64,000 nucleotides of DNA, taken from the IMG/VR virus record IMGVR_UViG_3300037104_000592, positions 18,377-82,376 of that record. One strand, 5' to 3'. The notes under the pieces are model-generated. The model searched no databases, was not told the origin of the DNA, and saw only the letters and a program-made list of their open reading frames with translations. The position numbers and the translations under genes are program-made. Source of the stretch: a virus. Shown here in pieces: positions 1-64,000 of the stretch (positions within the stretch are counted from its first letter, which is position 1; each line of letters opens with the position of its first letter).

Positions 1-1
1 T

Positions 2-3000
2 GCAGATGAATTAATTCCAAAAAAAGATGTTGTAGACACAACTGATGATTTAGTTGTAAAGTCATATAATGTTAAATCTGCTGTAGGTAATAAAGCTCCA
101 GATCATTTATTTATAAAAAGACAAATGGATTTTAAAACAAATCTAAAGCATGATATGACTAATTCATTTAAGACATTAGAAACTAAAGAGATTCCATTAA
201 AAATTGAAAAAATGGAAATTACAGATAAACCACTTAAAAAGAATGAAATAATGAAATCAGATTTAAGTTTAGTTAAGGTTTCATTAAAAGATGAATTTGG
301 AAAAAAACATAATGTAACAATTGAAATTCCAAAAATTGATCCTAATTCAGGAACGTTTAGAGTAAATGGGAGGACCAAGTGCTTAGTTAATCAAATAGTA
401 TTATGTCCAATAACATTTTTAAAACCATATGACTCAAAATTTGAAAGTTCATATTCTACGTTTCATATTAGAAGTAAACGAACAAAGAGAATGAATTATT
501 TAGAAATTTATATGGGTTCTTTCAAAAATTTACCTTTATTAATATTGTTAACATATAGTTTTGGATTTGATGAAACAATGAAACAATATGATATAAAGTA
601 TGAAATAAAAACAGAAAAACCAAAAAAGACTGAAAAGTTTGCATGTAAAATAAATGCAACCGAATATATTTACTTTGAAAATATTAATACAGAACTAAAA
701 CAAGAATTGATTACATCATTTATAAATGAAGGTATAGATAAATATGATATAAAACATAAATTTGGAACTAAAGAATATTTAAATGATTTGATTATAAAAA
801 TCACTGGAAGAGTTAATTCTACATTTCTTTTAAATGCAAACCTTGAAAATATTATTGACCCAGTTGCAAAACAAGTTTTAATAAATAAAGGACTTCCTCA
901 TGAGTTGAAATATATAATGCAATATATGGCTACCAAAGTTGTATCAGGTTTTTCTGAAAGTAGAAATGATTTAACAAATCAAAGAATTAGAGGATCAGAA
1001 GTAATAGTTAATTTAGCTCAAAAACAAATTTTATCTGCATATACTGTATATAAAGAACAGGTTTTAGCAGGTAATAAAAATGCAGAATTTTTAGTTAATC
1101 CAACAAAAGTTTTGAGTGCATTTTTAAATTCAGAAATTGTTGTTGATATGGAATATGCAAACCCAATTGAAGAAATGGCGGTTATGACTAGAATATCTCC
1201 AGTTGGAAAATCTATTGGTGGTATTGCAAATGCAAATGCAATTCAATCAAGCGCTAGAAATGTAAGTCCATCTTATTTTGGGAATATTGATCCTCTTGAT
1301 ACACCAGAAGGACCAAATGTTGGAATAACTCAACAATTAGCTTTAGGAGCAATGGTATCATCTTCAAGAGGATTATTTACTACTAAAAAAATATCAAATG
1401 AAGAAGGATCTGGAATTTTATCTACTTCTACTTGTATGATTCCATTTATTGAAAATAATGATGGAAATAGAATTCAATTTGCAGCTAATCAATCGAGACA
1501 AATGTTACCATTAAAAAACCCTCAACCTCCAGTTATAAGATCTGGGTATGAATCTGTTTTAACGAATGTCTTATCTGATAATTTTATTAAAAAAGTTCCT
1601 GAGAGATCTAAAGTTTTATCAGTAACAAGTGACCATATAATATTAGTTGGAAAATCAGGAAAAAAATATGATATTAATTTAACTCCTATTCATTTAAGAT
1701 CTGGAACTGGTCGAGATACTTTAAGTATTTTTAAAACTAAAGTTGTTAAAGGTCAAATTGTAAATGAAGGACAAATTTTAGCAGAAGGAAGTTGTATAAA
1801 AGATGGAGCAATTTCTTTAGGTAGAACTTTATGTGTTGGGTATATGCCCTATAAAGGATATAATTTTGAAGATGGAATTATTATAAATGAAAAATTAGCA
1901 ACAAATGATATGTTAACATCTTTGCATGGGTTAGAAGAAGAAGTTTTAATTTCTGAAAAAGATAGAGTTTTATTTATAGCAAATATTGGAGATAGACTTA
2001 AAAAAGGAGAACCATTACTAAGAAAAACTATTGGAGAAATTGAGCAATTAATTGGATTTGAAGATATTGAAGATGATACAACATCAGTATATGGTCAGGA
2101 TTTAATTAAGACGAGTCCAGGTGGTCTTATTGTTGATCTTGAAGTTTTTTGTAATGTTAGTGATGAAAAATTTCCAAAATTAAAATTTTATATTGATAGA
2201 ACAAGAAAAAGATATGGTGTTTCTGCAGATCAAAAATTTGTAGTAAAGGGAGTATCTATAAAAGGAGCTCTTGTAAGATTTAAAATAGAACAAGAATTAA
2301 AAATTGAAACTGGAGATAAATTAACTAATAGATTTGGAGCTAAAGGAATCATTACATTAATAGAAAAAGATGATTTAATGCCAAGAACTCCGTGGGGAGA
2401 TAGATTAGATGTTATATTAAATCCTTTGGGAATTATTGGTAGAATGAATCTTGGACAATTATATGAGTTATATTGTGGATTAATTTCTAGAGCTTTAGTT
2501 ATTAAATTACTTTCTTCTAAAAATAAAAAGCAAGCGCTAGATGTAATGACAAATGTTTTATCAAAATTAGATACATCTAAAAATAAAGAATATACAAATA
2601 AAATGGTTGGATCTATTGCAAAATTAAGCGATAGACAATTTTCATTATTAATTACTCAGATAAAAGATAGTGGTTTTATTCCTATTATAATTCCACCATT
2701 TAAAGCTCCCAAACCTAATCAAATAATGGAAGCTTTAAAAATGTTAGATTTGAAACCAGGATACCATTTGTATCTTCCTGAGTTTGGAATTAAAACACAC
2801 GATGCAGTTCCTGTTGGATATATGTATGTTTCAAAACTAGAACATATTGGAGAGATGAAAATACATGGTAGATCAACTGGACCTGTTGTTGGAAAAACAT
2901 CACAACCAACACAAGGAAAAAGTAGAGAAGGTGGTCAGAGATTAGGAGAGTCAGATGTTCATGTTTTAATTGGATATAATTGCCCAAAACTATTATCAGA

Positions 3001-3157
3001 ATTAATGGGACCATTGTCTGACGATACTATTAGTAAAAATGAAATGATTTCTGATATAATTCAAACAGGAGAAACAACCTTCAGAGTTCCTAAAATTTCT
3101 CCTGCTAAAGATTTATTAAACGCATATTTTATTTCGTTAATGTTGGAGAATAAATAG
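2..3157 (+). CDS. rpoB: DNA-directed RNA polymerase beta subunit-like, copy 1 (5'-truncated by window edge)
   Basis: Beta motifs GNIDPLDTPEGPNVG, IPFIENNDGNR..ANQSRQ, GYNFEDGI, GDKLTNRFGAKG, DVILNPLGIIGRMNLGQ, KLEH..KIHGRSTGP, GGQRLGE. Frame is open from base 2 (ADELIPKK...), so the true start lies upstream of the ATG at 125. Confidence 0.93.
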   Translation, partial: ADELIPKKDVVDTTDDLVVKSYNVKSAVGNKAPDHLFIKRQMDFKTNLKHDMTNSFKTLETKEIPLKIEKMEITDKPLKKNEIMKSDLSLVKVSLKDEFGKKHNVTIEIPKIDPNSGTFRVNGRTKCLVNQIVLCPITFLKPYDSKFESSYSTFHIRSKRTKRMNYLEIYMGSFKNLPLLILLTYSFGFDETMKQYDIKYEIKTEKPKKTEKFACKINATEYIYFENINTELKQELITSFINEGIDKYDIKHKFGTKEYLNDLIIKITGRVNSTFLLNANLENIIDPVAKQVLINKGLPHELKYIMQYMATKVVSGFSESRNDLTNQRIRGSEVIVNLAQKQILSAYTVYKEQVLAGNKNAEFLVNPTKVLSAFLNSEIVVDMEYANPIEEMAVMTRISPVGKSIGGIANANAIQSSARNVSPSYFGNIDPLDTPEGPNVGITQQLALGAMVSSSRGLFTTKKISNEEGSGILSTSTCMIPFIENNDGNRIQFAANQSRQMLPLKNPQPPVIRSGYESVLTNVLSDNFIKKVPERSKVLSVTSDHIILVGKSGKKYDINLTPIHLRSGTGRDTLSIFKTKVVKGQIVNEGQILAEGSCIKDGAISLGRTLCVGYMPYKGYNFEDGIIINEKLATNDMLTSLHGLEEEVLISEKDRVLFIANIGDRLKKGEPLLRKTIGEIEQLIGFEDIEDDTTSVYGQDLIKTSPGGLIVDLEVFCNVSDEKFPKLKFYIDRTRKRYGVSADQKFVVKGVSIKGALVRFKIEQELKIETGDKLTNRFGAKGIITLIEKDDLMPRTPWGDRLDVILNPLGIIGRMNLGQLYELYCGLISRALVIKLLSSKNKKQALDVMTNVLSKLDTSKNKEYTNKMVGSIAKLSDRQFSLLITQIKDSGFIPIIIPPFKAPKPNQIMEALKMLDLKPGYHLYLPEFGIKTHDAVPVGYMYVSKLEHIGEMKIHGRSTGPVVGKTSQPTQGKSREGGQRLGESDVHVLIGYNCPKLLSELMGPLSDDTISKNEMISDIIQTGETTFRVPKISPAKDLLNAYFISLMLENK

Positions 3158-3190
3158 CGTGTAAAAACTGTTTTATATAGGAGATTAAAG

Positions 3191-3364
3191 ATGAAAACAA
3201 TTCTCGATGAAATGAAAAATAATGCTTTAATTTCTGCATATGAAATGGTTGTAGGAAAAGATACACAAAATGATGTAAAGAAAAAAGAAGATGTTTTTAA
3301 ATTTTTAACAATATTATATCCAAAAGAAATGACTAAAATAATAAAGGAAGAAGATGGAAAATAA
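3191..3364 (+). CDS. small hypothetical protein (57 aa, not in ORF track)
   Basis: AGGAGA RBS then ATG; MKTILDEMKNN...EEDGK; overlaps next gene. Confidence 0.6.
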   Translation: MKTILDEMKNNALISAYEMVVGKDTQNDVKKKEDVFKFLTILYPKEMTKIIKEEDGK

Positions 3365-3962
3365 ATCACTTAAAGTATTATTTGCTTATTCAGAACCATT
3401 ACCAGAAATGGAAGATGAGTATGATGGAGTTGATGAATTAATAGATGATGCTGAAATGAGATCTACTCTTATAGATTTAATTACATCAATTGGATCTGAA
3501 GAATTTGAACATATATATAATCTTTTTATAAATGAGATAAGAAATTTTGATATCTCATATCAAATAGCATTATGTAATGAAATTATGAAAAAAATAGAGG
3601 AAATATATAACTTTGAATTTTTAGGAAAAATTACATTACATACTCAATCTGACTGTGAAGATATTTATAAATTTTTAAACTTTTTAGAGTTTGATAATAT
3701 TGATTTTTTTGTAGACTTATTATATGGGATAGTTGAAGACTTAAGAAATGAGCCAATTAGAATAATTATAGAAAACAATTGGTTAATGATTGAAAGTAGA
3801 ATCTTAAAAGAGAACTTATCACAGTTGGTTATGTTATTTTTGAGAACAAATAATAAAGATGAGTTGATAGACTTCTTTGTATCAAAAATAACTAAAAATA
3901 AAGCAATAATCACTATGAAATTATTTGAAAGGAGAATAGAAAATGGCGAGAGTAACAATTAG
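3354..3962 (+). CDS. hypothetical acidic helical protein
   Basis: 202-aa ORF in operon with beta copy 1. Confidence 0.7.
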   Translation: MENKSLKVLFAYSEPLPEMEDEYDGVDELIDDAEMRSTLIDLITSIGSEEFEHIYNLFINEIRNFDISYQIALCNEIMKKIEEIYNFEFLGKITLHTQSDCEDIYKFLNFLEFDNIDFFVDLLYGIVEDLRNEPIRIIIENNWLMIESRILKENLSQLVMLFLRTNNKDELIDFFVSKITKNKAIITMKLFERRIENGESNN

Positions 3963-4197
3963 AAAAGGAAACATGGCTTTAGTGGATATGGATAGGTCAG
4001 ATCTTATTGATGTGAATCCATCACATGATGGTGTTGTTTTTACGTTTAAAAATAATGCTTATCTTTATTTTACAGATCAGAATCTTCCAACGGCAGTAAA
4101 GGAAGTTATGAAGAATACTGCTAACAATTTTCCACTCGCGACTTTAGATTTTGATGTTGGAAATTATAAGAAACCAGTTACAGCAGAGATTAAATAA
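3943..4197 (+). CDS. hypothetical protein
   Basis: AGGAGA RBS, 84 aa. Confidence 0.7.
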   Translation: MARVTIRKGNMALVDMDRSDLIDVNPSHDGVVFTFKNNAYLYFTDQNLPTAVKEVMKNTANNFPLATLDFDVGNYKKPVTAEIK

Positions 4198-4212
4198 ATT
4201 CATTATAAAAAC

Positions 4213-4240
4213 TTGATCTATATATATTAATTAGTATAAG
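4213..4240 (+). promoter_or_regulatory. possible sigma70-like promoter (TTGATC-N16-TATAAG)
   Basis: Hexamer pair at the start of the largest intergenic region; chance matches are likely in AT-rich DNA. Confidence 0.25.
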
Positions 4241-4273
4241 AGTAAGATTTATATTATAATTTCGCTTTACTGT

Positions 4274-4323
4274 TGAGCATCTATGAATCTTTAAAGTGGC
4301 TTCATAGATGCTCACTTATTTTT
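4274..4323 (+). terminator. 14-bp perfect hairpin with T-rich tail
   Basis: tgagcatctatgaa ... ttcatagatgctca followed by cttattttt. Confidence 0.6.
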
Positions 4324-4440
4324 AACTAAAATTTAACTACTTTTTAAAGGATTTTTATGTTTTTTAATTTAACTAATTTTTTAAAAAAGGAGGTATGAAT
4401 ATTTTACGTCAAATTGATAAAGAGAGGGGGGTGTAAAAGG

Positions 4441-4590
4441 TTGTTTGAAGTAGAAGTAAAAAAAGAAGATCCAGAACACACAAAAAAAGTAAGAAGAAGA
4501 ATTGAAGAAAAAATAAGACATTTTAATGGGGAAAAAATTGAAGCATTAGCTGTAGTTCTCGATGTTGATACCAACACGGAGAAGAAGTAA
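4441..4590 (+). CDS. small basic protein (49 aa, TTG start, not in ORF track)
   Basis: GAGGGGGG RBS; MFEVEVKKEDPEHTKKVRRRIEEKIRHF... Confidence 0.5.
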   Translation: MFEVEVKKEDPEHTKKVRRRIEEKIRHFNGEKIEALAVVLDVDTNTEKK

Positions 4591-4621
4591 ATTATTTATT
4601 TTGCAATAATATTATCTATCG

Positions 4622-4709
4622 CAGCAACCTGTTTACTATTAGGTGCATTGATCGGATATATTCGATTAATTCGCTTAATAGTAAACAGGTTGCTGATTAA
4701 TTATTTTTT
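4622..4709 (+). terminator. 20-bp perfect inverted repeat / long hairpin with T tail
   Basis: cagcaacctgtttactatta ... taatagtaaacaggttgctg then attaattattttttg. Confidence 0.6.
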
Positions 4710-4747
4710 GGTTTTTTGTCATTAAAATATTTAATTAAGGAGGAAGA

Positions 4748-5335
4748 ATGAGAGTTATATCTGTTGAAAAAATTATTGAGAACTTAAATGTACATGTTTA
4801 TCCTATTACTATTGTTAAATTTCTTTTAAATAAAAGAAGAATTTTATCTTATTTCGAAAAAGCTGCTTCTAATGATTTTGAAATAAGAGGAGTAAAGTAT
4901 AAACTTGATAATTCTGATTGTGTAATTTGTAATGAGAAAAAGAATGAAGAAGTTTCATGCAGACAGCATACTTCAATAAATAGAGTATTAGAGTCAGACA
5001 ATGTAATGTTTGATTTGGATACAAATACCTATTTTTATAAAAATGAAATTTTTAGAATTGTTGGAGATAAAGTAGTTATTGTATATTGTCCACATCCAAA
5101 ATTAATTACTTCTCCAATAACAGATATTAAAGTTCGAAAGATAAACCCAATAACAGTTGAAGATCCAGAGCTTTTAAAGAAAATGTCTGAATCTAAATTA
5201 AATAAAGTTAGTGATTTTATTTCAAGTAAATTTTTAGATCAATATATGAAATGTTGGTTTAATGATGAATTCTCAATCGTTACAATTCCTGAAGATAGGA
5301 ACTTTTCAAATTTTTGCTTAGTACCAAATAGATAA
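4748..5335 (+). CDS. hypothetical protein with possible Zn site
   Basis: AAGGAGG RBS; CxxC...CxxH. Confidence 0.7.
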   Translation: MRVISVEKIIENLNVHVYPITIVKFLLNKRRILSYFEKAASNDFEIRGVKYKLDNSDCVICNEKKNEEVSCRQHTSINRVLESDNVMFDLDTNTYFYKNEIFRIVGDKVVIVYCPHPKLITSPITDIKVRKINPITVEDPELLKKMSESKLNKVSDFISSKFLDQYMKCWFNDEFSIVTIPEDRNFSNFCLVPNR

Positions 5336-5376
5336 AAATTTTAAAAATTTTAAATAAACAAAGGAGAATTAAACAA

Positions 5377-6273
5377 ATGGAAATTAGTGATTATTCAGAA
5401 TTATCAGGGATGGCTTTTGAAGCCAAAGAACAAATAGCACCAGAAGATGAGTTTTTTCACTCAGTTTATATTTCTGGACAAACAAGAAAGAACCATATTG
5501 GAATTACAGAACAGGTTGGTAAACTTCAAATTAGAGGGGTAGATTATAACCTTGATGAAGTTTTTGGAATTATTACTCATATTAAATCAGTTTTGGTCAA
5601 ATCTGTTCAAAAACAAAACAGAGAAAGTACTGAATGTTTTTCTTGGTGTCAAGGAGCAGCACCATGGAAAAGTAGTACGGGAAGAATGTGTGGAAAAAAT
5701 GCTGCAGAAAGAGCATCTGTAGACTATTGTAGTGGTTGCAGATCTCAAATTATTGTAGCAATGATTAGATGTAATCCAGATGGATCTTTATTTTTGAGTG
5801 AAAATAAAAAACCTATTTTTATTTTCATTAGAGGAAAAGGAACTAAATATTCAAATGTATCTGAATATTTAAATAATCTTTCAAAATTAGATTTAGATCC
5901 TATTTTTACACCAGCAACTCCTGAATCTCTAAAATTTGAAAAGTCTACTGTTAATCATAAGAGATTTATAACAAAAATTAAAGTTGGATTTACTCCGACT
6001 AAATTTGGAAATAAATCTGTGTATGAACTTGAAAAACTTTCTGAACTTCAAAAGCAACAAGTTCCTTCATTGCTAAAAGCAGCTAAAAATACAGTAACTA
6101 AATTTAATGAAAAGTTTGATTGGTCTCTTAAAGCTGGTGCAAAAACTACTGGATATTCAAATGTACCTGAAGCAGAATCTTTTGGAGAAATTGGAAACGA
6201 CTCTGTTAAAACGGAATCTAAAAAAGAAGATCCAAAACCACAAAGCTTTAATTTTGATGATGTTGATTTTTAA
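5377..6273 (+). CDS. putative single-stranded DNA-binding / recombination protein
   Basis: Beta-rich with Cys cluster, and acidic/aromatic C-terminal tail (SFNFDDVDF) typical of phage SSBs. Confidence 0.45.
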   Translation: MEISDYSELSGMAFEAKEQIAPEDEFFHSVYISGQTRKNHIGITEQVGKLQIRGVDYNLDEVFGIITHIKSVLVKSVQKQNRESTECFSWCQGAAPWKSSTGRMCGKNAAERASVDYCSGCRSQIIVAMIRCNPDGSLFLSENKKPIFIFIRGKGTKYSNVSEYLNNLSKLDLDPIFTPATPESLKFEKSTVNHKRFITKIKVGFTPTKFGNKSVYELEKLSELQKQQVPSLLKAAKNTVTKFNEKFDWSLKAGAKTTGYSNVPEAESFGEIGNDSVKTESKKEDPKPQSFNFDDVDF

Positions 6274-6355
6274 TTAAAAGTAATATTGACCAAGAATTTG
6301 GTATTTATAGAAAGTTCAATTCTTTCCTTGGTCAACATATTTGGAGAATACAAAA

Positions 6356-7255
6356 ATGTCTAAATATAATTTATGTGATTATGGGTGTGGTAAACCAGCA
6401 AAGCATAGATTTAAGAATGGTAAATGGTGCTGTGAGGATTTTTTTACAAAATGTTCGAATTTTAAACCTAAAATTAAACGTTCTGGAAAAGATCATGGAA
6501 TGTTTAATAAACATCATACTCAAGAAGTTAAAGATAGAAATAGAGAAATTACAAATAATTTTACCTTATTTGAAAATCTTGAAAATATATTATGCGATTA
6601 TGGTTGTGGGAAAGAAGCAAAATATATTTTGAATAATGGAAAATATTGTTGTAATGGATATACAGTCCAATGTACAAATATTATAAAACGAACAATAGTT
6701 GGAGGATTTAAAAACAAACTTACTTTTGATAAATACAAATTGAAGCACCCAAAACTTTTTGAGGTTGAAGAGATAAGAGAAAATAATGGAATTATTGAAG
6801 TTAAATGTAAATTTTGTAGAAAATGGTTTAATCCAAAATATGAACAATTGAGAGCAAGAATTGGTTGTATAGAAAATAAAATTAGAAAAGAGAATTGCTA
6901 TTTCTTTTGTTCTGAAAACTGTAAAATAAAATCCCCTGATTATTTAAGTGGATTAAGAAAAGATCCTGTTGAAGTAAAAAATTTGAATAGTTATAGAGAA
7001 GAAGTTATTAGATTAACAGGAATTACTACAAGAAAGAATAAAAATAAAATAAAATTTATAGAGTTAAGAGGTAAAAAATTTAAAAAAGCTCTTGATCATA
7101 AATTTTCAGTAATTGATGGTTTTAAAAATAATGTTGATCCAAAAATAATGGCTAATATAAATAATTTAGAAATAATAGATGAATCTTTAAATAATTATAA
7201 AAGAGGAAAATCTTCAATAACATTAGAAGAATTATTAAAAACTTATGAAGAATAG
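6356..7255 (+). CDS. free-standing homing endonuclease (HNH-like C-terminus, two Cys-rich N-terminal repeats)
   Basis: LDHKFSVIDGF..N..NLEII...N..K nuclease-like C-terminus; two CDYGCG..A....NGK(W/Y)CC repeats; NUMOD3-like HGMFNKHHTQEVK. Confidence 0.7.
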   Translation: MSKYNLCDYGCGKPAKHRFKNGKWCCEDFFTKCSNFKPKIKRSGKDHGMFNKHHTQEVKDRNREITNNFTLFENLENILCDYGCGKEAKYILNNGKYCCNGYTVQCTNIIKRTIVGGFKNKLTFDKYKLKHPKLFEVEEIRENNGIIEVKCKFCRKWFNPKYEQLRARIGCIENKIRKENCYFFCSENCKIKSPDYLSGLRKDPVEVKNLNSYREEVIRLTGITTRKNKNKIKFIELRGKKFKKALDHKFSVIDGFKNNVDPKIMANINNLEIIDESLNNYKRGKSSITLEELLKTYEE

Positions 7256-7270
7256 CGAGAAATTAATCAT

Positions 7271-8497
7271 ATGTCAAAAACAACTGAAGAAGCGAAGCAT
7301 TTTGAAAGATTAGATATATCAATTCTTAGTATTGGTAAAATTAAAAATCTTATAAAACAAAATATTAAAAATAATTTAAGGTGCTTAGATAATGGAGTGG
7401 ATTTAGAACGAATAACTATCCACATAATTGGTCCTGCTGGTGTTGGAAAAACTTTTTGCATGAAACAAATTGCTGATGAATTATCTAAAGAATTAGGAGT
7501 AAATTTTCAATGTACTATAATTAAAGCGCCAGTAATAAGTAGAGATGATTTACTTTGCCCATTTCCTGAAATAAATAATGGGTCAACTAAATTTAAAATG
7601 TTATATTCAGATTTTATTCCCACAGATAAAGATAGTTATGGATTATTTGTAATTGATGAATTTGAAAGAGGAGACACACAACTGAAACAACTTTGCTGGC
7701 AAATTCAAAATGAACAGAAAATTCATGTATATGATTTTCCTCGTAGATGGTTTGTGTTATCACTTGATAATCCAGATGATTCAGAATATTCTATGGACTA
7801 TCTAAGTGATGCAGCTGGATTAAGAAGAATGTTACATATTTATACAGATGTCTCAGTTCCCGATTTTCTATCATATGCTGTTTCTAATAATTTTCATCCA
7901 TATGTAATAGAATTTATTCAGGTTCATCCAGAATATCTATATGATTTTACCAGTCAGAAACTTGGTAGAATTTTTTCAAATCCAGCATCTTGGCATAAGG
8001 TAAGCAATATTTTATGGGGTTATGGAACTGAAAATGAAATATTTAAAAATTTTAATGATATTGATGCACAATGTTCTGGACTTTTGAATAATTCAATGAC
8101 TAGATTATTTACTGATTTTATGAAAAATAAAGACAATGATATTAGACCAAAAGATATTGTTAATAATTATAAAGATGAACGAAAGAAAATTAAGACACTG
8201 ATTGAAGAATCAAATAATACAAAAATTGGACAAATAATGCAATCATTTTTGACATATCTTTCTACTTCAAAACCTGATATAAATTCAAAAGAATTACAAA
8301 ATATTTCCAGATTTCTCCTTGATGTTCCAGCAGATATTGGGGCAACTTATTTTACAATGGTAAAAGAAATAAAAGAGAGAGATGAATCAGCATTTAAATA
8401 TTTAACTAAAATTCAAATGGATTTAATGAAAGATGATGAATATAGAACTAAGTTTTATGAAGCAATGGTTGATATGTCTAAAAGGTCAAGGAGCTAA
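7271..8497 (+). CDS. MoxR-type AAA+ ATPase
   Basis: Walker A GPAGVGKT, Walker B LFVIDE, sensor N (DNP), arginine finger LRR; precedes vWA gene. Confidence 0.85.
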   Translation: MSKTTEEAKHFERLDISILSIGKIKNLIKQNIKNNLRCLDNGVDLERITIHIIGPAGVGKTFCMKQIADELSKELGVNFQCTIIKAPVISRDDLLCPFPEINNGSTKFKMLYSDFIPTDKDSYGLFVIDEFERGDTQLKQLCWQIQNEQKIHVYDFPRRWFVLSLDNPDDSEYSMDYLSDAAGLRRMLHIYTDVSVPDFLSYAVSNNFHPYVIEFIQVHPEYLYDFTSQKLGRIFSNPASWHKVSNILWGYGTENEIFKNFNDIDAQCSGLLNNSMTRLFTDFMKNKDNDIRPKDIVNNYKDERKKIKTLIEESNNTKIGQIMQSFLTYLSTSKPDINSKELQNISRFLLDVPADIGATYFTMVKEIKERDESAFKYLTKIQMDLMKDDEYRTKFYEAMVDMSKRSRS

Positions 8498-8499
8498 GA

Positions 8500-9849
8500 A
8501 TGACTCCATTAGAGACAGGACAAGTAACTGTAAGTCCAGCAGAAAAAATTAAAGATATTATAGGACAATTAGTTCTAAGAGATTCCTTTTGGGGATATCT
8601 ATTTTCAAGAGTTGGAAAAATAGAAGATGAAAGTTTTCCTTCTGTTGCAGGAATTGGCGCCTTAAAAGATGGAATGCTTTATCTGTTTTATAATCCAATT
8701 ATGGTTTCAAAAATGAATGATAAAGATATTGAAGTTGTTTTATCTCATGAAGGAATCCATATCTTAAATAAACATATAAGTAGATTAATAAAAATATGGG
8801 CAGATGAAACTATAGAATCTGAAAAACAAAAGAAAATGTTAGTTTGGAATTTTGCAACTGATTTTAATGCAAATGCTATGATTAATGCACCTGATAAACT
8901 AATGGTTGGTGATAAAGAAATAAAATTATTAAAAGCTAAAGATTATAAATTAAAAGATGGTGAAACATCTGAATTCTATTATTATAAACTATTAGAAGAA
9001 TATGAGAAGCAAAAGAAAAATTTTGATAAAAGTGGATCTGGATCTTCTCATGAAAAATGGTTAATAGAAAAAGAAGGTCAGGGATCAGGAAGTGAAACAG
9101 GAGTAGGTCATGGAAAATGGACTAGTGATATAAAAGAAGTTTCAGATTTATATTCATTTGCAAGAAGAGTTGAGCAATCAACAAAAGAGATGGTTTTTAA
9201 ATCATCTAAAGCTGTTAGAAACAGAGGGACTCTACCTGGTAATTTACAAGAATTAATTAATCAATGTTTGAAGCCACCAGAAGTTCCTTATTATCAAATA
9301 ATTAAAAAATTGGTTAGAGGGTCAAGACTTGCTAAATATAAAATGGCATATACAAAAATAAATAGAAAAAGAACCTATTTATTTTTAACAGGAGAAAAGA
9401 AAGGATTACCTCAAATTTCTCCTTTCCCAGGTAAGACTAAAGATACGACTTTTAATATTTCATTAATATCTGATACATCTGGAAGTATGTCACAAGAGGA
9501 TATTTTAGAGTCTTTAAAAGGATTGAAAAGTATTATTGAAAGTGATAGATATTGTGTTACAACTGTAATTCAATGTGATACTGATGTTCGTAAAGAATAT
9601 ACAGTTAAAAGAGTAAAAGATATTGATTTTGAAATAAAAGGAAGAGGCGGAACAACTCTAGCACCTGGTTTATTTAGAGCTAAAGAATTAGATACAGATG
9701 TTAGTCTTGTTTTTACAGATGGATATTGTGATAATATAAATCAAATTGAAAGGAAGTTATTACCTAAAAAAATAATTTGGGTTCTAACTCCAGATGGTAA
9801 TAAAAATACTATTGATAAAACGGGATATATAGTAAGGATACCTAAATGA
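8500..9849 (+). CDS. metallopeptidase-like + vWA domain protein (DUF2201-type)
   Basis: HEGIH (HExxH), WNFATD..N, MIDAS DTSGS, GRGGTT, FTDG. Confidence 0.85.
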   Translation: MTPLETGQVTVSPAEKIKDIIGQLVLRDSFWGYLFSRVGKIEDESFPSVAGIGALKDGMLYLFYNPIMVSKMNDKDIEVVLSHEGIHILNKHISRLIKIWADETIESEKQKKMLVWNFATDFNANAMINAPDKLMVGDKEIKLLKAKDYKLKDGETSEFYYYKLLEEYEKQKKNFDKSGSGSSHEKWLIEKEGQGSGSETGVGHGKWTSDIKEVSDLYSFARRVEQSTKEMVFKSSKAVRNRGTLPGNLQELINQCLKPPEVPYYQIIKKLVRGSRLAKYKMAYTKINRKRTYLFLTGEKKGLPQISPFPGKTKDTTFNISLISDTSGSMSQEDILESLKGLKSIIESDRYCVTTVIQCDTDVRKEYTVKRVKDIDFEIKGRGGTTLAPGLFRAKELDTDVSLVFTDGYCDNINQIERKLLPKKIIWVLTPDGNKNTIDKTGYIVRIPK

Positions 9850-11102
9850 AAAATATATTATTTATTGAATTTTATTATATATTACCCAATAATAGTATAA
9901 TGGTATTAAATAATGGTTTTTCTCCTTGTTATAATTTATGTAATAATATAATTTCTATAGAAATAAGATTAGATGATCTTGATTACACATTAAACTTATT
10001 ACGAAAAGCTCTCACTTTAGAAAAGTTTGATATGGTATATGTATCATCTTTTTATTTATGGCATACTATTTTTGTCTATAAAATAGCATCAGAATTTCCA
10101 AATATAAATTTTATAGTGGGTGGACCAGATGCAAGTTCTTCTAAAGTAAATACAAAATTATTATTTGAACAAGATAATTTTAAATTAACATCTGAACCAT
10201 TAAGATCTATATTTCCTGAGATATATCATGAAAGAAAATGGGGCCTTAATTTTCCAAAATTAGAAAGTAATATTAAAAATATTGAATTTTCAATGTGTAA
10301 TTCTAGAAGAACCTGTAGTTGGGGGAAGTGTAAATTTTGTACATCAAATAGTAAATTTCCAAGAATAAATTCTGGAGATGACCCCATAATAAATTTTATT
10401 GAAAATATTCCTACAGAACTAAGAGAAACTAAACAATTGCTTATTCATACTCAATTTCCTGATATTACTTTTAAGGAACTAAGAGAATTAACACCCATTT
10501 TTAATTATGATATAAGAATTAATTATTGTTCAGCACTTAGAGCAGTAAAAATTGATAGACTAAAAAAATTTAAGGATGTTTTAGTTGAAATATTAAATCC
10601 TAATAGAATTTCATTTCAAATAGGGATAGAATTTTTATCAAATAGAATGTTAGAGTATATGAATAAAGGATTAACTGTTGATGATTATGTAGGAACTATT
10701 ACTTTATTACAAGAATTAAATTTTTCTATAAATTTAAATATTATTCTTGGATGGAATAATTTAACTTTTAATGATGTTAAAGAATTTAATAATGCATTGG
10801 AAAAATTTGATAGTTCTAAAGTTCGTATAGTTTTAGGTAGATTTTATGCTACTAATGAAACTAAACCTTATTTTGAAAAAGATATAATTGAGTGTGAAGA
10901 AGAAGATAGAGGAAAACTTATTTTTAATCGGTATTATTTTAAATTGTCAGATAAAAAACAAATAAGTTTTAATAATTTAATTGAAAAAATATGTAAAAAT
11001 AAGTTTGAAGTATTAAATTATAATAATAATATATTATTGTCAAAAGCTGTTTTATGTATTGATAAACTATATAAAGATGCTAATTTAACTTTTAAAACTT
11101 AA
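9846..11102 (+). CDS. B12-binding-like radical SAM protein (divergent)
   Basis: FIVGGP end of cobalamin-binding domain; CSWGKCKFC cluster motif; GIE..S.RML.YMNKG. Confidence 0.7.
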   Translation: MKNILFIEFYYILPNNSIMVLNNGFSPCYNLCNNIISIEIRLDDLDYTLNLLRKALTLEKFDMVYVSSFYLWHTIFVYKIASEFPNINFIVGGPDASSSKVNTKLLFEQDNFKLTSEPLRSIFPEIYHERKWGLNFPKLESNIKNIEFSMCNSRRTCSWGKCKFCTSNSKFPRINSGDDPIINFIENIPTELRETKQLLIHTQFPDITFKELRELTPIFNYDIRINYCSALRAVKIDRLKKFKDVLVEILNPNRISFQIGIEFLSNRMLEYMNKGLTVDDYVGTITLLQELNFSINLNIILGWNNLTFNDVKEFNNALEKFDSSKVRIVLGRFYATNETKPYFEKDIIECEEEDRGKLIFNRYYFKLSDKKQISFNNLIEKICKNKFEVLNYNNNILLSKAVLCIDKLYKDANLTFKT

Positions 11103-11113
11103 AGGATACCAAA

Positions 11114-11602
11114 ATGAAAAAAAGTGAAAATAGAAAAATTTTTGAAAACTTTAAAAAAGAACTTGATAAAATAGAAGAAAGATTTAGCGAGTTATCAGCA
11201 TCTAGAATGAACTTAGAAGACGCAATTAAAAATTTTGCATTAAAAATACTTAAGGAAGAAAAAGTTTTAACTAATTATCATTATGGAATAAATTTTAGAA
11301 ATAAAAAATATTCATTATTTGTTGATGAAGATATACGACCAGATTTCAAAAAATTAAAAGAATTATCACTATCAAGTTGGCCGAGTTTTTATATACCCGA
11401 AGATATAACAGTAAGTCTCGATGTAGATGATAATGAGTTATACATTTATGGATTTAAATCATTTCAAAGTTTAATAGATTTTGTAAATGAATATGAGTTA
11501 AAGGTTGATTTTTCAAAAATGTATGATGAGTCAAAAAATTTAAAAAATGAATTAAGAAGTATAACCAGATTGATTAAAAAATTAAGTCGGGGTAAAAATT
11601 AA
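11114..11602 (+). CDS. hypothetical protein
   Basis: ORF with RBS in gene-dense array. Confidence 0.6.
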   Translation: MKKSENRKIFENFKKELDKIEERFSELSASRMNLEDAIKNFALKILKEEKVLTNYHYGINFRNKKYSLFVDEDIRPDFKKLKELSLSSWPSFYIPEDITVSLDVDDNELYIYGFKSFQSLIDFVNEYELKVDFSKMYDESKNLKNELRSITRLIKKLSRGKN

Positions 11603-11604
11603 AT

Positions 11605-11862
11605 ATGAAAATTACATCAAAATTTCATTGCTCAACTTGTAAAACTGAAGTTGAGCTTAAAAGAGAATGTAAAATAGGACCAATGTTATTTGAGAGGCAT
11701 ACAAACCGTTGTAGTTGCTCATATTGTATGGGTCTAAAAAAGAAAATTGGATTATGGTTACCAGAAGATAAATCTTGGAATAGTTGGAGAGTTATATATT
11801 TTAAATTATTTGGATATAATTTTTATTTAAGATGGACCCTACCAAAACCTAAAGGATTGTAA
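11605..11862 (+). CDS. hypothetical Cys-rich protein
   Basis: CxxC...CxCxxC. Confidence 0.55.
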   Translation: MKITSKFHCSTCKTEVELKRECKIGPMLFERHTNRCSCSYCMGLKKKIGLWLPEDKSWNSWRVIYFKLFGYNFYLRWTLPKPKGL

Positions 11863-11863
11863 T

Positions 11864-12061
11864 ATGGGATATAATGGTGAAGATAAATGGGAAATGTATG
11901 GAAAAGAATTTAGCACTTCAGTTAGAACATTATCTGAATTAAAAAGTTTACTTATTAAACACCTTGAAAGTTTTGATGTAAATAAAGCAACTTCTAGTAT
12001 TAAATCCGAAGATTATAAAATAACTAATATTAGATTTTCTATAAAAAGGATATCAAAATGA
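11864..12061 (+). CDS. hypothetical protein
   Basis: tightly packed ORF. Confidence 0.55.
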   Translation: MGYNGEDKWEMYGKEFSTSVRTLSELKSLLIKHLESFDVNKATSSIKSEDYKITNIRFSIKRISK

Positions 12062-12543
12062 AAAGATGGGGAGTTGGGGTAAACAATTATTATTTTACAG
12101 GTTCAATAATTTTAGAAGAAGCACCTTGGTATATTTTTCTAATTGAATATTCTATTCATTTTATTTGTCATTGGATTCCGAGAATTCCTCTTTCTAAACA
12201 TATTAAAATTATACGAGAAGGGGAAGAATATACTTTAAGAGATTATTATGGAACAACTGGAGATCTTTTTCATATTTATATTTGTAGTCCAATTTTTGAA
12301 TGGTGTTGGAATAGAATTAAATGGCAGACTATTTCGTTTCCGTATACTATGTTAAAAGAACAATTTCCTGATAGATTTGAAGATGAAAATGAATATTTAG
12401 ATAAAGATAGTGATGAAGAAGAAAAAAAGAATGTAAAAGATAATCTTGAATATTCAACAAAAATAGGTGATGAATTTAAAATTGTATATGATAAACTAAG
12501 TAATATATCAACTGTAAGAATGAAAAAGTTACATTATATATAA
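12058..12543 (+). CDS. hypothetical protein
   Basis: ATGA overlap. Confidence 0.6.
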   Translation: MKRWGVGVNNYYFTGSIILEEAPWYIFLIEYSIHFICHWIPRIPLSKHIKIIREGEEYTLRDYYGTTGDLFHIYICSPIFEWCWNRIKWQTISFPYTMLKEQFPDRFEDENEYLDKDSDEEEKKNVKDNLEYSTKIGDEFKIVYDKLSNISTVRMKKLHYI

Positions 12544-12555
12544 GGAGATAAATAA

Positions 12556-13281
12556 ATGCACTTCACAGTTTTAGTTATTGGGGATGATTTTGAATCTCAG
12601 CTAGAACCTTTTTGGGAATTGGATCTACCAAAAGAAACAATAAAAGATGATTATAGAGCTGAATTTCATTCTGATGTAGTAAAAGAAATATTAGAAGAAG
12701 ATTTTATAAAATATAAGCAAGAACTAAAAAGAGATTGGGTTGATAAAGTAGTTCCTTTAGAAGATGATTATAATACTTTAGATGAATATGCATTAATTCA
12801 ACATGGATATTATTTTGATGAAAAAACAAATTCTTATGGGTATTATTTAAATCCTAATTCTAGATGGGATTGGTTTACTGTTGGTGGAAGATGGACTGGT
12901 TATTTCAAACTAAAGGAAGGACGAACTGGAGATATAGGACAACCAGGAACTGGAAACAATAAACCAATAGAAGGATATGTTGATATAGTTAGAAAAGGCG
13001 ATATAGATTTTGAAGGAATGACTAAAGATAGTATAGAAACTGCTAAAAGAAGTTGGGAAGAAGCTAAATCTGAAAAAGATAAAGCAATGAAGAACTTTAG
13101 TTATGGTATTGAAGAAAATGACACAGAAGAAACATATATAAAAAGAATGTCTAATTTTAAACCCAATTCTATTTTGTATAACGGAGAGTGGATTGAAGAT
13201 ATGCTAGATAGAGAATTTAAAGAATTAATAGAAAGAATTCCTAATAATACAATATTGACTATTGTAGATTGTCATATATGA
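12556..13281 (+). CDS. conserved phage hypothetical protein
   Basis: MHFTVLV...NPNSRWDWF.VGGRW...IVDCH pattern recognisable from phage proteins. Confidence 0.7.
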   Translation: MHFTVLVIGDDFESQLEPFWELDLPKETIKDDYRAEFHSDVVKEILEEDFIKYKQELKRDWVDKVVPLEDDYNTLDEYALIQHGYYFDEKTNSYGYYLNPNSRWDWFTVGGRWTGYFKLKEGRTGDIGQPGTGNNKPIEGYVDIVRKGDIDFEGMTKDSIETAKRSWEEAKSEKDKAMKNFSYGIEENDTEETYIKRMSNFKPNSILYNGEWIEDMLDREFKELIERIPNNTILTIVDCHI

Positions 13282-13293
13282 AAAGGTGCTTAA

Positions 13294-13500
13294 ATGGATA
13301 AAGAAAAAGAGTTTCATAGTCAACCAATTTATAAATGTATTTTACCAAATGAAGTTTGTAAATATTCATGTAGTCTTACAAGAATTGTAGTTTGTTCAAA
13401 GAAAGAATCTCCATGTTGGATTGGGACAAAAGAACATAAAGAATGGGAAAAATTTGTTTTAGGTCCAGATTCACCTGCTAGAGGATATGAATTTTATTAA
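13294..13500 (+). CDS. hypothetical Cys-rich protein
   Basis: 68-aa ORF. Confidence 0.5.
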   Translation: MDKEKEFHSQPIYKCILPNEVCKYSCSLTRIVVCSKKESPCWIGTKEHKEWEKFVLGPDSPARGYEFY

Positions 13501-13508
13501 GGAGGACA

Positions 13509-15305
13509 ATGTCTAAAACTTATACATCTAAAGATATAAAAGTAATGGATGAAATTGAGCATATAAGACTTAACAGTGGTATGTATATTGGAGAAACCAC
13601 TAATCCAGTTCATTTGATAGAAGAATGTTTGGATAATGCTTTGGATGAAGCAATTGCTGAATATGCTAAAATAATTGCAATTAATATAAACACCAAAAAT
13701 AATACTTTTTGTGTGATTGATGATGGGAGAGGAATGCCCTTTGATAATGATATAGCAATAACTATTGCAACCAAAATGTTTTCTGGTGGAAAATTCAAAG
13801 GATCTAAAACTGCATATGAAGTATCAGCAGGAAAGCATGGAATTGGATTAGTTGCTGTAAATGCATTAAGTGAAAATTTCACAATTGAAATATATAGAGA
13901 TAATAAACATGCTAAATATATATTTCAAAATGCTATCTTAAAAGAAAAAATAATAGAAAACTTTAAAGATAAAAAACCATTTAGCACTAAAATTCAATTT
14001 AATCCATCTAAAAAATATTTTGAAAGTTTAATTCCTAATATTGATAAGTTAAGAAAAAGATTATTAATATCTTCAGCTGAAATTCCAAATTGCACTTTTA
14101 TTTTGAATATGGATAAGAAAAGAGAAATTATTAAACTATCAAAAGGTGAGTTTTTTAAATCTTATTGTATGACAGATGTGGATAAAGAAACATCTCCTGT
14201 TATAAATATAGTTTCAACTGACGATAAAGAAAAATTTGATATTACATTTGGTTATTCGTTTGATGGTCCAATAACTCCAAAAGTAATATCATCTGTTAAT
14301 TTACTTCCTGTTGAATCTGGTGGAACTCATATAAATTTATTCTTTGATATGGTTAAAGATATATTTACAACTAAAGGGAAAAAATTAAATTTGAAATTTA
14401 CACCTCAAGATTGCTTATGTGGTTTAAGGGTTTATTTTTCACTTTATTTGAAAGAACCGGAGTTATCAGGTCAAGTAAAGGATAAGCTAATAAATAGAAA
14501 AGAATATTTTGATAAATTAGTTGTAAAATTAAGAAATCAATTAGATTCATATTTTAATAATAATTCCGAAGTTTTAGAGTCAATGTTAAATTTCTTTGTT
14601 GAGATTAGAAGGAAAGTTGACTCTAAAAAAGTAAAGAGTGAAACTCATGGAAGAAGATCTTCAACTAAATTTACAAAACTAAGAGATTGTTCAGGAATTC
14701 ATGGAGAGTTGTATGTGGTTGAAGGAGATTCAGCTGGTGGTGGGTTTATAGATTGTAGAGATGCTAAAAGACATGCTATAATGCCATTAAAGGGAAAAAT
14801 TCCATCTATTGCGAATAAAGAAGATATTTTGAAAAATAATGAAATAAAAGAATTTATTCAAGCGTTGGGTTGTGGTGTCGGTCCAGCTTTTGATATTTCA
14901 AAATTAAGATATAATAAAGTAATATGTGGAGTAGATCCTGATGCAGATGGGGGTCACATATTTTGTTTATTAACAATTGCTTTAGCAGCTCTAGCACCTG
15001 ATGTTATAAAAAAAGGCCATTATTATTTAGTTCAAGTTCCTCATTATGCATTAATTCATGGAAAAGAATTTACTCCATTATGGACAGCAGAAGAGGTAAC
15101 TAAATCTAAAAGTCATAAAGGACAAGTAATACTTGTGAAAGGCTTAGGGCAGCTCAACCCAGATCAATTAAAAGTATGTTGTCTTGATGAAAAAACAAGA
15201 AGATTAATTAAAGTTGTATATACATCAGATTTAAAGGAAATAATGGAACTTTTTACGAATGTAAATAAAAAAAGAGAACTTTTGAATGGAGAATTAAATG
15301 GATAA
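13509..15305 (+). CDS. type II DNA topoisomerase subunit B (GyrB/ParE-like)
   Basis: EHIR..GMYIG, ECLDNALDE, DDGRGMP, GKHGIG..VNALS (GHKL); EGDSA, PLKGK, DPDADG.HI (TOPRIM); KGLG. Confidence 0.95.
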   Translation: MSKTYTSKDIKVMDEIEHIRLNSGMYIGETTNPVHLIEECLDNALDEAIAEYAKIIAININTKNNTFCVIDDGRGMPFDNDIAITIATKMFSGGKFKGSKTAYEVSAGKHGIGLVAVNALSENFTIEIYRDNKHAKYIFQNAILKEKIIENFKDKKPFSTKIQFNPSKKYFESLIPNIDKLRKRLLISSAEIPNCTFILNMDKKREIIKLSKGEFFKSYCMTDVDKETSPVINIVSTDDKEKFDITFGYSFDGPITPKVISSVNLLPVESGGTHINLFFDMVKDIFTTKGKKLNLKFTPQDCLCGLRVYFSLYLKEPELSGQVKDKLINRKEYFDKLVVKLRNQLDSYFNNNSEVLESMLNFFVEIRRKVDSKKVKSETHGRRSSTKFTKLRDCSGIHGELYVVEGDSAGGGFIDCRDAKRHAIMPLKGKIPSIANKEDILKNNEIKEFIQALGCGVGPAFDISKLRYNKVICGVDPDADGGHIFCLLTIALAALAPDVIKKGHYYLVQVPHYALIHGKEFTPLWTAEEVTKSKSHKGQVILVKGLGQLNPDQLKVCCLDEKTRRLIKVVYTSDLKEIMELFTNVNKKRELLNGELNG

Positions 15306-17820
15306 TTTAATCCCAAAACTTTATAGGGAATATGGATTATATGTAAATGAGTCTAGAGCATTTCCATTATCACAAGATGGATTAAAACCTGTTGAAAGAA
15401 GAATATTATTATCAGCATATCAAGTTGCAAAAGATAAATTTGTAAAATCTGTAAGAGTTGATGCACATTGTTTGGTTGGAAAAACAAAAATTAAAATAAC
15501 AAATGGAATAAAAACAATTGAAGAATTATATAAAGAAAATTATAGAAATTTCTATATTTTTGGATATGATTTAAAATTAAATAAACCCATTATTACCAAA
15601 GCAGATTGTGTTAGTCTGACAAAATTTGTTAATAAAATAATAAGAATTACAACGGAGAGTGGTATAATTGAGTGCACAGAAGATCATTTATGGTTAACAA
15701 AAGAAGGAGAATATAAAGAAACTAAAGAATTGATAATAGATGATTCTTTGGAAGTTATGGAATTTGGAATTCCAGATAAAAACAATATATTTAAAAATAA
15801 TTGGGTTGGCTGTTATCCATATGAAGTTGTTGAAAACAATGGAAATTTTTATAAAAGTCATTTTTTAGCAGATGAATATAATTGTAAAAATAATTTAGAA
15901 ATATTATTTGAATTAATTGATGGTTTTGATAGACATCATAAAGATAAAAATATATTAAATAATGACCCAGATAATATAACAAGAATGATTGTAGGAGATC
16001 ATTTAAAATTACATTATAATTTTTGGTTTAATTATAAAAATGGAAAAATATTTTTATCTGAAAACGGAAAAAGAATTCAAAGAGAACATCCAGAAATAGC
16101 TAAAGCTCTTGTAGAATTTACTAAACAAAAAAGTATAGATGATCCCACATGGCTGAGCAATAATGGAAAAAAATGTTGGAATAATCTTAACGAAGAAGAT
16201 CGTAAAAAACTTTCAAGAAAAATAGGAGATGGAATAAGAAAGTTTTATAGAGAAAATGGATCAGAAGAAAAAAGTAAAAAAACAATTGAGTACTGGAAAC
16301 AAGATTCAGAGTTAGTTAAAATTCATAGAGAAAAAAACAGATCAGCTGGGGTAATAACATCAAAAAAGAATTTTGAAAATAACCATAAAATTAAAATATT
16401 AAAAACTCTAAAAAAAATTATTGATAAAAATTTAGATCTGAATGAAGAAACATATAACTCTAATAGAGAAAAACTTTATCCACTGTATAATAAAATTTTG
16501 AAATATTTTAATTCATATGAAGAAGCAAATGAAGAAGCAAAAAAATATACAAATCATACTATACTAAATATAGAAGAAATTAATTTAGAAACTCCAATTC
16601 CAGTGTATGACATAATAAACTCAGAAAATTACCACAATTTTGTTGTTATGTTTGATGATAATACTGGAGTAATTTCCCATAATTGCTTGGGGCATTTTCA
16701 TCCTCATTCTACCGTATATCAATCAATTGTTCAATTAGTTCATCAAGGATTTTTAGATGGTCAAGGAAATTTTGGAAACAATATTGGACTAGAACCGAGT
16801 CCAGCGGCTGCTATGCGGTATACTGAATGTAAACTTTCTAAATTTATTAATAATATAGCTTTTAGATTAATTGATTATGTTCCTTGGGGTGAGTCAGAGT
16901 TAGATGATGAACCAGAATATATTCCATCAATGTTTCCTTTGTGTCTTTTAGGAAAAGAATATACGGTTGGAATTGGATTTGGATATAAAACTTTAATTCC
17001 TTGTTATACTCCTGAAGATCTTAAAAGTAGATTGTTTTATTTATTAGGAAAAACAAAAGAAAAACCTATAATTAAACCAATCACAGATTGTAAGATTTTA
17101 TCAACTGATAAGGATTTTGAAGAATTATTAACAACTGGAAAAGCTGTTATTTCATTTCAAGGAATTCATAAAATTGATAATGTTAAAAGTAAAGCTGTAA
17201 TAAAAAATTGGCCACCTGGAAAACGATTTGAATCTATTTTATCAAAGTTTGATAAAGAATTAACAAATCAAGATATTGGATTTATTGATGAATCATCAAA
17301 AGACAATGGTGGAACTCATATAGTTTTTGAAGTTTTAAAATCTAGAAATAAGAATGATATTTTTAGAACATTTTCTAAAAAGTTAGGGGATGTTTTAAAA
17401 GGTTCTATTTCTTTTGAAATGATTGTAGTTGATTCTGAATCAAGAACTCCAAAATTGATGTCCGTTGATGAGATGTTGCTTAAAACTTATAATATGTATA
17501 AAGCAACAAATGAGATAATGTTAAAGTCTGAAGAAAAAAGATTTAAAGATTTAATAAATGAAAATAAATTGATTCAAAAGATAAAACCATCTTTGTCTAA
17601 ACAATTACAATCAAAAGAAACTGATGTTGATAAAATAATTGATGCAATAAGTGCAGATACATTTATTGATAGAAATGTGGTTAAAGATATTATTCAAAAA
17701 CATAGAATTTCTAAGTTGTTATCTGTTAAAAATGATTTGAAAGAACTAGAAATAAGAATAGTAGATATAGTTGATTGTATAAAGAATATAGATAAGTTTG
17801 TTTTGAAACAATATACTTAA
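15298..17820 (+). CDS. type II DNA topoisomerase subunit A (GyrA/ParC/gp52-like) containing an intein
   Basis: RAFP..DGLKPVERR, HPHS, GQGNFG, catalytic AAMRYTE; spliced product about 435 aa with no beta-pinwheel CTD. Confidence 0.93.
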   Translation: MDNLIPKLYREYGLYVNESRAFPLSQDGLKPVERRILLSAYQVAKDKFVKSVRVDAHCLVGKTKIKITNGIKTIEELYKENYRNFYIFGYDLKLNKPIITKADCVSLTKFVNKIIRITTESGIIECTEDHLWLTKEGEYKETKELIIDDSLEVMEFGIPDKNNIFKNNWVGCYPYEVVENNGNFYKSHFLADEYNCKNNLEILFELIDGFDRHHKDKNILNNDPDNITRMIVGDHLKLHYNFWFNYKNGKIFLSENGKRIQREHPEIAKALVEFTKQKSIDDPTWLSNNGKKCWNNLNEEDRKKLSRKIGDGIRKFYRENGSEEKSKKTIEYWKQDSELVKIHREKNRSAGVITSKKNFENNHKIKILKTLKKIIDKNLDLNEETYNSNREKLYPLYNKILKYFNSYEEANEEAKKYTNHTILNIEEINLETPIPVYDIINSENYHNFVVMFDDNTGVISHNCLGHFHPHSTVYQSIVQLVHQGFLDGQGNFGNNIGLEPSPAAAMRYTECKLSKFINNIAFRLIDYVPWGESELDDEPEYIPSMFPLCLLGKEYTVGIGFGYKTLIPCYTPEDLKSRLFYLLGKTKEKPIIKPITDCKILSTDKDFEELLTTGKAVISFQGIHKIDNVKSKAVIKNWPPGKRFESILSKFDKELTNQDIGFIDESSKDNGGTHIVFEVLKSRNKNDIFRTFSKKLGDVLKGSISFEMIVVDSESRTPKLMSVDEMLLKTYNMYKATNEIMLKSEEKRFKDLINENKLIQKIKPSLSKQLQSKETDVDKIIDAISADTFIDRNVVKDIIQKHRISKLLSVKNDLKELEIRIVDIVDCIKNIDKFVLKQYT
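15469..16683 (+). mobile_element. intein (405 aa) with HNH homing endonuclease
   Basis: Starts CLVGKTKI, block B CTEDHLW, block F VYDI...HNF, ends ISHN followed by extein Cys; internal DRHHKDKNILNNDPDN...H..LH. Confidence 0.93.
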
Positions 17821-17832
17821 AAGGATTATGTT

Positions 17833-18159
17833 ATGGAAAAGATGAAATTTTACGAATATGAGTGCAAGGATTGTAAAAATGGAAGTTTATTTGTAAACAT
17901 TCTTTTAAACTATCCTTGTCCTAATTGTTTTGATGGAAAAAGAACATGGTTAGATGATATAATTCCTCCATCAAAAAAGAAATATGAGTCATTAAAAAAA
18001 CATTCTATAAATAAAAACATACAGGAGTTAGAGTCACGATTAAAACTAGAATGTTCAAAAATTGGAATAGAAACTACATTTGAAGCAATATTTACAAAAG
18101 ATAATCATAAAACTGTATGTATAAAAGAAATTTACCCAGATATTGAGGACTTGGATTAA
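17833..18159 (+). CDS. CxxC..CxxC.G..W.D.I zinc-finger family protein
   Basis: CKDCKNG...CPNCFDGKRTWLDDII. Confidence 0.65.
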   Translation: MEKMKFYEYECKDCKNGSLFVNILLNYPCPNCFDGKRTWLDDIIPPSKKKYESLKKHSINKNIQELESRLKLECSKIGIETTFEAIFTKDNHKTVCIKEIYPDIEDLD

Positions 18160-18162
18160 ATT

Positions 18163-18513
18163 ATGAATGAAGAATTTGATGAATGTAATCAATGTAAAAA
18201 TGGAGTTATATATAATAATATAAAATTGTCATATCCTTGTCATAATTGTTTTGATGGAAAAAAATCTTGGTTGGATAGTATAATTAAACCACCAAGAGAA
18301 AAATATCACCGGTTATATCTTAAATATTTCTGGGATAATTTTTATATTTTAAGAAGTGCTATATATAGTGAATGTTCTAAAGTTGGATGTTTTGCAAAAG
18401 TTGAAATTGAACCTAGCAGATATGATAGAGATTTGAAATTTGTAGTTGATAAATCTGTTGCTATAGAATCTGCTACAAATTATATACTAAATAAGGATAA
18501 GGTGAGATTTTGA
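18163..18513 (+). CDS. zinc-finger family paralog of preceding gene
   Basis: CNQCKNG...CHNCFDGKKSWLDSII. Confidence 0.65.
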   Translation: MNEEFDECNQCKNGVIYNNIKLSYPCHNCFDGKKSWLDSIIKPPREKYHRLYLKYFWDNFYILRSAIYSECSKVGCFAKVEIEPSRYDRDLKFVVDKSVAIESATNYILNKDKVRF

Positions 18514-18514
18514 A

Positions 18515-18772
18515 ATGCCATATATAAAACCAGAACTAAGAAGAAAGTTTGATACATGTTTAACTGAACTTCAATCTAAGATTCTTGAAAAAGGTGAATT
18601 AACATATTGTTTATATAAATTATGTTCATTAGTTTTAAAAACTAAACAATATAATTATGAAAGTTTATCGTCTATTATGTCTTGTTTAGAGGACTCAAAA
18701 TTAGAGTGGTATAGGAAAAAAATGGCACCATATGAAAATATGAAGATTGATGAAAATGGAGATATATATTAA
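18515..18772 (+). CDS. conserved phage protein (MPYIK...GEL.Y...YE..KI.ENGD family)
   Basis: motif pattern. Confidence 0.65.
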   Translation: MPYIKPELRRKFDTCLTELQSKILEKGELTYCLYKLCSLVLKTKQYNYESLSSIMSCLEDSKLEWYRKKMAPYENMKIDENGDIY

Positions 18773-19167
18773 TGAATAAAAAATTTACTGGAATTGGAGT
18801 AGATGCTGGAATGATTATGATTTGTGATGAATCATATTATGAGCAATATAATTATACAAAAGATCCTTTATTAAGTCAAAAGTTTAAACTTAAAAATGGT
18901 AATTATAATTGTGATTGGAAGATACCAAAGTCTTGGAATGGAAAAGTTGAAGGAAGAGGAATTTTAACTGTAAATTCAGAAAAAGTAATTATTTCTGACC
19001 CATGTTATTGTATTGGTGGAAAAAGTGATGGGTTTCAAACTGATGGTTGGGATAGATGGTTATCTGATACAGATTACGGAAATAATATTCCAATGGGTTG
19101 TTTAATTCTTGATAAGATGGGTGGAGATGGTTGTTATACTGTTCATTTAAAGTTAAAGGAGATATAA
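18772..19167 (+). CDS. conserved hypothetical protein
   Basis: GVDAG..ICD / ISDPCY / GGDG.Y.V motifs. Confidence 0.6.
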   Translation: MNKKFTGIGVDAGMIMICDESYYEQYNYTKDPLLSQKFKLKNGNYNCDWKIPKSWNGKVEGRGILTVNSEKVIISDPCYCIGGKSDGFQTDGWDRWLSDTDYGNNIPMGCLILDKMGGDGCYTVHLKLKEI

Positions 19168-19856
19168 TGTCTTTAAAAATATCAAAAGGAAATATGTATC
19201 CTTGGGTTACACACATGCATGCTCATCTGGGTGGAGAATGTAGTCATAAATGTTCTTATTGTTATGTTGATAATCCGATTGGTGGAAGATTGGGTAAATT
19301 TCAAGGACCAATAAGATTATTAAAACCAGAATTTGATGTAAAATATGGGTCAGAAAAAGCAATTTTTATTGAGCATTGTAATGATCTTTTTGCATCAGAT
19401 ATTCCTGATAATTTCATTGATAAAATAATAAAACATACAACACATTATCCAAAAAACTTTTATGTTTTTCAAACAAAAAACCCTATAAGATACAAAGATT
19501 TTTTGGATAAATTTCCGCCGAAGTGTATAGTTGGCTGCACAATTGAAACAAATAGAGATATGAATAAAATATCTAAAGCTCCGAATCCATTTAATAGATA
19601 TTTGGAAATGAAAGAATTAAGTGGAAAAATTCAAACATTTATAACTTGTGAACCAATTTTAGATTTTGATATAGAAGTTTTAGCAAACTGGATTGTAAAT
19701 ATTAAACCAGTTTTTGTAAATATTGGCGCCGATTCAAAAAATCATAATCTTGAAGAACCATCAATTGAAAAGGTTATGGAATTAGGAAAAATGATTTCAG
19801 ATGCTGGAATTGAAGTAAAGGAAAAAAGAAATCTCGATAGATTGAGAGGTAAATAA
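19167..19856 (+). CDS. radical SAM protein (DUF5131 / Gp37-Gp68-like)
   Basis: CSHKCSYCY, DLF, QTKNP, EPIL, IGA; ATG at 19167 (TAATG overlap). Confidence 0.75.
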   Translation: MSLKISKGNMYPWVTHMHAHLGGECSHKCSYCYVDNPIGGRLGKFQGPIRLLKPEFDVKYGSEKAIFIEHCNDLFASDIPDNFIDKIIKHTTHYPKNFYVFQTKNPIRYKDFLDKFPPKCIVGCTIETNRDMNKISKAPNPFNRYLEMKELSGKIQTFITCEPILDFDIEVLANWIVNIKPVFVNIGADSKNHNLEEPSIEKVMELGKMISDAGIEVKEKRNLDRLRGK

Positions 19857-20284
19857 TGTTTACGGTAACTAAAAGCTTTAAAATTCCTATTGGACATCGT
19901 CTTAGTTTGCATAAAGGACTTTGCAATTCAATTCATGGGCATAATTTAAAAATTGATATTGAAATTGTAAGACAAGAATTAAATGAAAATTTTATGGTTA
20001 TAGATTTTTATGATCTTAAGAAAATATCTAATGAAATTATAGATAAATGGGATCATGCTTTATTATTAAATGATACAGATAGGCGTTTTATTGATAATTC
20101 AAAGAAGTTAATTAATCCTGAAAAAGTTTTCTGTCTTTATTTGGGAGATCCAACTTCTGAGAATATGTGTTTTGTATTATATAATTTATTATTTCAAAAA
20201 TTTAAAGAATTTGATCCTTGGTTGAGATTAAAATCAGTAACTATATGGGAATCAGATGAATCAAAAGCAAAGTATGAAGGATAA
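19856..20284 (+). CDS. queD: 6-carboxytetrahydropterin synthase
   Basis: GHRL..HKGLC..IHGHN, DF..LK, WDHA.LLN, PTSEN, WES. Confidence 0.9.
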   Translation: MFTVTKSFKIPIGHRLSLHKGLCNSIHGHNLKIDIEIVRQELNENFMVIDFYDLKKISNEIIDKWDHALLLNDTDRRFIDNSKKLINPEKVFCLYLGDPTSENMCFVLYNLLFQKFKEFDPWLRLKSVTIWESDESKAKYEG

Positions 20285-20298
20285 AAAAAGGATAAATA

Positions 20299-21726
20299 AT
20301 GTCTCAAGATAAAATAATAAGAAACTCAGGAATTGTTATACCAAAATCAGTTGTTGGTGCAGATCAGATAACTTACATAAAAGATTTTCTGACTAGAATA
20401 GTTCCTTCATATCAAAACTCTCCACCAGTAAGATTGAAATTTTATTTGGAAAACGATGAAGCTATTAAAGTTCCTAGATATTTTCCAATACAACATTTTA
20501 CAGATTCAGAAGTTATTGATATTAGAAAAGAAGGACAGGATATAGATATAAAACATAATATTGTATTAAGAGATGATTTACAGAAAAATGTTGTAAACTA
20601 TATGTTAAATAATACTAATGGAATTGTTCGTGCTGCACCGGGTTCTGGGAAGACGATTATTGGGGTTTTTGTTGTTTCTGAGTTACGAAAAAAAACAATA
20701 ATATTAACTCACCGTGATAATTTAGTGAATCAATGGATTGGACCAGGAACTAAAGAAAAAACTCAAGGATTTCTTGGATTTACAAATATTTCTTCTGATG
20801 AAATAGTTAGATTAACTTCATCTAACTTTAATGAATGTTTGAAAAAATCAATTATAGTATCTACAACACAAACTATTTTATCTTTACTAAAGAGAAATAG
20901 AGATGAATTTCTTTACGAATTAGCAAATAGTGGTATTGGAATATTAATTTCGGATGAAGCGCATGTTGTAACAGGAGCTCCAACATTTTCTGAATGTTCG
21001 TTACATATCCCTGCATATAGAACTTATGGACTCAGTGCAACGCCATCACGACATGATGGAACGGAAGATGTAATGGAATATCATCTTGGTCCAATTTATT
21101 CACCAGAGGGTGCTGCATCGGTTATGAATGGTCGTGTTGTAGTTGTTCTATTTGATTCTGGTCTTCTTCCAAAAAGCACAGCGTATATTTATTGGGGTGG
21201 AATGTTTCAGAGATCAAGGTATTTATCTATTCTTAAAAAATCAAAAATATTTATGAACATTTGTGAAACACTACTAAATAAATTTTATAAAGAAGGTCGA
21301 GATATTTTATTTGTTGGGGAAAGAATAAAATTATTAGAAGAACTTTTTAAAAGAATTAAATCTAATGATAAAGGATTATTTATTGGAAGTGCTAAATTAG
21401 ATATGATTGAAAATAAAGTTACTTTTTCAACTCCTAATAAATGTCGAGATGGTATCGACCTCGTGAGTAAGAATTTAGTTATAATGTCAAGTCCTATAGG
21501 TAATGTTGAACAAATGACAGGTAGAGTTTTAAGAATACAAGAAGGAAAACTTGAACCTATAATAATTGATATGGTTGATATAAATATTCATGAAATCAGT
21601 GGAACTTTAAATAAAAGATTGGATTTTTATAAAACAAAAAACTGGGATATTAAATATATCTTAGTATCAAGTGATGGAAACAAGAGAGAAATATCTAGTG
21701 ACGAACTAGAAACAATTTTAAAATAA
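20299..21726 (+). CDS. superfamily 2 helicase (UvsW/ResIII-like)
   Basis: APGSGKT, DEAH, GLSATP, QMTGRVLR. Confidence 0.9.
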   Translation: MSQDKIIRNSGIVIPKSVVGADQITYIKDFLTRIVPSYQNSPPVRLKFYLENDEAIKVPRYFPIQHFTDSEVIDIRKEGQDIDIKHNIVLRDDLQKNVVNYMLNNTNGIVRAAPGSGKTIIGVFVVSELRKKTIILTHRDNLVNQWIGPGTKEKTQGFLGFTNISSDEIVRLTSSNFNECLKKSIIVSTTQTILSLLKRNRDEFLYELANSGIGILISDEAHVVTGAPTFSECSLHIPAYRTYGLSATPSRHDGTEDVMEYHLGPIYSPEGAASVMNGRVVVVLFDSGLLPKSTAYIYWGGMFQRSRYLSILKKSKIFMNICETLLNKFYKEGRDILFVGERIKLLEELFKRIKSNDKGLFIGSAKLDMIENKVTFSTPNKCRDGIDLVSKNLVIMSSPIGNVEQMTGRVLRIQEGKLEPIIIDMVDINIHEISGTLNKRLDFYKTKNWDIKYILVSSDGNKREISSDELETILK

Positions 21727-21729
21727 TCT

Positions 21730-21738
21730 AGAACAAAC
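21730..21738 (+). promoter_or_regulatory. candidate phage promoter motif AGAACAAA (copy 1)
   Basis: Intergenic, upstream of AGGAGG RBS; recurs at 35852 and 61311. Confidence 0.4.
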
Positions 21739-21784
21739 AAATATATACATATATTTAAATAAATATATTTAGGAGGACTAGATT

Positions 21785-21922
21785 ATGCAGATTTTTACGA
21801 ATAATATTGATGCGGATGTTTATGACCAGATTAAAATTTTAGCAATCAAAAGAAAGAAGAAAATATCTGAAATTATATCAGAAGCGCTTGTTGATATTTT
21901 GAGGAAATACGAAAATGAGTGA
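21785..21922 (+). CDS. ribbon-helix-helix DNA-binding protein (45 aa, not in ORF track)
   Basis: AGGAGG RBS; MQIFTNNIDADVYDQIKILAIKRKKKISEIISEALVDILRKYENE fits RHH beta-alpha-alpha pattern. Confidence 0.7.
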   Translation: MQIFTNNIDADVYDQIKILAIKRKKKISEIISEALVDILRKYENE

Positions 21923-22733
21923 ATATAATCTTTGTAGTTATGGTTGTGGAAACATAGCAACATTTCAATTTAAAAATGGTAAATGGTGCTGTTGTAAAAA
22001 TTTTAATTCTTGTCCTAATCAAATTATAAAAACTAAAGAAAAAACATACGAGAAAATATATGGTATTGAAAAAGCTGCTGAATTAATAAACTTAAGACGA
22101 AAAGCATTTGAAGGGGATAAAAATCCATCTAAAAAACTAGAAGCAAGAATAAAAATGTCAAAAAAATTAAAAGGAAAAAAATGTTGGTGTAAGGGACTAA
22201 CAAAAGAAACTAATTTATCTTTAAAAGCATCTAGCGAAAAAATGAAAAAAACTCCAAAAACAAAAGAACATAATCAAAAAAATTCAATTTCTCATAAAGG
22301 AAAAACTCCTTGGAATAAAGGGTTAACAAAAGAAACAAATTTATCTTTAAAATTAATGAGTGAAAAATTGAAAGGAAGGAAAAGACCAGATGCATCATTG
22401 TATATGATAAATGGCGGATCTTGTCATGCATCATCTTTTATTAAAAACCCATCCAAACCTCAAGTTTCTTTATATAATTTAACTAAAGAGATTTTTCCTG
22501 AAGCTATTTTGAATTATCCTGTTGAAGAAGTAAATAAAAATTTAGATATAGCAATTCCTTCTTTAATGATTGCAATTGAATATGATGGGTCATATTGGCA
22601 CAAAAATAAAGAGGATGATGATAAAAGACAAAAACTTCTAGAAAGTTTTGGTTGGAAATTTATAAGATATAGAGATCGTATCCCATCGTCAGATGGTTTA
22701 TTAAAGGATATTCAAATAATAAGAGGTGAATAA
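21915..22733 (+). CDS. homing endonuclease, NUMOD3 repeats + Vsr/DUF559-like PD-(D/E)XK domain
   Basis: CSYGCG..NGKWCC; repeated W.KGLTKETNLSLK; LDIAIP..IAIEYDGSYWH...D..RQ..L...GW. Confidence 0.8.
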   Translation: MSEYNLCSYGCGNIATFQFKNGKWCCCKNFNSCPNQIIKTKEKTYEKIYGIEKAAELINLRRKAFEGDKNPSKKLEARIKMSKKLKGKKCWCKGLTKETNLSLKASSEKMKKTPKTKEHNQKNSISHKGKTPWNKGLTKETNLSLKLMSEKLKGRKRPDASLYMINGGSCHASSFIKNPSKPQVSLYNLTKEIFPEAILNYPVEEVNKNLDIAIPSLMIAIEYDGSYWHKNKEDDDKRQKLLESFGWKFIRYRDRIPSSDGLLKDIQIIRGE

Positions 22734-23077
22734 TGAAATTTAAGAGAGATTTTATAACAAATAGTTCATCAACTTCTTTTGTATTAGCAGGATTTAATAT
22801 TTCAGAAGAAGGTCATAGTTATGAAGAAGTAGAACGAAAAATACATGAGTTTGAAAAACATAGAGAAAAATCATATTATTATGGATTTGGACTTGAAGGT
22901 GGTGCTGATACCAATGATAATCTAATTATAGGTAGAATTCTTATTGATATTGATACTTATCAAGAATATGAAGAAATAGATTTTAATACTGATATTAGTG
23001 ATGTTATTGAACTTGCGAAAGAGTTTGGAGTCAATAAAAAAGATATTAAGTTTATTGTTTCTACTAGACAATCGTAA
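22733..23077 (+). CDS. NSSSTSF-motif family protein (copy 1)
   Basis: MKFKRDFITNSSSTSF. Confidence 0.75.
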   Translation: MKFKRDFITNSSSTSFVLAGFNISEEGHSYEEVERKIHEFEKHREKSYYYGFGLEGGADTNDNLIIGRILIDIDTYQEYEEIDFNTDISDVIELAKEFGVNKKDIKFIVSTRQS

Positions 23078-23092
23078 TTAAAGGAATGAAAA

Positions 23093-24118
23093 ATGAAATT
23101 TTTATTTTCAGCTGACTTACATTTATCAGGTTATCTTCAAGATAAAGTCGTCAAAGAGTCTAATCTTCCTGAGAGATTAGACTCAATTAAAAATATAATG
23201 TATCAGATGTCCGACTATTGTAGGACTAATGATATAGATAAAATAATTTTAGGTGGAGATTTATTACATAACAAGTCAGTAATTTATACTGATGCTCAAA
23301 GTGTATTACTTAATTATTTTCGTAATAATAAAGATTTATATTTTTATGTAATAGATGGTAATCATGATTTGGGAAGTCGTGGTGAAAATCCAAATTCTGC
23401 TCTTGAATCTTTAGATTCTGAATCAAATGTTTATAGATTTAAACAATCTGGGTATCTTGAGAATAATAAAGAAATCTTTATTGTTCCTTATAGCACTAAA
23501 ATGACTACAGAAATTAAAGAGAATAGTTGTAAATATTTAATATCTCATTTCGGATTAAATGAAGCGTTTCTAAATTCTGGAATAAGTCTTGTGTCTGATT
23601 TAGGAATAAAAGATTTAAAAAATAAATATAAATTTGTGTTACTTGGACACTATCATTCTCCGCAAGAAGTTCCATCAGAAGAAATTGATATTTATTATGT
23701 GGGTTCTCCGATCCAGCGAGATTGGGGAGAAAAGAATGAAATCAAGAGGTTCCTGGTAGTTAATACAGAAAAAGATCAAATCGTAAGTATTCCTACAACT
23801 GGATATAAGAAGTATATAGAATTACAATTAACTAAGGAAAATAAAGATGAAATTGTAAATCAAGCAAATGAATATAAAGCAAATGGGCATGATGTTAAAC
23901 TTATCAAAAAAGAAATATTTGATACAGATGATATTTCACAAGATTTAAGGATTGTTGAAAAAATTGAAAAAGATATTACAAATCGTGGAATTGATTCATC
24001 TATGTCTATGGAAGAAAAGATCTTAAAATATCTTGAGATTAAAAATATTCCTAAAGATAAAATTGATAGATATAAAAAAATTGGAATTGAAATAGTATCA
24101 TCTATTTCAGGAGGATAA
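23093..24118 (+). CDS. Mre11/SbcD/gp47-like recombination nuclease
   Basis: DLH, GGDLLH, GNHD, SH, GHYH, YVGSP. Confidence 0.9.
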   Translation: MKFLFSADLHLSGYLQDKVVKESNLPERLDSIKNIMYQMSDYCRTNDIDKIILGGDLLHNKSVIYTDAQSVLLNYFRNNKDLYFYVIDGNHDLGSRGENPNSALESLDSESNVYRFKQSGYLENNKEIFIVPYSTKMTTEIKENSCKYLISHFGLNEAFLNSGISLVSDLGIKDLKNKYKFVLLGHYHSPQEVPSEEIDIYYVGSPIQRDWGEKNEIKRFLVVNTEKDQIVSIPTTGYKKYIELQLTKENKDEIVNQANEYKANGHDVKLIKKEIFDTDDISQDLRIVEKIEKDITNRGIDSSMSMEEKILKYLEIKNIPKDKIDRYKKIGIEIVSSISGG

Positions 24119-24119
24119 A

Positions 24120-24383
24120 ATGGACGAGAATGAAAGAAATCCTATTAATGTAAATGTTCTTTTTACTGATATACTTACTCTCTTATTAAATTTAGATAAT
24201 GGTGTAAATTTATCAATTTGTAAAAATATAGTTTCATGTGTTATGCATAATTTAACACCAGAAGATTTCAGTGAAGAAGTAAAATTACATTTTTATGGAA
24301 CTGCATATGGGGGTGATCTTAAAGTAGATTATCCAAAAGAATATGATAAATTATGTAAATTATTTGGGTGTCTTGCACTATGA
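24120..24383 (+). CDS. hypothetical protein
   Basis: GGAGGA RBS; lies between Mre11 and Rad50. Confidence 0.6.
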   Translation: MDENERNPINVNVLFTDILTLLLNLDNGVNLSICKNIVSCVMHNLTPEDFSEEVKLHFYGTAYGGDLKVDYPKEYDKLCKLFGCLAL

Positions 24384-26569
24384 GAACTGTAAACTTCAGA
24401 AAAGTAGTGATGGAAAATTTCTGTTGCTATAAGAATAGATTAGAATATGAGTTTAAGAATGATACAATAGTTTTAGTAACAGGTCCTAATGGTGTTGGAA
24501 AATCTACAATCTTTTCTGCTGTTCCTTATACTTTATATGGCGTTAGTCCTACAGGACTCAAGGGTGAAGATGTCGTAAATAATGAAGTAGGAAAAAATTG
24601 TTATACAGCATTAGAGTTTGATATTGATGAAGATAAATATCTTTGCGAAAGATATGTTAAAAACTCTAAATTAGGAAATACAGCAACTTTAAAAAAGAAT
24701 ACTGTTTTAATTAAAAAAGGTCATACAGAAGTTATTGCAGAAATTGAAAGAATTTTAATCCCCCAGAAACTATTCTTAAATACTCTTCTATTTGGTCAGA
24801 AAGTTAAAACATTCTTTACAGATCTTAATGACACAGATCAAAAAGATATTTTTAGAAAAGTTCTCCAACTTGATGATTATATTCTTTATTATGATGAATC
24901 TTCTGATAAATTGAAATCATTCAAAAAAGAATTAGATAAAACTAAAGCTGAGATTAATTTAACAGTTGGTTTAATTGAAGGAGTCAAAAATCAAATATCT
25001 CAACTAAAAGAATCTCAAACTAGATTTAAAGTATCTAAAAATACTGAAATAAAAAAATTAAAAGATGAAAAATTAGAAATAGAATCTCAAATAGATGAAA
25101 ACAATAAAATTCTGCTAGAGTTTGGAGATGAAGATTTAAACTCTAAATCTAAAGAGTTAAATGAAAACTATTTTCTATTAAAAAATTCAATTGATATTAT
25201 AAATAATGATCTTAAAAATTCTTTAAGTCAAGCATTATCTAAAAAAAATGAAAAAGAAAATGAAATCAAAAATGAATATTCTTTAAGAAATTCTGAATTA
25301 ACTTCAATAAAAGATTCTAATATTCACAAAGAATTTTCTGATTGTCAAGAAAAATTAAAAGATATAAAAATAGAGTTATCAAAAATAGAAACTAGTCTTG
25401 ATAATGTAAGAGAAGATCATAGATTAAAAACAATAGATTATGGGATGACTCTTGAAAAAATAAAAAAACTTCAAGATAATTTAAATTCTGACTTAGTAAT
25501 ATGTCCATTATGTAAACAAGAAATAGGAAAAGAAAATATTTCTCATTTACAAAAAGAATTAGAAGCAACCGAGCAATCTGCAACTTTTGTAAAAAATGCA
25601 ATTGATAAATTGAAAGAAAAAGGTATTGAGTTAAGAGATAAAATAACTATAATGAAGGAAGAAGTAAACGAGATTTCAAATACAAGTTCTTCAAAAACTA
25701 AAGAAATAGAAAAAGAATTCACAATCAATAGTAAAGAGAATAAAGATAAATATCTAGCAGTATTATCTAAAATAGATACAATATATAAAAATATGGTTTC
25801 TTCTATTGATGAAGAAGCAAAAAATAAATCAAAAGAAGTTAAAGATAAAATATCTAAAGTCGAATCTGAAAGAGATAATATTTTAAAAAAGATAACCGAA
25901 AAACAATTTTTTATAGAAGTTATCATATCCTTAAAGAACCAAGTTATTTATACAGAAAATTTGATAAAAAGTAAATCATCTGAAAAATTTGATGATTCTG
26001 TTTTGAAGAAATCAGAAGAAAAGTATATTGAGTTACAAGATAATTTATTTGATTTAGAAGGAGATGAAAGTGATCAAGAAGATCTAATTGAAATATATGA
26101 TTTTTGGAAAACTGGATATTCAATGTCTGGTATTCCTTCAATGCTTATAGATGAAGCAATTCCATTTATGAACGAAAAAATTGGATTTTATTTAGATCAA
26201 ATTGGTGGAAGATATATTGTCTCATTTGATACTCTAAATCAAAATAAAAGTGGAGATTTTAAAGATAAAATTTCTGTAAATGTTTATGATACAGTTACAA
26301 AAGCAAATACAAGAAAACAGTTCTCGGGTGGTCAAACCAGAATTGTTGATATCGCAACCATTTTAACTTTAAGAGATTTACAAAGTAATATTCAAGATAT
26401 GAGAACTAATATTATTATTCTTGATGAAATATTTGACTCTTTAGATTCAAAAAATATTGAATATGTATCAACTGTTTTAAGAAAAATGACGAAAGGAAAT
26501 TCAATAAATATCATTAGTCATACTCAAATTGATCAATTAGATGTTGATGATACATTGAGATTTCTATAG
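24380..26569 (+). CDS. Rad50/SbcC/gp46-like ABC ATPase
   Basis: GPNGVGKS, Q-loop FGQ, coiled coil with CPLC zinc hook, FSGGQ signature, ILDEIFDSLD, IISH. Confidence 0.93.
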   Translation: MRTVNFRKVVMENFCCYKNRLEYEFKNDTIVLVTGPNGVGKSTIFSAVPYTLYGVSPTGLKGEDVVNNEVGKNCYTALEFDIDEDKYLCERYVKNSKLGNTATLKKNTVLIKKGHTEVIAEIERILIPQKLFLNTLLFGQKVKTFFTDLNDTDQKDIFRKVLQLDDYILYYDESSDKLKSFKKELDKTKAEINLTVGLIEGVKNQISQLKESQTRFKVSKNTEIKKLKDEKLEIESQIDENNKILLEFGDEDLNSKSKELNENYFLLKNSIDIINNDLKNSLSQALSKKNEKENEIKNEYSLRNSELTSIKDSNIHKEFSDCQEKLKDIKIELSKIETSLDNVREDHRLKTIDYGMTLEKIKKLQDNLNSDLVICPLCKQEIGKENISHLQKELEATEQSATFVKNAIDKLKEKGIELRDKITIMKEEVNEISNTSSSKTKEIEKEFTINSKENKDKYLAVLSKIDTIYKNMVSSIDEEAKNKSKEVKDKISKVESERDNILKKITEKQFFIEVIISLKNQVIYTENLIKSKSSEKFDDSVLKKSEEKYIELQDNLFDLEGDESDQEDLIEIYDFWKTGYSMSGIPSMLIDEAIPFMNEKIGFYLDQIGGRYIVSFDTLNQNKSGDFKDKISVNVYDTVTKANTRKQFSGGQTRIVDIATILTLRDLQSNIQDMRTNIIILDEIFDSLDSKNIEYVSTVLRKMTKGNSINIISHTQIDQLDVDDTLRFL

Positions 26570-26577
26570 GTGACATA

Positions 26578-26928
26578 ATAAAAACTAAAAGCGATTTTAT
26601 AACCAATAGTAGTTCTACAAGTTTTATCCTTTCAAAAAGCAAAGATAAAGAAGTTGGAACTATTAAAATTAATTTTGAGGTAGATTTTAGAGACTTTAGA
26701 TCTAAAATTTTTAAAACTGAAGAAGAAATAATAGAATATTTTGGGAATGATCATCCTGAAATAAATGAAATGTTAGAAGAAATTAAATATGGAAGAGAAA
26801 TTGTAGTAATGAATTGTTATTCAGATAGTGATAATCCAATAGAGGTTGCTCTTTGTTTTGATGGAATAGATAATTTTAATTTTGAAGGTGATGATATAAA
26901 AGTAATTTGTGGCGAAGGTGGATATTAA
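26578..26928 (+). CDS. NSSSTSF-motif family protein (copy 2; apparent ATA start; missed by ORF track)
   Basis: ATA-KTKSDFITNSSSTSF...EGGY*, AGGTGA RBS, TAATG overlap with next gene. Confidence 0.7.
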   Translation: MKTKSDFITNSSSTSFILSKSKDKEVGTIKINFEVDFRDFRSKIFKTEEEIIEYFGNDHPEINEMLEEIKYGREIVVMNCYSDSDNPIEVALCFDGIDNFNFEGDDIKVICGEGGY

Positions 26929-27524
26929 TGAAAATTAAACAAGATTTTATAACTAATAGCAGTTCAACAAGCTTTACTTTAAGAGTATCTATAACATCTG
27001 AAATAGAATTATTAGATAAATTTGAAAAATTTGATGTGAAAAAATTAAAATTAAAAAACTTTAAATTTGAAAATTTAAAAGAATATAGTAATTCTGTATT
27101 TTTTGATCTAGCACTTAAAGAAAAAGAATATGATGATGAAGATGAAGTAGGAATGTTAAAATATATATCAGGTTGTCTTGAAGTAGGTAATACCTGTCAC
27201 CCAGATACTGATGAATTAATTGAATTAATATATGTAAATATACTTTTAAGATATTTTTGCTGTTGTTATAGTCCAAATACAGAAGAGGATTTAATTACCA
27301 TTTTTAAAAAAATAATCAAATCAATTGGTGGGAAAGTTAGATATCCATTTGGAATATTATTTACTCAAACACCAGATGCTGAGGGTGATGGGTATGGTGG
27401 AGATCCTCAAGGGTTATATACTAGTTATAAAGAACTATTTTTAGGAGAAGCTAAAGTAGGAAGAATTATTTTTATAAACGAAAGAGAAAGTCCAATAATA
27501 GAAACATCTAAAATAGGTGGGTAA
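26928..27524 (+). CDS. NSSSTSF-motif family protein (copy 3)
   Basis: MKIKQDFITNSSSTSF. Confidence 0.75.
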   Translation: MKIKQDFITNSSSTSFTLRVSITSEIELLDKFEKFDVKKLKLKNFKFENLKEYSNSVFFDLALKEKEYDDEDEVGMLKYISGCLEVGNTCHPDTDELIELIYVNILLRYFCCCYSPNTEEDLITIFKKIIKSIGGKVRYPFGILFTQTPDAEGDGYGGDPQGLYTSYKELFLGEAKVGRIIFINERESPIIETSKIGG

Positions 27525-27528
27525 ATAA

Positions 27529-27867
27529 ATGGGATATGTAAGAAGATCAGAAAGAATTAAACATTTGAAACAGTATAAAGATATTAGATTAATTTTTAAG
27601 AATTTATTTGATACTCCAAATTTTACAGATAATATTGTATATGGCGCAAGCTTTAAATGGTATTTTAATTCATTTTTAAGAAACAAATGGGGAAATGAAA
27701 AAAAAATAAAAGATAATGTTAAAAATTTTCTAGAAAATAATTTGCGAGGTATAGGGTTTATTTTTGAAGTTAAATTATTACCTCATCCTTGGGCATCAAG
27801 ATCAGGAATGTCTCCTAGTTTTAGAATTTTGACGAGGTTATATAATGGACCAAATTCAAATAGTTAG
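27529..27867 (+). CDS. hypothetical protein
   Basis: 112-aa ORF. Confidence 0.5.
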   Translation: MGYVRRSERIKHLKQYKDIRLIFKNLFDTPNFTDNIVYGASFKWYFNSFLRNKWGNEKKIKDNVKNFLENNLRGIGFIFEVKLLPHPWASRSGMSPSFRILTRLYNGPNSNS

Positions 27868-28870
27868 TTGGCTTCTTACACGAAGATGTAATCTTAGATG
27901 TTCATATTGTAGAATATCTAGAGATTATAAAGCACCTCCAGAATATAATTCAATGAAATATTTTCATCAATTAGAAATGAAAACGGAAGATATTTTAGAA
28001 ACATTAAGAAGATTAAAGCTTCATAATCCTAATGTTTTCCATATCTTTTACGGAGGAGAACCAACCCTTAGAACAGACTTATCAGAAATAATAGGATATT
28101 GTCATAAGGAATATATTAATTATACCATCATTTCAAATATGACTGATAGACCCAAAGAAGTAATTGATAACTTAATTAAAGAACACGGATTCCTTCAAGG
28201 ATTAACAGCGAGTATAGACCCTATTATCATGGAAGAATATTCAAATGAGGATAGATGGAGAAAAACTTGGGGAGGATATAGCTTAAGAAAATATAGAGGA
28301 AAAGTAAAGGATTTAGTTGCTGAGATAACTGTAAGTAATGATAATCTAAAGAATTTATATTCATTAGTTAGAAAATTAACAGATGATGGAATAAATTCTG
28401 ATATTACTTTTGTTGATATAGCTAAATCTCCATATTATGATTTCTCTAATGTTACAGATGATGATTTATTAGTTTATAAATCAGCCGAATTAAGAGATAT
28501 TATAAATAGAATAATTGGTGAAAAATTAGATGTTCATATGAGAGATATTCTTTTACCTGCTATTTATGATATTCTTCCTTCTGAATTAGATTGTAAGATT
28601 GAAGATGATGTTCATAATATAACAATTGATGCAGATGGAAGTATTCGATTATGTTTAAGAATTTGCGGAATTATAACTCCTGGATCTTTTAGGACTTCAA
28701 ACTTTTTAGATGAAAATGGAAAAATTCATGAAAGTTTAAAAGATGTATTAGGTCAAGATAAAAAAAGACTATGTCAAAAATGTAATTGGACCTGCCAGAT
28801 TATGAGTTCTTTATTATCAAAAAATGATGGAAATATTGAAAGTCTTCTTCATTCTGAAAGGAGATTATAA
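27845..28870 (+). CDS. radical SAM protein with C-terminal Cys cluster (SPASM/twitch-like)
   Basis: RCNLRCSYC, GGEP, IDADG..RLC, CQKCNWTC. Confidence 0.85.
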   Translation: MDQIQIVSWLLTRRCNLRCSYCRISRDYKAPPEYNSMKYFHQLEMKTEDILETLRRLKLHNPNVFHIFYGGEPTLRTDLSEIIGYCHKEYINYTIISNMTDRPKEVIDNLIKEHGFLQGLTASIDPIIMEEYSNEDRWRKTWGGYSLRKYRGKVKDLVAEITVSNDNLKNLYSLVRKLTDDGINSDITFVDIAKSPYYDFSNVTDDDLLVYKSAELRDIINRIIGEKLDVHMRDILLPAIYDILPSELDCKIEDDVHNITIDADGSIRLCLRICGIITPGSFRTSNFLDENGKIHESLKDVLGQDKKRLCQKCNWTCQIMSSLLSKNDGNIESLLHSERRL

Positions 28871-29092
28871 ATGAGTAATCCTGCTACAAGTTCAACATTA
28901 TTAGAGAAGTTACTTGGAATAGACAAAGATAGAAAAAATAAATATCTTTTAAAAGAAATTAATAAACTATTAAATGAAAATAAAAATATGAAAATAGCAA
29001 TAACTATGTTATTGAATGATCTTCCATCAAATAAAGATTGGTTAGATCCTGTTTTAGAAAAGCAACTAAAAGAATATAGACTGGGGAAATAA
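28871..29092 (+). CDS. hypothetical protein
   Basis: RBS, 73 aa. Confidence 0.55.
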   Translation: MSNPATSSTLLEKLLGIDKDRKNKYLLKEINKLLNENKNMKIAITMLLNDLPSNKDWLDPVLEKQLKEYRLGK

Positions 29093-29095
29093 TAA

Positions 29096-29434
29096 ATGGA
29101 AGAAAAGAAAAATCTAGATGAAATATCTTCTGCTATAGACTTTTTACAAAAAATAATTTTGGAGGATGTCATTTTTATAAAATTTAAGAAAAAAGATGGA
29201 AATGATAGAATTATGAAATGCACCTTAAATTTTTCTAGAATTCCAGAAGAATTGAGACCAAAAGGTGTTAATTTAAAAAATATTTTAAAGCAAATAAAGG
29301 AACATAAAATTCTTAAAGTTTTTGATCTTGAAAGTATGGGGTGGAGAAGCGCTCCATTTGATAGAACAGAATGGCTACAAACAATTGATAAAATCTATTC
29401 TATAAAGAAAGTTGAGGAGCTCTTTGAAAAGTGA
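29096..29434 (+). CDS. WYL_2 / Sm-like SH3 beta-barrel phage protein
   Basis: F.KKDG..R.MKCTL...VFDLE..GWRS pattern. Confidence 0.7.
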   Translation: MEEKKNLDEISSAIDFLQKIILEDVIFIKFKKKDGNDRIMKCTLNFSRIPEELRPKGVNLKNILKQIKEHKILKVFDLESMGWRSAPFDRTEWLQTIDKIYSIKKVEELFEK

Positions 29435-29616
29435 CAATTATAAAATATTTTACTTCAGCAGAATTAATAGTAGATCCAGCACAAGGAAAAATCTGGGTAA
29501 ATGCACCTAATTGTATTTTAAGAATTCAAGGACTAAAATTTAATAATGAAATAGAAAAGTTTTCAATGATTGACATAAATGGAAGTGATTCTTTTATGAT
29601 GGAAGGAGAGATATAA
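29431..29616 (+). CDS. hypothetical protein
   Basis: GTGA overlap. Confidence 0.55.
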   Translation: MTIIKYFTSAELIVDPAQGKIWVNAPNCILRIQGLKFNNEIEKFSMIDINGSDSFMMEGEI

Positions 29617-29617
29617 A

Positions 29618-29992
29618 ATGACAATGTTAGAAGAAATTCTAGAAAAAACAAAAACTTTACCCACTGATGATCAATTAAAACAAATTTGTGATCAAATACA
29701 AAAAGAAGAAGAAGAAAAATTTAGAGATTATTTAGGAGAGATGCCAAAAGGACCCAATATGTTTCTAGCAATTTGGGTTCCTGGAATTACAGGAAAAGAA
29801 TTATGTTATGTATGTTTAGAAAGAGAATTTCCTGGTAAATATTTAGTAACTCTTTGGTCTAAATTATCCGAAAAAAGTATAATAAAAAAGAAATCATTAA
29901 TAAGAACAAAAGTTTGGGAAGTTAAAGAAAGCGCTCCAAAAAAGATTTTAGAAGAATATGCTAAAATACTTAAGTTCATGAGAGGAAAATAA
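29618..29992 (+). CDS. hypothetical protein
   Basis: TAATG overlap with E2-like gene. Confidence 0.65.
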   Translation: MTMLEEILEKTKTLPTDDQLKQICDQIQKEEEEKFRDYLGEMPKGPNMFLAIWVPGITGKELCYVCLEREFPGKYLVTLWSKLSEKSIIKKKSLIRTKVWEVKESAPKKILEEYAKILKFMRGK

Positions 29993-32616
29993 TGGCCGAG
30001 CAAATATCACCTATATTTATTGATGAAAATACAATTAAAGAAATATTTATAAATAGAGATTATACAAGACTCATAAGATCTTCTTATGATTCTAAAGCTA
30101 GAGATGTAAAATTGGATGAAACTAAACCAAAACTTGTAACATCTAAGATGAGAACAATAGATTTTTTTAATAAATTAAATAGTACAGATAGTAAACTAAC
30201 AATTCTTCCTAGAAATTGTAGATTTACTAATAAAATAACTGATAGAACAATATACGTAATTGAAGATCCTCCTATGTTAAGAACAGTTAAATTTAATATA
30301 GGATTAGAATCTGAAATTGAAAATTTAAGGAATAATGGTTTACTTACAAAGTTTGGATATGAAAATTTTCTAAATGATAATCCAAGTCCACCTTATAAAA
30401 TACAACTTTCATTCCCGTATGTTATTTATATTATAACTTTTGGGCAACATAATGAATTTTCAAATATGAAGTTATTTTATAGATTGCATCCTTTAACTGG
30501 AATAAAAGATTATTTACTCACAAGTAATTTATTGAATGTAGATTCTAACGGTTCTGTATGTTTAGGTCCACAAAATTCAAAAGATGTTACAGAAGTAAGT
30601 GATAAAGTAGATAATATTATAAATTCTTTTTGGGGAAATGAGTTTAATAATGATATTACACATTCATATTTATCATATTCTAATCAAAGAGAAATTTCTA
30701 CAATTCTAGCGTGGAAATATTATTCGAAAGTTGATCCAATGTTTATATTTGATGTGGAGTGGATAAAAAATACATATAATTTAGACTCATTTTTAAATTT
30801 TAAAAATTCTGGTGATGATATAAGAAGTTGTGAAAATATAATGTATAAACTTGAAGAGTATATTTTATATGATAAAGAAGATGAAGGACAAAAAGTTGTT
30901 GATAGAAGATATACTTATACCAGTCTTCCATTATTTGAAGATGAACAAAAGGGTTCTGACTATCTTGTAATTGGAGATGAAATTATATTTGAAGGGAAAA
31001 AATATTTTATATATGAAATAGTTCATGAATCAGATGGAAAAATTATTGTTTCATTGGAAGACGAGAATGGAAAGTTAATTTATAAAAAATATAATACAGA
31101 TTTTAGAGACAAAATAAGAAAAGAAACTTTGAAAAATAAAGAGCTTACAGAAATTAAAATTGATGGTCTTACTGTAAAAAAAGGAACCGTTTTAGAAGCA
31201 TTTGATGGTTATAAAAAGAGATTAAAACATGTACAAAAAATAAGAAAGACCAGAGATGGAAAAATAGAAATACAATGTGAAAAAAGTTTCTACATGATTG
31301 AAGATGGGAGTTTAGCTGGAGTAAAAGTTTTTGATATTAATAATTTAACTATTTCTAATGGTTTAAAAATTGTTAATGGAAATAAGTACATGATTTTTAA
31401 TAATATAACTAATCCTATATTTGATATTCAAACTGGAATTTTTACAGATTTAAAAGTAACTAACGACACTGTCTACTATAATTTTAAATATGTCAGACCT
31501 GCTGATAAAAAAGAATCTACAATTAATTATAGTGGAGATACTCAAACAACTGAAGTTTTTGATTATGATGAAAAACTTTTAAATAATTCCATGTTTCCTT
31601 TCTTTAGACTTGGAAAAATGATCATATCAAATATTGATAAAGATTATAAATTTCATATAATTAAAGGAAAAGGTATTGGGGTTACATCTTCTTCGGGTAA
31701 TGTAATTGATAGATATGATTTTGGGAGATATTTAAATTCTGATAAAGATATAAAGGAGAAAATTTTAAAAGATAATAAATTAAGAATTCCATCATTTGAT
31801 TTGGATATAGAATTTGATATTGGTGATAGAGTAGTTATAGCTGATTATTCTAAATCTTTAAAATATATTACTACAATAAGAACTATAACTGGATTTAAAA
31901 TTGCAGGGGATAATCTTTTTGTAGATACTGTAGATGAAAATAATATACCAGAAAGTACTCCTTATATAAATTTTAAAATTTATGATAAAAGTTATATTTA
32001 TTCAAAATCTCCTAAAGTTAATATTGGGTTAATTAGAAAAATAATAGATAATGATTTATTCAAAAGAGGAACTAAAGTAAGACCTAAGGTAAAAGGAATT
32101 TCATCATTTAAGAAAAAAGATGTTCATGAAATAGTTGGACTAATTACAGATACTGGGTCTAAACCTATTATTCTATGTTCAAATGGTCATACAATTTGGT
32201 GTGATGAAAAATCACTTGAAAATTTTGAACTTATAGATAAGAAATCTAAATTATATAATAAATCAAAATTAACAGAAATATTAGAAAATGAAAAAATATA
32301 TTGTAAATTTCAATCTGGAGATTTAGCTGATATTAAAGATGTATATGATAGAACTTCATATGAAGATTCAATTCATCTTTGCGGTATAGGAGCAAATAAT
32401 AGAATAATATTTAAAATTTTAAATTCTTTAAATGTATATGGTTCATATAATAGATCTGGAAGAAGAATTATAAGTCAACAATATCAAACTATTCCTATGC
32501 CAAGATATTTACCAACAACTGAATTAATAAGAGGGATTGGAGTTATTCCTAATTATCATGGTTGGTTTACTATTTCAAATAATTCGCTGTTTAAAATACA
32601 ATTGGAGAAAATATAA
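29992..32616 (+). CDS. prokaryotic E2-like (Prok-E2 D / PRTRC-B type) domain protein with long beta-rich C-terminal extension
   Basis: LSFPYVIY...LFY...L....LLNVDSNGSVCLG...INSFW..EFNND (Cys about residue 190); first gene of E2-JAB-E1-Ubl operon. Confidence 0.75.
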   Translation: MAEQISPIFIDENTIKEIFINRDYTRLIRSSYDSKARDVKLDETKPKLVTSKMRTIDFFNKLNSTDSKLTILPRNCRFTNKITDRTIYVIEDPPMLRTVKFNIGLESEIENLRNNGLLTKFGYENFLNDNPSPPYKIQLSFPYVIYIITFGQHNEFSNMKLFYRLHPLTGIKDYLLTSNLLNVDSNGSVCLGPQNSKDVTEVSDKVDNIINSFWGNEFNNDITHSYLSYSNQREISTILAWKYYSKVDPMFIFDVEWIKNTYNLDSFLNFKNSGDDIRSCENIMYKLEEYILYDKEDEGQKVVDRRYTYTSLPLFEDEQKGSDYLVIGDEIIFEGKKYFIYEIVHESDGKIIVSLEDENGKLIYKKYNTDFRDKIRKETLKNKELTEIKIDGLTVKKGTVLEAFDGYKKRLKHVQKIRKTRDGKIEIQCEKSFYMIEDGSLAGVKVFDINNLTISNGLKIVNGNKYMIFNNITNPIFDIQTGIFTDLKVTNDTVYYNFKYVRPADKKESTINYSGDTQTTEVFDYDEKLLNNSMFPFFRLGKMIISNIDKDYKFHIIKGKGIGVTSSSGNVIDRYDFGRYLNSDKDIKEKILKDNKLRIPSFDLDIEFDIGDRVVIADYSKSLKYITTIRTITGFKIAGDNLFVDTVDENNIPESTPYINFKIYDKSYIYSKSPKVNIGLIRKIIDNDLFKRGTKVRPKVKGISSFKKKDVHEIVGLITDTGSKPIILCSNGHTIWCDEKSLENFELIDKKSKLYNKSKLTEILENEKIYCKFQSGDLADIKDVYDRTSYEDSIHLCGIGANNRIIFKILNSLNVYGSYNRSGRRIISQQYQTIPMPRYLPTTELIRGIGVIPNYHGWFTISNNSLFKIQLEKI

Positions 32617-33644
32617 TGTTTAAAATAGTTTGTTTAGATGGAACACAAAAAATACCAGAAGATGATATTTGTTATATTATAGCTAAGGGTGGGGTATATC
32701 TTAAGAAAAAAGTTGGAATGATTGAATCTTTAGCTCCAGTAAAGAATATTTCAATTTTAGAAGATGTTCAACCATATGCTAAAATGAATATTCCAAAAAT
32801 CTCTGGTGAAGATTTTGGAAAAGTTATGAGTTTTTTCAAAAAAGTTTATGAAGAACATAAATCTGAAGCAATAGTTCTTTTATATTATAATCCAAAAAAA
32901 GCAACTTATAAATTTTATGTTCCACATCAAAAAGTAAGTGGTGCTGGAGTTGATTATGTAAAAGGAGTTTCTATAGCAAATCATATTCAAGTAGGAACTA
33001 TTCATAGTCATGCTAATTTTTCAGCATTTCATTCTGGAACAGATGATAGTGATGAAGAACATTTTGATGGAATTCATATAACAATTGGTGATAACACCGA
33101 TGCTTTTCCATCTATCACTGCATCAATTGTTATAAATGGAACCAGATTTACAATAAATCCTATTGATTATGTAACAAAAATGGAAATTGTAGAATATACT
33201 AATTATTTTCCTCATATGTTCAGACCATCTTTCACAGAAATAAATGGAGTCAGAGAATATAAATCTAATGTAAAAACTCAACTTGGATATCAGCTAATGA
33301 TTTCAGACCAAGATAAAAAATTTAATGAAGCATGGTTAAAAATGATTGAGAATGTTAGACCTACTATAACTAATATCCCATTTTATACACAAGAACACTA
33401 TTTGGATTTATTTGATCCTAATAGAAAAGATAAGCAAGACAGATCTTATAGATACACATGGACTCCAGGTTCTACTAAAAAGAATAATCGTCCTGCTTAT
33501 AATCCTTGTGAAAGTTGTGTTTTTAAAAAATATAAATCAGACGATGAAAGAAAATCAATAACACAAGAGGACATACAACAAAGTTTCTCTGATATTTGGG
33601 ATGATTATAATGTGTATGATGATCCTTGGGGAAATTTAATATGA
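32616..33644 (+). CDS. JAB/JAMM metallopeptidase (deubiquitinase-like)
   Basis: SEA (catalytic Glu), GTIHSHANFSAFHSGTDDSDE = HxH-x7-S-x2-D, GIHITIG. Confidence 0.9.
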   Translation: MFKIVCLDGTQKIPEDDICYIIAKGGVYLKKKVGMIESLAPVKNISILEDVQPYAKMNIPKISGEDFGKVMSFFKKVYEEHKSEAIVLLYYNPKKATYKFYVPHQKVSGAGVDYVKGVSIANHIQVGTIHSHANFSAFHSGTDDSDEEHFDGIHITIGDNTDAFPSITASIVINGTRFTINPIDYVTKMEIVEYTNYFPHMFRPSFTEINGVREYKSNVKTQLGYQLMISDQDKKFNEAWLKMIENVRPTITNIPFYTQEHYLDLFDPNRKDKQDRSYRYTWTPGSTKKNNRPAYNPCESCVFKKYKSDDERKSITQEDIQQSFSDIWDDYNVYDDPWGNLI

Positions 33645-34345
33645 GATTTAATGATATTTCTATAGTGGGTTTGGGTGGAATAGGCTCAATTTTAAGTAAT
33701 ACTATTTCAAGATTTATAAGTAACGATGCTAGAGAAAATGATCCAAGACAAATTATAAATTTAATTGATGGAGATTATTATGAAGAAAAAAACTTAGTTA
33801 GACAAGAATTTTTAAGATTTGGAAATAAAGCAGAATCTAAATTAAATGAATTAAGACCAAAATTTAATAATATTGAATTTAAAGATTATCCATATTTTAT
33901 AGATGATATAACTATTTCTAGAATAATTAAAGATAAAGATTTAGTATTTTTAGCAGTTGATAATCATAAAACAAGAAAATTAGTAAGTGATTATGCAAAA
34001 AAACTAAATGATATAATTATAATTTCAGGAGGAAATGAGCTAGAAGATGGTAATGTTCAATTGTATATTAGAAAAGATGGAGAAGATGTTACTCCATCTT
34101 TAACTGATTATCATCCAGAAATCAGAAACCCAATTGATAAATTACCAAATGAAATGAGCTGCGAAGAGTTACAAAACTCTGAACCACAACTATATTTTAC
34201 AAATTTAGGAGTGGCAACTTTTATGGCTTTTGCATTTTACAATGTCCTAAAAGGCTCAAATAATTTTTCAGAAGTATATTTTGATATGAACACAATGAAA
34301 GCTGATTCAAAAACAAGAAACTTAAAAAAAGAAAAAGGAGAGTAA
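33641..34345 (+). CDS. E1 / ThiF-family ubiquitin-like activating enzyme
   Basis: VGLGGIGS, IDGD..E.KNLVRQ, NKA, AVDN..TR, SGGN, candidate catalytic Cys in MSCEE. Confidence 0.9.
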   Translation: MRFNDISIVGLGGIGSILSNTISRFISNDARENDPRQIINLIDGDYYEEKNLVRQEFLRFGNKAESKLNELRPKFNNIEFKDYPYFIDDITISRIIKDKDLVFLAVDNHKTRKLVSDYAKKLNDIIIISGGNELEDGNVQLYIRKDGEDVTPSLTDYHPEIRNPIDKLPNEMSCEELQNSEPQLYFTNLGVATFMAFAFYNVLKGSNNFSEVYFDMNTMKADSKTRNLKKEKGE

Positions 34346-34354
34346 GGATTTATT

Positions 34355-34828
34355 ATGGCTAAAAAAGTATATTCGGCAGAGGAACTTTATAACAAAACAG
34401 TATCAGAACTTCGTGAAATGTGTGTTAAGTTTGGGATTACGGGTATGAGTAAAAGGAGAAAAGATGAGATTGTAGATGCTCTTTGTGATTATTATGAAGA
34501 TACAGCACCTGAACCCCAAGTTAAAACACCAGTTTCTTCTTCATCTATCGTTTCTATGAATGCTCAACTTTCGAGTTATAGAAACCCCGATTCAAAAAAT
34601 GATGACGATAAATACATCACCAATATTTTTGTGTCTTGCGGCGCAGCTTCTGGAAACTTCCCAGTTGTTGGAAAGAAAGTTGGAGCAGTTGCTGAATTCC
34701 TAAGAGAAGTTCTTAATATCGACCGTTTAAGTGTTGGAGTTGTGAATGGTGAAGAAGTTGAAGATAGTTATCTTCTTGCATCTGGAGATTCTCTTGAATT
34801 TCTAAAAGCAGGTGGTCGTAAAGGTTAA
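34355..34828 (+). CDS. ubiquitin-like (beta-grasp) protein with N-terminal Rho-N/HEH domain
   Basis: N-term L..KTVSELREMC..FGITGMSK.RKDEIVDAL; C-term VVNGEEVEDSYLLASGDSLEFLKAGGRKG ending in Gly. Confidence 0.8.
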   Translation: MAKKVYSAEELYNKTVSELREMCVKFGITGMSKRRKDEIVDALCDYYEDTAPEPQVKTPVSSSSIVSMNAQLSSYRNPDSKNDDDKYITNIFVSCGAASGNFPVVGKKVGAVAEFLREVLNIDRLSVGVVNGEEVEDSYLLASGDSLEFLKAGGRKG

Positions 34829-34873
34829 TTTGTATTATTAAAAATATTATATTATAAAGAATCGGAGTTACTT

Positions 34874-35392
34874 ATGAAAGAAACACTAGATAAGCTTACA
34901 GATGAAGGTGTAAAGCAACTAAAATATTATTATAAGAAAACAAGGCTCTTTGGAAATATTTGCACTGTTTGTTTACTTATTGGAGAAAATAATGAACTTA
35001 TTTCAAGAGGAGTTTCTATTTGTTCATTATTAGATTCTCATAAAAAATCAACAGGAAAAAATATTGCTTTAGGAAGAGCAATAAAAGCTCTAAAAAATAA
35101 GAAAACAACAGATGAAATAAATCCAAATAGAGATTCTTTAACACATTGGATGTATACTAAAAATATAAATAAAAAAGATCCTTATTTTAGCGATATGTTT
35201 GAAGAAATTAAATATAATTGCTTTTCTACAAAACCTTTAAAAATTAATAAAGAAGAAGTTTTAAAAGTTGAAATACCAATGGATTTTCCATTGTATGCAA
35301 CTGTATCATTATTTACACATAAATCTTCATTTAAACCAACTCCTACGGATGAAGAAGTTAAAATAATTGAAAAAAGAAAAAAGTTAGATTAA
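34874..35392 (+). CDS. phage protein with Gp49-like (T.C..G.S.CS..D....G..IA..RA) motif
   Basis: CTVCLL...SRGVSICSLLDSHKKSTGKNIALGRA. Confidence 0.5.
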   Translation: MKETLDKLTDEGVKQLKYYYKKTRLFGNICTVCLLIGENNELISRGVSICSLLDSHKKSTGKNIALGRAIKALKNKKTTDEINPNRDSLTHWMYTKNINKKDPYFSDMFEEIKYNCFSTKPLKINKEEVLKVEIPMDFPLYATVSLFTHKSSFKPTPTDEEVKIIEKRKKLD

Positions 35393-35401
35393 ATTTTTAG
35401 A

Positions 35402-35569
35402 AAAATTGGGGTGGATAATCATACTGAATAAGTGGTTTTGAAACCTGGTACTAAGAAAGAGTGCGAACTCTGGGGCAGGAACCCAGATAGAAGCTTTAGA
35501 TGGCTCGATAGCTGACTGATAGATATTGCACCCAAAGTGCCTTATCCAGTATTATTCCACCCCAATTTT
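35402..35569 (+). ncRNA. candidate structured ncRNA (about 170 nt, multibranch)
   Basis: About 30-bp closing helix (aaaattggggtggataatcatactgaataag / cttatccagtattattccaccccaatttt) enclosing hairpins, including gagt-GCGA-actc; GC-rich relative to genome. Confidence 0.6.
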
Positions 35570-35581
35570 AGGAGATTAAAA

Positions 35582-35824
35582 ATGGGTAGTTATAATCAAG
35601 ATAAAGATGTTTTAATAAAAATGTTTGAAATGATTACAGATGAAAAGGGTTCTTCTCTAATGTTGTCTATTTTTTCATACGACAATGGACCGAAAAAATT
35701 AGCAATGACAAGATCATATAATAAAAAAGATGGATCTGTTGGATATTCTTCAGCAGGTAGATTAAGTCTTATGGAAGTTAATTTTCTAAAAGATAAATTA
35801 GATGAAATAATTAAAGAGATGTAA
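35582..35824 (+). CDS. PC4/YdbC-like ssDNA-binding / transcription cofactor
   Basis: AGGAGA RBS; L.LSIFSYDNGPKKL...R.Y.KKDG....GRLS..E...L pattern. Confidence 0.6.
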   Translation: MGSYNQDKDVLIKMFEMITDEKGSSLMLSIFSYDNGPKKLAMTRSYNKKDGSVGYSSAGRLSLMEVNFLKDKLDEIIKEM

Positions 35825-35851
35825 CCCTCCCGATAACTATTTTTGATTTAA

Positions 35852-35860
35852 AGAACAAAT
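35852..35860 (+). promoter_or_regulatory. candidate phage promoter motif AGAACAAAT (copy 2)
   Basis: Intergenic, about 10 nt before GGAGGA RBS of second E1. Confidence 0.4.
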
Positions 35861-35880
35861 AAAAGTCGTGGAGGAATAGA

Positions 35881-36756
35881 GTGTATAAAGATATAGCGAT
35901 TATAGGTTTAGGAAGTATAGGAGGTTTTTTATCGAGCAATATCATAAACATAGACACAATAAAATCTTTGGTTTTAGTTGATTATGATAGAGTAGAACTG
36001 GAAAATTTGAAAAATTCAATTTATAAAAAATCAGATGTTGGGAAATTTAAAGTTGAATGTGTATCTTCCGTTATAAAATTGTTCAATAGTGAAATAAATA
36101 TTACAGCAATAAAAGATAGATATATAGAGGGAAAAACAAAAATTCCAAAATGCGATTTAGTTATTGATTGTAGAGATTTTGTTTATGATAGAGGTTCAGA
36201 AATAAATATGAGATTATATATCTCTTCTAGACATTTAATAATTGATTGTAGAAAAGATATAAAATATCAATTACACTATGAAGGAAAATATATAGATACA
36301 TTAACAAAATCTGATATTTATTCTGCTACAGCTAATTTGTCAAGATTGATATTTAATGAAGAATTAAATGATATAATTAAAAACAATTTAGTTCATACAA
36401 TAGATATGGATGAATGCTTAAAATCAAGTGAAGAAACTTTAAATAACTATAATAATAAAATGGAAGTTGTTATGGATTATCATAAAAAGAATGATTGTTT
36501 CATAAATTTTCTTGAAAATGCAGAAAATATAATAAATTTCAATAAAAAAAGTGAAGTGAAAATTTGTCTAAACGATAAAAGATTTCCATTATCTACTAAA
36601 ATAATACCAAAAAATTATATTCAAAATGTAAATGACTTAAGTAAAAATTTTTTATCAATAATACCAGCTAAAAATCATAGTAGTTATATAGTTAAATCAA
36701 TTATAGAAAAAAATATTTGTTATGTAATTTTAATACCAGAAACAGGGGCTGCTTAA
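35881..36756 (+). CDS. second, divergent ThiF/E1-like protein
   Basis: IIGLGSIG, VDYDRVE.ENL, VGKFKV, IDCRD; lacks the RQ of NLxRQ. Confidence 0.75.
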   Translation: MYKDIAIIGLGSIGGFLSSNIINIDTIKSLVLVDYDRVELENLKNSIYKKSDVGKFKVECVSSVIKLFNSEINITAIKDRYIEGKTKIPKCDLVIDCRDFVYDRGSEINMRLYISSRHLIIDCRKDIKYQLHYEGKYIDTLTKSDIYSATANLSRLIFNEELNDIIKNNLVHTIDMDECLKSSEETLNNYNNKMEVVMDYHKKNDCFINFLENAENIINFNKKSEVKICLNDKRFPLSTKIIPKNYIQNVNDLSKNFLSIIPAKNHSSYIVKSIIEKNICYVILIPETGAA

Positions 36757-36758
36757 AA

Positions 36759-37100
36759 ATGAGCATAAAAACTATTACTATTGAGAAAAAAATAACACCA
36801 AGAATTGCTATTTATAAACGAGATGCCTTTGATATTTTAGAGGTTGATCCAGAATTCATGATAAATAAATATGAGATAACTTTAAAAGAATCAAAAGTAG
36901 TTTCTTTAAAATTATTTGCTTTACATCCAAATTGTAATCCAGATACTGGAGAATTTTGTTTAGGTCCTGACATAATTGAAAATCAAGCAAATGAATATCT
37001 TTTAGAAAAAGTTATTCCTTATACACTATCAGTATATAATTTAGATAGTTGTTATTTCAGGCCAAAAAATGGAAAAGTAAAATATGGAATAATGAAATGA
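36759..37100 (+). CDS. small E2/UBC-like conjugating enzyme
   Basis: FALHPNCNPDTGEFCLG matches E2 HPN-x5/6-G-x-(I)C-L; downstream L..YNLDS. Confidence 0.7.
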   Translation: MSIKTITIEKKITPRIAIYKRDAFDILEVDPEFMINKYEITLKESKVVSLKLFALHPNCNPDTGEFCLGPDIIENQANEYLLEKVIPYTLSVYNLDSCYFRPKNGKVKYGIMK

Positions 37101-37119
37101 TTAGAGAGGTGGTGATTAT

Positions 37120-37335
37120 TTGAAAAATGCAACCAGATATAAAGAGAAAGTTATTAATGTTGTATCTGATATTATTGATGAATTAGAACCAATTATAAAA
37201 AAAGCAGGGAATAGTTTTATACACTTTGCTAAAGAGTTATCAGAGGAAAAATTAGAAGAATTATTGAATAAAGGAAAAAATAAAGTAAAAAGCAAATTAA
37301 AAAAAGGAGAAAACAATGCCTCCAAAAAAGAATAA
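37120..37335 (+). CDS. hypothetical protein
   Basis: GAGGTG RBS, TTG start. Confidence 0.5.
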   Translation: MKNATRYKEKVINVVSDIIDELEPIIKKAGNSFIHFAKELSEEKLEELLNKGKNKVKSKLKKGENNASKKE

Positions 37336-37543
37336 GGATAAAGAGCAAAATTTCTTCAATGAATATTTTGAAAAAGAGATGACTAAGTTTGTAGACTCAA
37401 GAATAAAAGAAAACATTGAGAAAGATTCAAGTGAGATAGTTAGTACTTTATTTCCTTATATAGATAAAGTTATAAGTGATAAAATTAAAGAGCATATACA
37501 ATTTTTAGGAGAGACTTTAATAAAAACATTCAAACAGGAGTAA
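37316..37543 (+). CDS. hypothetical protein
   Basis: AGGAGA RBS; directly before beta'. Confidence 0.6.
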   Translation: MPPKKNKDKEQNFFNEYFEKEMTKFVDSRIKENIEKDSSEIVSTLFPYIDKVISDKIKEHIQFLGETLIKTFKQE

Positions 37544-37550
37544 AAACTAA

Positions 37551-40247
37551 ATGCCAAATATATTAAACATAGATAAGTTTTGTGAAAACTTAAAAGGAAT
37601 TTCTTCTTTAAAAGCTATTGATAAAAGAAAATTCCATCCAAATGGATTATTCTCAGAGCAGATATTTGGTCCTTTAAAAAATTATACATGTCAATGTGGA
37701 ATATATCATGGAGTATCCAATGCAGGTGGAACTTGCGAAATATGTGGAGTTGATATTGTTCATAGTATTGAGAGAAGAAGAAGATTTGGAAAAATTGTTC
37801 TACCTTTGAAAGTTGTTAATCCAATTTTTTATGATTTGGTTATAAAATTGGGTGGAAATATATTAAAAAAGAATATAGATGAGTTAATGAAAAATGAAAA
37901 AAGTTATTTATATAAAGATGAAAATGATTATATTGTAGAAACTAAGTTACCCCATCCTACTAATACTCAAATATGGGATAGATCTGAAGCAATTTTTGAA
38001 TTAGTAAATGGACTTGCTACAGAGTTGGGAAATAATGAAAGTGGAATGGGAATTAAAGAATGGGAATTAATAAAAAATAATATTGATTGTTTATTTATTA
38101 AAAATGTTATAGTGTTACCACCTGATTTAAGACCTGCTGCAAAAGGAATGGATAAGAACGATCAACGAATGGATAAGATAAATAGATTTTATGTTCAAAT
38201 TCTTACAAAAAAAGAAAGTATGAGAAATACTCCTATAAATATAGAAACTGATAAAAGCGTATATTACAATTTTTTCAAGCAATTACAGAGAGATGTTAAT
38301 GAATTATATGAACATATTATTTCAAAAATATCCAAGAAAGAAGGTTTAATAAGAGGAAATATTTTAGGGAAGAGAATAGATTTCTCAGGTAGAGCTGTTA
38401 TTGTTCCAGAACCTTCTTTGAAATTAGATGAATGTAGTCTTCCATATTTAATGGTTTTAGAATTATTTAAAATTCAATTATCTAAAAAACTTATAGATTT
38501 AAAACAGTTTAAATTATTAAATGAAGCAATTGATTTTGTTGATAGGTGTATAGAATTATCAGATCCTATTTTATTTAATATTTGTCAAGACATAGTTAAA
38601 AATGAAGTTTGTTTACTTAATAGACAACCAACTTTACATAGATTAGGAATGATTGGATTTAAGATAAAAACTTCTTTAGATAAAGTTATAAAGATACACC
38701 CCCTAGTTTGTCCAGGATTTAATTCGGATTTTGATGGAGATCAAATGGCAGTATATATTCCGATTTCTGATAGGACAAAAGCAGAAGTTAGAGAAAAATT
38801 TATGTCAACTAAAAATTTATCTAATCCTTCAAATGGAAGTTTAATTACTATTCCAAGTCAGGATATGGTTTTAGGAATTTATATGTTGACTACATCATCA
38901 TTTGGAGAAGTTGAATATAAAGGTGAAAAAATAACAATTGGATCCAAAATATTCAATGAATGTTTACCAAGTGATTATCCATTAATAAATGGTTCAATAA
39001 ATAATAAGATCTTAAAAGAAACATTAAATGATATTAAAAATAAATATCCAGATGAAATAGTAACTGAAGTATTAGATAAAATAAAAGAAGTTGGTTTTAG
39101 ATTTTCAACAATATATGGAACCTCAATGTCTTTGAAGCATATTTCAATTGATGGAATTGATAAAATTAAAAATGATATTTATTCATTGGATAATATTCAA
39201 GATCAATTATCTGCAATCTCTAGTAAAAAAACTGAAGATATAATGAGGAAAAACTTTAAATATTCTTATCTTATAGATTCAGGTGCAAGAGGAAAATGGG
39301 ATCAGGTAAGACAAATAATTTTAACAAGAGGATATATTTCTAATTTTCAAGGAGATATTCTCCCAACCCCAATAAAGCATAATTTAATAGAAGGTTTAGA
39401 TCAACAAGAGTTTTTTAATTCAACATACGGTTGTAGAAAAGGATTATTAGATGTTGCATTAAATACAGGTGATTCTGGATATTTATCTAGAAAATTAATT
39501 TTCACTTGTGTTAACTTAATAATTGGGGAAGAAGATGATTGTGGAACAACAGATTATCTTGATATATTAGTTACTAGTGAAAAGAAAGCAAAAATGTTAA
39601 TTGGAAGATATTATTTAAATGATGGAAATTTATCTGAAATAACAGTTGAAAATCATAAAGGATTTGTTGGAAAATTAATTCAACTTAGAAGTCCTATTTT
39701 CTGTAAAAATGAAGAACTATGTCATAAATGTTATGGAAACTTATATAAAAATTTACATAGTAAGTTTGTAGGAATTATAGCTGCTCAAGCATGTGGAGAA
39801 GCTGGAGTTCAGCTAATTTTGAGAACATTCCATACAAGTGGTGTAGCAAAGATTTCGGAAGATCAAACAGATATGAGACAGTCAGATATCGTAAGTGATT
39901 TATCTTCTGTATCAAAAGTTCTTCATAATAAAGATAAAAAGGAATATAAAGAATTAGTTTCTAATTTATTTGACTTATATATTATAAATAGAGATATTCA
40001 CCATATTCATTTTGAATGTATAATTTCTCAAATGATGTGGAAAGGTTTTAGAAAATGGAGACTTCTACCAAATAGAGATAAAATTTCTTCAGACTATTAT
40101 TCAATTCAAACAGTTCCTGAAAAAGAAAGTTGGATTGTAGGATTAGCTTTCTCAAATCCAAAAAACCATATTTTAAAAGGAATTGTTCAAGATGGAAATT
40201 ATAAAGGAATTTTTGATAAAATAATGCTAGGAGAAATACCTAGATAA
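37551..40247 (+). CDS. rpoC: DNA-directed RNA polymerase beta' subunit (compact, 898 aa)
   Basis: GLFSEQIFGP..CQCG..CEICG, LPPDLRP, R.NILGKRIDFSGRAVI, NRQPTLHR, catalytic NSDFDGDQM, PSQDM, SGARG, RKGL.D.A..T..SGYL.RKL, AAQ..GE..QL..RTFH. Confidence 0.96.
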   Translation: MPNILNIDKFCENLKGISSLKAIDKRKFHPNGLFSEQIFGPLKNYTCQCGIYHGVSNAGGTCEICGVDIVHSIERRRRFGKIVLPLKVVNPIFYDLVIKLGGNILKKNIDELMKNEKSYLYKDENDYIVETKLPHPTNTQIWDRSEAIFELVNGLATELGNNESGMGIKEWELIKNNIDCLFIKNVIVLPPDLRPAAKGMDKNDQRMDKINRFYVQILTKKESMRNTPINIETDKSVYYNFFKQLQRDVNELYEHIISKISKKEGLIRGNILGKRIDFSGRAVIVPEPSLKLDECSLPYLMVLELFKIQLSKKLIDLKQFKLLNEAIDFVDRCIELSDPILFNICQDIVKNEVCLLNRQPTLHRLGMIGFKIKTSLDKVIKIHPLVCPGFNSDFDGDQMAVYIPISDRTKAEVREKFMSTKNLSNPSNGSLITIPSQDMVLGIYMLTTSSFGEVEYKGEKITIGSKIFNECLPSDYPLINGSINNKILKETLNDIKNKYPDEIVTEVLDKIKEVGFRFSTIYGTSMSLKHISIDGIDKIKNDIYSLDNIQDQLSAISSKKTEDIMRKNFKYSYLIDSGARGKWDQVRQIILTRGYISNFQGDILPTPIKHNLIEGLDQQEFFNSTYGCRKGLLDVALNTGDSGYLSRKLIFTCVNLIIGEEDDCGTTDYLDILVTSEKKAKMLIGRYYLNDGNLSEITVENHKGFVGKLIQLRSPIFCKNEELCHKCYGNLYKNLHSKFVGIIAAQACGEAGVQLILRTFHTSGVAKISEDQTDMRQSDIVSDLSSVSKVLHNKDKKEYKELVSNLFDLYIINRDIHHIHFECIISQMMWKGFRKWRLLPNRDKISSDYYSIQTVPEKESWIVGLAFSNPKNHILKGIVQDGNYKGIFDKIMLGEIPR

Positions 40248-40268
40248 AAAATTTTAACACCTCAGGAG

Positions 40269-43200
40269 GTGAAATTAGTGGATATAATAAATCCAAACTA
40301 TAAAATAAATGAAGAAAACAATATATTTTCAATAAGAGAAAAAGAATATAACTTAATAAAAGATAATGTAAGAGAAATTTTAAAAGCAGCAGAAGAAGTT
40401 GGTTTTTTAGTTAATGAACTTGGAATAACGGAATCTAAATTCTCATCTGGAGAATTACAGAAAACATTAAAGAAAAATTTAGTTATAAAATTAAGACGAG
40501 GATCTTCTGACATAGACTTATCTATGGCTATTCCAAAATTAATTGATAAAAATTATGTTATAATTGGAGGAAGGAAAAAAGTTCCTTTATTTCAATTATT
40601 TGATATTCCTGTAGTTACAAGAGGAAAAACTATAAAAATCAGAACCAATGTAGCAAGTATGATGATAGTAGATGAAAAAGAATTTCCATTTATTCATCTA
40701 TCAATTTTTAATAAAAAAGTTCCATTGTCCTTAGTCATATTTGCTTACTATGGTTTAGAAGAAACAAAAAATAAATTTAGTTTAGATAAAATAGAAATTC
40801 CTGAAATAAAAACTTTACATGATAAATTAATGACAGATTTAAAAGATTTTTATGAAGGATCAGAAGGGTTTACAAAAGAAGAATTTATCAAAGAAGTTGG
40901 TAAATTCTTCTCAACAAATGATGCAAAAAATAAAGGTGAAGATTTAATTTATGCTCTAGATCTTATTTTAAAGACCGATATAATGTCAGCTAAATTTTTC
41001 AAAACTGGAAACATTTTAGATGAAATTGTTGAGGTTATTAAATTAGGTGGTTATGATGATACTGATTTAAGAAATAAAAGAGTAAGGTGTTTTGAATATG
41101 TAATTTTAGCTAAAGTATCTAAAGCAATATTTGATCTATGTATGTCAAATAGATCAACCACAAGACAAGCTAAATTTAATGTAAATTCCAGTCAAATTTT
41201 ATCAGATTGTAATGTTTCAGATATTGTTCAATTTGATTTTTCAATAAATCCAATTGAACAATTAACAAAATTAACAAGAACAAGTTTGGTTGGTCCTGGT
41301 GGGTTTGACAGAGAAAATGTTCCAGAATATCTAAGAGATATTAATCCATCAATGTTTGGAAGAATTTGTCCTGTTGATACTCCTGATAGAGATAACTGTG
41401 GAATATTACAAAGTTTATTACCAAATACACCATTAGATGAAAATTTAAAATTTACAGATGAATCATTAGAAAAATCACCTATTTCTATTCCAGTTTCTTT
41501 AGTTCCATTTTTAGAACATGATGATCAAACTAGATTACAAATGGCATCATCACAAATGAGACAGTCTATTATGTTATCAGAGTTTGAAGTTCCTATGGTT
41601 CAATCGGGATGTGAAGGGTTATATACAGATCATAGTAGCTTTATAAAAAAGGCTAGAAAAAATGGAAAAGTATCTTATGTAGATCAGTTTAATATAATTA
41701 TTGTTTATGATGATAATGATTATGATATTTTTGATGTATCAAATAGAAGAATATATGTTGAAAATATGGATGTTATGAACATATATGTTTCTAAAGGAGA
41801 TAAAGTTAAAAAAGGAACGATTATTGCTGAAAGTAATTATTGTAAAGATGGAAAAATAAATTTTGGAAGAAATTTATTAACAGCTGTTATGCCATATTAT
41901 GGATATAATTATGAGGATGCAATTGTTATTTCTGATAGATTAGTAAAAGAAAATATTTTTACATCTATTCATTATATTGATTTATCATTTGTATTACCAG
42001 CAGATAAAATTTTACTTAGTTTAGAAAAAGATAAATATAAACCCCTTCCAACTCCAAAACCATATATAGATTTGGAAGAAGGAATTACAGAAGAAGAAAA
42101 AAGAAAAAGAAAAAGAGAATTAGTTTTAAAGGGTCAACATTATGCTATAATTAAACAAATTCCATCTACTACTTTGGATTACAATTCTATTTTCGAGGAA
42201 GAGATACCTTTAACTGCTAAAAGAGATATTTTAGTAACTGAAGTAAATATTTATCCTAATAAATGGAATGACTCAATTCCAAAATTTAATGAATGGATAG
42301 ATAAAAAATCTAAAGAACAAATAGATCAAGAGAATAAATTTAAGAGAATTATTTATGAAAATCTACCAAAAAGAAATGCTGATCAATATATAAGAGATCA
42401 TAATCTAGATAGATTTTCTCATATTGGAAAGTTTAAAATTAAAGGTGAAGAAATAAAAGGAACTTTAATTGAGATGTTTGGTTTTTATGTTAGACCAATT
42501 ACTATTGGAGATAAGATTGGAAACAGACATGGAAATAAAGGTGTAATTTCAAAAATAGTTCCACATAATCTTATGCCTAAATTAGAAGATGGAAGAAATG
42601 TTGATATATGTATAAATCCTTTAGGTGTTCCTTCGAGAATGAATGTTGGTCAAATATTTGAGTTACATTCTGCAATGTCTTTATATGATTTAAAAAAGAC
42701 TATGTTAAAAATGATAAAAGAAGGAAAATCCAAAGACGAATTGAAAACATATATTTTAAATTATATTAAAATCATTGATAATACAGAAAATAATTGGTAT
42801 TATAAACAGTTTGAAAAAAATATAAAAACTATAAATAAAAAGTTTATAGAAGATCTTACTATTCTTGCTCCACCATTTGAATCATCAACTAGAAAAATGA
42901 TATTAGATGCTTGTGAATATACAAATACCAAAACTGAATTTAAAGTATACGAACCATATGAAAAAATTGATATTCATGATATAGCTTGTGGGTTTATATA
43001 TTTCTTTAGAATGGTTCACATAGCTGAAAATAGATTAGCAGCTAGAGGGATTGGTTCATATGGAAGAAGAACAATGCAACCAGGTGGTGGTCGTAAACAC
43101 AAAGGAGGACAACGTTGTGGAGAGATGGAAATCGCAGCAATCATTGCTCATGGTGGACTTGAAAATCTATATGAAACTTTAACAACCAAGTCAGATTGTA

Positions 43201-43334
43201 TAGATCTTAAAAATAAACATATTAAGCAAGAAATAGGATCAGATTTCTTTAGAGAAAAAGAAGGAGATATTATAAAACCTGAAGCAGTTCAGCTTTTAGA
43301 GAATTATCTAACTGTTTTGGGTATAGAAAAATAA
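40269..43334 (+). CDS. rpoB: DNA-directed RNA polymerase beta subunit-like, copy 2
   Basis: GPGG, GRICPVDTP, PFLEHDD..R..M...MRQ, GYNYEDAI, GDKIGNRHGNKG, NPLGVPSRMNVGQ, GGQRCGEME. Confidence 0.95.
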   Translation: MKLVDIINPNYKINEENNIFSIREKEYNLIKDNVREILKAAEEVGFLVNELGITESKFSSGELQKTLKKNLVIKLRRGSSDIDLSMAIPKLIDKNYVIIGGRKKVPLFQLFDIPVVTRGKTIKIRTNVASMMIVDEKEFPFIHLSIFNKKVPLSLVIFAYYGLEETKNKFSLDKIEIPEIKTLHDKLMTDLKDFYEGSEGFTKEEFIKEVGKFFSTNDAKNKGEDLIYALDLILKTDIMSAKFFKTGNILDEIVEVIKLGGYDDTDLRNKRVRCFEYVILAKVSKAIFDLCMSNRSTTRQAKFNVNSSQILSDCNVSDIVQFDFSINPIEQLTKLTRTSLVGPGGFDRENVPEYLRDINPSMFGRICPVDTPDRDNCGILQSLLPNTPLDENLKFTDESLEKSPISIPVSLVPFLEHDDQTRLQMASSQMRQSIMLSEFEVPMVQSGCEGLYTDHSSFIKKARKNGKVSYVDQFNIIIVYDDNDYDIFDVSNRRIYVENMDVMNIYVSKGDKVKKGTIIAESNYCKDGKINFGRNLLTAVMPYYGYNYEDAIVISDRLVKENIFTSIHYIDLSFVLPADKILLSLEKDKYKPLPTPKPYIDLEEGITEEEKRKRKRELVLKGQHYAIIKQIPSTTLDYNSIFEEEIPLTAKRDILVTEVNIYPNKWNDSIPKFNEWIDKKSKEQIDQENKFKRIIYENLPKRNADQYIRDHNLDRFSHIGKFKIKGEEIKGTLIEMFGFYVRPITIGDKIGNRHGNKGVISKIVPHNLMPKLEDGRNVDICINPLGVPSRMNVGQIFELHSAMSLYDLKKTMLKMIKEGKSKDELKTYILNYIKIIDNTENNWYYKQFEKNIKTINKKFIEDLTILAPPFESSTRKMILDACEYTNTKTEFKVYEPYEKIDIHDIACGFIYFFRMVHIAENRLAARGIGSYGRRTMQPGGGRKHKGGQRCGEMEIAAIIAHGGLENLYETLTTKSDCIDLKNKHIKQEIGSDFFREKEGDIIKPEAVQLLENYLTVLGIEK

Positions 43335-43339
43335 TTAAT

Positions 43340-43375
43340 TGGGAGATTAATTGTGAAATTAATCTCCCACATTTT
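43340..43375 (+). terminator. hairpin terminator after beta'/beta
   Basis: tgggagattaatt-GTGA-aattaatctccca then catttt. Confidence 0.65.
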
Positions 43376-43561
43376 ATGGTGAAAAATATGCCTTGCAATT
43401 TATGTAAAGGGTTTGGATATGAAAAATGGTTTATATATAATCCTGGTTCTAGTCAAGCAATTATTGAACCACGTGATTGTCCAGAATGTAAAGGAACTGG
43501 ATTAGATTGGACTGATATAATCTTAGAAAAACCAGAACTATATAATAGTAAAATATATTAG
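43376..43561 (+). CDS. DnaJ-like CxxCxGxG zinc-finger family protein
   Basis: CNLCKGFG...CPECKGTGLDWTDII. Confidence 0.65.
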   Translation: MVKNMPCNLCKGFGYEKWFIYNPGSSQAIIEPRDCPECKGTGLDWTDIILEKPELYNSKIY

Positions 43562-43573
43562 ATGGTGTAATAG

Positions 43574-43813
43574 ATGGTTTTAATATGTAAAAAATGTAAC
43601 GGAGCAGGAAAAAAATTAAAAACTGAACTAATTCATAAACATTCATTTCCAGTATATCCAAGAGATTATAGATCATATTCTGCTGGTCCTTGTAAACTAT
43701 GTAATGGAAATTCTTGGTATTATGTTAATTGGGTAGATTTAGTTTTAGAATATCCAGATTTATATAATAAAAAAATATATAGGTTAGAAGAAGATGAAAT
43801 GTCCGTTTTGTAA
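43574..43813 (+). CDS. zinc-finger family paralog
   Basis: CKKCNGAG...CKLCNG...WVDLV; tail LEYPDLYNKKIY resembles previous gene. Confidence 0.65.
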   Translation: MVLICKKCNGAGKKLKTELIHKHSFPVYPRDYRSYSAGPCKLCNGNSWYYVNWVDLVLEYPDLYNKKIYRLEEDEMSVL

Positions 43814-43979
43814 TAAAGGGTTTTATGAATATATAGCAGGAAGTGAAAAAACTGATTTTAATATTAATGATATAAATCCTGATAATATAATATATAAAAA
43901 AGCAAAGTGTATAGTATGTAAAGGCTCTGGAATTTTGGATTGGGTTGATTCAATTATATATGGTTATATGGGAGAATAA
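43794..43979 (+). CDS. zinc-finger family paralog
   Basis: CPFC...CIVCKGSGILDWVDSII. Confidence 0.65.
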   Translation: MKCPFCNKGFYEYIAGSEKTDFNINDINPDNIIYKKAKCIVCKGSGILDWVDSIIYGYMGE

Positions 43980-43981
43980 AT

Positions 43982-44266
43982 ATGCTATGTCCAAGATGCA
44001 ATGGAGTTAAAGAAATAATTGTTGCAAATTTTAATTCTTATTCAGTATTTGAAAGATGTAAAATGTGTAAAGGAACAGGGGAAGCAGATTGGTTAGATAT
44101 AGTAGTATGTGAAAAAAATTCATCATTTTTGTTTGATGAAGAAGAATTTTCATATTTTATTAAAGAAAATGAACCGAACGTTGATATTTTTGCTGTAAAA
44201 GCTCAGATGGAAGAACTATTATCAAGTTCAAAATATAGATATAAAATTCATCATTTAAAAGATTGA
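43982..44266 (+). CDS. zinc-finger family paralog
   Basis: CPRCNG...CKMCKGTGEADWLDIV. Confidence 0.65.
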   Translation: MLCPRCNGVKEIIVANFNSYSVFERCKMCKGTGEADWLDIVVCEKNSSFLFDEEEFSYFIKENEPNVDIFAVKAQMEELLSSSKYRYKIHHLKD

Positions 44267-44281
44267 GGTGCAAATTGAAAT

Positions 44282-44539
44282 ATGTTAGGTAAACAATATT
44301 GTCCTGAATGTGGAGCAGAAATAGGATTTGATATTAAAATCCCAGAAAAGTCTTATTTAATTGATTATGATAAAGGATTTTCTAGAAATGATAATAATGA
44401 TGCTTGGAGTCCAAATGGAGATGGTTTATATTTTGAGTTTTATTGCACGGAAGATATGATGCATGAATTAAATGATAGTATATCAGAAGAGTGGAAAGAC
44501 GAAGTTATTAAAAATTTTAAAGATTGGATAAAAAAATAA
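44282..44539 (+). CDS. hypothetical zinc-ribbon protein
   Basis: CPECG...C....H. Confidence 0.55.
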   Translation: MLGKQYCPECGAEIGFDIKIPEKSYLIDYDKGFSRNDNNDAWSPNGDGLYFEFYCTEDMMHELNDSISEEWKDEVIKNFKDWIKK

Positions 44540-44937
44540 TGCATATAGATGAACTTATTTTTGATGATTTATGTAAAGAACGTGGATTTAAACAATTTAG
44601 AAATGGACATCCTGATAGATATGTTGCATTAATAAAAAATAAATTTATTTATATAGCTAGAGTCGAAATTAAAAGTAAAAATGGAACTTTATCAAAATCT
44701 CAAAAAAGAATGGAAAAATTCTCTATTTTTGATTTCATACCATTCTTTAAGGTTAATAGCAATCAATTTAATAAATTTTTAAACCCAATAATTTTTAAAA
44801 AAGAAGCTTTTAAAACAAAATGGAAAAAGAGTATGGAATTTTTTCCATTTGATGAACCCACTATATATGATAGATTGTCTGTTATTTCAAAACAATTAAA
44901 AAAATTATCCAAAGTTATAGAAAAGAGTATAAAATGA
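44539..44937 (+). CDS. VRR-NUC-like PD-(D/E)XK nuclease
   Basis: GHPDRY...VEIKSKNGTLSKSQ. Confidence 0.6.
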   Translation: MHIDELIFDDLCKERGFKQFRNGHPDRYVALIKNKFIYIARVEIKSKNGTLSKSQKRMEKFSIFDFIPFFKVNSNQFNKFLNPIIFKKEAFKTKWKKSMEFFPFDEPTIYDRLSVISKQLKKLSKVIEKSIK

Positions 44938-45308
44938 ATAAAGAAAATACACAAAGATTAACAGAAAATTTTCCTAAACTATATGGAGAAAACTTTCGAT
45001 TTTCATGTATGGATGGGTGGTTTAATCTTATATATGATTTGTCAGAAGAAATAACTAAATTGGATCCTGAATGTCAAGCAGCTCAAGTTAAAGAAAAATT
45101 TGGCGGATTAAGATTTTACATAGGTGCAAGACCAAAAGAAATATGGAACTTAATTGCTAAATATGAAAATGAATCTTGGAAAATTTGTGAGAGTTGTGGA
45201 TCATCTGAAAATGTAAAAAGAACCAGTGGTGGGTGGGTTCATAGTTTTTGTAATAATTGTACAGAAGAGTATTATAAAGAAAGGAAAAAAGATATAAATG
45301 ACAAGTGA
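44934..45308 (+). CDS. conserved phage protein (QVKEKFGGLRFY family)
   Basis: GW..LI...QVKEKFGGLRFY...CESCG...C..C. Confidence 0.7.
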   Translation: MNKENTQRLTENFPKLYGENFRFSCMDGWFNLIYDLSEEITKLDPECQAAQVKEKFGGLRFYIGARPKEIWNLIAKYENESWKICESCGSSENVKRTSGGWVHSFCNNCTEEYYKERKKDINDK

Positions 45309-46152
45309 ACTTCCAGATATACAGCACTCTGAAATTCCGAAATATAAAATATATATAAATCAAGTTGGTGTTGATCATGTTAAAGTTCCATTTTTATTAG
45401 ATAGTTTGTATGGGGGAACTCATAGTCTTATAGCTGATGTTGAAATGTCTGCTGATTTAAGAGAAGATATTAAAGGAATATCTATGTCTAAACTTTTAAG
45501 AACTTTAATTAAATATTTAGATAAACCTTTAAAACATGAAATAATTCAACAAATTTTAGAAGAGTTTAAAACAGCTGTTGAAACTGATTCAGAACATAGT
45601 GTTATTAAATTTGAGTTTGAATTACCAATTAATAAAAAAGCGCCAAAATCAAATATGGTTTTTCCTCAATTTTATAAATGTGGATTTTCTGGAAAATTAG
45701 ATCATACTGAGTTTAGATTCTTTTCTAAAGTTAGGGTTCAATATCAATCCTATTGTCCATGTTCAGCATCTTTATGTAATCATTTATATGAAAATGGAGT
45801 TAATGGGTTTCCTCATGCGCAAAGAAGTTTCTGTGATTTATTAGTTGAAGTGAAACCTGAAAATGTTATCTGGTTAGAAACATTAATTGAATTAGTCGAA
45901 AATGCAGTTTCAAATAGAGTTTATCCTCTACTTCGAAGAATGGATGAACAAATAGTTGCTAAAATTGCTGCTGAAAATCCTCAATTTGTTGAAGATAGTA
46001 TTAGAAGAATTTGTAATGCTTTAAATCAAGAAGAGTTTATTTATGATTATATTTTGAAATGTAGTCATGAAGAATCAATACATACTTCAAATGCAATAGC
46101 AACTGCTTGGAAAGGAGTTCCTGCCGGATTTCGTGGGACATATTATTTATGA
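45298..46152 (+). CDS. folE2: GTP cyclohydrolase IB
   Basis: LPDIQ, KGISMS, SYCPCS, PHAQRS, NPQFVED, EESIH..NA. Confidence 0.92.
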   Translation: MTSELPDIQHSEIPKYKIYINQVGVDHVKVPFLLDSLYGGTHSLIADVEMSADLREDIKGISMSKLLRTLIKYLDKPLKHEIIQQILEEFKTAVETDSEHSVIKFEFELPINKKAPKSNMVFPQFYKCGFSGKLDHTEFRFFSKVRVQYQSYCPCSASLCNHLYENGVNGFPHAQRSFCDLLVEVKPENVIWLETLIELVENAVSNRVYPLLRRMDEQIVAKIAAENPQFVEDSIRRICNALNQEEFIYDYILKCSHEESIHTSNAIATAWKGVPAGFRGTYYL

Positions 46153-46409
46153 AAAAATCACTATTAGAAGATTTAAGTTATTCTTTAAAACCAATTTCTG
46201 AAGCAGACTATGTTTTTGGTATTGAAAATAATAAAATAATAACTTTAAAATCAAGAACCGGAAGTACTTATCCAAATAATAAAAATCATAGTATTAAAGA
46301 AATATATGATATAATTAAAAAAATAGTTACAGATTTTAAATCAATTGATACATCACAATCTAAAAAACTAAAAAAAAGAACTGTCTTATTTTTACAATTA
46401 GAAGAATAA
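46149..46409 (+). CDS. hypothetical protein
   Basis: ATGA overlap with folE2. Confidence 0.5.
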   Translation: MKKSLLEDLSYSLKPISEADYVFGIENNKIITLKSRTGSTYPNNKNHSIKEIYDIIKKIVTDFKSIDTSQSKKLKKRTVLFLQLEE

Positions 46410-46431
46410 ATAAAATTATTGGGGGAGTATA

Positions 46432-46950
46432 ATGTATAAAAAACTTAAAAATTTAATAGATAAATGTTGTTGTTTCAAAAAAACTTCTCATAAATTTTCT
46501 GAGATCAAATCATTGGAAGAATGGGAAAAAATAGAAAAAGAGTGGAAACAAAATCATCCTATTCTTTACATTTTAAGAGAAACTTATTATTGGTGTTATA
46601 GACTATGGAATCATAAAATAGCTATGATACCAAAAGAAATAAAATGGTTTTGTCAAAGAGGAAGAAGAGGATATTCAGATTGTGATGTTTGGAGTTTTGA
46701 TTGGTATTTAGCTGAAGTTATTTCAAAAGGGTGTAAACAATTAGCTAAAGAAAAACATGGATATCCTTATGGTTTAACTGAAGAAGAATGGGATGTAATT
46801 ATAAATAAAATATCTGATGGATTTGAAGAGTATATGAAAATTATAGATCATGAAGAAGAATATGATAAAATTACTCAAGAAGATTTCGATAAAAAAATGG
46901 ATGAACTTTTTGGATTATTAAGAAAATATTTTGTAAACTTATGGGATTAA
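46432..46950 (+). CDS. conserved phage protein (paralog of 60757-61302)
   Basis: RG(Y/F)...WS...I...L....G.P....W..I..K...F...LF..(Y/W)F..LW shared. Confidence 0.65.
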   Translation: MYKKLKNLIDKCCCFKKTSHKFSEIKSLEEWEKIEKEWKQNHPILYILRETYYWCYRLWNHKIAMIPKEIKWFCQRGRRGYSDCDVWSFDWYLAEVISKGCKQLAKEKHGYPYGLTEEEWDVIINKISDGFEEYMKIIDHEEEYDKITQEDFDKKMDELFGLLRKYFVNLWD

Positions 46951-46954
46951 AATT

Positions 46955-48106
46955 ATGATTGAAAAAGCAATGGAGTTATTAGACGTTAAGAAAGACGAAT
47001 TAAATAAATTTTCAGAGATTGATTCATTTAACAATAATCATTTATTAGAAGGTTTTATATGTAGAAAATCAGATCATAGATATGGAGCGCTTATAATTTT
47101 TAAAGTTAATGATGAAGAAACTGAGCAAATTATTTGGGCAACCCCAAAGCTTCATTATCCTTTTGATAAATCAGGAAAATATAATTGGCCCAATGTTTTA
47201 CAGCAAGAATTTTGGGAAAAATTAGATGGAACAAATATCTTGTCTTATTGGTATGTATATAAAGGTTGTAATTATGTGTCATACAAAACAAGACTGACAG
47301 CAATTGTAAAAGATTCAGGATTTTCTAATTTTAAATCAATGTGGTCTGAATATATGAAAAATAATGATTGGGTATATAAATGTATAACAGAAAATATAGG
47401 ATGGAATTTATCATTTGAATTATTCGGAAGTAGAAACCCTATTACAATAAAATATGATGTTCCATTAGAAGTAAATTTACTTTTTGGAATCAGACAAAAA
47501 GATCATATAATACGACCTCCAAGTGATTTATATCTTCCAAAAAATACTAAAACTCCTAGAACATATACTTTAACTGATGGTGGAGATAGTTTAACAGAAA
47601 TGTATAACTATTTCAGAACTTTCGCATCTGAAAAAAATAAAGATGATCTTTTAACAGAAGGTATGGTAATGTATGCTCATGTTGGAGAACCATCTTGGAG
47701 GATGTTCAAATGTAAACCTGAGGAAATTGAAAGAATACATTGGACGGCATCTGGAGTGATTTCAAGACATTCTTTATTTACAACTGGAATGAATGTATTT
47801 GAAAGTTATGATGATCCAATTCTTGATAATTTCTTAGAGTTATTAAAAGAAGAATACCCTCAAAAATTATTAACAAAAAATACATTTAAAATTGAAAAAG
47901 TTTGGCATGAGGTTTGTGCAAGAATAGAGTTTACTCAAGTTGTAAATTCAGTTTGGAAAAAAGCTATTGATAAAGGATTTGATGTTACAAAAGATAAAGT
48001 TGAAACAATGAGATTTGTATCACAATATTTTCCTAAAAATGTTATGAATAAAGTTGGTGGTATTATTTTAAAACAAGCTGGATTATTAAAGGAGAGAAAG
48101 AAATAA
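46955..48106 (+). CDS. RNA ligase (Rnl1-like nucleotidyltransferase)
   Basis: motif I EKLDGT, III FELFG, IV EGMV, V FKCK. Confidence 0.8.
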   Translation: MIEKAMELLDVKKDELNKFSEIDSFNNNHLLEGFICRKSDHRYGALIIFKVNDEETEQIIWATPKLHYPFDKSGKYNWPNVLQQEFWEKLDGTNILSYWYVYKGCNYVSYKTRLTAIVKDSGFSNFKSMWSEYMKNNDWVYKCITENIGWNLSFELFGSRNPITIKYDVPLEVNLLFGIRQKDHIIRPPSDLYLPKNTKTPRTYTLTDGGDSLTEMYNYFRTFASEKNKDDLLTEGMVMYAHVGEPSWRMFKCKPEEIERIHWTASGVISRHSLFTTGMNVFESYDDPILDNFLELLKEEYPQKLLTKNTFKIEKVWHEVCARIEFTQVVNSVWKKAIDKGFDVTKDKVETMRFVSQYFPKNVMNKVGGIILKQAGLLKERKK

Positions 48107-48303
48107 ATGAAAGATGATTTAAAAGAAGTTTTAGATGAAATGAAAAAAGATCAAGAGAAACATCTTTTAAGAGAACCAGGATATTATTCTAATTCCCTAA
48201 TTACAAAAAGAAATAGTGGAATAAAACATCAATTTGAAGATTCTATTGGTGGGTGCTCAGCAAATTATAAATAAAATAAAAATTTATAGGGAGAGAATGT
48301 AAA

Positions 48304-48570
48304 ATGGGATCTGTTAGAAAAACATATACAACTGAAGATGAAATAGATTATATAAATAATATATCTAGTAGAAAAGATAAAAACGGAGATATAATAATGC
48401 ATAAACTTTATAAACTTATGCGTTATAAAAAATCATTATTCAGAAGGTTTTATTGGGGAGATATTGATAAAACAAAAACTTTAGAACATTTAGAAAATTT
48501 AATAGATAAAGAATTTGAAATATTACCTGAAATTAAACTTGTAACAAATAATAAAAAGAAAGGAGTTTAA
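48304..48570 (+). CDS. hypothetical protein
   Basis: GGAGA RBS. Confidence 0.55.
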   Translation: MGSVRKTYTTEDEIDYINNISSRKDKNGDIIMHKLYKLMRYKKSLFRRFYWGDIDKTKTLEHLENLIDKEFEILPEIKLVTNNKKKGV

Positions 48571-48571
48571 A

Positions 48572-48853
48572 ATGGCATCGGTAAATGAAGTTTTATCTTT
48601 ATTGAAAGTTATTAGAGAACGATTAAATGAATTAAAAGGGTTAAGAAATCAAGTATCTGTAAAAGATAAGTGGATGCGAGATGATTCTAAAGTAACAGAA
48701 CCACAATATTCTGTTCAATTAGTTGATAAGAAGATAGTCATGCTTCAAAATTTCATATTTCTTGCAGATTCTAAAATTAAGTCAATAAATGCAAAAACAG
48801 AAGTAGAAGGTTTAGAAGTTAATGTAAGCGACCTCTTAAGTCCTCTTGAATAA
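48572..48853 (+). CDS. small coiled-coil protein (DIP1984-like pattern)
   Basis: helix-P.Y-helix ending I...NA.T.V. Confidence 0.5.
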   Translation: MASVNEVLSLLKVIRERLNELKGLRNQVSVKDKWMRDDSKVTEPQYSVQLVDKKIVMLQNFIFLADSKIKSINAKTEVEGLEVNVSDLLSPLE

Positions 48854-48861
48854 AGGGGAAT

Positions 48862-49025
48862 TAAGCGACATTCAGAAAAAACTACAACTCTTGTTCCCGA
48901 AAGGGACATCCCTTCGTGTTACCCTACACTTTTAAAAAACAATATTGTTGTTAATTTATTATGGGGTTAAAGCGAATATATTGTTGAAACTTGTTGTAAT
49001 CTGTAATTTTTTCTGACGTCGCTTA
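48862..49025 (+). ncRNA. candidate structured RNA (about 165 nt)
   Basis: taagcgac..tcagaaaaaa pairs with ttttttctga..gtcgctta; internal tccc-GAAA-ggga hairpin. Confidence 0.5.
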
Positions 49026-49041
49026 CATTTTCAAAAATATT

Positions 49042-49335
49042 ATGGAAAAAATGATAAAAGTAGGTGATAAAGTTTGGACTTTTGATCCATGGGATTATAA
49101 AGTTTTAATTAGAGATATAGAAACTATACATAATAATATTGTATTTTTTAAATATGATTCTATTGAATTTTTTCCTGAATCATCTAATTATTCAGATGTA
49201 TATTTTACAAAAGAAGAAGCAACAAAAGGATTAATAAAACATATAGAAAATGAAATTAAAAAATATAGAATAAATATAAAATATTTTAAAAATTACATTA
49301 AAGAATTAAAAGAAGGAGATTTTAAAAATGGCTAA
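49042..49335 (+). CDS. hypothetical protein
   Basis: KVGDKVW...Y.TKEEA pattern. Confidence 0.55.
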   Translation: MEKMIKVGDKVWTFDPWDYKVLIRDIETIHNNIVFFKYDSIEFFPESSNYSDVYFTKEEATKGLIKHIENEIKKYRINIKYFKNYIKELKEGDFKNG

Positions 49336-51094
49336 AAAGAAGAAGGTAGCAGAAACACTTAAGACTATTCTTGATAATCCAGTTATGGAAGTTATTAGGG
49401 ATAGGGCACAAGACATTGATGCAGTATTTGAAGAAGTTAATAGTTGGTGGGGTTATGACCTACTAAAAAGAAAACCAGGTCCCGCTTGTGTTGATGAAAA
49501 TTTTGTAGGAACTGATTTAGATCTCGCTTGTTTTCTATATGAACTATCAAGAAGAAATGCAGTTATTAACATTCCATCATACAAAAGTATGAGAGCAACT
49601 AAATTAAAAGAAGGTCAAGGAGTTATCTCTAAAGATAATAGGCATGGGTGTGTTCTTGGTCTTGCCGCTAATAAAGATGTGTTTTCATTCTCATTAAGAA
49701 TTAAAGATATGAATGTAATTTCAACTGATAAAGTTGGAGATTATAGAAATTTTTCAATCACAGATTTAGATGGGGATTGGTATCCTGGTTGGAGCAACCT
49801 TGAATTTATCCCAACAGCTAAAGAAAATAAATTTATTTTTGAAAATAAATTAGCAGTAGATAATAATATTTATTTTAAGAATTTTGTCCACCCCAATCGC
49901 TGGAGTTCTCTATTCGGCCAGTTTTATTTTATGACCAAAGCTTTAATAAATAGATTAAAAGAAGAATGTCAATATTATAATAAAGAAATTAAAAGCATGT
50001 TAGATGAAGGAATTAAATATCCCACAAAAGATGCTCCTATGGATTGGCCTGAATCTGAAAAAATACCTGGAAAGAAAGTTAAAGTAAAATCTTTTGAAGT
50101 TGAACTTGATGTTCCTGATAATGATTCTAAATATCCTACTTATAAACACAATGTTAAAAATTTAGTTGAACTTACAAATAAGAGAAAATATTTTACATAT
50201 AAAGTTATTCCAGATTTTAATTTTGCAGTTAGAACTGTTGAATATTCTTATTATAAATTTGGAAATGATAGAATTCCAGGTTGGATTTCAAATACACCTT
50301 GGGAAAATAATTATGTGGTTCCTGGTAAGAGAACTAAATGGGATAGAATGGTTCTATTTCAAGATAAAGTTGGAGAAGTAGGAATTTCTATTAAGAAAAG
50401 AATTTATGAAACAACTCAAGAAGTTGCATTGGGATATGATCATAGAAAAGGAAAACTTAAGAATTATGTAGCTATTATTCTTGATGAATCTGGATCTATG
50501 AATTCAATTAGAGAAGAAACTATTGGAGCATTTAATCAACAGGTTGAAACAATTAAAGCAAATGCTCATGATATGGAAACTTCAGTAAGTTTAGTGACAT
50601 TCAATACTTTTGTTGATAAACCTAAAATTTGGAATCAGTCTGAAATGTCACTTAAACCAATTACTTTAAAGGATTATGTTCCAAGAGGAATGACAGCATT
50701 GTATGATGCTGTTGGTGAAACGATTGATAAATTAAATAAGGTTGAAGATATTAATGAACCAGACACATCTTTTCTATTGGTTATTCTTTCAGATGGTGAA
50801 GAAAATGCATCTAAAAATTATAATTATAAAACTATTGCAGAAAAAATATCTGGAGTTCAAAATACAAAAAAATGGACTATTACCTTTATTGGAGCAAATC
50901 AAGATATGCAACAGTTAAGTAAACAGTTACATATTCCTGTTGGAAATGTTACTGCTTTTGCAGCAACCAGTAGAGGAGTTAAAGATGCAGGATTTACAGT
51001 AACTATGGGATTAAATAATTATTATAAGTCAAGAAGAGATGGAGAAACTATGATGAGCAGCTTCTATGTTGATGATAGTAAGAAAAAGGATTAA
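49328..51094 (+). CDS. protein with unknown N-terminal domain and C-terminal vWA domain
   Basis: ILDESGSM, GMTALYDA, ILSDGEENAS, FIGANQD. Confidence 0.8.
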   Translation: MAKKKKVAETLKTILDNPVMEVIRDRAQDIDAVFEEVNSWWGYDLLKRKPGPACVDENFVGTDLDLACFLYELSRRNAVINIPSYKSMRATKLKEGQGVISKDNRHGCVLGLAANKDVFSFSLRIKDMNVISTDKVGDYRNFSITDLDGDWYPGWSNLEFIPTAKENKFIFENKLAVDNNIYFKNFVHPNRWSSLFGQFYFMTKALINRLKEECQYYNKEIKSMLDEGIKYPTKDAPMDWPESEKIPGKKVKVKSFEVELDVPDNDSKYPTYKHNVKNLVELTNKRKYFTYKVIPDFNFAVRTVEYSYYKFGNDRIPGWISNTPWENNYVVPGKRTKWDRMVLFQDKVGEVGISIKKRIYETTQEVALGYDHRKGKLKNYVAIILDESGSMNSIREETIGAFNQQVETIKANAHDMETSVSLVTFNTFVDKPKIWNQSEMSLKPITLKDYVPRGMTALYDAVGETIDKLNKVEDINEPDTSFLLVILSDGEENASKNYNYKTIAEKISGVQNTKKWTITFIGANQDMQQLSKQLHIPVGNVTAFAATSRGVKDAGFTVTMGLNNYYKSRRDGETMMSSFYVDDSKKKD

Positions 51095-51270
51095 TATGAA
51101 AATCGAAAAATTGTTGTATATTACTCCTGAGAGCGATGTTGAAGATTCTCTTCTTATAGGTTTAGGATTATGTTGGATTCCTAAACGAACAGGATTTCCT
51201 ACCTATACTTGTTCATTAAGTGAAAAAAATGAAATATTAAATAGGTTAGATGAAATTGAAAAATTAATAG

Positions 51271-51633
51271 ATGAGGAGAAAAAAAGTAGTGGAAGTTCTA
51301 AACATTAAAAACAGTAAGAAATATACACCAGTTGGAACATCTTTAATGGGATATTTAAGAGCAGATATAAATGATATAATTAAAGTTTTAGGTGAACCAG
51401 ATAGTGAACCATCTGGAGACTCTAAAGTTGATTGGGAATGGATTTATAAATTAGACAATGAAGTTGTTACAATTTATAATTATAAAGATGGTCCGTCTTA
51501 TTTAAAAAATCCAAATATAACAATTGATAAAATAGAAGATTGGCACATTGGGGGAAACTCTCGTAGAGCAGTAGATTTAGTAAGAGATCTATTTGAAGAG
51601 AATAATATTAAAAGTGTGGTTTATGCAAACTGA
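51271..51633 (+). CDS. conserved phage protein
   Basis: GTSL.GY...LGEP...D.KV..EW...TIY.YK...WHIGG. Confidence 0.65.
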   Translation: MRRKKVVEVLNIKNSKKYTPVGTSLMGYLRADINDIIKVLGEPDSEPSGDSKVDWEWIYKLDNEVVTIYNYKDGPSYLKNPNITIDKIEDWHIGGNSRRAVDLVRDLFEENNIKSVVYAN

Positions 51634-51970
51634 AGAACTTATTGAATTATATTTAAAAGAGAGAGATTATCAAACTTTAGTGTTTGGTAATTATTCAAAA
51701 AATCCAGCTTTAAATTTTGGAACATTTATCATATTTCTTGACCAATATTTGGAAAAAATTAAGAAAGCATATGTTGATAAATGGGATAGAAATCTACCAG
51801 ATTGGATGATAACTTCAAAAGAATTTATTCAACAAAAATCAGCTCCAGTTGAAGCGTATGAACATTTAATAAAATTAATGGCTTTGGCTGGAGCAGCTCT
51901 TGAAATTTATACAGATATTAATGTAGAAAATTGGAGAGCAGAGGGGATAAATAAAAAATGGGAAGATTAG
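51623..51970 (+). CDS. hypothetical protein (ER.YQ...LIK..ALA.AALE, MazG-like helical pattern)
   Basis: weak motif resemblance. Confidence 0.4.
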   Translation: MQTEELIELYLKERDYQTLVFGNYSKNPALNFGTFIIFLDQYLEKIKKAYVDKWDRNLPDWMITSKEFIQQKSAPVEAYEHLIKLMALAGAALEIYTDINVENWRAEGINKKWED

Positions 51971-52200
51971 AAGAGTTAATACCTGAAATGGGAAAGACAT
52001 TTTTTATAGGAGATACTGAATATAAAGTATGTTTTATTAATAACGAAAAATGCAGATTTTCTGCAGATCCCAATTCAGAAGCAAAAAGCATACCTCAGAT
52101 GGGAAATAAATTTATGATTGAAAGTAATTCATATAAAGTTACTTATGTTCATGAAACAAAAAAAAGAATAACCGCTATACCATTATCAGTAGGTTATTAA
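51958..52200 (+). CDS. hypothetical protein with internal tandem duplication
   Basis: IP.MG..F.I....YKV.....K.R repeated twice. Confidence 0.6.
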   Translation: MGRLEELIPEMGKTFFIGDTEYKVCFINNEKCRFSADPNSEAKSIPQMGNKFMIESNSYKVTYVHETKKRITAIPLSVGY

Positions 52201-52203
52201 AAA

Positions 52204-53001
52204 ATGAAAAAGGAGATTAAAAAAACAATGCAAGAAAATTTAGCAGAAATGTTGAGTTCATACAAGAAAGATGATGAAACAGAAGAAAATAATAAAGCAG
52301 GTGAAAATATGGTAGATCCCACAGAAAGTAAAGTAGAAGCAGCAGTAGTGAAAGAAGAAACTCCAGTTCTTAATCCAGTAAATATTATTTCATTTACCGA
52401 ATGGGTTGAAAAAAATAATTCTTCTCTCGGTTCAACAAGTGATATTACTAGAGTTAAAATTTCAGTATCTGATGTTGATTCCGCAACTTCAATTGGATTT
52501 AAAGCTCCTAATCTAAAAGGAGATAAAGATGAAGCTGGAAAAATTAAAAAAGAATTATACTTCATTAAAGAAGTAAGCAATTTTAGTGCTCTTGATCTTC
52601 CTATGTTTCATCTTAAACTTTATAAGGGAGATCTATTCAGAATTATTCATCAATATAATGAAAGAATTTTCATTAAAGAATATTCAATTAAAACAGGTTC
52701 AGTTCTTGTATTTTGTACTCCTATTGATAATCATTTGATTCCTTATTTAAAAACCAGGGTTAAGAAAGGTGATAAAGTTATTTCAGCAATTGAACCAGAT
52801 ATTAAAAAAATTACTGAAAAAATGAATGGAACAGGTGATGTTGAAGGACTTCAATTAATGTATAAGCAGTCTATTAAATATAAGGATAAGCTAACCTCTA
52901 TGAAAGAAATCGCAGATTGGATTTTGAAAAGATATGAGGAAGCAATTGATGTTAATCATCAAATTCAAATTGATGGAGTTCTTATTTCTCAGGTAAGTTA
53001 A
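52204..53001 (+). CDS. hypothetical protein
   Basis: 265-aa ORF. Confidence 0.7.
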   Translation: MKKEIKKTMQENLAEMLSSYKKDDETEENNKAGENMVDPTESKVEAAVVKEETPVLNPVNIISFTEWVEKNNSSLGSTSDITRVKISVSDVDSATSIGFKAPNLKGDKDEAGKIKKELYFIKEVSNFSALDLPMFHLKLYKGDLFRIIHQYNERIFIKEYSIKTGSVLVFCTPIDNHLIPYLKTRVKKGDKVISAIEPDIKKITEKMNGTGDVEGLQLMYKQSIKYKDKLTSMKEIADWILKRYEEAIDVNHQIQIDGVLISQVS

Positions 53002-53126
53002 AAGATCCGACTTAAGTGTCGGAAGGCTCATACTAGTTAGAGTCTCTGATAGGTATCTGTCGGTCAAATGGTTTGTTCGACCTAACGTCATATTGACTTT
53101 AAAAATAACTTATCAGATGGTCTTTT
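53000..53126 (+). ncRNA. candidate structured RNA / regulatory leader
   Basis: aaaagatc/ggtctttt closure; tccgac..gtcgga, g(g)ctc..gagtc, tctgata..tatcaga, gtca-tat-tgac stems. Confidence 0.45.
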
Positions 53127-53141
53127 TTAAGGATTAAGAAA

Positions 53142-53870
53142 ATGAATATAAACAAAAATTGTAAATTATTTTTACAAAATGTTTACTCATATGACATTTC
53201 AGCATGTCATTATAACATTCTGGAAAAACTTGGGGTAGATATTTCTCATTTAGATAAGAATGATAAAACACAAAGAAACATTCAAATTGGTTTAATGATG
53301 AGAAATAACCCTAAGTTAACTCCAGTATTGAGAGGAACTACTGAGTCTATAATATCTGAATATATTCTTAGAAATAATATATCAGAAGATGATATAGTAA
53401 TAAGACAATATGATGGTATCTTAACAACTAAAAAGTTAAAAGAAACAACTGATATGTATCTTCCGTTAGATCTAAGAAAAATATTTCAGGTATTTTTAAT
53501 TTCAATTGATAGAACCAAATATATTGGATTGGATGAAAAATTTTCTACAACTATAAAAGGAGTTCCTCATAGATACGAAAGAATAGAAAAAATATATGAA
53601 GAAATATTGAAAATAAACTTTATGAATAAAACATCCATCTTTAAAAAATTAGATGAAATAAAACATAGAGTTTTATTTGGAAAAAATCCTGAACTATATG
53701 GAATTCCATCATCCAATAATTTATTTAGTATATTCTTTAAACAATATGGTCAAATTGACATAACAGAGTCCATGCTTAGAATTATGGATACTGAAGATAT
53801 AGATAAAGAAAAATATTATGATTTATACATAAGGCCATTCTTTGAAAGTATAGTAGTAGAATTCGTTTAA
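53142..53870 (+). CDS. small family-B-polymerase-like palm protein
   Basis: YSYDISACHYNIL (motif A-like), IRQYDGI (motif C-like), KYIG, TIKGV. Confidence 0.5.
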   Translation: MNINKNCKLFLQNVYSYDISACHYNILEKLGVDISHLDKNDKTQRNIQIGLMMRNNPKLTPVLRGTTESIISEYILRNNISEDDIVIRQYDGILTTKKLKETTDMYLPLDLRKIFQVFLISIDRTKYIGLDEKFSTTIKGVPHRYERIEKIYEEILKINFMNKTSIFKKLDEIKHRVLFGKNPELYGIPSSNNLFSIFFKQYGQIDITESMLRIMDTEDIDKEKYYDLYIRPFFESIVVEFV

Positions 53871-53872
53871 GA

Positions 53873-53969
53873 TTTTCTTTGCTTGATACATTTTACTTTT
53901 AAAATAAGACTCAAAAATTATAAATATTGTCATCTTCATTTTAGGGTAAAATGTATCAGCATTAGAAAA
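53873..53969 (+). other. long imperfect hairpin (about 100 nt)
   Basis: tgatacattttac pairs with gtaaaatgtatca, with further outer and inner pairing. Confidence 0.55.
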
Positions 53970-53984
53970 ATTAGGAGATAAGAT

Positions 53985-54290
53985 ATGAGTTTTACAGATG
54001 GAAAACCTTGGGTGGTTACAGAAAAAGACTGCAGGGTAAGTTGGGCTGGTGGGAAAAATGGAAAGTATTTCCTTTGTGGATTATGTGGTTATAAATTTAA
54101 ACCAGGAGACACAGTTCGGTGGCAGTATACTAATGATGTTCAAGGAGCTTCAGGAAATCCTCTTGTATGTGTTGAATGTGATGGAACAAAAGAAGAAATT
54201 GTTATTAAATATAAAAAACTCCATGAAGATTTTAATAAACTAAAAAAAATATTTCATCAAGATTGTGATGATTGTCAAGGATTTTTATGA
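53985..54290 (+). CDS. hypothetical zinc-binding protein
   Basis: CGLCG...CVECD. Confidence 0.6.
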   Translation: MSFTDGKPWVVTEKDCRVSWAGGKNGKYFLCGLCGYKFKPGDTVRWQYTNDVQGASGNPLVCVECDGTKEEIVIKYKKLHEDFNKLKKIFHQDCDDCQGFL

Positions 54291-54490
54291 AATGTGATAA
54301 ATGCGGTGGTGAAGGAACTATATATAAACATAATATATATATGAATAAACCATGTGATAAATGTTTTGGAAAAAAAGAATTGGATTGGGTTGAAAATATA
54401 GTAGGAGTTGACCTTCCAATGATAACAGCAGAACAAGTTAAAATATCATCATCTTATTTAAATGCATTGAGGAAAGCAAATGAAGTGTGA
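54287..54490 (+). CDS. zinc-finger family paralog
   Basis: CDKCGGEG...CDKCFGKKELDWVENIV. Confidence 0.65.
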   Translation: MKCDKCGGEGTIYKHNIYMNKPCDKCFGKKELDWVENIVGVDLPMITAEQVKISSSYLNALRKANEV

Positions 54491-54503
54491 AAGGAAAAAG
54501 TAA

Positions 54504-54833
54504 ATGATCAATATAGCAGAAGAAGTTGATAATGCAAGATATTCAGATATTTTAGAAGAAGTTGTAAATAATCTTAACCCTGTAGAATTATTAAGAAAAA
54601 ATTATGAAAGTGATTATCAAGGATTTGTAGATATAGATGTATTATTAGAAAATGGTAGAGTATTTTCTTATAACTATAGTTATGGATCATGTTCTGGTTG
54701 TGATGAATGGGAAGATAGAAGTTACTCAGATGCAGAAATTGCAGAAGAAATGCGAGAACATGCTGTACTTTTTGAAAATATAGATGAATATAATTTATGG
54801 AGAGAAAAAGTAATAGAAGAAAACATAAGATGA
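54504..54833 (+). CDS. conserved phage protein (YQG...YGSCSGCD)
   Basis: motif pattern. Confidence 0.6.
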   Translation: MINIAEEVDNARYSDILEEVVNNLNPVELLRKNYESDYQGFVDIDVLLENGRVFSYNYSYGSCSGCDEWEDRSYSDAEIAEEMREHAVLFENIDEYNLWREKVIEENIR

Positions 54834-55007
54834 AAAATAAAAAAGAAAGAAAAAATTATAAAGATGATACATGGATAGTTGGTAAATATTTAATAGAAAA
54901 ACAAAGACAAGAATATCTTGTATTTAGATATGATGAGCTTTTAGCTACTAGACCAACTTTAGAATTGGCAAGAGAATTTATTAAAAGAGATAGGAAAACT
55001 ATACAAT

Positions 55008-55613
55008 ATGAAGAATAAAACAAAAGATAAAATGTCTATTTTAAATTTATGTGGTGGAAAAATAATTCCTGAAATTTCTAATGAACAGTTTCTTATAAAT
55101 TTAGATCAAATATACTTTGAACCTGATTCTATTCCATTTGCTAGAGGTCAACATATGGTATATTTGCAAAATTATAATTTTATTAAAAATAGATTATACA
55201 TAAATCATGATGTTTATGACTTTCTTGAAAGATATGATATTCCATTCGATAAAATAATCATTTATAGATTTTTAGAACATGTTCCTAAATCTAATGTTTT
55301 ATATTTTATTTATTTATTGTCAACTATAACAAAACCTGGTGCAATATTAGATGTTATAGTTCCTGATTATACATTACTAGCTCAAAGAATTTTAGACGAA
55401 GATCCTTTTAGAACTGGTTTTGAAGGCGAAGATATAATAACAACTTATGAATTATTAAACGACCTTCCAAGTCCACATTTAAGTGTGTGGACTAATGCTA
55501 GATTAGTTTATTTCTTTAATTTAGAGAAAAGATTTTGTGTGAAATCAATTGAAAATAAATATGAATTTGATGGTAGAAACATATATATAAGAGCATTGAT
55601 TGAAAGGGTATAA
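55008..55613 (+). CDS. class I SAM-dependent methyltransferase-like protein
   Basis: LNLCGG..INLD...FDKII..RFLEHVP...KPGA.L...VPD. Confidence 0.7.
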   Translation: MKNKTKDKMSILNLCGGKIIPEISNEQFLINLDQIYFEPDSIPFARGQHMVYLQNYNFIKNRLYINHDVYDFLERYDIPFDKIIIYRFLEHVPKSNVLYFIYLLSTITKPGAILDVIVPDYTLLAQRILDEDPFRTGFEGEDIITTYELLNDLPSPHLSVWTNARLVYFFNLEKRFCVKSIENKYEFDGRNIYIRALIERV

Positions 55614-55865
55614 ATGTTAAAACAATATTTATCAAATTTAGTTTCAGGATCAAATATTATTGAAAAGGTTGCCATTCGTGAAACAGTTACAATTTTATGG
55701 TATCTTAAAAAAGGAATAAATAAAGAAGAATCTGAAAACTATTTAAATGAAGTTAAAAAATCAATCAAAAATAATTTTGTAGGAAATGTAGAGTTTAAGG
55801 TGGTAGAAGATATAGAATCAATTAAAGAGGAGATTTGTTATGAAAGAGAATGCTCAAAAGAATGA
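55614..55865 (+). CDS. hypothetical protein
   Basis: packed ORF. Confidence 0.5.
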   Translation: MLKQYLSNLVSGSNIIEKVAIRETVTILWYLKKGINKEESENYLNEVKKSIKNNFVGNVEFKVVEDIESIKEEICYERECSKE

Positions 55866-56193
55866 AGGATTTTCACAGGTTTGTGTTTGGCCTGCAACGC
55901 TGGTTGGAGAAGAAAGAGCTGAAGAATTTGAAAAATATATGATGAATAAATTTGAAACAAGAATTCAATATTTAGAAGAAATTGAAACATTTCCTGATAC
56001 AAACCTAGGAGAAAATATAGAAGGAACTGGAGGAAGAAATGATGTATTCTTTGCAGTTCATAATGATGATATTGGAAAATTTGCTGTTCCTAGATTAGAA
56101 TATGGTATTAGATGGATTGAAGATGTTTTAAGTAAAGATAATTATAAAGATAAAATATATCCTACTAGAGTTTTTGAATATAAAACATGGTGA
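55840..56193 (+). CDS. conserved phage protein
   Basis: GTGGRND.FF.VH..D..KFAVPRL.YGIRW.ED. Confidence 0.65.
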   Translation: MKENAQKNEGFSQVCVWPATLVGEERAEEFEKYMMNKFETRIQYLEEIETFPDTNLGENIEGTGGRNDVFFAVHNDDIGKFAVPRLEYGIRWIEDVLSKDNYKDKIYPTRVFEYKTW

Positions 56194-56351
56194 GGTAAGA
56201 AATGTGGAATTTATTTAAATGGATGAAATCAAATAAAGAAGATGAAGAAAGAATTATGAGAACCTGTCCGACTTGTTTTCGGTGCTTCTATGGAGAAGAT
56301 GTTCCATACCCAATCAAATGTTTAAGATGTTTAAGAAAGGAGATTTAAAAA

Positions 56352-57221
56352 ATGAATTTTTTAGAAAAGTTTGCAGCTATGGGTCTTGTACAAATCAGTC
56401 AAAATGCGTTTAGGTATAGTGATCAATATAGTAGTGTAATCTATGAGAAAATAAAAACATGTGATACAAATGAAAACATTCCACTTTTATCTGTTTGGAC
56501 TAAATCTCCAGCTGCAGAAAAATATACATTTCAAGGAATAGTTTCATTAGTTTATAATTTTATTGGAAATAATATTGCAAATGCTAGAGTTAGAGAATCA
56601 ATAGCAGAAATTAAAACTCCTGTATTTAGAGAATATACAAATTTAAATTCAAGATATACTTTCATGCATTCAGATCTTCTAATTCAAAATGCAAGCAATA
56701 TTCCTGAAGTGGGTGATGTTTATCCTCATGTAACAGTTAGAAATTCATATGATGGAAGATCAGGAATTTTAATTTCTTTTGGTATAAGTTTACTTCGTGA
56801 TAATCTTAGAAATTCTTTATCTTTTAGAAAAGTTTTAACATCCTTTAGACAAATTCATTCTCAGCATTCTAAAACTAGCTTCACAACTGCAGTTGGAGGA
56901 TACGTTGATACCATTTCTTCTAATATTTTAGATTTTGTAAAAATAAATTTTGAAACTCCAGTTGCAGAAGATGCTTTACTTGCTACATTAGATTTGGTTG
57001 AATCTTTAGGTCAAAGAAGAAGAACTGCAGTTTCAGATACAATTCAAAAAATAACAGAAGGAAAATCATTTGTTAGTTGCTGGGATTTGTTTTTAGCTAT
57101 TACAAGATTTTCTACTGTTGAAAAGAATTTAAATGCTAAAGTTCTTCTTGAAGATATTGTAGAAAGAACTTTGGTTATTCCAGTTAAAATGATGGAAATG
57201 ATGAAAGAGATAAATAAATAA
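56352..57221 (+). CDS. DUF932/DUF945-like protein
   Basis: V.VRNSYDG.S motif and later H; weak. Confidence 0.45.
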   Translation: MNFLEKFAAMGLVQISQNAFRYSDQYSSVIYEKIKTCDTNENIPLLSVWTKSPAAEKYTFQGIVSLVYNFIGNNIANARVRESIAEIKTPVFREYTNLNSRYTFMHSDLLIQNASNIPEVGDVYPHVTVRNSYDGRSGILISFGISLLRDNLRNSLSFRKVLTSFRQIHSQHSKTSFTTAVGGYVDTISSNILDFVKINFETPVAEDALLATLDLVESLGQRRRTAVSDTIQKITEGKSFVSCWDLFLAITRFSTVEKNLNAKVLLEDIVERTLVIPVKMMEMMKEINK

Positions 57222-57223
57222 AT

Positions 57224-57460
57224 ATGAGTTGGGATTATGAACATATAAGAAGATTTTCTGGAACTAAAAAAATAACTATAAATATATTTGAGGGAAATAT
57301 TGAGGGGTTACATTCTTTAATTAATTGGTTAGAGGGATTTGAATCTTCTGGAAAAACAAGAGTTCCTGGTCATCTATCTCTTGTTATGCACTTCAGAGAA
57401 ATAATGAGTCAATTATATGAAGAAGAACAACTATCACATAAACCTAAAGCTGATCCATGA
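57224..57460 (+). CDS. hypothetical protein
   Basis: packed ORF. Confidence 0.5.
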   Translation: MSWDYEHIRRFSGTKKITINIFEGNIEGLHSLINWLEGFESSGKTRVPGHLSLVMHFREIMSQLYEEEQLSHKPKADP

Positions 57461-58209
57461 ATAATATAAATAATTTTATAAAGAAAATATTAAAAGTATC
57501 TATTGAAAAGGAGTTTTCATTTCATCATCTTGGTATTGTTGGTTCTGACACTATTCACTTTATTAAAAGCAATGGTAAAGTTGATTACCCAAATATTTTA
57601 ATAGCAGCTGGTTTTCATGGTGATGAACCAGCAGGACCGTTGAGTATTTTAGCTTTTCTTGAACAGTTAGATATAAAAGATATTTCTAATATTAATCTAT
57701 CTTTTTTACCATTAGTTAATCCTTCTGGTTTTCGAAATATTACACATTGTAATGATTGGGGGGAAAATCCAAATAGAGGATTTTGTAACCTAAAAGTGAA
57801 TGAAAAATTATCACTTGAAGGAAAAGTTTTGATGGAAAATTTAGAAATATTAAAAGAAAGTTCCAAAGATGGTTTTATATCTTTACATGAGGATGCTGAC
57901 GAGAAACATTCTTATTTATATACATATGAGAAAAGTGATAAAATAGGACCTTTTTCATTAATGCTTAGAAATATAATTTTAAAACATTTTACTATGTTAC
58001 CAGATGGAAACAATCCAATCGTTGGTAACATAGTAAATAATATTATTTTTAATGATTGTGATGGTTCTCTTGAGGATAGATTATTTCATGAAGGTTCTTC
58101 TTTTGCAGCATGCACAGAAACACCTGGAAAACATGGTTTATCTAAAAGAATTACAGCAGACGTTGAAATTATAAAAGCTTTTATTAATTTTTCAATAGGG
58201 GGAAATTAA
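57457..58209 (+). CDS. M14-family zinc carboxypeptidase / succinylglutamate desuccinylase-like
   Basis: AGFHGDEPAG, PLVNPSG, NPNRGF, SLHED, TETP. Confidence 0.85.
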   Translation: MNNINNFIKKILKVSIEKEFSFHHLGIVGSDTIHFIKSNGKVDYPNILIAAGFHGDEPAGPLSILAFLEQLDIKDISNINLSFLPLVNPSGFRNITHCNDWGENPNRGFCNLKVNEKLSLEGKVLMENLEILKESSKDGFISLHEDADEKHSYLYTYEKSDKIGPFSLMLRNIILKHFTMLPDGNNPIVGNIVNNIIFNDCDGSLEDRLFHEGSSFAACTETPGKHGLSKRITADVEIIKAFINFSIGGN

Positions 58210-58644
58210 ATGGTGATATGTATAGATTTCGATGGGACGTGTGTAGATCATAGATATCCTGATATAGGTCCAGATGCTCCTTTCGCTGTAGAAACTTTAA
58301 AAGAGCTAGCTAATTTTGGACATAAACTTATTTTATTTACAATGAGAAGTAACATAGGTCTTGTTGATGCTATAGGATGGTTTAAAGAAAGAAATATTCC
58401 ATTATATGCAATACAATTTAATCCTGAACAAAACAGTTGGTCAACAAGTAATAAATGTTATGCAGAGTTGTATATTGATGATGCAGCATTTGGATGTCCT
58501 TTGATTCACCCAGAAGGTTTTAATAGACCATGTGTAGATTGGACTAAAGTTATTATTAAATTTACAGAGGAGAAACAACTATGTGGGAATTTAATCCAGG
58601 TAGTGATGAAGCAATTAAAAGAGGATGTGTTTGCCCAATCTTAG
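58210..58644 (+). CDS. HAD-superfamily phosphatase (BT0820-like)
   Basis: IDFDGT..H.YP.IG, FTMR, K.YA..YIDD. Confidence 0.85.
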   Translation: MVICIDFDGTCVDHRYPDIGPDAPFAVETLKELANFGHKLILFTMRSNIGLVDAIGWFKERNIPLYAIQFNPEQNSWSTSNKCYAELYIDDAAFGCPLIHPEGFNRPCVDWTKVIIKFTEEKQLCGNLIQVVMKQLKEDVFAQS

Positions 58645-58769
58645 ATAATGAACATGGACGAGGATGTGGTTGGGTAAATGCAGATGGAACTCAAGCATTT
58701 TGGATAACACAAGGATGTCCATTACATTCATTAACGGAGATAAAAGATGAACAAAACAGAAGAAATTAA
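58581..58769 (+). CDS. small Cys/His protein (PGS.EA...GC.CP..DN..GRG...CPLH)
   Basis: GAGGAG RBS; phage-type motif. Confidence 0.6.
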   Translation: MWEFNPGSDEAIKRGCVCPILDNEHGRGCGWVNADGTQAFWITQGCPLHSLTEIKDEQNRRN

Positions 58770-59232
58770 AAACCTCAAACAAAAAATTGAAGAGATGACT
58801 GAAACATTGGATTGTGCAACAAATAATCAATGGTCACAATGGGAACTTGATAAAAGTAGAATTATAGCTGAAAATATGGCTAACGGGTTTCGAATTATAG
58901 AGTTGGAAGAACGAATTAAAGAACTAGAGAAACTTGAAAATGCATTGAGAGGTAAGGTTCATAAATATCAACTTCTAATAGGACCTACTGAACGACAAAA
59001 TGAAAAGTTAATAGAAATATTGAAAAATTTTGAATCTAAAATTTTTAAAATGTTCAATGATACTCAGGATTTGCTTGATGATGTTATGAGTATAAATCAG
59101 GAGATTGCAGAAGAAAAAAATATTAGTTCAGAGTATGTTATTCCAGAAGGAGCAGGAGCTTTTCTAGATAGAAATAAAGATGAAATTAAAGCTGCATTAT
59201 TAATTTTACAAGGAGATGATAAAAGTAAATGA
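58747..59232 (+). CDS. coiled-coil hypothetical protein
   Basis: heptad pattern. Confidence 0.55.
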   Translation: MNKTEEIKNLKQKIEEMTETLDCATNNQWSQWELDKSRIIAENMANGFRIIELEERIKELEKLENALRGKVHKYQLLIGPTERQNEKLIEILKNFESKIFKMFNDTQDLLDDVMSINQEIAEEKNISSEYVIPEGAGAFLDRNKDEIKAALLILQGDDKSK

Positions 59233-59504
59233 AATGGCATGGTGGAGAAACTAAAAAAGCAAAAAGAAATAGATTATCAGAATGGCATAAATATTTTGCT
59301 TGGCATCCTGTAGTAGTTGGATATTCTTATAATGGAAGAAAAATAAAATGTTGGATGTGTTATGTTGAACGACAAGGAAAACATGATTCCTACTTCAGTG
59401 ATTTTAGAAATTGGAGATGGGAGTATAGAGAACTAGAAAGGACACAAGAAACACAAGAAATAAAAGGTTTTTTAAAAATATGGGCAAGAAAGAAAAAAGA
59501 ATGA
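59229..59504 (+). CDS. hypothetical Trp-rich protein
   Basis: WHKYFAWHPV. Confidence 0.55.
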   Translation: MKWHGGETKKAKRNRLSEWHKYFAWHPVVVGYSYNGRKIKCWMCYVERQGKHDSYFSDFRNWRWEYRELERTQETQEIKGFLKIWARKKKE

Positions 59505-59660
59505 AAGATACTGCACCAATGAATAAAACAAGATGGAAAATAATTATGACCCCAATTGATAAAATAACTAAAGGATTAAAGTCAGAAGAATATTATAAAA
59601 GACAGGTTACGATGATACAAGAAATGGCTAATTGGTTTAAAAAGTGGAGAAAAGAAAAAA

Positions 59661-59930
59661 ATGAGTGATGAAAAATATAAGCAAATGCTAGATCGTCACA
59701 AACAAGAAATAGAAGATTTTCGAAATAATTGTCCTCATTCTGTTATATCAGATTGGATTCCTTTTATGTGGGCACCTGGACATTTTTCACATCATGTTAA
59801 AGTATGTGAAAGATGTTATAAAACAATAGAGGAATCTATGCCACAACCAGTTATTAAAGCAGAGGTTACTTCTAGTTATCAAACTGAACATAAATGGAAA
59901 GAAAATGATAAAAAAGAAAAGGACTTATGA
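59661..59930 (+). CDS. hypothetical zinc-binding protein
   Basis: CPH...CERC. Confidence 0.55.
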   Translation: MSDEKYKQMLDRHKQEIEDFRNNCPHSVISDWIPFMWAPGHFSHHVKVCERCYKTIEESMPQPVIKAEVTSSYQTEHKWKENDKKEKDL

Positions 59931-60756
59931 TCCATATGATCATTTTGTGATATTATTAATTGGATTAAATATTTGGATGTTTACTAATTGGAAATGGGGA
60001 GTTGGTTCTATATTAATTATGTTTATTCTTGAAAGATATACTTAAAAATAGAGGGAAGAAATGAAAGTTTATATTTTTGAAATTGGTTCTTATTGGGATA
60101 CTCCTGATGTAACAAAAGTATTTGGTAGTTTAGAATATGCTATGAGTCATATTCCAAAAGGATTTAAAGAACTAAAACAATGGGGTTGTGAAACAAGTAA
60201 AGAATATTACGCACAAAATGAAAAAAGTAGAAGATGGTTAAAAATAACTCCTCATGAAGTGGAAAGAGAGAATAGAAAAAGTTGAGTAATAATACTTGGA
60301 AATCATTTAGAGAATATATAAATAAAAAAGAAGTAGGAACTTCGATAAGTAGAAAAGAAATAAAAATGAATATAAAACATTATGGTTACTTTACTTTGGA
60401 TACATATAAACGTATTCTTGAAGCTGTTGGGTGCTTAGAAACAGAAAAAAGAGGTCAATATAAAATCATAATGAAAGTTCCTGATTTACCATATAATATC
60501 ATGAGAGATCTTGCTTATATAACTTTAGGTGGAAATAAAATTGGTAGGTGAAAGATGAGACTATTAATATTTAAAGGGTGTTTCGATCCAATTCAATGTC
60601 CATATATTTATACTAGCTCTAACTACCCATATGTTCTACACTCATGTAGACACCCAAAAATAAAAAAAGAATGTATGAACATGCAAATTCCATCTTTTGG
60701 TTTTCCATATTTTTGTGAATTATGTAAAATTATTGAAGAAAATAATGAGGATAAAA

Positions 60757-61302
60757 ATGTCAAAAAAAAGAACGAGTGATACAGCAAGAGAATTAGCAGA
60801 TGCTCTTATAGATATGATGCTTCTTTTTTCTAAGAAAAGCGAATATCATAAAAAGTTTTTATACTCTTTTAATAAAAGAATTGAAGAGAGAAAAAAAGAG
60901 TTAGGAATAAAAGATTCTATAAGAGATACAAATAATAATGTAGATATAAAATATCTTGGAATACCAAATATTTGTTTTTCTTTAACTGATGCTGATGATG
61001 ATAGAGAAAAATTATTTTCAAAACAACGAAAAGAAAGAGGATTTGATAGTAGTGAGTTGTGGTCTTTCTTTAATACAATTACTGATTTTATTCTTCCTAG
61101 ATTAAAAGTATTTAAAGAAAATACTTGCGGTCATCCTGGTTCATTAGAAGATGAAAAAGACTGGAGAGATATATTAGATAAGATGATAAAATCTTTCGAA
61201 ATATCAAAAGAAAAAGATGGGATGATGAGTAATAAAGAATATAAAGAATGGAAAAAAGGAATGAATCTTTTTGTGAATTGGTATTTTGCTTTATGGTATT
61301 AA
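60757..61302 (+). CDS. conserved phage protein (paralog of 46432-46950)
   Basis: RGFDSSELWS...ILPRLK.F...GHP...W..ILDKMI.SF...G..LF..WYF.LW. Confidence 0.65.
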   Translation: MSKKRTSDTARELADALIDMMLLFSKKSEYHKKFLYSFNKRIEERKKELGIKDSIRDTNNNVDIKYLGIPNICFSLTDADDDREKLFSKQRKERGFDSSELWSFFNTITDFILPRLKVFKENTCGHPGSLEDEKDWRDILDKMIKSFEISKEKDGMMSNKEYKEWKKGMNLFVNWYFALWY

Positions 61303-61310
61303 TTAATTAT

Positions 61311-61319
61311 AGAACAAAT
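61311..61319 (+). promoter_or_regulatory. candidate phage promoter motif AGAACAAAT (copy 3)
   Basis: Intergenic, upstream of GGAGGA RBS and a putative structural gene. Confidence 0.4.
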
Positions 61320-61320
61320 T

Positions 61321-61351
61321 AAAAATAGAGTGCTTTCTGCTCTATTTTTTT
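61321..61351. terminator. hairpin with A/T tracts
   Basis: aaaaatagag-tgctttctg-ctctattttttt. Confidence 0.5.
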
Positions 61352-61375
61352 GTAAATTTTTTATGGAGGAATATT

Positions 61376-61642
61376 ATGAAAAAAACTTATCTTCAAATAC
61401 TAACTGAACAATTTGAAAAACAATTACCAGTTGGAAAACATAATAATATTCCAGATTCAGAGTTTGATAAGGATGAACTGAAAAAAGGAATTTCTGTAGA
61501 ACATGAACATTCGAATGACCCAAATATTTGCAAAGCTATTGCAAAAGACCATCTTAGCGAAATACCAGGAACTGGAAAGGGGGATGGTTATTATTCATTA
61601 TTAGAAAAAATGGAAAAAGAAGGTAAAAAGGAATCTAAATAA
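61376..61642 (+). CDS. DUF5661-like protein
   Basis: EL.KGI.VE.EH......IAKDHL.E....YY..L.KME. Confidence 0.7.
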   Translation: MKKTYLQILTEQFEKQLPVGKHNNIPDSEFDKDELKKGISVEHEHSNDPNICKAIAKDHLSEIPGTGKGDGYYSLLEKMEKEGKKESK

Positions 61643-62878
61643 ATGCCAGAAAAAAAACGAGTTTTCACTCCATCTAGGAGTTATGATATACAATTAAAAA
61701 TAAAAGATTTAGATTACACAAATGATTTACAGCAGGTTAGGTTTGTATCTTCAATAGCTGGAGCTTATCAAATTGTTACTTTAGATATTTCGCTTGACCC
61801 AAATGATATAATATTAGAAAATATTTTTGGAAAAGAACCTTTGAATCTACAAATAAAAATGATAGGAAGAGGAATAGAAATAATACCTTCAGAACATTTA
61901 AATATAGAGTTAATGTATTTAGATTCTGATTCATCTATGCCAATGAAATCTGGATTATCAGAAGGATCATTTAAAGATAGAACAATAGTTTCATTTACAA
62001 CAGTTCCGAGAAAACCATTTAAAGCAATGTCAACAATAGTTAATGATGTATTTATAAATAAAACTCCAACTGAAATTGTTTCTCAACTAGTATCTTCAAC
62101 TGGATGTCAATTAGTTATGGATTCAGATGAAAAAAATAATAATAAAATAGATCAGGTAATGATTCCACCAACTAGTCTATATAAAACAATTAAATTTTTA
62201 GATGATAATTTTGGACTATATGAAGGAGCATCTAATTTAGGATTTTGTCAATTTGATAATAAATTTTATGTAATGAATCTAACAAAAAGAATGGATAAAA
62301 CTCAAACATTTACAATATATCATCTTGCAACAGACTCGGATGATACTAATAAAATTATTGAAAAAAGTTCTGATGGTAAAAACTTTTTTACTTATAATGA
62401 GTTACAAAATGGTTATACAGGAAATGCCTTATTTGCTTCACTTGCAAAAAAAGCAAATATAATATTAAAACCAACTAATACATTATTTAAAACTAAAGTA
62501 TTTGATTTAGCAGATATATGTAAAGATTATGGTGCTATAGCTAAAAATCAAGAAGTTGATTCTGATCCTGAGTTAAATAATAGAGAAACATATGTAACAT
62601 CAGATCCCGGTTATGGTGAAGGTAATCTTGCTATATCTCCTATAGCTAGAAAAATAATAGGAATGGCAACTTTAGAATTTGATTTAGAAAAAGATTTACC
62701 CGTATTAAGTTTAATTAATGTTGGAGAACCTGTTAAAGTCATAACAAAAACAGCTGAATATATTCCTCTTAGTGGAAAATATTTATTAAAGTCTAGTGAT
62801 ATAACATTTAATAGACCTGCTGCAGATTGGCAAGCTACATGTCATATTGTATTAATGCGTTCAAATAAAACTATATAA
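61643..62878 (+). CDS. putative baseplate hub / tail-associated structural protein
   Basis: beta-rich 411 aa; C-terminal VG..V.......SGKYLL.S....F..W pattern seen in contractile-tail hub proteins; weak. Confidence 0.4.
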   Translation: MPEKKRVFTPSRSYDIQLKIKDLDYTNDLQQVRFVSSIAGAYQIVTLDISLDPNDIILENIFGKEPLNLQIKMIGRGIEIIPSEHLNIELMYLDSDSSMPMKSGLSEGSFKDRTIVSFTTVPRKPFKAMSTIVNDVFINKTPTEIVSQLVSSTGCQLVMDSDEKNNNKIDQVMIPPTSLYKTIKFLDDNFGLYEGASNLGFCQFDNKFYVMNLTKRMDKTQTFTIYHLATDSDDTNKIIEKSSDGKNFFTYNELQNGYTGNALFASLAKKANIILKPTNTLFKTKVFDLADICKDYGAIAKNQEVDSDPELNNRETYVTSDPGYGEGNLAISPIARKIIGMATLEFDLEKDLPVLSLINVGEPVKVITKTAEYIPLSGKYLLKSSDITFNRPAADWQATCHIVLMRSNKTI

Positions 62879-62888
62879 AAAAAGAAAG

Positions 62889-63083
62889 TCATAAAGACCT
62901 TCTTTTTATGGTTAATAAGGATAAGGAAGTTGTAAAAGTTTTTACATCTTCATCAATAGGTTCTTTTGAGTTTCCTATGAATTGGTTATCAATGATTGAA
63001 TTAATCAATTCATTTTTTTCTTCTAGAGGTATAACTTTCAACATCCCAAGCTGAACTCCAGTTACCAAATATCTTCCTGCCAT
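62889..63083 (-). CDS. hypothetical protein (start of minus-strand block)
   Basis: AAGGAGA RBS on minus strand. Confidence 0.55.
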   Translation of the reverse strand: MAGRYLVTGVQLGMLKVIPLEEKNELINSIIDNQFIGNSKEPIDEDVKTFTTSLSLLTIKRRSL

Positions 63084-63535
63084 TTTTTCTCCTTCTCATT
63101 ACTTTTTTTCTTTTCAAGATCTTTCTCATATCGAGTTTTCTTCAAATCCCTCTTAGCTATCTTCTTGGATATCTTATCCCATCTTAATCTCCTTGCCATT
63201 TTATTTATTCTCCAAATTTATTTTATTTTTTAATCTCAGTAGCACGAACCCAATAACACCAATACATATTCATTAGATAAGAAACTGTATTGGAAATTCT
63301 ACCTTCAGTTGAGGTATTTAAATTAGAGTGATAGTATTCAAATTGAGATTTATAAAACTCAATTTTAGATGGATCAAAGACATCTATTATCACTTATTGT
63401 ATTTCTCCTTCCAAACTTTAGTTTTCTTACAAGATTTGCAAGTGACTTTCTTCTTGTAATTAGTTGTTTTTGTAGAAGAATTTCTAAGTCTTCCACAAGC
63501 CACAATAACCGCATTATAAAAATGTATTATCTTTT

Positions 63536-63829
63536 TCATATTCCTCCTCCACCTTCAATTAAATCCTTACTTAGAAGATCTTCTTGTTTTTTGTTGTAAT
63601 ATTCATCAACAAATGTAAAGTGAGGATATCCTTTACTCCAGTCGATTGATGCAAAGGGTCTACCGAAAAAAGTTATTGGGTTATCAAATATTATATTTTC
63701 TGATTGATGTAATCCACAGATACAATAGATGTAATGCATTGCACGCCCAATTGAATTTCCTTTATATTTGGAATACCATCCTTCCTCTATTCTATCAATT
63801 GGTGTTTCTTTCATGATATATTCTGACAT
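63536..63829 (-). CDS. hypothetical protein
   Basis: AAGGAGA RBS on minus strand. Confidence 0.55.
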   Translation of the reverse strand: MSEYIMKETPIDRIEEGWYSKYKGNSIGRAMHYIYCICGLHQSENIIFDNPITFFGRPFASIDWSKGYPHFTFVDEYYNKKQEDLLSKDLIEGGGGI

Positions 63830-64000
63830 TTTTCCTTCTCCTTTTTTATTATATTATGAGTCTTATAGACTCCTAGTTTAAACCTTCTTCTGAGTATCTT
63901 TCAGAACCTGTTATTCTACTTAAAGCAACCAATGCTTCATCTCTAAATTTTCCATCAGGAGATTCATTAAAAACTTTAATTAAAATTCTTTTTTTCCATG

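Follow-up and report, generated by a model that had tools for sequence, protein, structure and literature searches.

A candidate virus-specific E1-E2 type module at the head of the RNA polymerase operon of uncultured jumbo phages

Introduction

MoeB, MccB, PaaA and ThiF adenylate the C-termini of proteins or peptides and have no catalytic cysteine. Among UBC-type E2 enzymes, helix 1 is the usual site of contact with E1 and E3. In CBASS it is the enzyme's own C-terminal tail that is activated and conjugated, with no separate Ubl.

Sets of E1, E2, JAB and Ubl genes have been described as PRTRC or class 6d (Iyer, Burroughs and Aravind 2006, PMC1779556) and as the Bil and Bub systems (PMC11601596). 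The class 6c/6d E2-like proteins have no classical E2 histidine (PMC1779556). Bub acts via oxyesters, and its BubCD is another E1 without a catalytic cysteine (PMC11601596). In the searchable literature, prokaryotic Ubl conjugation (CBASS Cap2, Bil, Bub, PRTRC/6d) is cellular and largely a matter of anti-phage defence. Our literature search found no published phage-encoded E1/E2 set and no published virus-only protein-tagging module.

Here we describe a locus from an uncultured peat jumbo phage (IMG/VR record IMGVR_UViG_3300037104_000592, analysed as a window of 64,000 nucleotides, positions 18,377 to 82,376 of the record) and compare it with related viral contigs. An original prediction, made by reading the DNA, had placed a second, divergent E1 and a small E2 in front of the phage RNA polymerase genes. 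We refer to these two genes as E1b and E2s, and to the E1 of the cassette upstream of them as E1a.

Results

The features of the locus are listed in Table 1. The order from the large E2, JAB, E1a and Ubl genes to E1b-E2s and then to beta' and beta is kept in about 75 viral contigs, and in about 70 related phage contigs, as here, the E1b-E2s pair heads the RNA polymerase operon. Using an HMM of E2s, we found its gene directly 3' of the E1b gene in 71/77 related viral loci. All 71 keep the HPN and the Cys, with loop insertions in a few. The two modules, upstream cassette and E1b-E2s, occur together in essentially every related contig, and the beta' and beta genes adjoin in all related loci that reach that far. 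One subclade (L053, L058 and L059) keeps E1b, tail included, and has no E2s at the position after it. No E2s was found elsewhere in this subclade, for which one contig could be searched (35 kb, 8% complete).

Table 1. Features of the locus, with positions in the window
Feature	Position	Strand	Basis
Upstream cassette: 874-aa E2-like 29992-32616, JAB 32616-33644, E1a 33626-34345, Ubl 34355-34828	29992..34828	+	Pfam, NCBIfam
Promoter-like motif AGAACAAATAAA	35852..35863	+	18 nt 5' of E1b start codon; putative function
E1b ribosome-binding site GGAGG	35870..35874	+	read from sequence, 6 nt 5' of GTG 35881
E1b, predicted 291-aa ThiF/MoeB-type E1-like adenylyltransferase; GTG start at 35881, stop at 36754-36756	35881..36756 (incl. 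stop)	+	Pfam, PDB profiles, homologues
E1b predicted adenylation (Rossmann) domain, residues 1-181	35881..36423	+	ESM Atlas model vs ThiF/MoeB, invariant residues
E1b C-terminal domain, residues about 221-291, possibly beta-grasp-like	36541..36753	+	strand/helix pattern
E1b C-terminal tail E-T-G-A-A	36739..36753	+	family conservation, mfDCA
E2s, predicted 113-aa minimal UBC-fold E2-like protein; ATG at 36759	36759..37100 (incl. stop)	+	AF2 model, structural neighbours, relatives
E2s active-site-like motif H56-P57-N58-x8-C67	36924..36959	+	conservation, Pex4p alignment
Two small Lys-rich helical ORFs, 71 and 75 aa	37120..37543	+	between E2s and rpoC
Phage RNA polymerase beta' 37551-40247, beta 40269-43334	37551..43334	+	Pfam RNA_pol_Rpb1, Rpb2
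13-bp stem terminator-like hairpin closing the unit	43340..43369	+	3' of rpoB

The E1b product carries IIGLGSIGGF, VDYDRVELENLKNS, VGKFKVE and VIDCRD. Pfam ThiF (PF00899) matched residues 5-101 (E 3.3e-17; 62.9 bits, where the cut-off is 28.1), and PDB profiles gave matches to MoeB (2e-11), MccB (5e-11), ThiF (1e-9) and Cap2 (5e-6), with MoeB, MccB, PaaA and ThiF as the closest solved relatives. Homologues number at least 228 and are 280-310 aa long. Residues 1-181 of the ESM Atlas model align to whole ThiF/MoeB proteins (TM 0.51-0.53). The invariant residues are G9, G11, G14, G15, D34, D36, N42, K57, D96, C97, R98, D99 and R104; the GxGxxG nucleotide loop, the ribose-Asp D34, the phosphate Lys K57 and the Mg-Asp pair D96/D99 are invariant in 26/26 sequences. 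The original reading of a ThiF-like frame lacking the arginine of NLxRQ was borne out. This arginine is missing throughout the family, which has N-[LIV]-[KR]-N-S instead, and alignment to MoeB puts a gap or Asn at its position. We found no conserved cysteine in the crossover loop or a Cys domain of E1b; the sole invariant cysteine, C97, lies in the DCRD Mg motif, and C123 is substituted in several family members.

Compared with MoeB, ThiF and MccB (1JW9, 1ZUD, 3H5N), its best sequence matches, E1b shares the GxGxxGG loop, the Asp, the Lys and DCxD and likewise has no separate catalytic-cysteine domain. However, E1b departs from NLxRQ, is without the N-terminal Arg-finger helices present in MoeB, shows no Zn-binding CxxC pairs, and adds a C-terminal domain of about 110 aa ending ETG(A/G/S)A. 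Judged by its predicted protein sequence, E1b is a compact ThiF/MoeB-type enzyme with the ATP and Mg motifs kept, and adenylation is its predicted activity.

E2s begins two bases past the TAA of E1b, and its residues 56-69 read HPNCNPDTGEFCLG, so that the 113-aa frame with a UBC-like HPN...Cys motif stands as originally called. Relatives of E2s comprise 131 cluster representatives at E<=1e-3. Three residues never vary across the 72 aligned members: P14, H56 and C67, the last being the putative catalytic cysteine on which the E2 assignment turned. I26, P57 and N58 are at least 90% conserved. In profile comparisons the E2s profile aligns the HPN...Cys stretch to that of the E2 Pex4p (E 0.55); Pfam UQ_con (PF00179) does not match E2s, matches 1/72 relatives (E 0.017) and found nothing in a six-frame search of the record. 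Searches of Pfam, PHROGs, PADLOC, NCBIfam and PDB sequences gave no family match for E2s, a BFVD structure search gave no clear match, and a word-indexed sequence search returned only E2s itself. No longer or fused forms turned up in an alignment search, which is weak evidence.

The AF2 model of E2s built with the 72 sequences had a pLDDT of 96.5 and a pTM of 0.88, against a pLDDT of 37 from the single sequence. When this model was compared with the PDB by Foldseek, the top 11 matches and most of the first 50 were UBC E2 enzymes, at E values of 0.15 or above. All of the top 50 re-aligned chains were UBC E2 enzymes, over 86-93 of the 113 residues, with a Z of 4.0-5.0 and an rmsd of 3.4-4.3 A (VIA), a weak match. 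An exhaustive structure search (48,161 chains) likewise put E2/UEV folds on top. The TM values between E2s and UBC proteins are 0.38-0.47, and by the tool's calibration such weak values can reflect a common arrangement. The model of E2s points to a pared-down fold of UBC type, by a weak match and with nearest solved structures that are almost all E2 enzymes. No smaller UBC-like protein was met in this analysis.

Like canonical UBC E2 enzymes of eukaryotes and archaea (UbcH7, Ubc9, Pex4p), the modelled E2s runs from a beta-meander through the HPN loop to a long helix, and its 8-residue gap between HPN and Cys is that of Pex4p. In contrast to them, E2s has only 113 aa and no helices 1, 3 and 4, with two short strands standing in for helices 3 and 4 and an extra strand at the N-terminus; it falls below the Pfam threshold (PF00179) and is found in viral contigs only. 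E2s also differs from the class 6c/6d E2-like proteins in that the His is present, and from Bub in that the Cys is kept.

These features bear on whether the pair conjugates anything at all. E1b could instead modify a peptide, a cofactor or RNA in the manner of MccB, PaaA or TcdA, with E2s as a non-catalytic or redox partner of UBC fold, for example an RNA polymerase adaptor. MccB, PaaA and TcdA score level, or nearly so, with MoeB and ThiF in the PDB profile search of E1b, and such a role would suit an E1b that has neither the NLxRQ arginine nor a conserved crossover-loop cysteine and that persists without E2s in one subclade, as it would the weak E2 fold match of E2s. We consider this improbable, since an HPN...Cys motif with invariant H and C, with P and N at 90% or more, and with Pex4p-like spacing is hard to explain without E2-like chemistry. 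Furthermore, the pair adjoins the Ubl/JAB/E1/E2 cassette in every locus, and among the small ORFs of the block none looks like a precursor peptide with its C-terminus conserved.

The strand/helix pattern of the E1b C-terminal domain is conserved in 35 aligned sequences. PDB profiles gave chance-level matches only, hhalign found no similarity to the phage Ubl, to E2s or to E1a, and the domain has no ThiS or Ubl sequence match; its ESM Atlas structural neighbours are mixed and ambiguous, and the strand pairings from DCA are borderline. At the tail of this domain the family pattern is [LI][IL]PETG[AGS]A. G289 is invariant, and all complete members of the family end in Ala; the divergent locus L076 ends ...GGA. 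Apart from the Ubl (...AGxKG) and E1b (...ETG[AGS]A), no protein of the block has a conserved C-terminus, and these two C-termini would match the two intact E1s found there. By mfDCA the pairs S46-Y281 (1.55) and L43-I285 (1.49) rank in the top 0.1% of all E1b pairs, at a depth (Neff 116 over 291 columns) where single pairs may be false. These pairs would place the last strand of E1b beside the N-L-K-N-S motif. A tail near the active site could also be autoinhibitory or structural.

The signals around the pair were compared in 64 distinct related loci. In the window AGAACAAAYWAA has three matches, all in intergenic gaps on the + strand, where 0.34 are expected, and 0/100 shuffles reached three. 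AGAACA[AT]A occurs within 130 nt 5' of the E1b gene in 18/64 loci; the intergenic DNA around it is otherwise unalignable across the 64. A GC-rich hairpin lies 5' of E1b in 21/64, and either the promoter-like AGAACAAAT motif or such a hairpin is found just 5' of E1b in 39/64. Not one of the 64 has a GC-rich hairpin from the start of E1b to that of rpoC. A hairpin count that required a T-run left only 8 loci; the sequence just after many of the hairpins is A-rich, and terminator is a putative label for them. On the + strand of the window, the stretch from the E1b start to the hairpin that closes the unit holds no well-stemmed candidate for an intrinsic terminator.

The absence of an evident terminator before beta'/beta agrees with the original prediction. 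For the candidate promoter proposed there, a sigma-70-type promoter scan was uninformative, with 129 sites against 110 expected in AT-rich DNA. Since a boundary signal lies 5' of E1b and none between E1b and rpoC, the operon anatomy of the 64 loci fits the expression of E1b-E2s together with beta'/beta, as had been suggested. Rfam had no match in the window, and none around 35250-35750. Peat metatranscriptome contigs contain pieces of E2s, the Ubl, p95 and rpoC at 100% identity, which speaks for presence only; the contigs do not bridge E1b, E2s and rpoC, and in four RNA runs E1b was uncovered. The two Lys-rich ORFs between E2s and rpoC are partly conserved in relatives and have no family match.

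The E1b-E2s module is essentially virus-restricted and absent from cellular genomes, with one match in the prokaryotic genomes of 185,579 species. The 50,697 GenBank phage records of INPHARED held no match.

The upstream cassette belongs to other E1 and E2 families than E1b and E2s, in keeping with the proposal of two different families at one locus. Pfam gave Prok-E2_D at 0.014, Prok-JAB at 4e-4, ThiF at 6e-18 and Rho_N at 7e-7, and NCBIfam gave weak matches to PRTRC_A (2e-8) and PRTRC_ThiF (6e-10). The cassette is thus weakly PRTRC-like, with a PRTRC-like E1a and a Prok-E2_D-like E2. Against PRTRC_ThiF (TIGR03736) E1a scores 39 bits and E1b 15.4 bits, both below the cut-off of 144.75. E1b compared with BilD gives E 0.035, and with BubCD E 3e-3. 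E1a is complete, with NLxRQ and a Cys-containing loop. The Ubl has a Rho_N/SAP head and a conserved C-terminus, ...AGxKG, which reads ...GGRKG here.

We next compared the pairwise distances of the genes with rpoC controlled for. The partial correlation between E1b and E2s was 0.73 with a cubic and 0.66 with a rank-based control, and 0/2000 permutations reached this value. Other adjacent gene pairs reached only 0.28-0.41. With the four upstream genes, for E1a, the Ubl, JAB and the big E2, E1b and E2s gave partial correlations of -0.15 to 0.10, and these four correlate among themselves at 0.27-0.50. The distances show E1b and E2s as a unit that co-evolves apart from the upstream E2/JAB/E1/Ubl cassette. 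This speaks against the two-tier cascade that had been put forward for the two E1/E2 pairs. Saturation was considered as a source of the covariation and rejected, as the equally fast-evolving 874-aa protein gave only 0.02-0.04 with the pair and the cubic and rank-based controls hold. A shared recombination history of neighbouring genes may inflate the covariation of E1b with E2s.

The same correlations weigh on two ways of joining the modules. E1b and E2s might act on the upstream Ubl, as an alternative route or by handing it to the 874-aa E2-like protein as E3. The block has only one recognisable Ubl, essentially all related contigs hold both modules, the big E2 persists in the subclade that has no E2s, and in L076 the Ubl frame runs stop-free into the E1b homologue. 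That fusion, however, is known from one contig, which has homopolymer runs where the two frames meet, and its E1b part has an RBS of its own. We regard a single Ubl system as rather unlikely: E1b and E2s correlate with the Ubl at -0.14 and -0.09 and with the big E2 at 0.04 and 0.02, whereas the Ubl reaches 0.27-0.46 with the other genes of its cassette. In 39/64 loci the two modules are parted by a hairpin or a promoter-like motif, and with E1a complete a second E1 for the same Ubl would be unneeded.

Alternatively, E1a and E1b, two E1 paralogues that always occur together and are homologous over the Rossmann half (profile comparison, probability 96%), could form a eukaryote-like heterodimeric E1, one catalytic and one supporting, that serves both E2-like proteins. 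This seems to us very improbable. In both proteins the nucleotide-binding and Mg motifs are complete, which sets them apart from inactive adenylation domains. The two show a residual covariation of 0.07-0.19, and in many loci they lie in different transcription units.

Discussion

Our data lead us to favour, with a confidence that stops just short of even, the reading that E1b and E2s make up an E1-E2 type module that is specific to viruses, complete in itself and produced along with phage beta'/beta. If so, E1b would use ATP to adenylate a C-terminal carboxylate, and Cys67 of E2s would attack the acyl-adenylate directly to give a thioester. A direct attack is suggested because the only invariant cysteine of E1b is the one within the DCRD Mg motif. 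Asn58 of HPN would then aid transfer to a target lysine. Conserved adjacency, the sole basis for it, makes the phage RNA polymerase a candidate target, and the small Lys-rich neighbours are likewise candidates only.

The preferred substrate of such a module may be E1b's own tail, ...P-E-T-G-(A/G/S)-A, used in cis or across a dimer, so that the pair is possibly a self-contained second conjugation module with this tail as its tag. In the most novel form of this proposal, which we hold to be rather unlikely, E1b is enzyme and tag at once: it would adenylate its Gly-Ala-Ala tail and pass itself, or its C-terminal domain, to Cys67, to be attached to a target such as RNA polymerase or the Lys-rich proteins. 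If true, no more than two genes would make up a virus-only conjugation system, with a eukaryote-style HPN E2 and no separate Ubl. An Ala, and not a Gly, at the end of the tail is unusual for a Ubl.

Use of its own tail would resemble CBASS, where the enzyme's C-terminus is conjugated, and ThiF-ThiS fusions. The E1b domain is related to type II CBASS Cap2, with PADLOC Cap2 matches down to 4e-11 over only 75-100 residues of the E1 half. However, Cap2 is an E2-E1 fusion, whereas here E1 and then E2 are separate genes and the E2 is of the HPN type; the phage block contains no CD-NTase or effector and is phage-encoded, not host defence.

Two such modules belong to the core genes of an entire clade of uncultured jumbo phages, and one of them, E1b-E2s, has the classical HPN...Cys signature and is fixed at the head of the phage RNA polymerase operon. 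If active, the pair would give mechanistic studies an E1-E2 system of very small size, and it would raise the question of how protein tagging benefits a phage while its own transcription programme runs.

ThiF-ThiS fusions resemble E1b in joining an E1-type domain to a small C-terminal domain with a Gly-containing tail, but they end G-G where E1b ends G-A-A and is paired with an E2. One ThiF+ThiS fusion cluster is among the ESM Atlas structural neighbours of E1b residues 1-181.

The E1b/E2s gene pair and its homologs

The window is AT-rich (G+C ~26%), with genes densely packed on the + strand, among them genes for topoisomerase II, SbcC-like, radical-SAM and RNA polymerase proteins. The record represents part of a large viral contig; a 201-kb contig carries an identical protein, and peat and permafrost metagenomes hold the window DNA almost word for word. 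All sequence motifs that the original prediction quoted for the ThiF-like E1b and the small E2-like E2s were found in the two ORFs.

Features of the E1b/E2s and RNA polymerase region
Feature	Position	Strand	Details
Promoter-like motif upstream of E1b	35852-35863	+	AGAACAAAYWAA match
E1b ORF	35881-36756	+	GTG start, GGAGG six bases upstream, TAA stop; 291 aa
E2s ORF	36759-37100	+	ATG two bases past the E1b TAA; 113 aa
Hairpin 3' of rpoB	43340-43369	+	13-bp stem; sequence scan

Scanning IMG/VR with the E1b alignment yielded 77 loci on contigs of 10-312 kb. Gene order is constant in about 75 of them, which have 31-60% identity to E1b: 874-aa E2-like protein, JAB, the first ThiF-type E1 (E1a), Ubl, (p172), (p95), E1b, E2s, (p71), (p75), beta', beta. 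An E2s HMM detected the E2s gene in 71 of the 77 loci, and every one retains HPN and the cysteine, a few with insertions in the loop between them. Of the loci lacking a match, L069 breaks off within E1b, and L076 and L077 have diverged too far; the others are L053, L058 and L059. Among 185,579 prokaryote species we found one match, on a 10-kb MAG contig, and none among 50,697 GenBank phage records (INPHARED). The family is, in essence, restricted to viruses.

L053, L058 and L059 form one subclade that keeps E1b, ending in ETGGA, and encodes a helical, acidic protein of 116-149 aa in the E2s position (L053:6858-7304, L058:1672-2019, L059:1653-2054). E2s was not found elsewhere on the one searchable contig of this subclade (35 kb, 8% complete). 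On the divergent viral contig L076 (5629-6855) the Ubl frame reads without a stop into an E1b homolog ending in IPAIGGA. This Ubl has a SAP/Rho_N head and is C-terminally truncated relative to the family. Since the joint contains homopolymer runs and GGAG precedes the E1b ATG, the fusion may stem from a sequencing error, or E1b may be initiated separately. In the ORF that follows, H-M-N...ELCIG replaces HPN...FCL.

E1b has the pattern of an active adenylation enzyme

Residues 5-101 of E1b match Pfam ThiF (3.3e-17), and residues 1-181 superpose on whole ThiF/MoeB proteins with a TM of ~0.52 (ESM Atlas model of the exact protein). The family profile was closest to MoeB (2e-11), MccB (5e-11), PaaA and ThiF, and more distant from Uba5, Cap2 (5e-6), Uba1 and BubCD (3e-3). 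In 26 aligned homologs G9, G11, G14, G15, D34, D36, N42, K57, D96, C97, R98, D99 and R104 are invariant, a pattern that by sequence indicates an active nucleotide-binding adenylation site rather than a decayed pseudo-E1. E1b departs from the textbook E1 in two respects: N-[LIV]-[KR]-N-S stands for NLxRQ across the whole family, and the aligned family has no conserved cysteine beyond the DCRD Mg motif.

E2s is predicted to resemble a minimal E2

E2s itself had no match in Pfam, PHROGs, PADLOC, NCBIfam or a PDB sequence search; an exhaustive HMMER search found 131 cluster representatives. In 72 aligned relatives P14, H56 and C67 are invariant and I26, P57 and N58 nearly so; conservation also extends to a C-terminal NLDxCYFxPW-like stretch. 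With this alignment AlphaFold2 gave a model (pLDDT 96.5, pTM 0.88) in which five N-terminal strands precede the HPN loop and Cys67, followed by a single long helix (79-90) and a pair of short strands. Foldseek against the PDB placed E2 enzymes in the top 11 and most of the first 50 positions, at E values of at least 0.15 and TM of 0.38-0.47. Exhaustive alignment to 48,161 chains put E2/UEV folds on top (Z 4.8-3.5), and when Foldseek's 1000 best chains were re-aligned 50 of 50 were E2 enzymes (Z 4.0-5.0; 86-93 residues, rmsd 3.4-4.3 A), although the comparison tool warns that Z values in this range can come from common arrangements. Residues 1-109 cover roughly E2 residues 30-140, in most alignments the core without helix 1 and helices 3-4. 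The model thus lends moderate support to a UBC fold.

The second-best PDB match of the family profile was the E2 Pex4p (E 0.55), with HPNxxxxxxxxC placed on HPN...Cys at identical spacing. Pfam UQ_con had no significant match to E2s, its relatives or the record. By motif, modelled fold and context E2s is therefore predicted to work like a minimal E2, although it stays below the UQ_con sequence threshold.

E1b and E2s vary together, apart from the upstream cassette

Pairwise protein distances were compared across 47 loci with all components after removing phylogenetic signal by rpoC distances. For E1b with E2s the correlation was 0.73 under the cubic control and 0.66 by ranks, and 0 of 2000 label permutations reached it. 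In contrast, either protein against E1a, Ubl, JAB and the 874-aa protein gave -0.15 to 0.10 (cubic control); the correlations within that group of four are 0.27-0.50. E2s follows the E1b adenylation domain (0.69) no less closely than the E1b domains follow each other (0.54). Saturation was rejected as the cause, since the 874-aa protein evolves equally fast and has no such link. Such a pattern would result from physical co-evolution and equally from joint replacement by recombination; in both cases E1b and E2s stand as a unit apart from the upstream cassette. This speaks against a shared Ubl and against the two-tier E1/E2 cascade suggested earlier.

The E1b tail as a candidate substrate

Residues 182-291 of E1b extend beyond the ThiF/MoeB-like part, and the last ~70 have a conserved strand-strand-helix-strand-strand pattern. 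Profile comparison of this domain with the phage's own Ubl was negative, its PDB profile search gave chance-level matches only, and its Atlas structural neighbors were mixed. The family ends in [LI][IL]-P-E-T-G-[AGS]-A; the Gly never varies, and all complete members have the final Ala. Mean-field DCA (179 sequences) ranked S46-Y281 and L43-I285 among the top 0.1% of all residue pairs, single pairs being uncertain at the Neff of 116. Since these pairs covary, and further high-ranking pairs (A6-C91 and F16-L93, for instance) are as a Rossmann sheet predicts, the final strand probably packs beside the N-L-K-N-S segment of an adenylation site.

Only two proteins in the whole block have conserved C-termini, Ubl (AGxKG) and E1b, in line with the two intact E1-like enzymes. 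The internal GG of this phage's Ubl (34355-34828) is not conserved among its relatives, which end in L-E-F-[LIV]-K-x-[AGS]-G-x-K-G, some with one extra Cys; the conjugation end is therefore likely the terminal Gly and not GG|RKG.

We suggest that E1b, whose motifs for this are present, would bind ATP/Mg and adenylate a C-terminal carboxylate. We tentatively favor its own tail, in cis or across a dimer; the upstream Ubl is a somewhat unlikely substrate, and that it is something else is likewise doubtful. Because E1b lacks an E1 cysteine, the adenylate would be offered directly to Cys67 of E2s, and a target lysine would then complete aminolysis aided by Asn58.

The nearest known relatives of the pair include canonical HPN-type E2 enzymes and compact MoeB/ThiF/MccB-type E1-like enzymes, and the nearest systems include PRTRC/6d, Bil and Bub operons and CBASS Cap2, which conjugates an enzyme's own C-terminus. 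The defining membership tests of Cap2, PRTRC ThiF and UQ_con were negative for the pair, and no account of E1/E2 modules encoded by phages turned up in literature searches.

Probable transcription of the pair with the RNA polymerase genes

A sigma-70 promoter scan of the window was uninformative. Within 130 nt upstream of E1b a GC-rich hairpin occurs in 21 and AGAACA[AT]A in 18 of 64 distinct loci (either in 39), and no such hairpin was found between E1b and rpoC starts (~100 kb summed over loci), in agreement with the prediction that the pair runs without an evident terminator into beta'/beta. With a further hairpin past rpoB, this suggests most simply that the beta'/beta operon opens with E1b and E2s, which are set apart from the upstream Ubl cassette. 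The link to RNA polymerase is confined to conserved adjacency and probable co-transcription.

AGAACAAAYWAA also occurs at 21730-21741 and 61311-61322, giving three copies in 64 kb (0.34 expected), always in + strand intergenic gaps, and is a possible promoter element for the RNA polymerase that the phage encodes.

Peat RNA-library contigs include 100%-identical pieces of E2s (36909-37059), Ubl, p95 and rpoC, for which DNA carry-over is possible; none bridges genes. In one peat metatranscriptome contig (run X18; 213 nt at depth 13.6), position 35574 runs on into 35392. Its 183 nt carry a further 30-nt overlap, presumably the k-1 repeat left when a circular unitig is written out as a line, which points to a 183-nt RNA, circular or tandem, made from the GC-rich gap that separates the 172-aa ORF from the 95-aa ORF. 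The unit has a fold energy of -58.1 kcal/mol (z -4.3); neither Rfam, searched up to E 10, nor blastn against the 77 related loci returned a match. Two more intergenic gaps (48854-49041 and 53002-53141), both long and comparatively GC-rich, have self-complementary runs apparent in the sequence and may be additional structured RNAs.

Directly past rpoB (43376-44266) lie four tandem small ORFs of 61-94 aa. Two CxxC pairs and a conserved DW.D end are common to all four, and three have at least one CxxCxGxG-type pair, presumably the DnaJ-type zinc-finger pattern. By sequence they look like a paralogous array.
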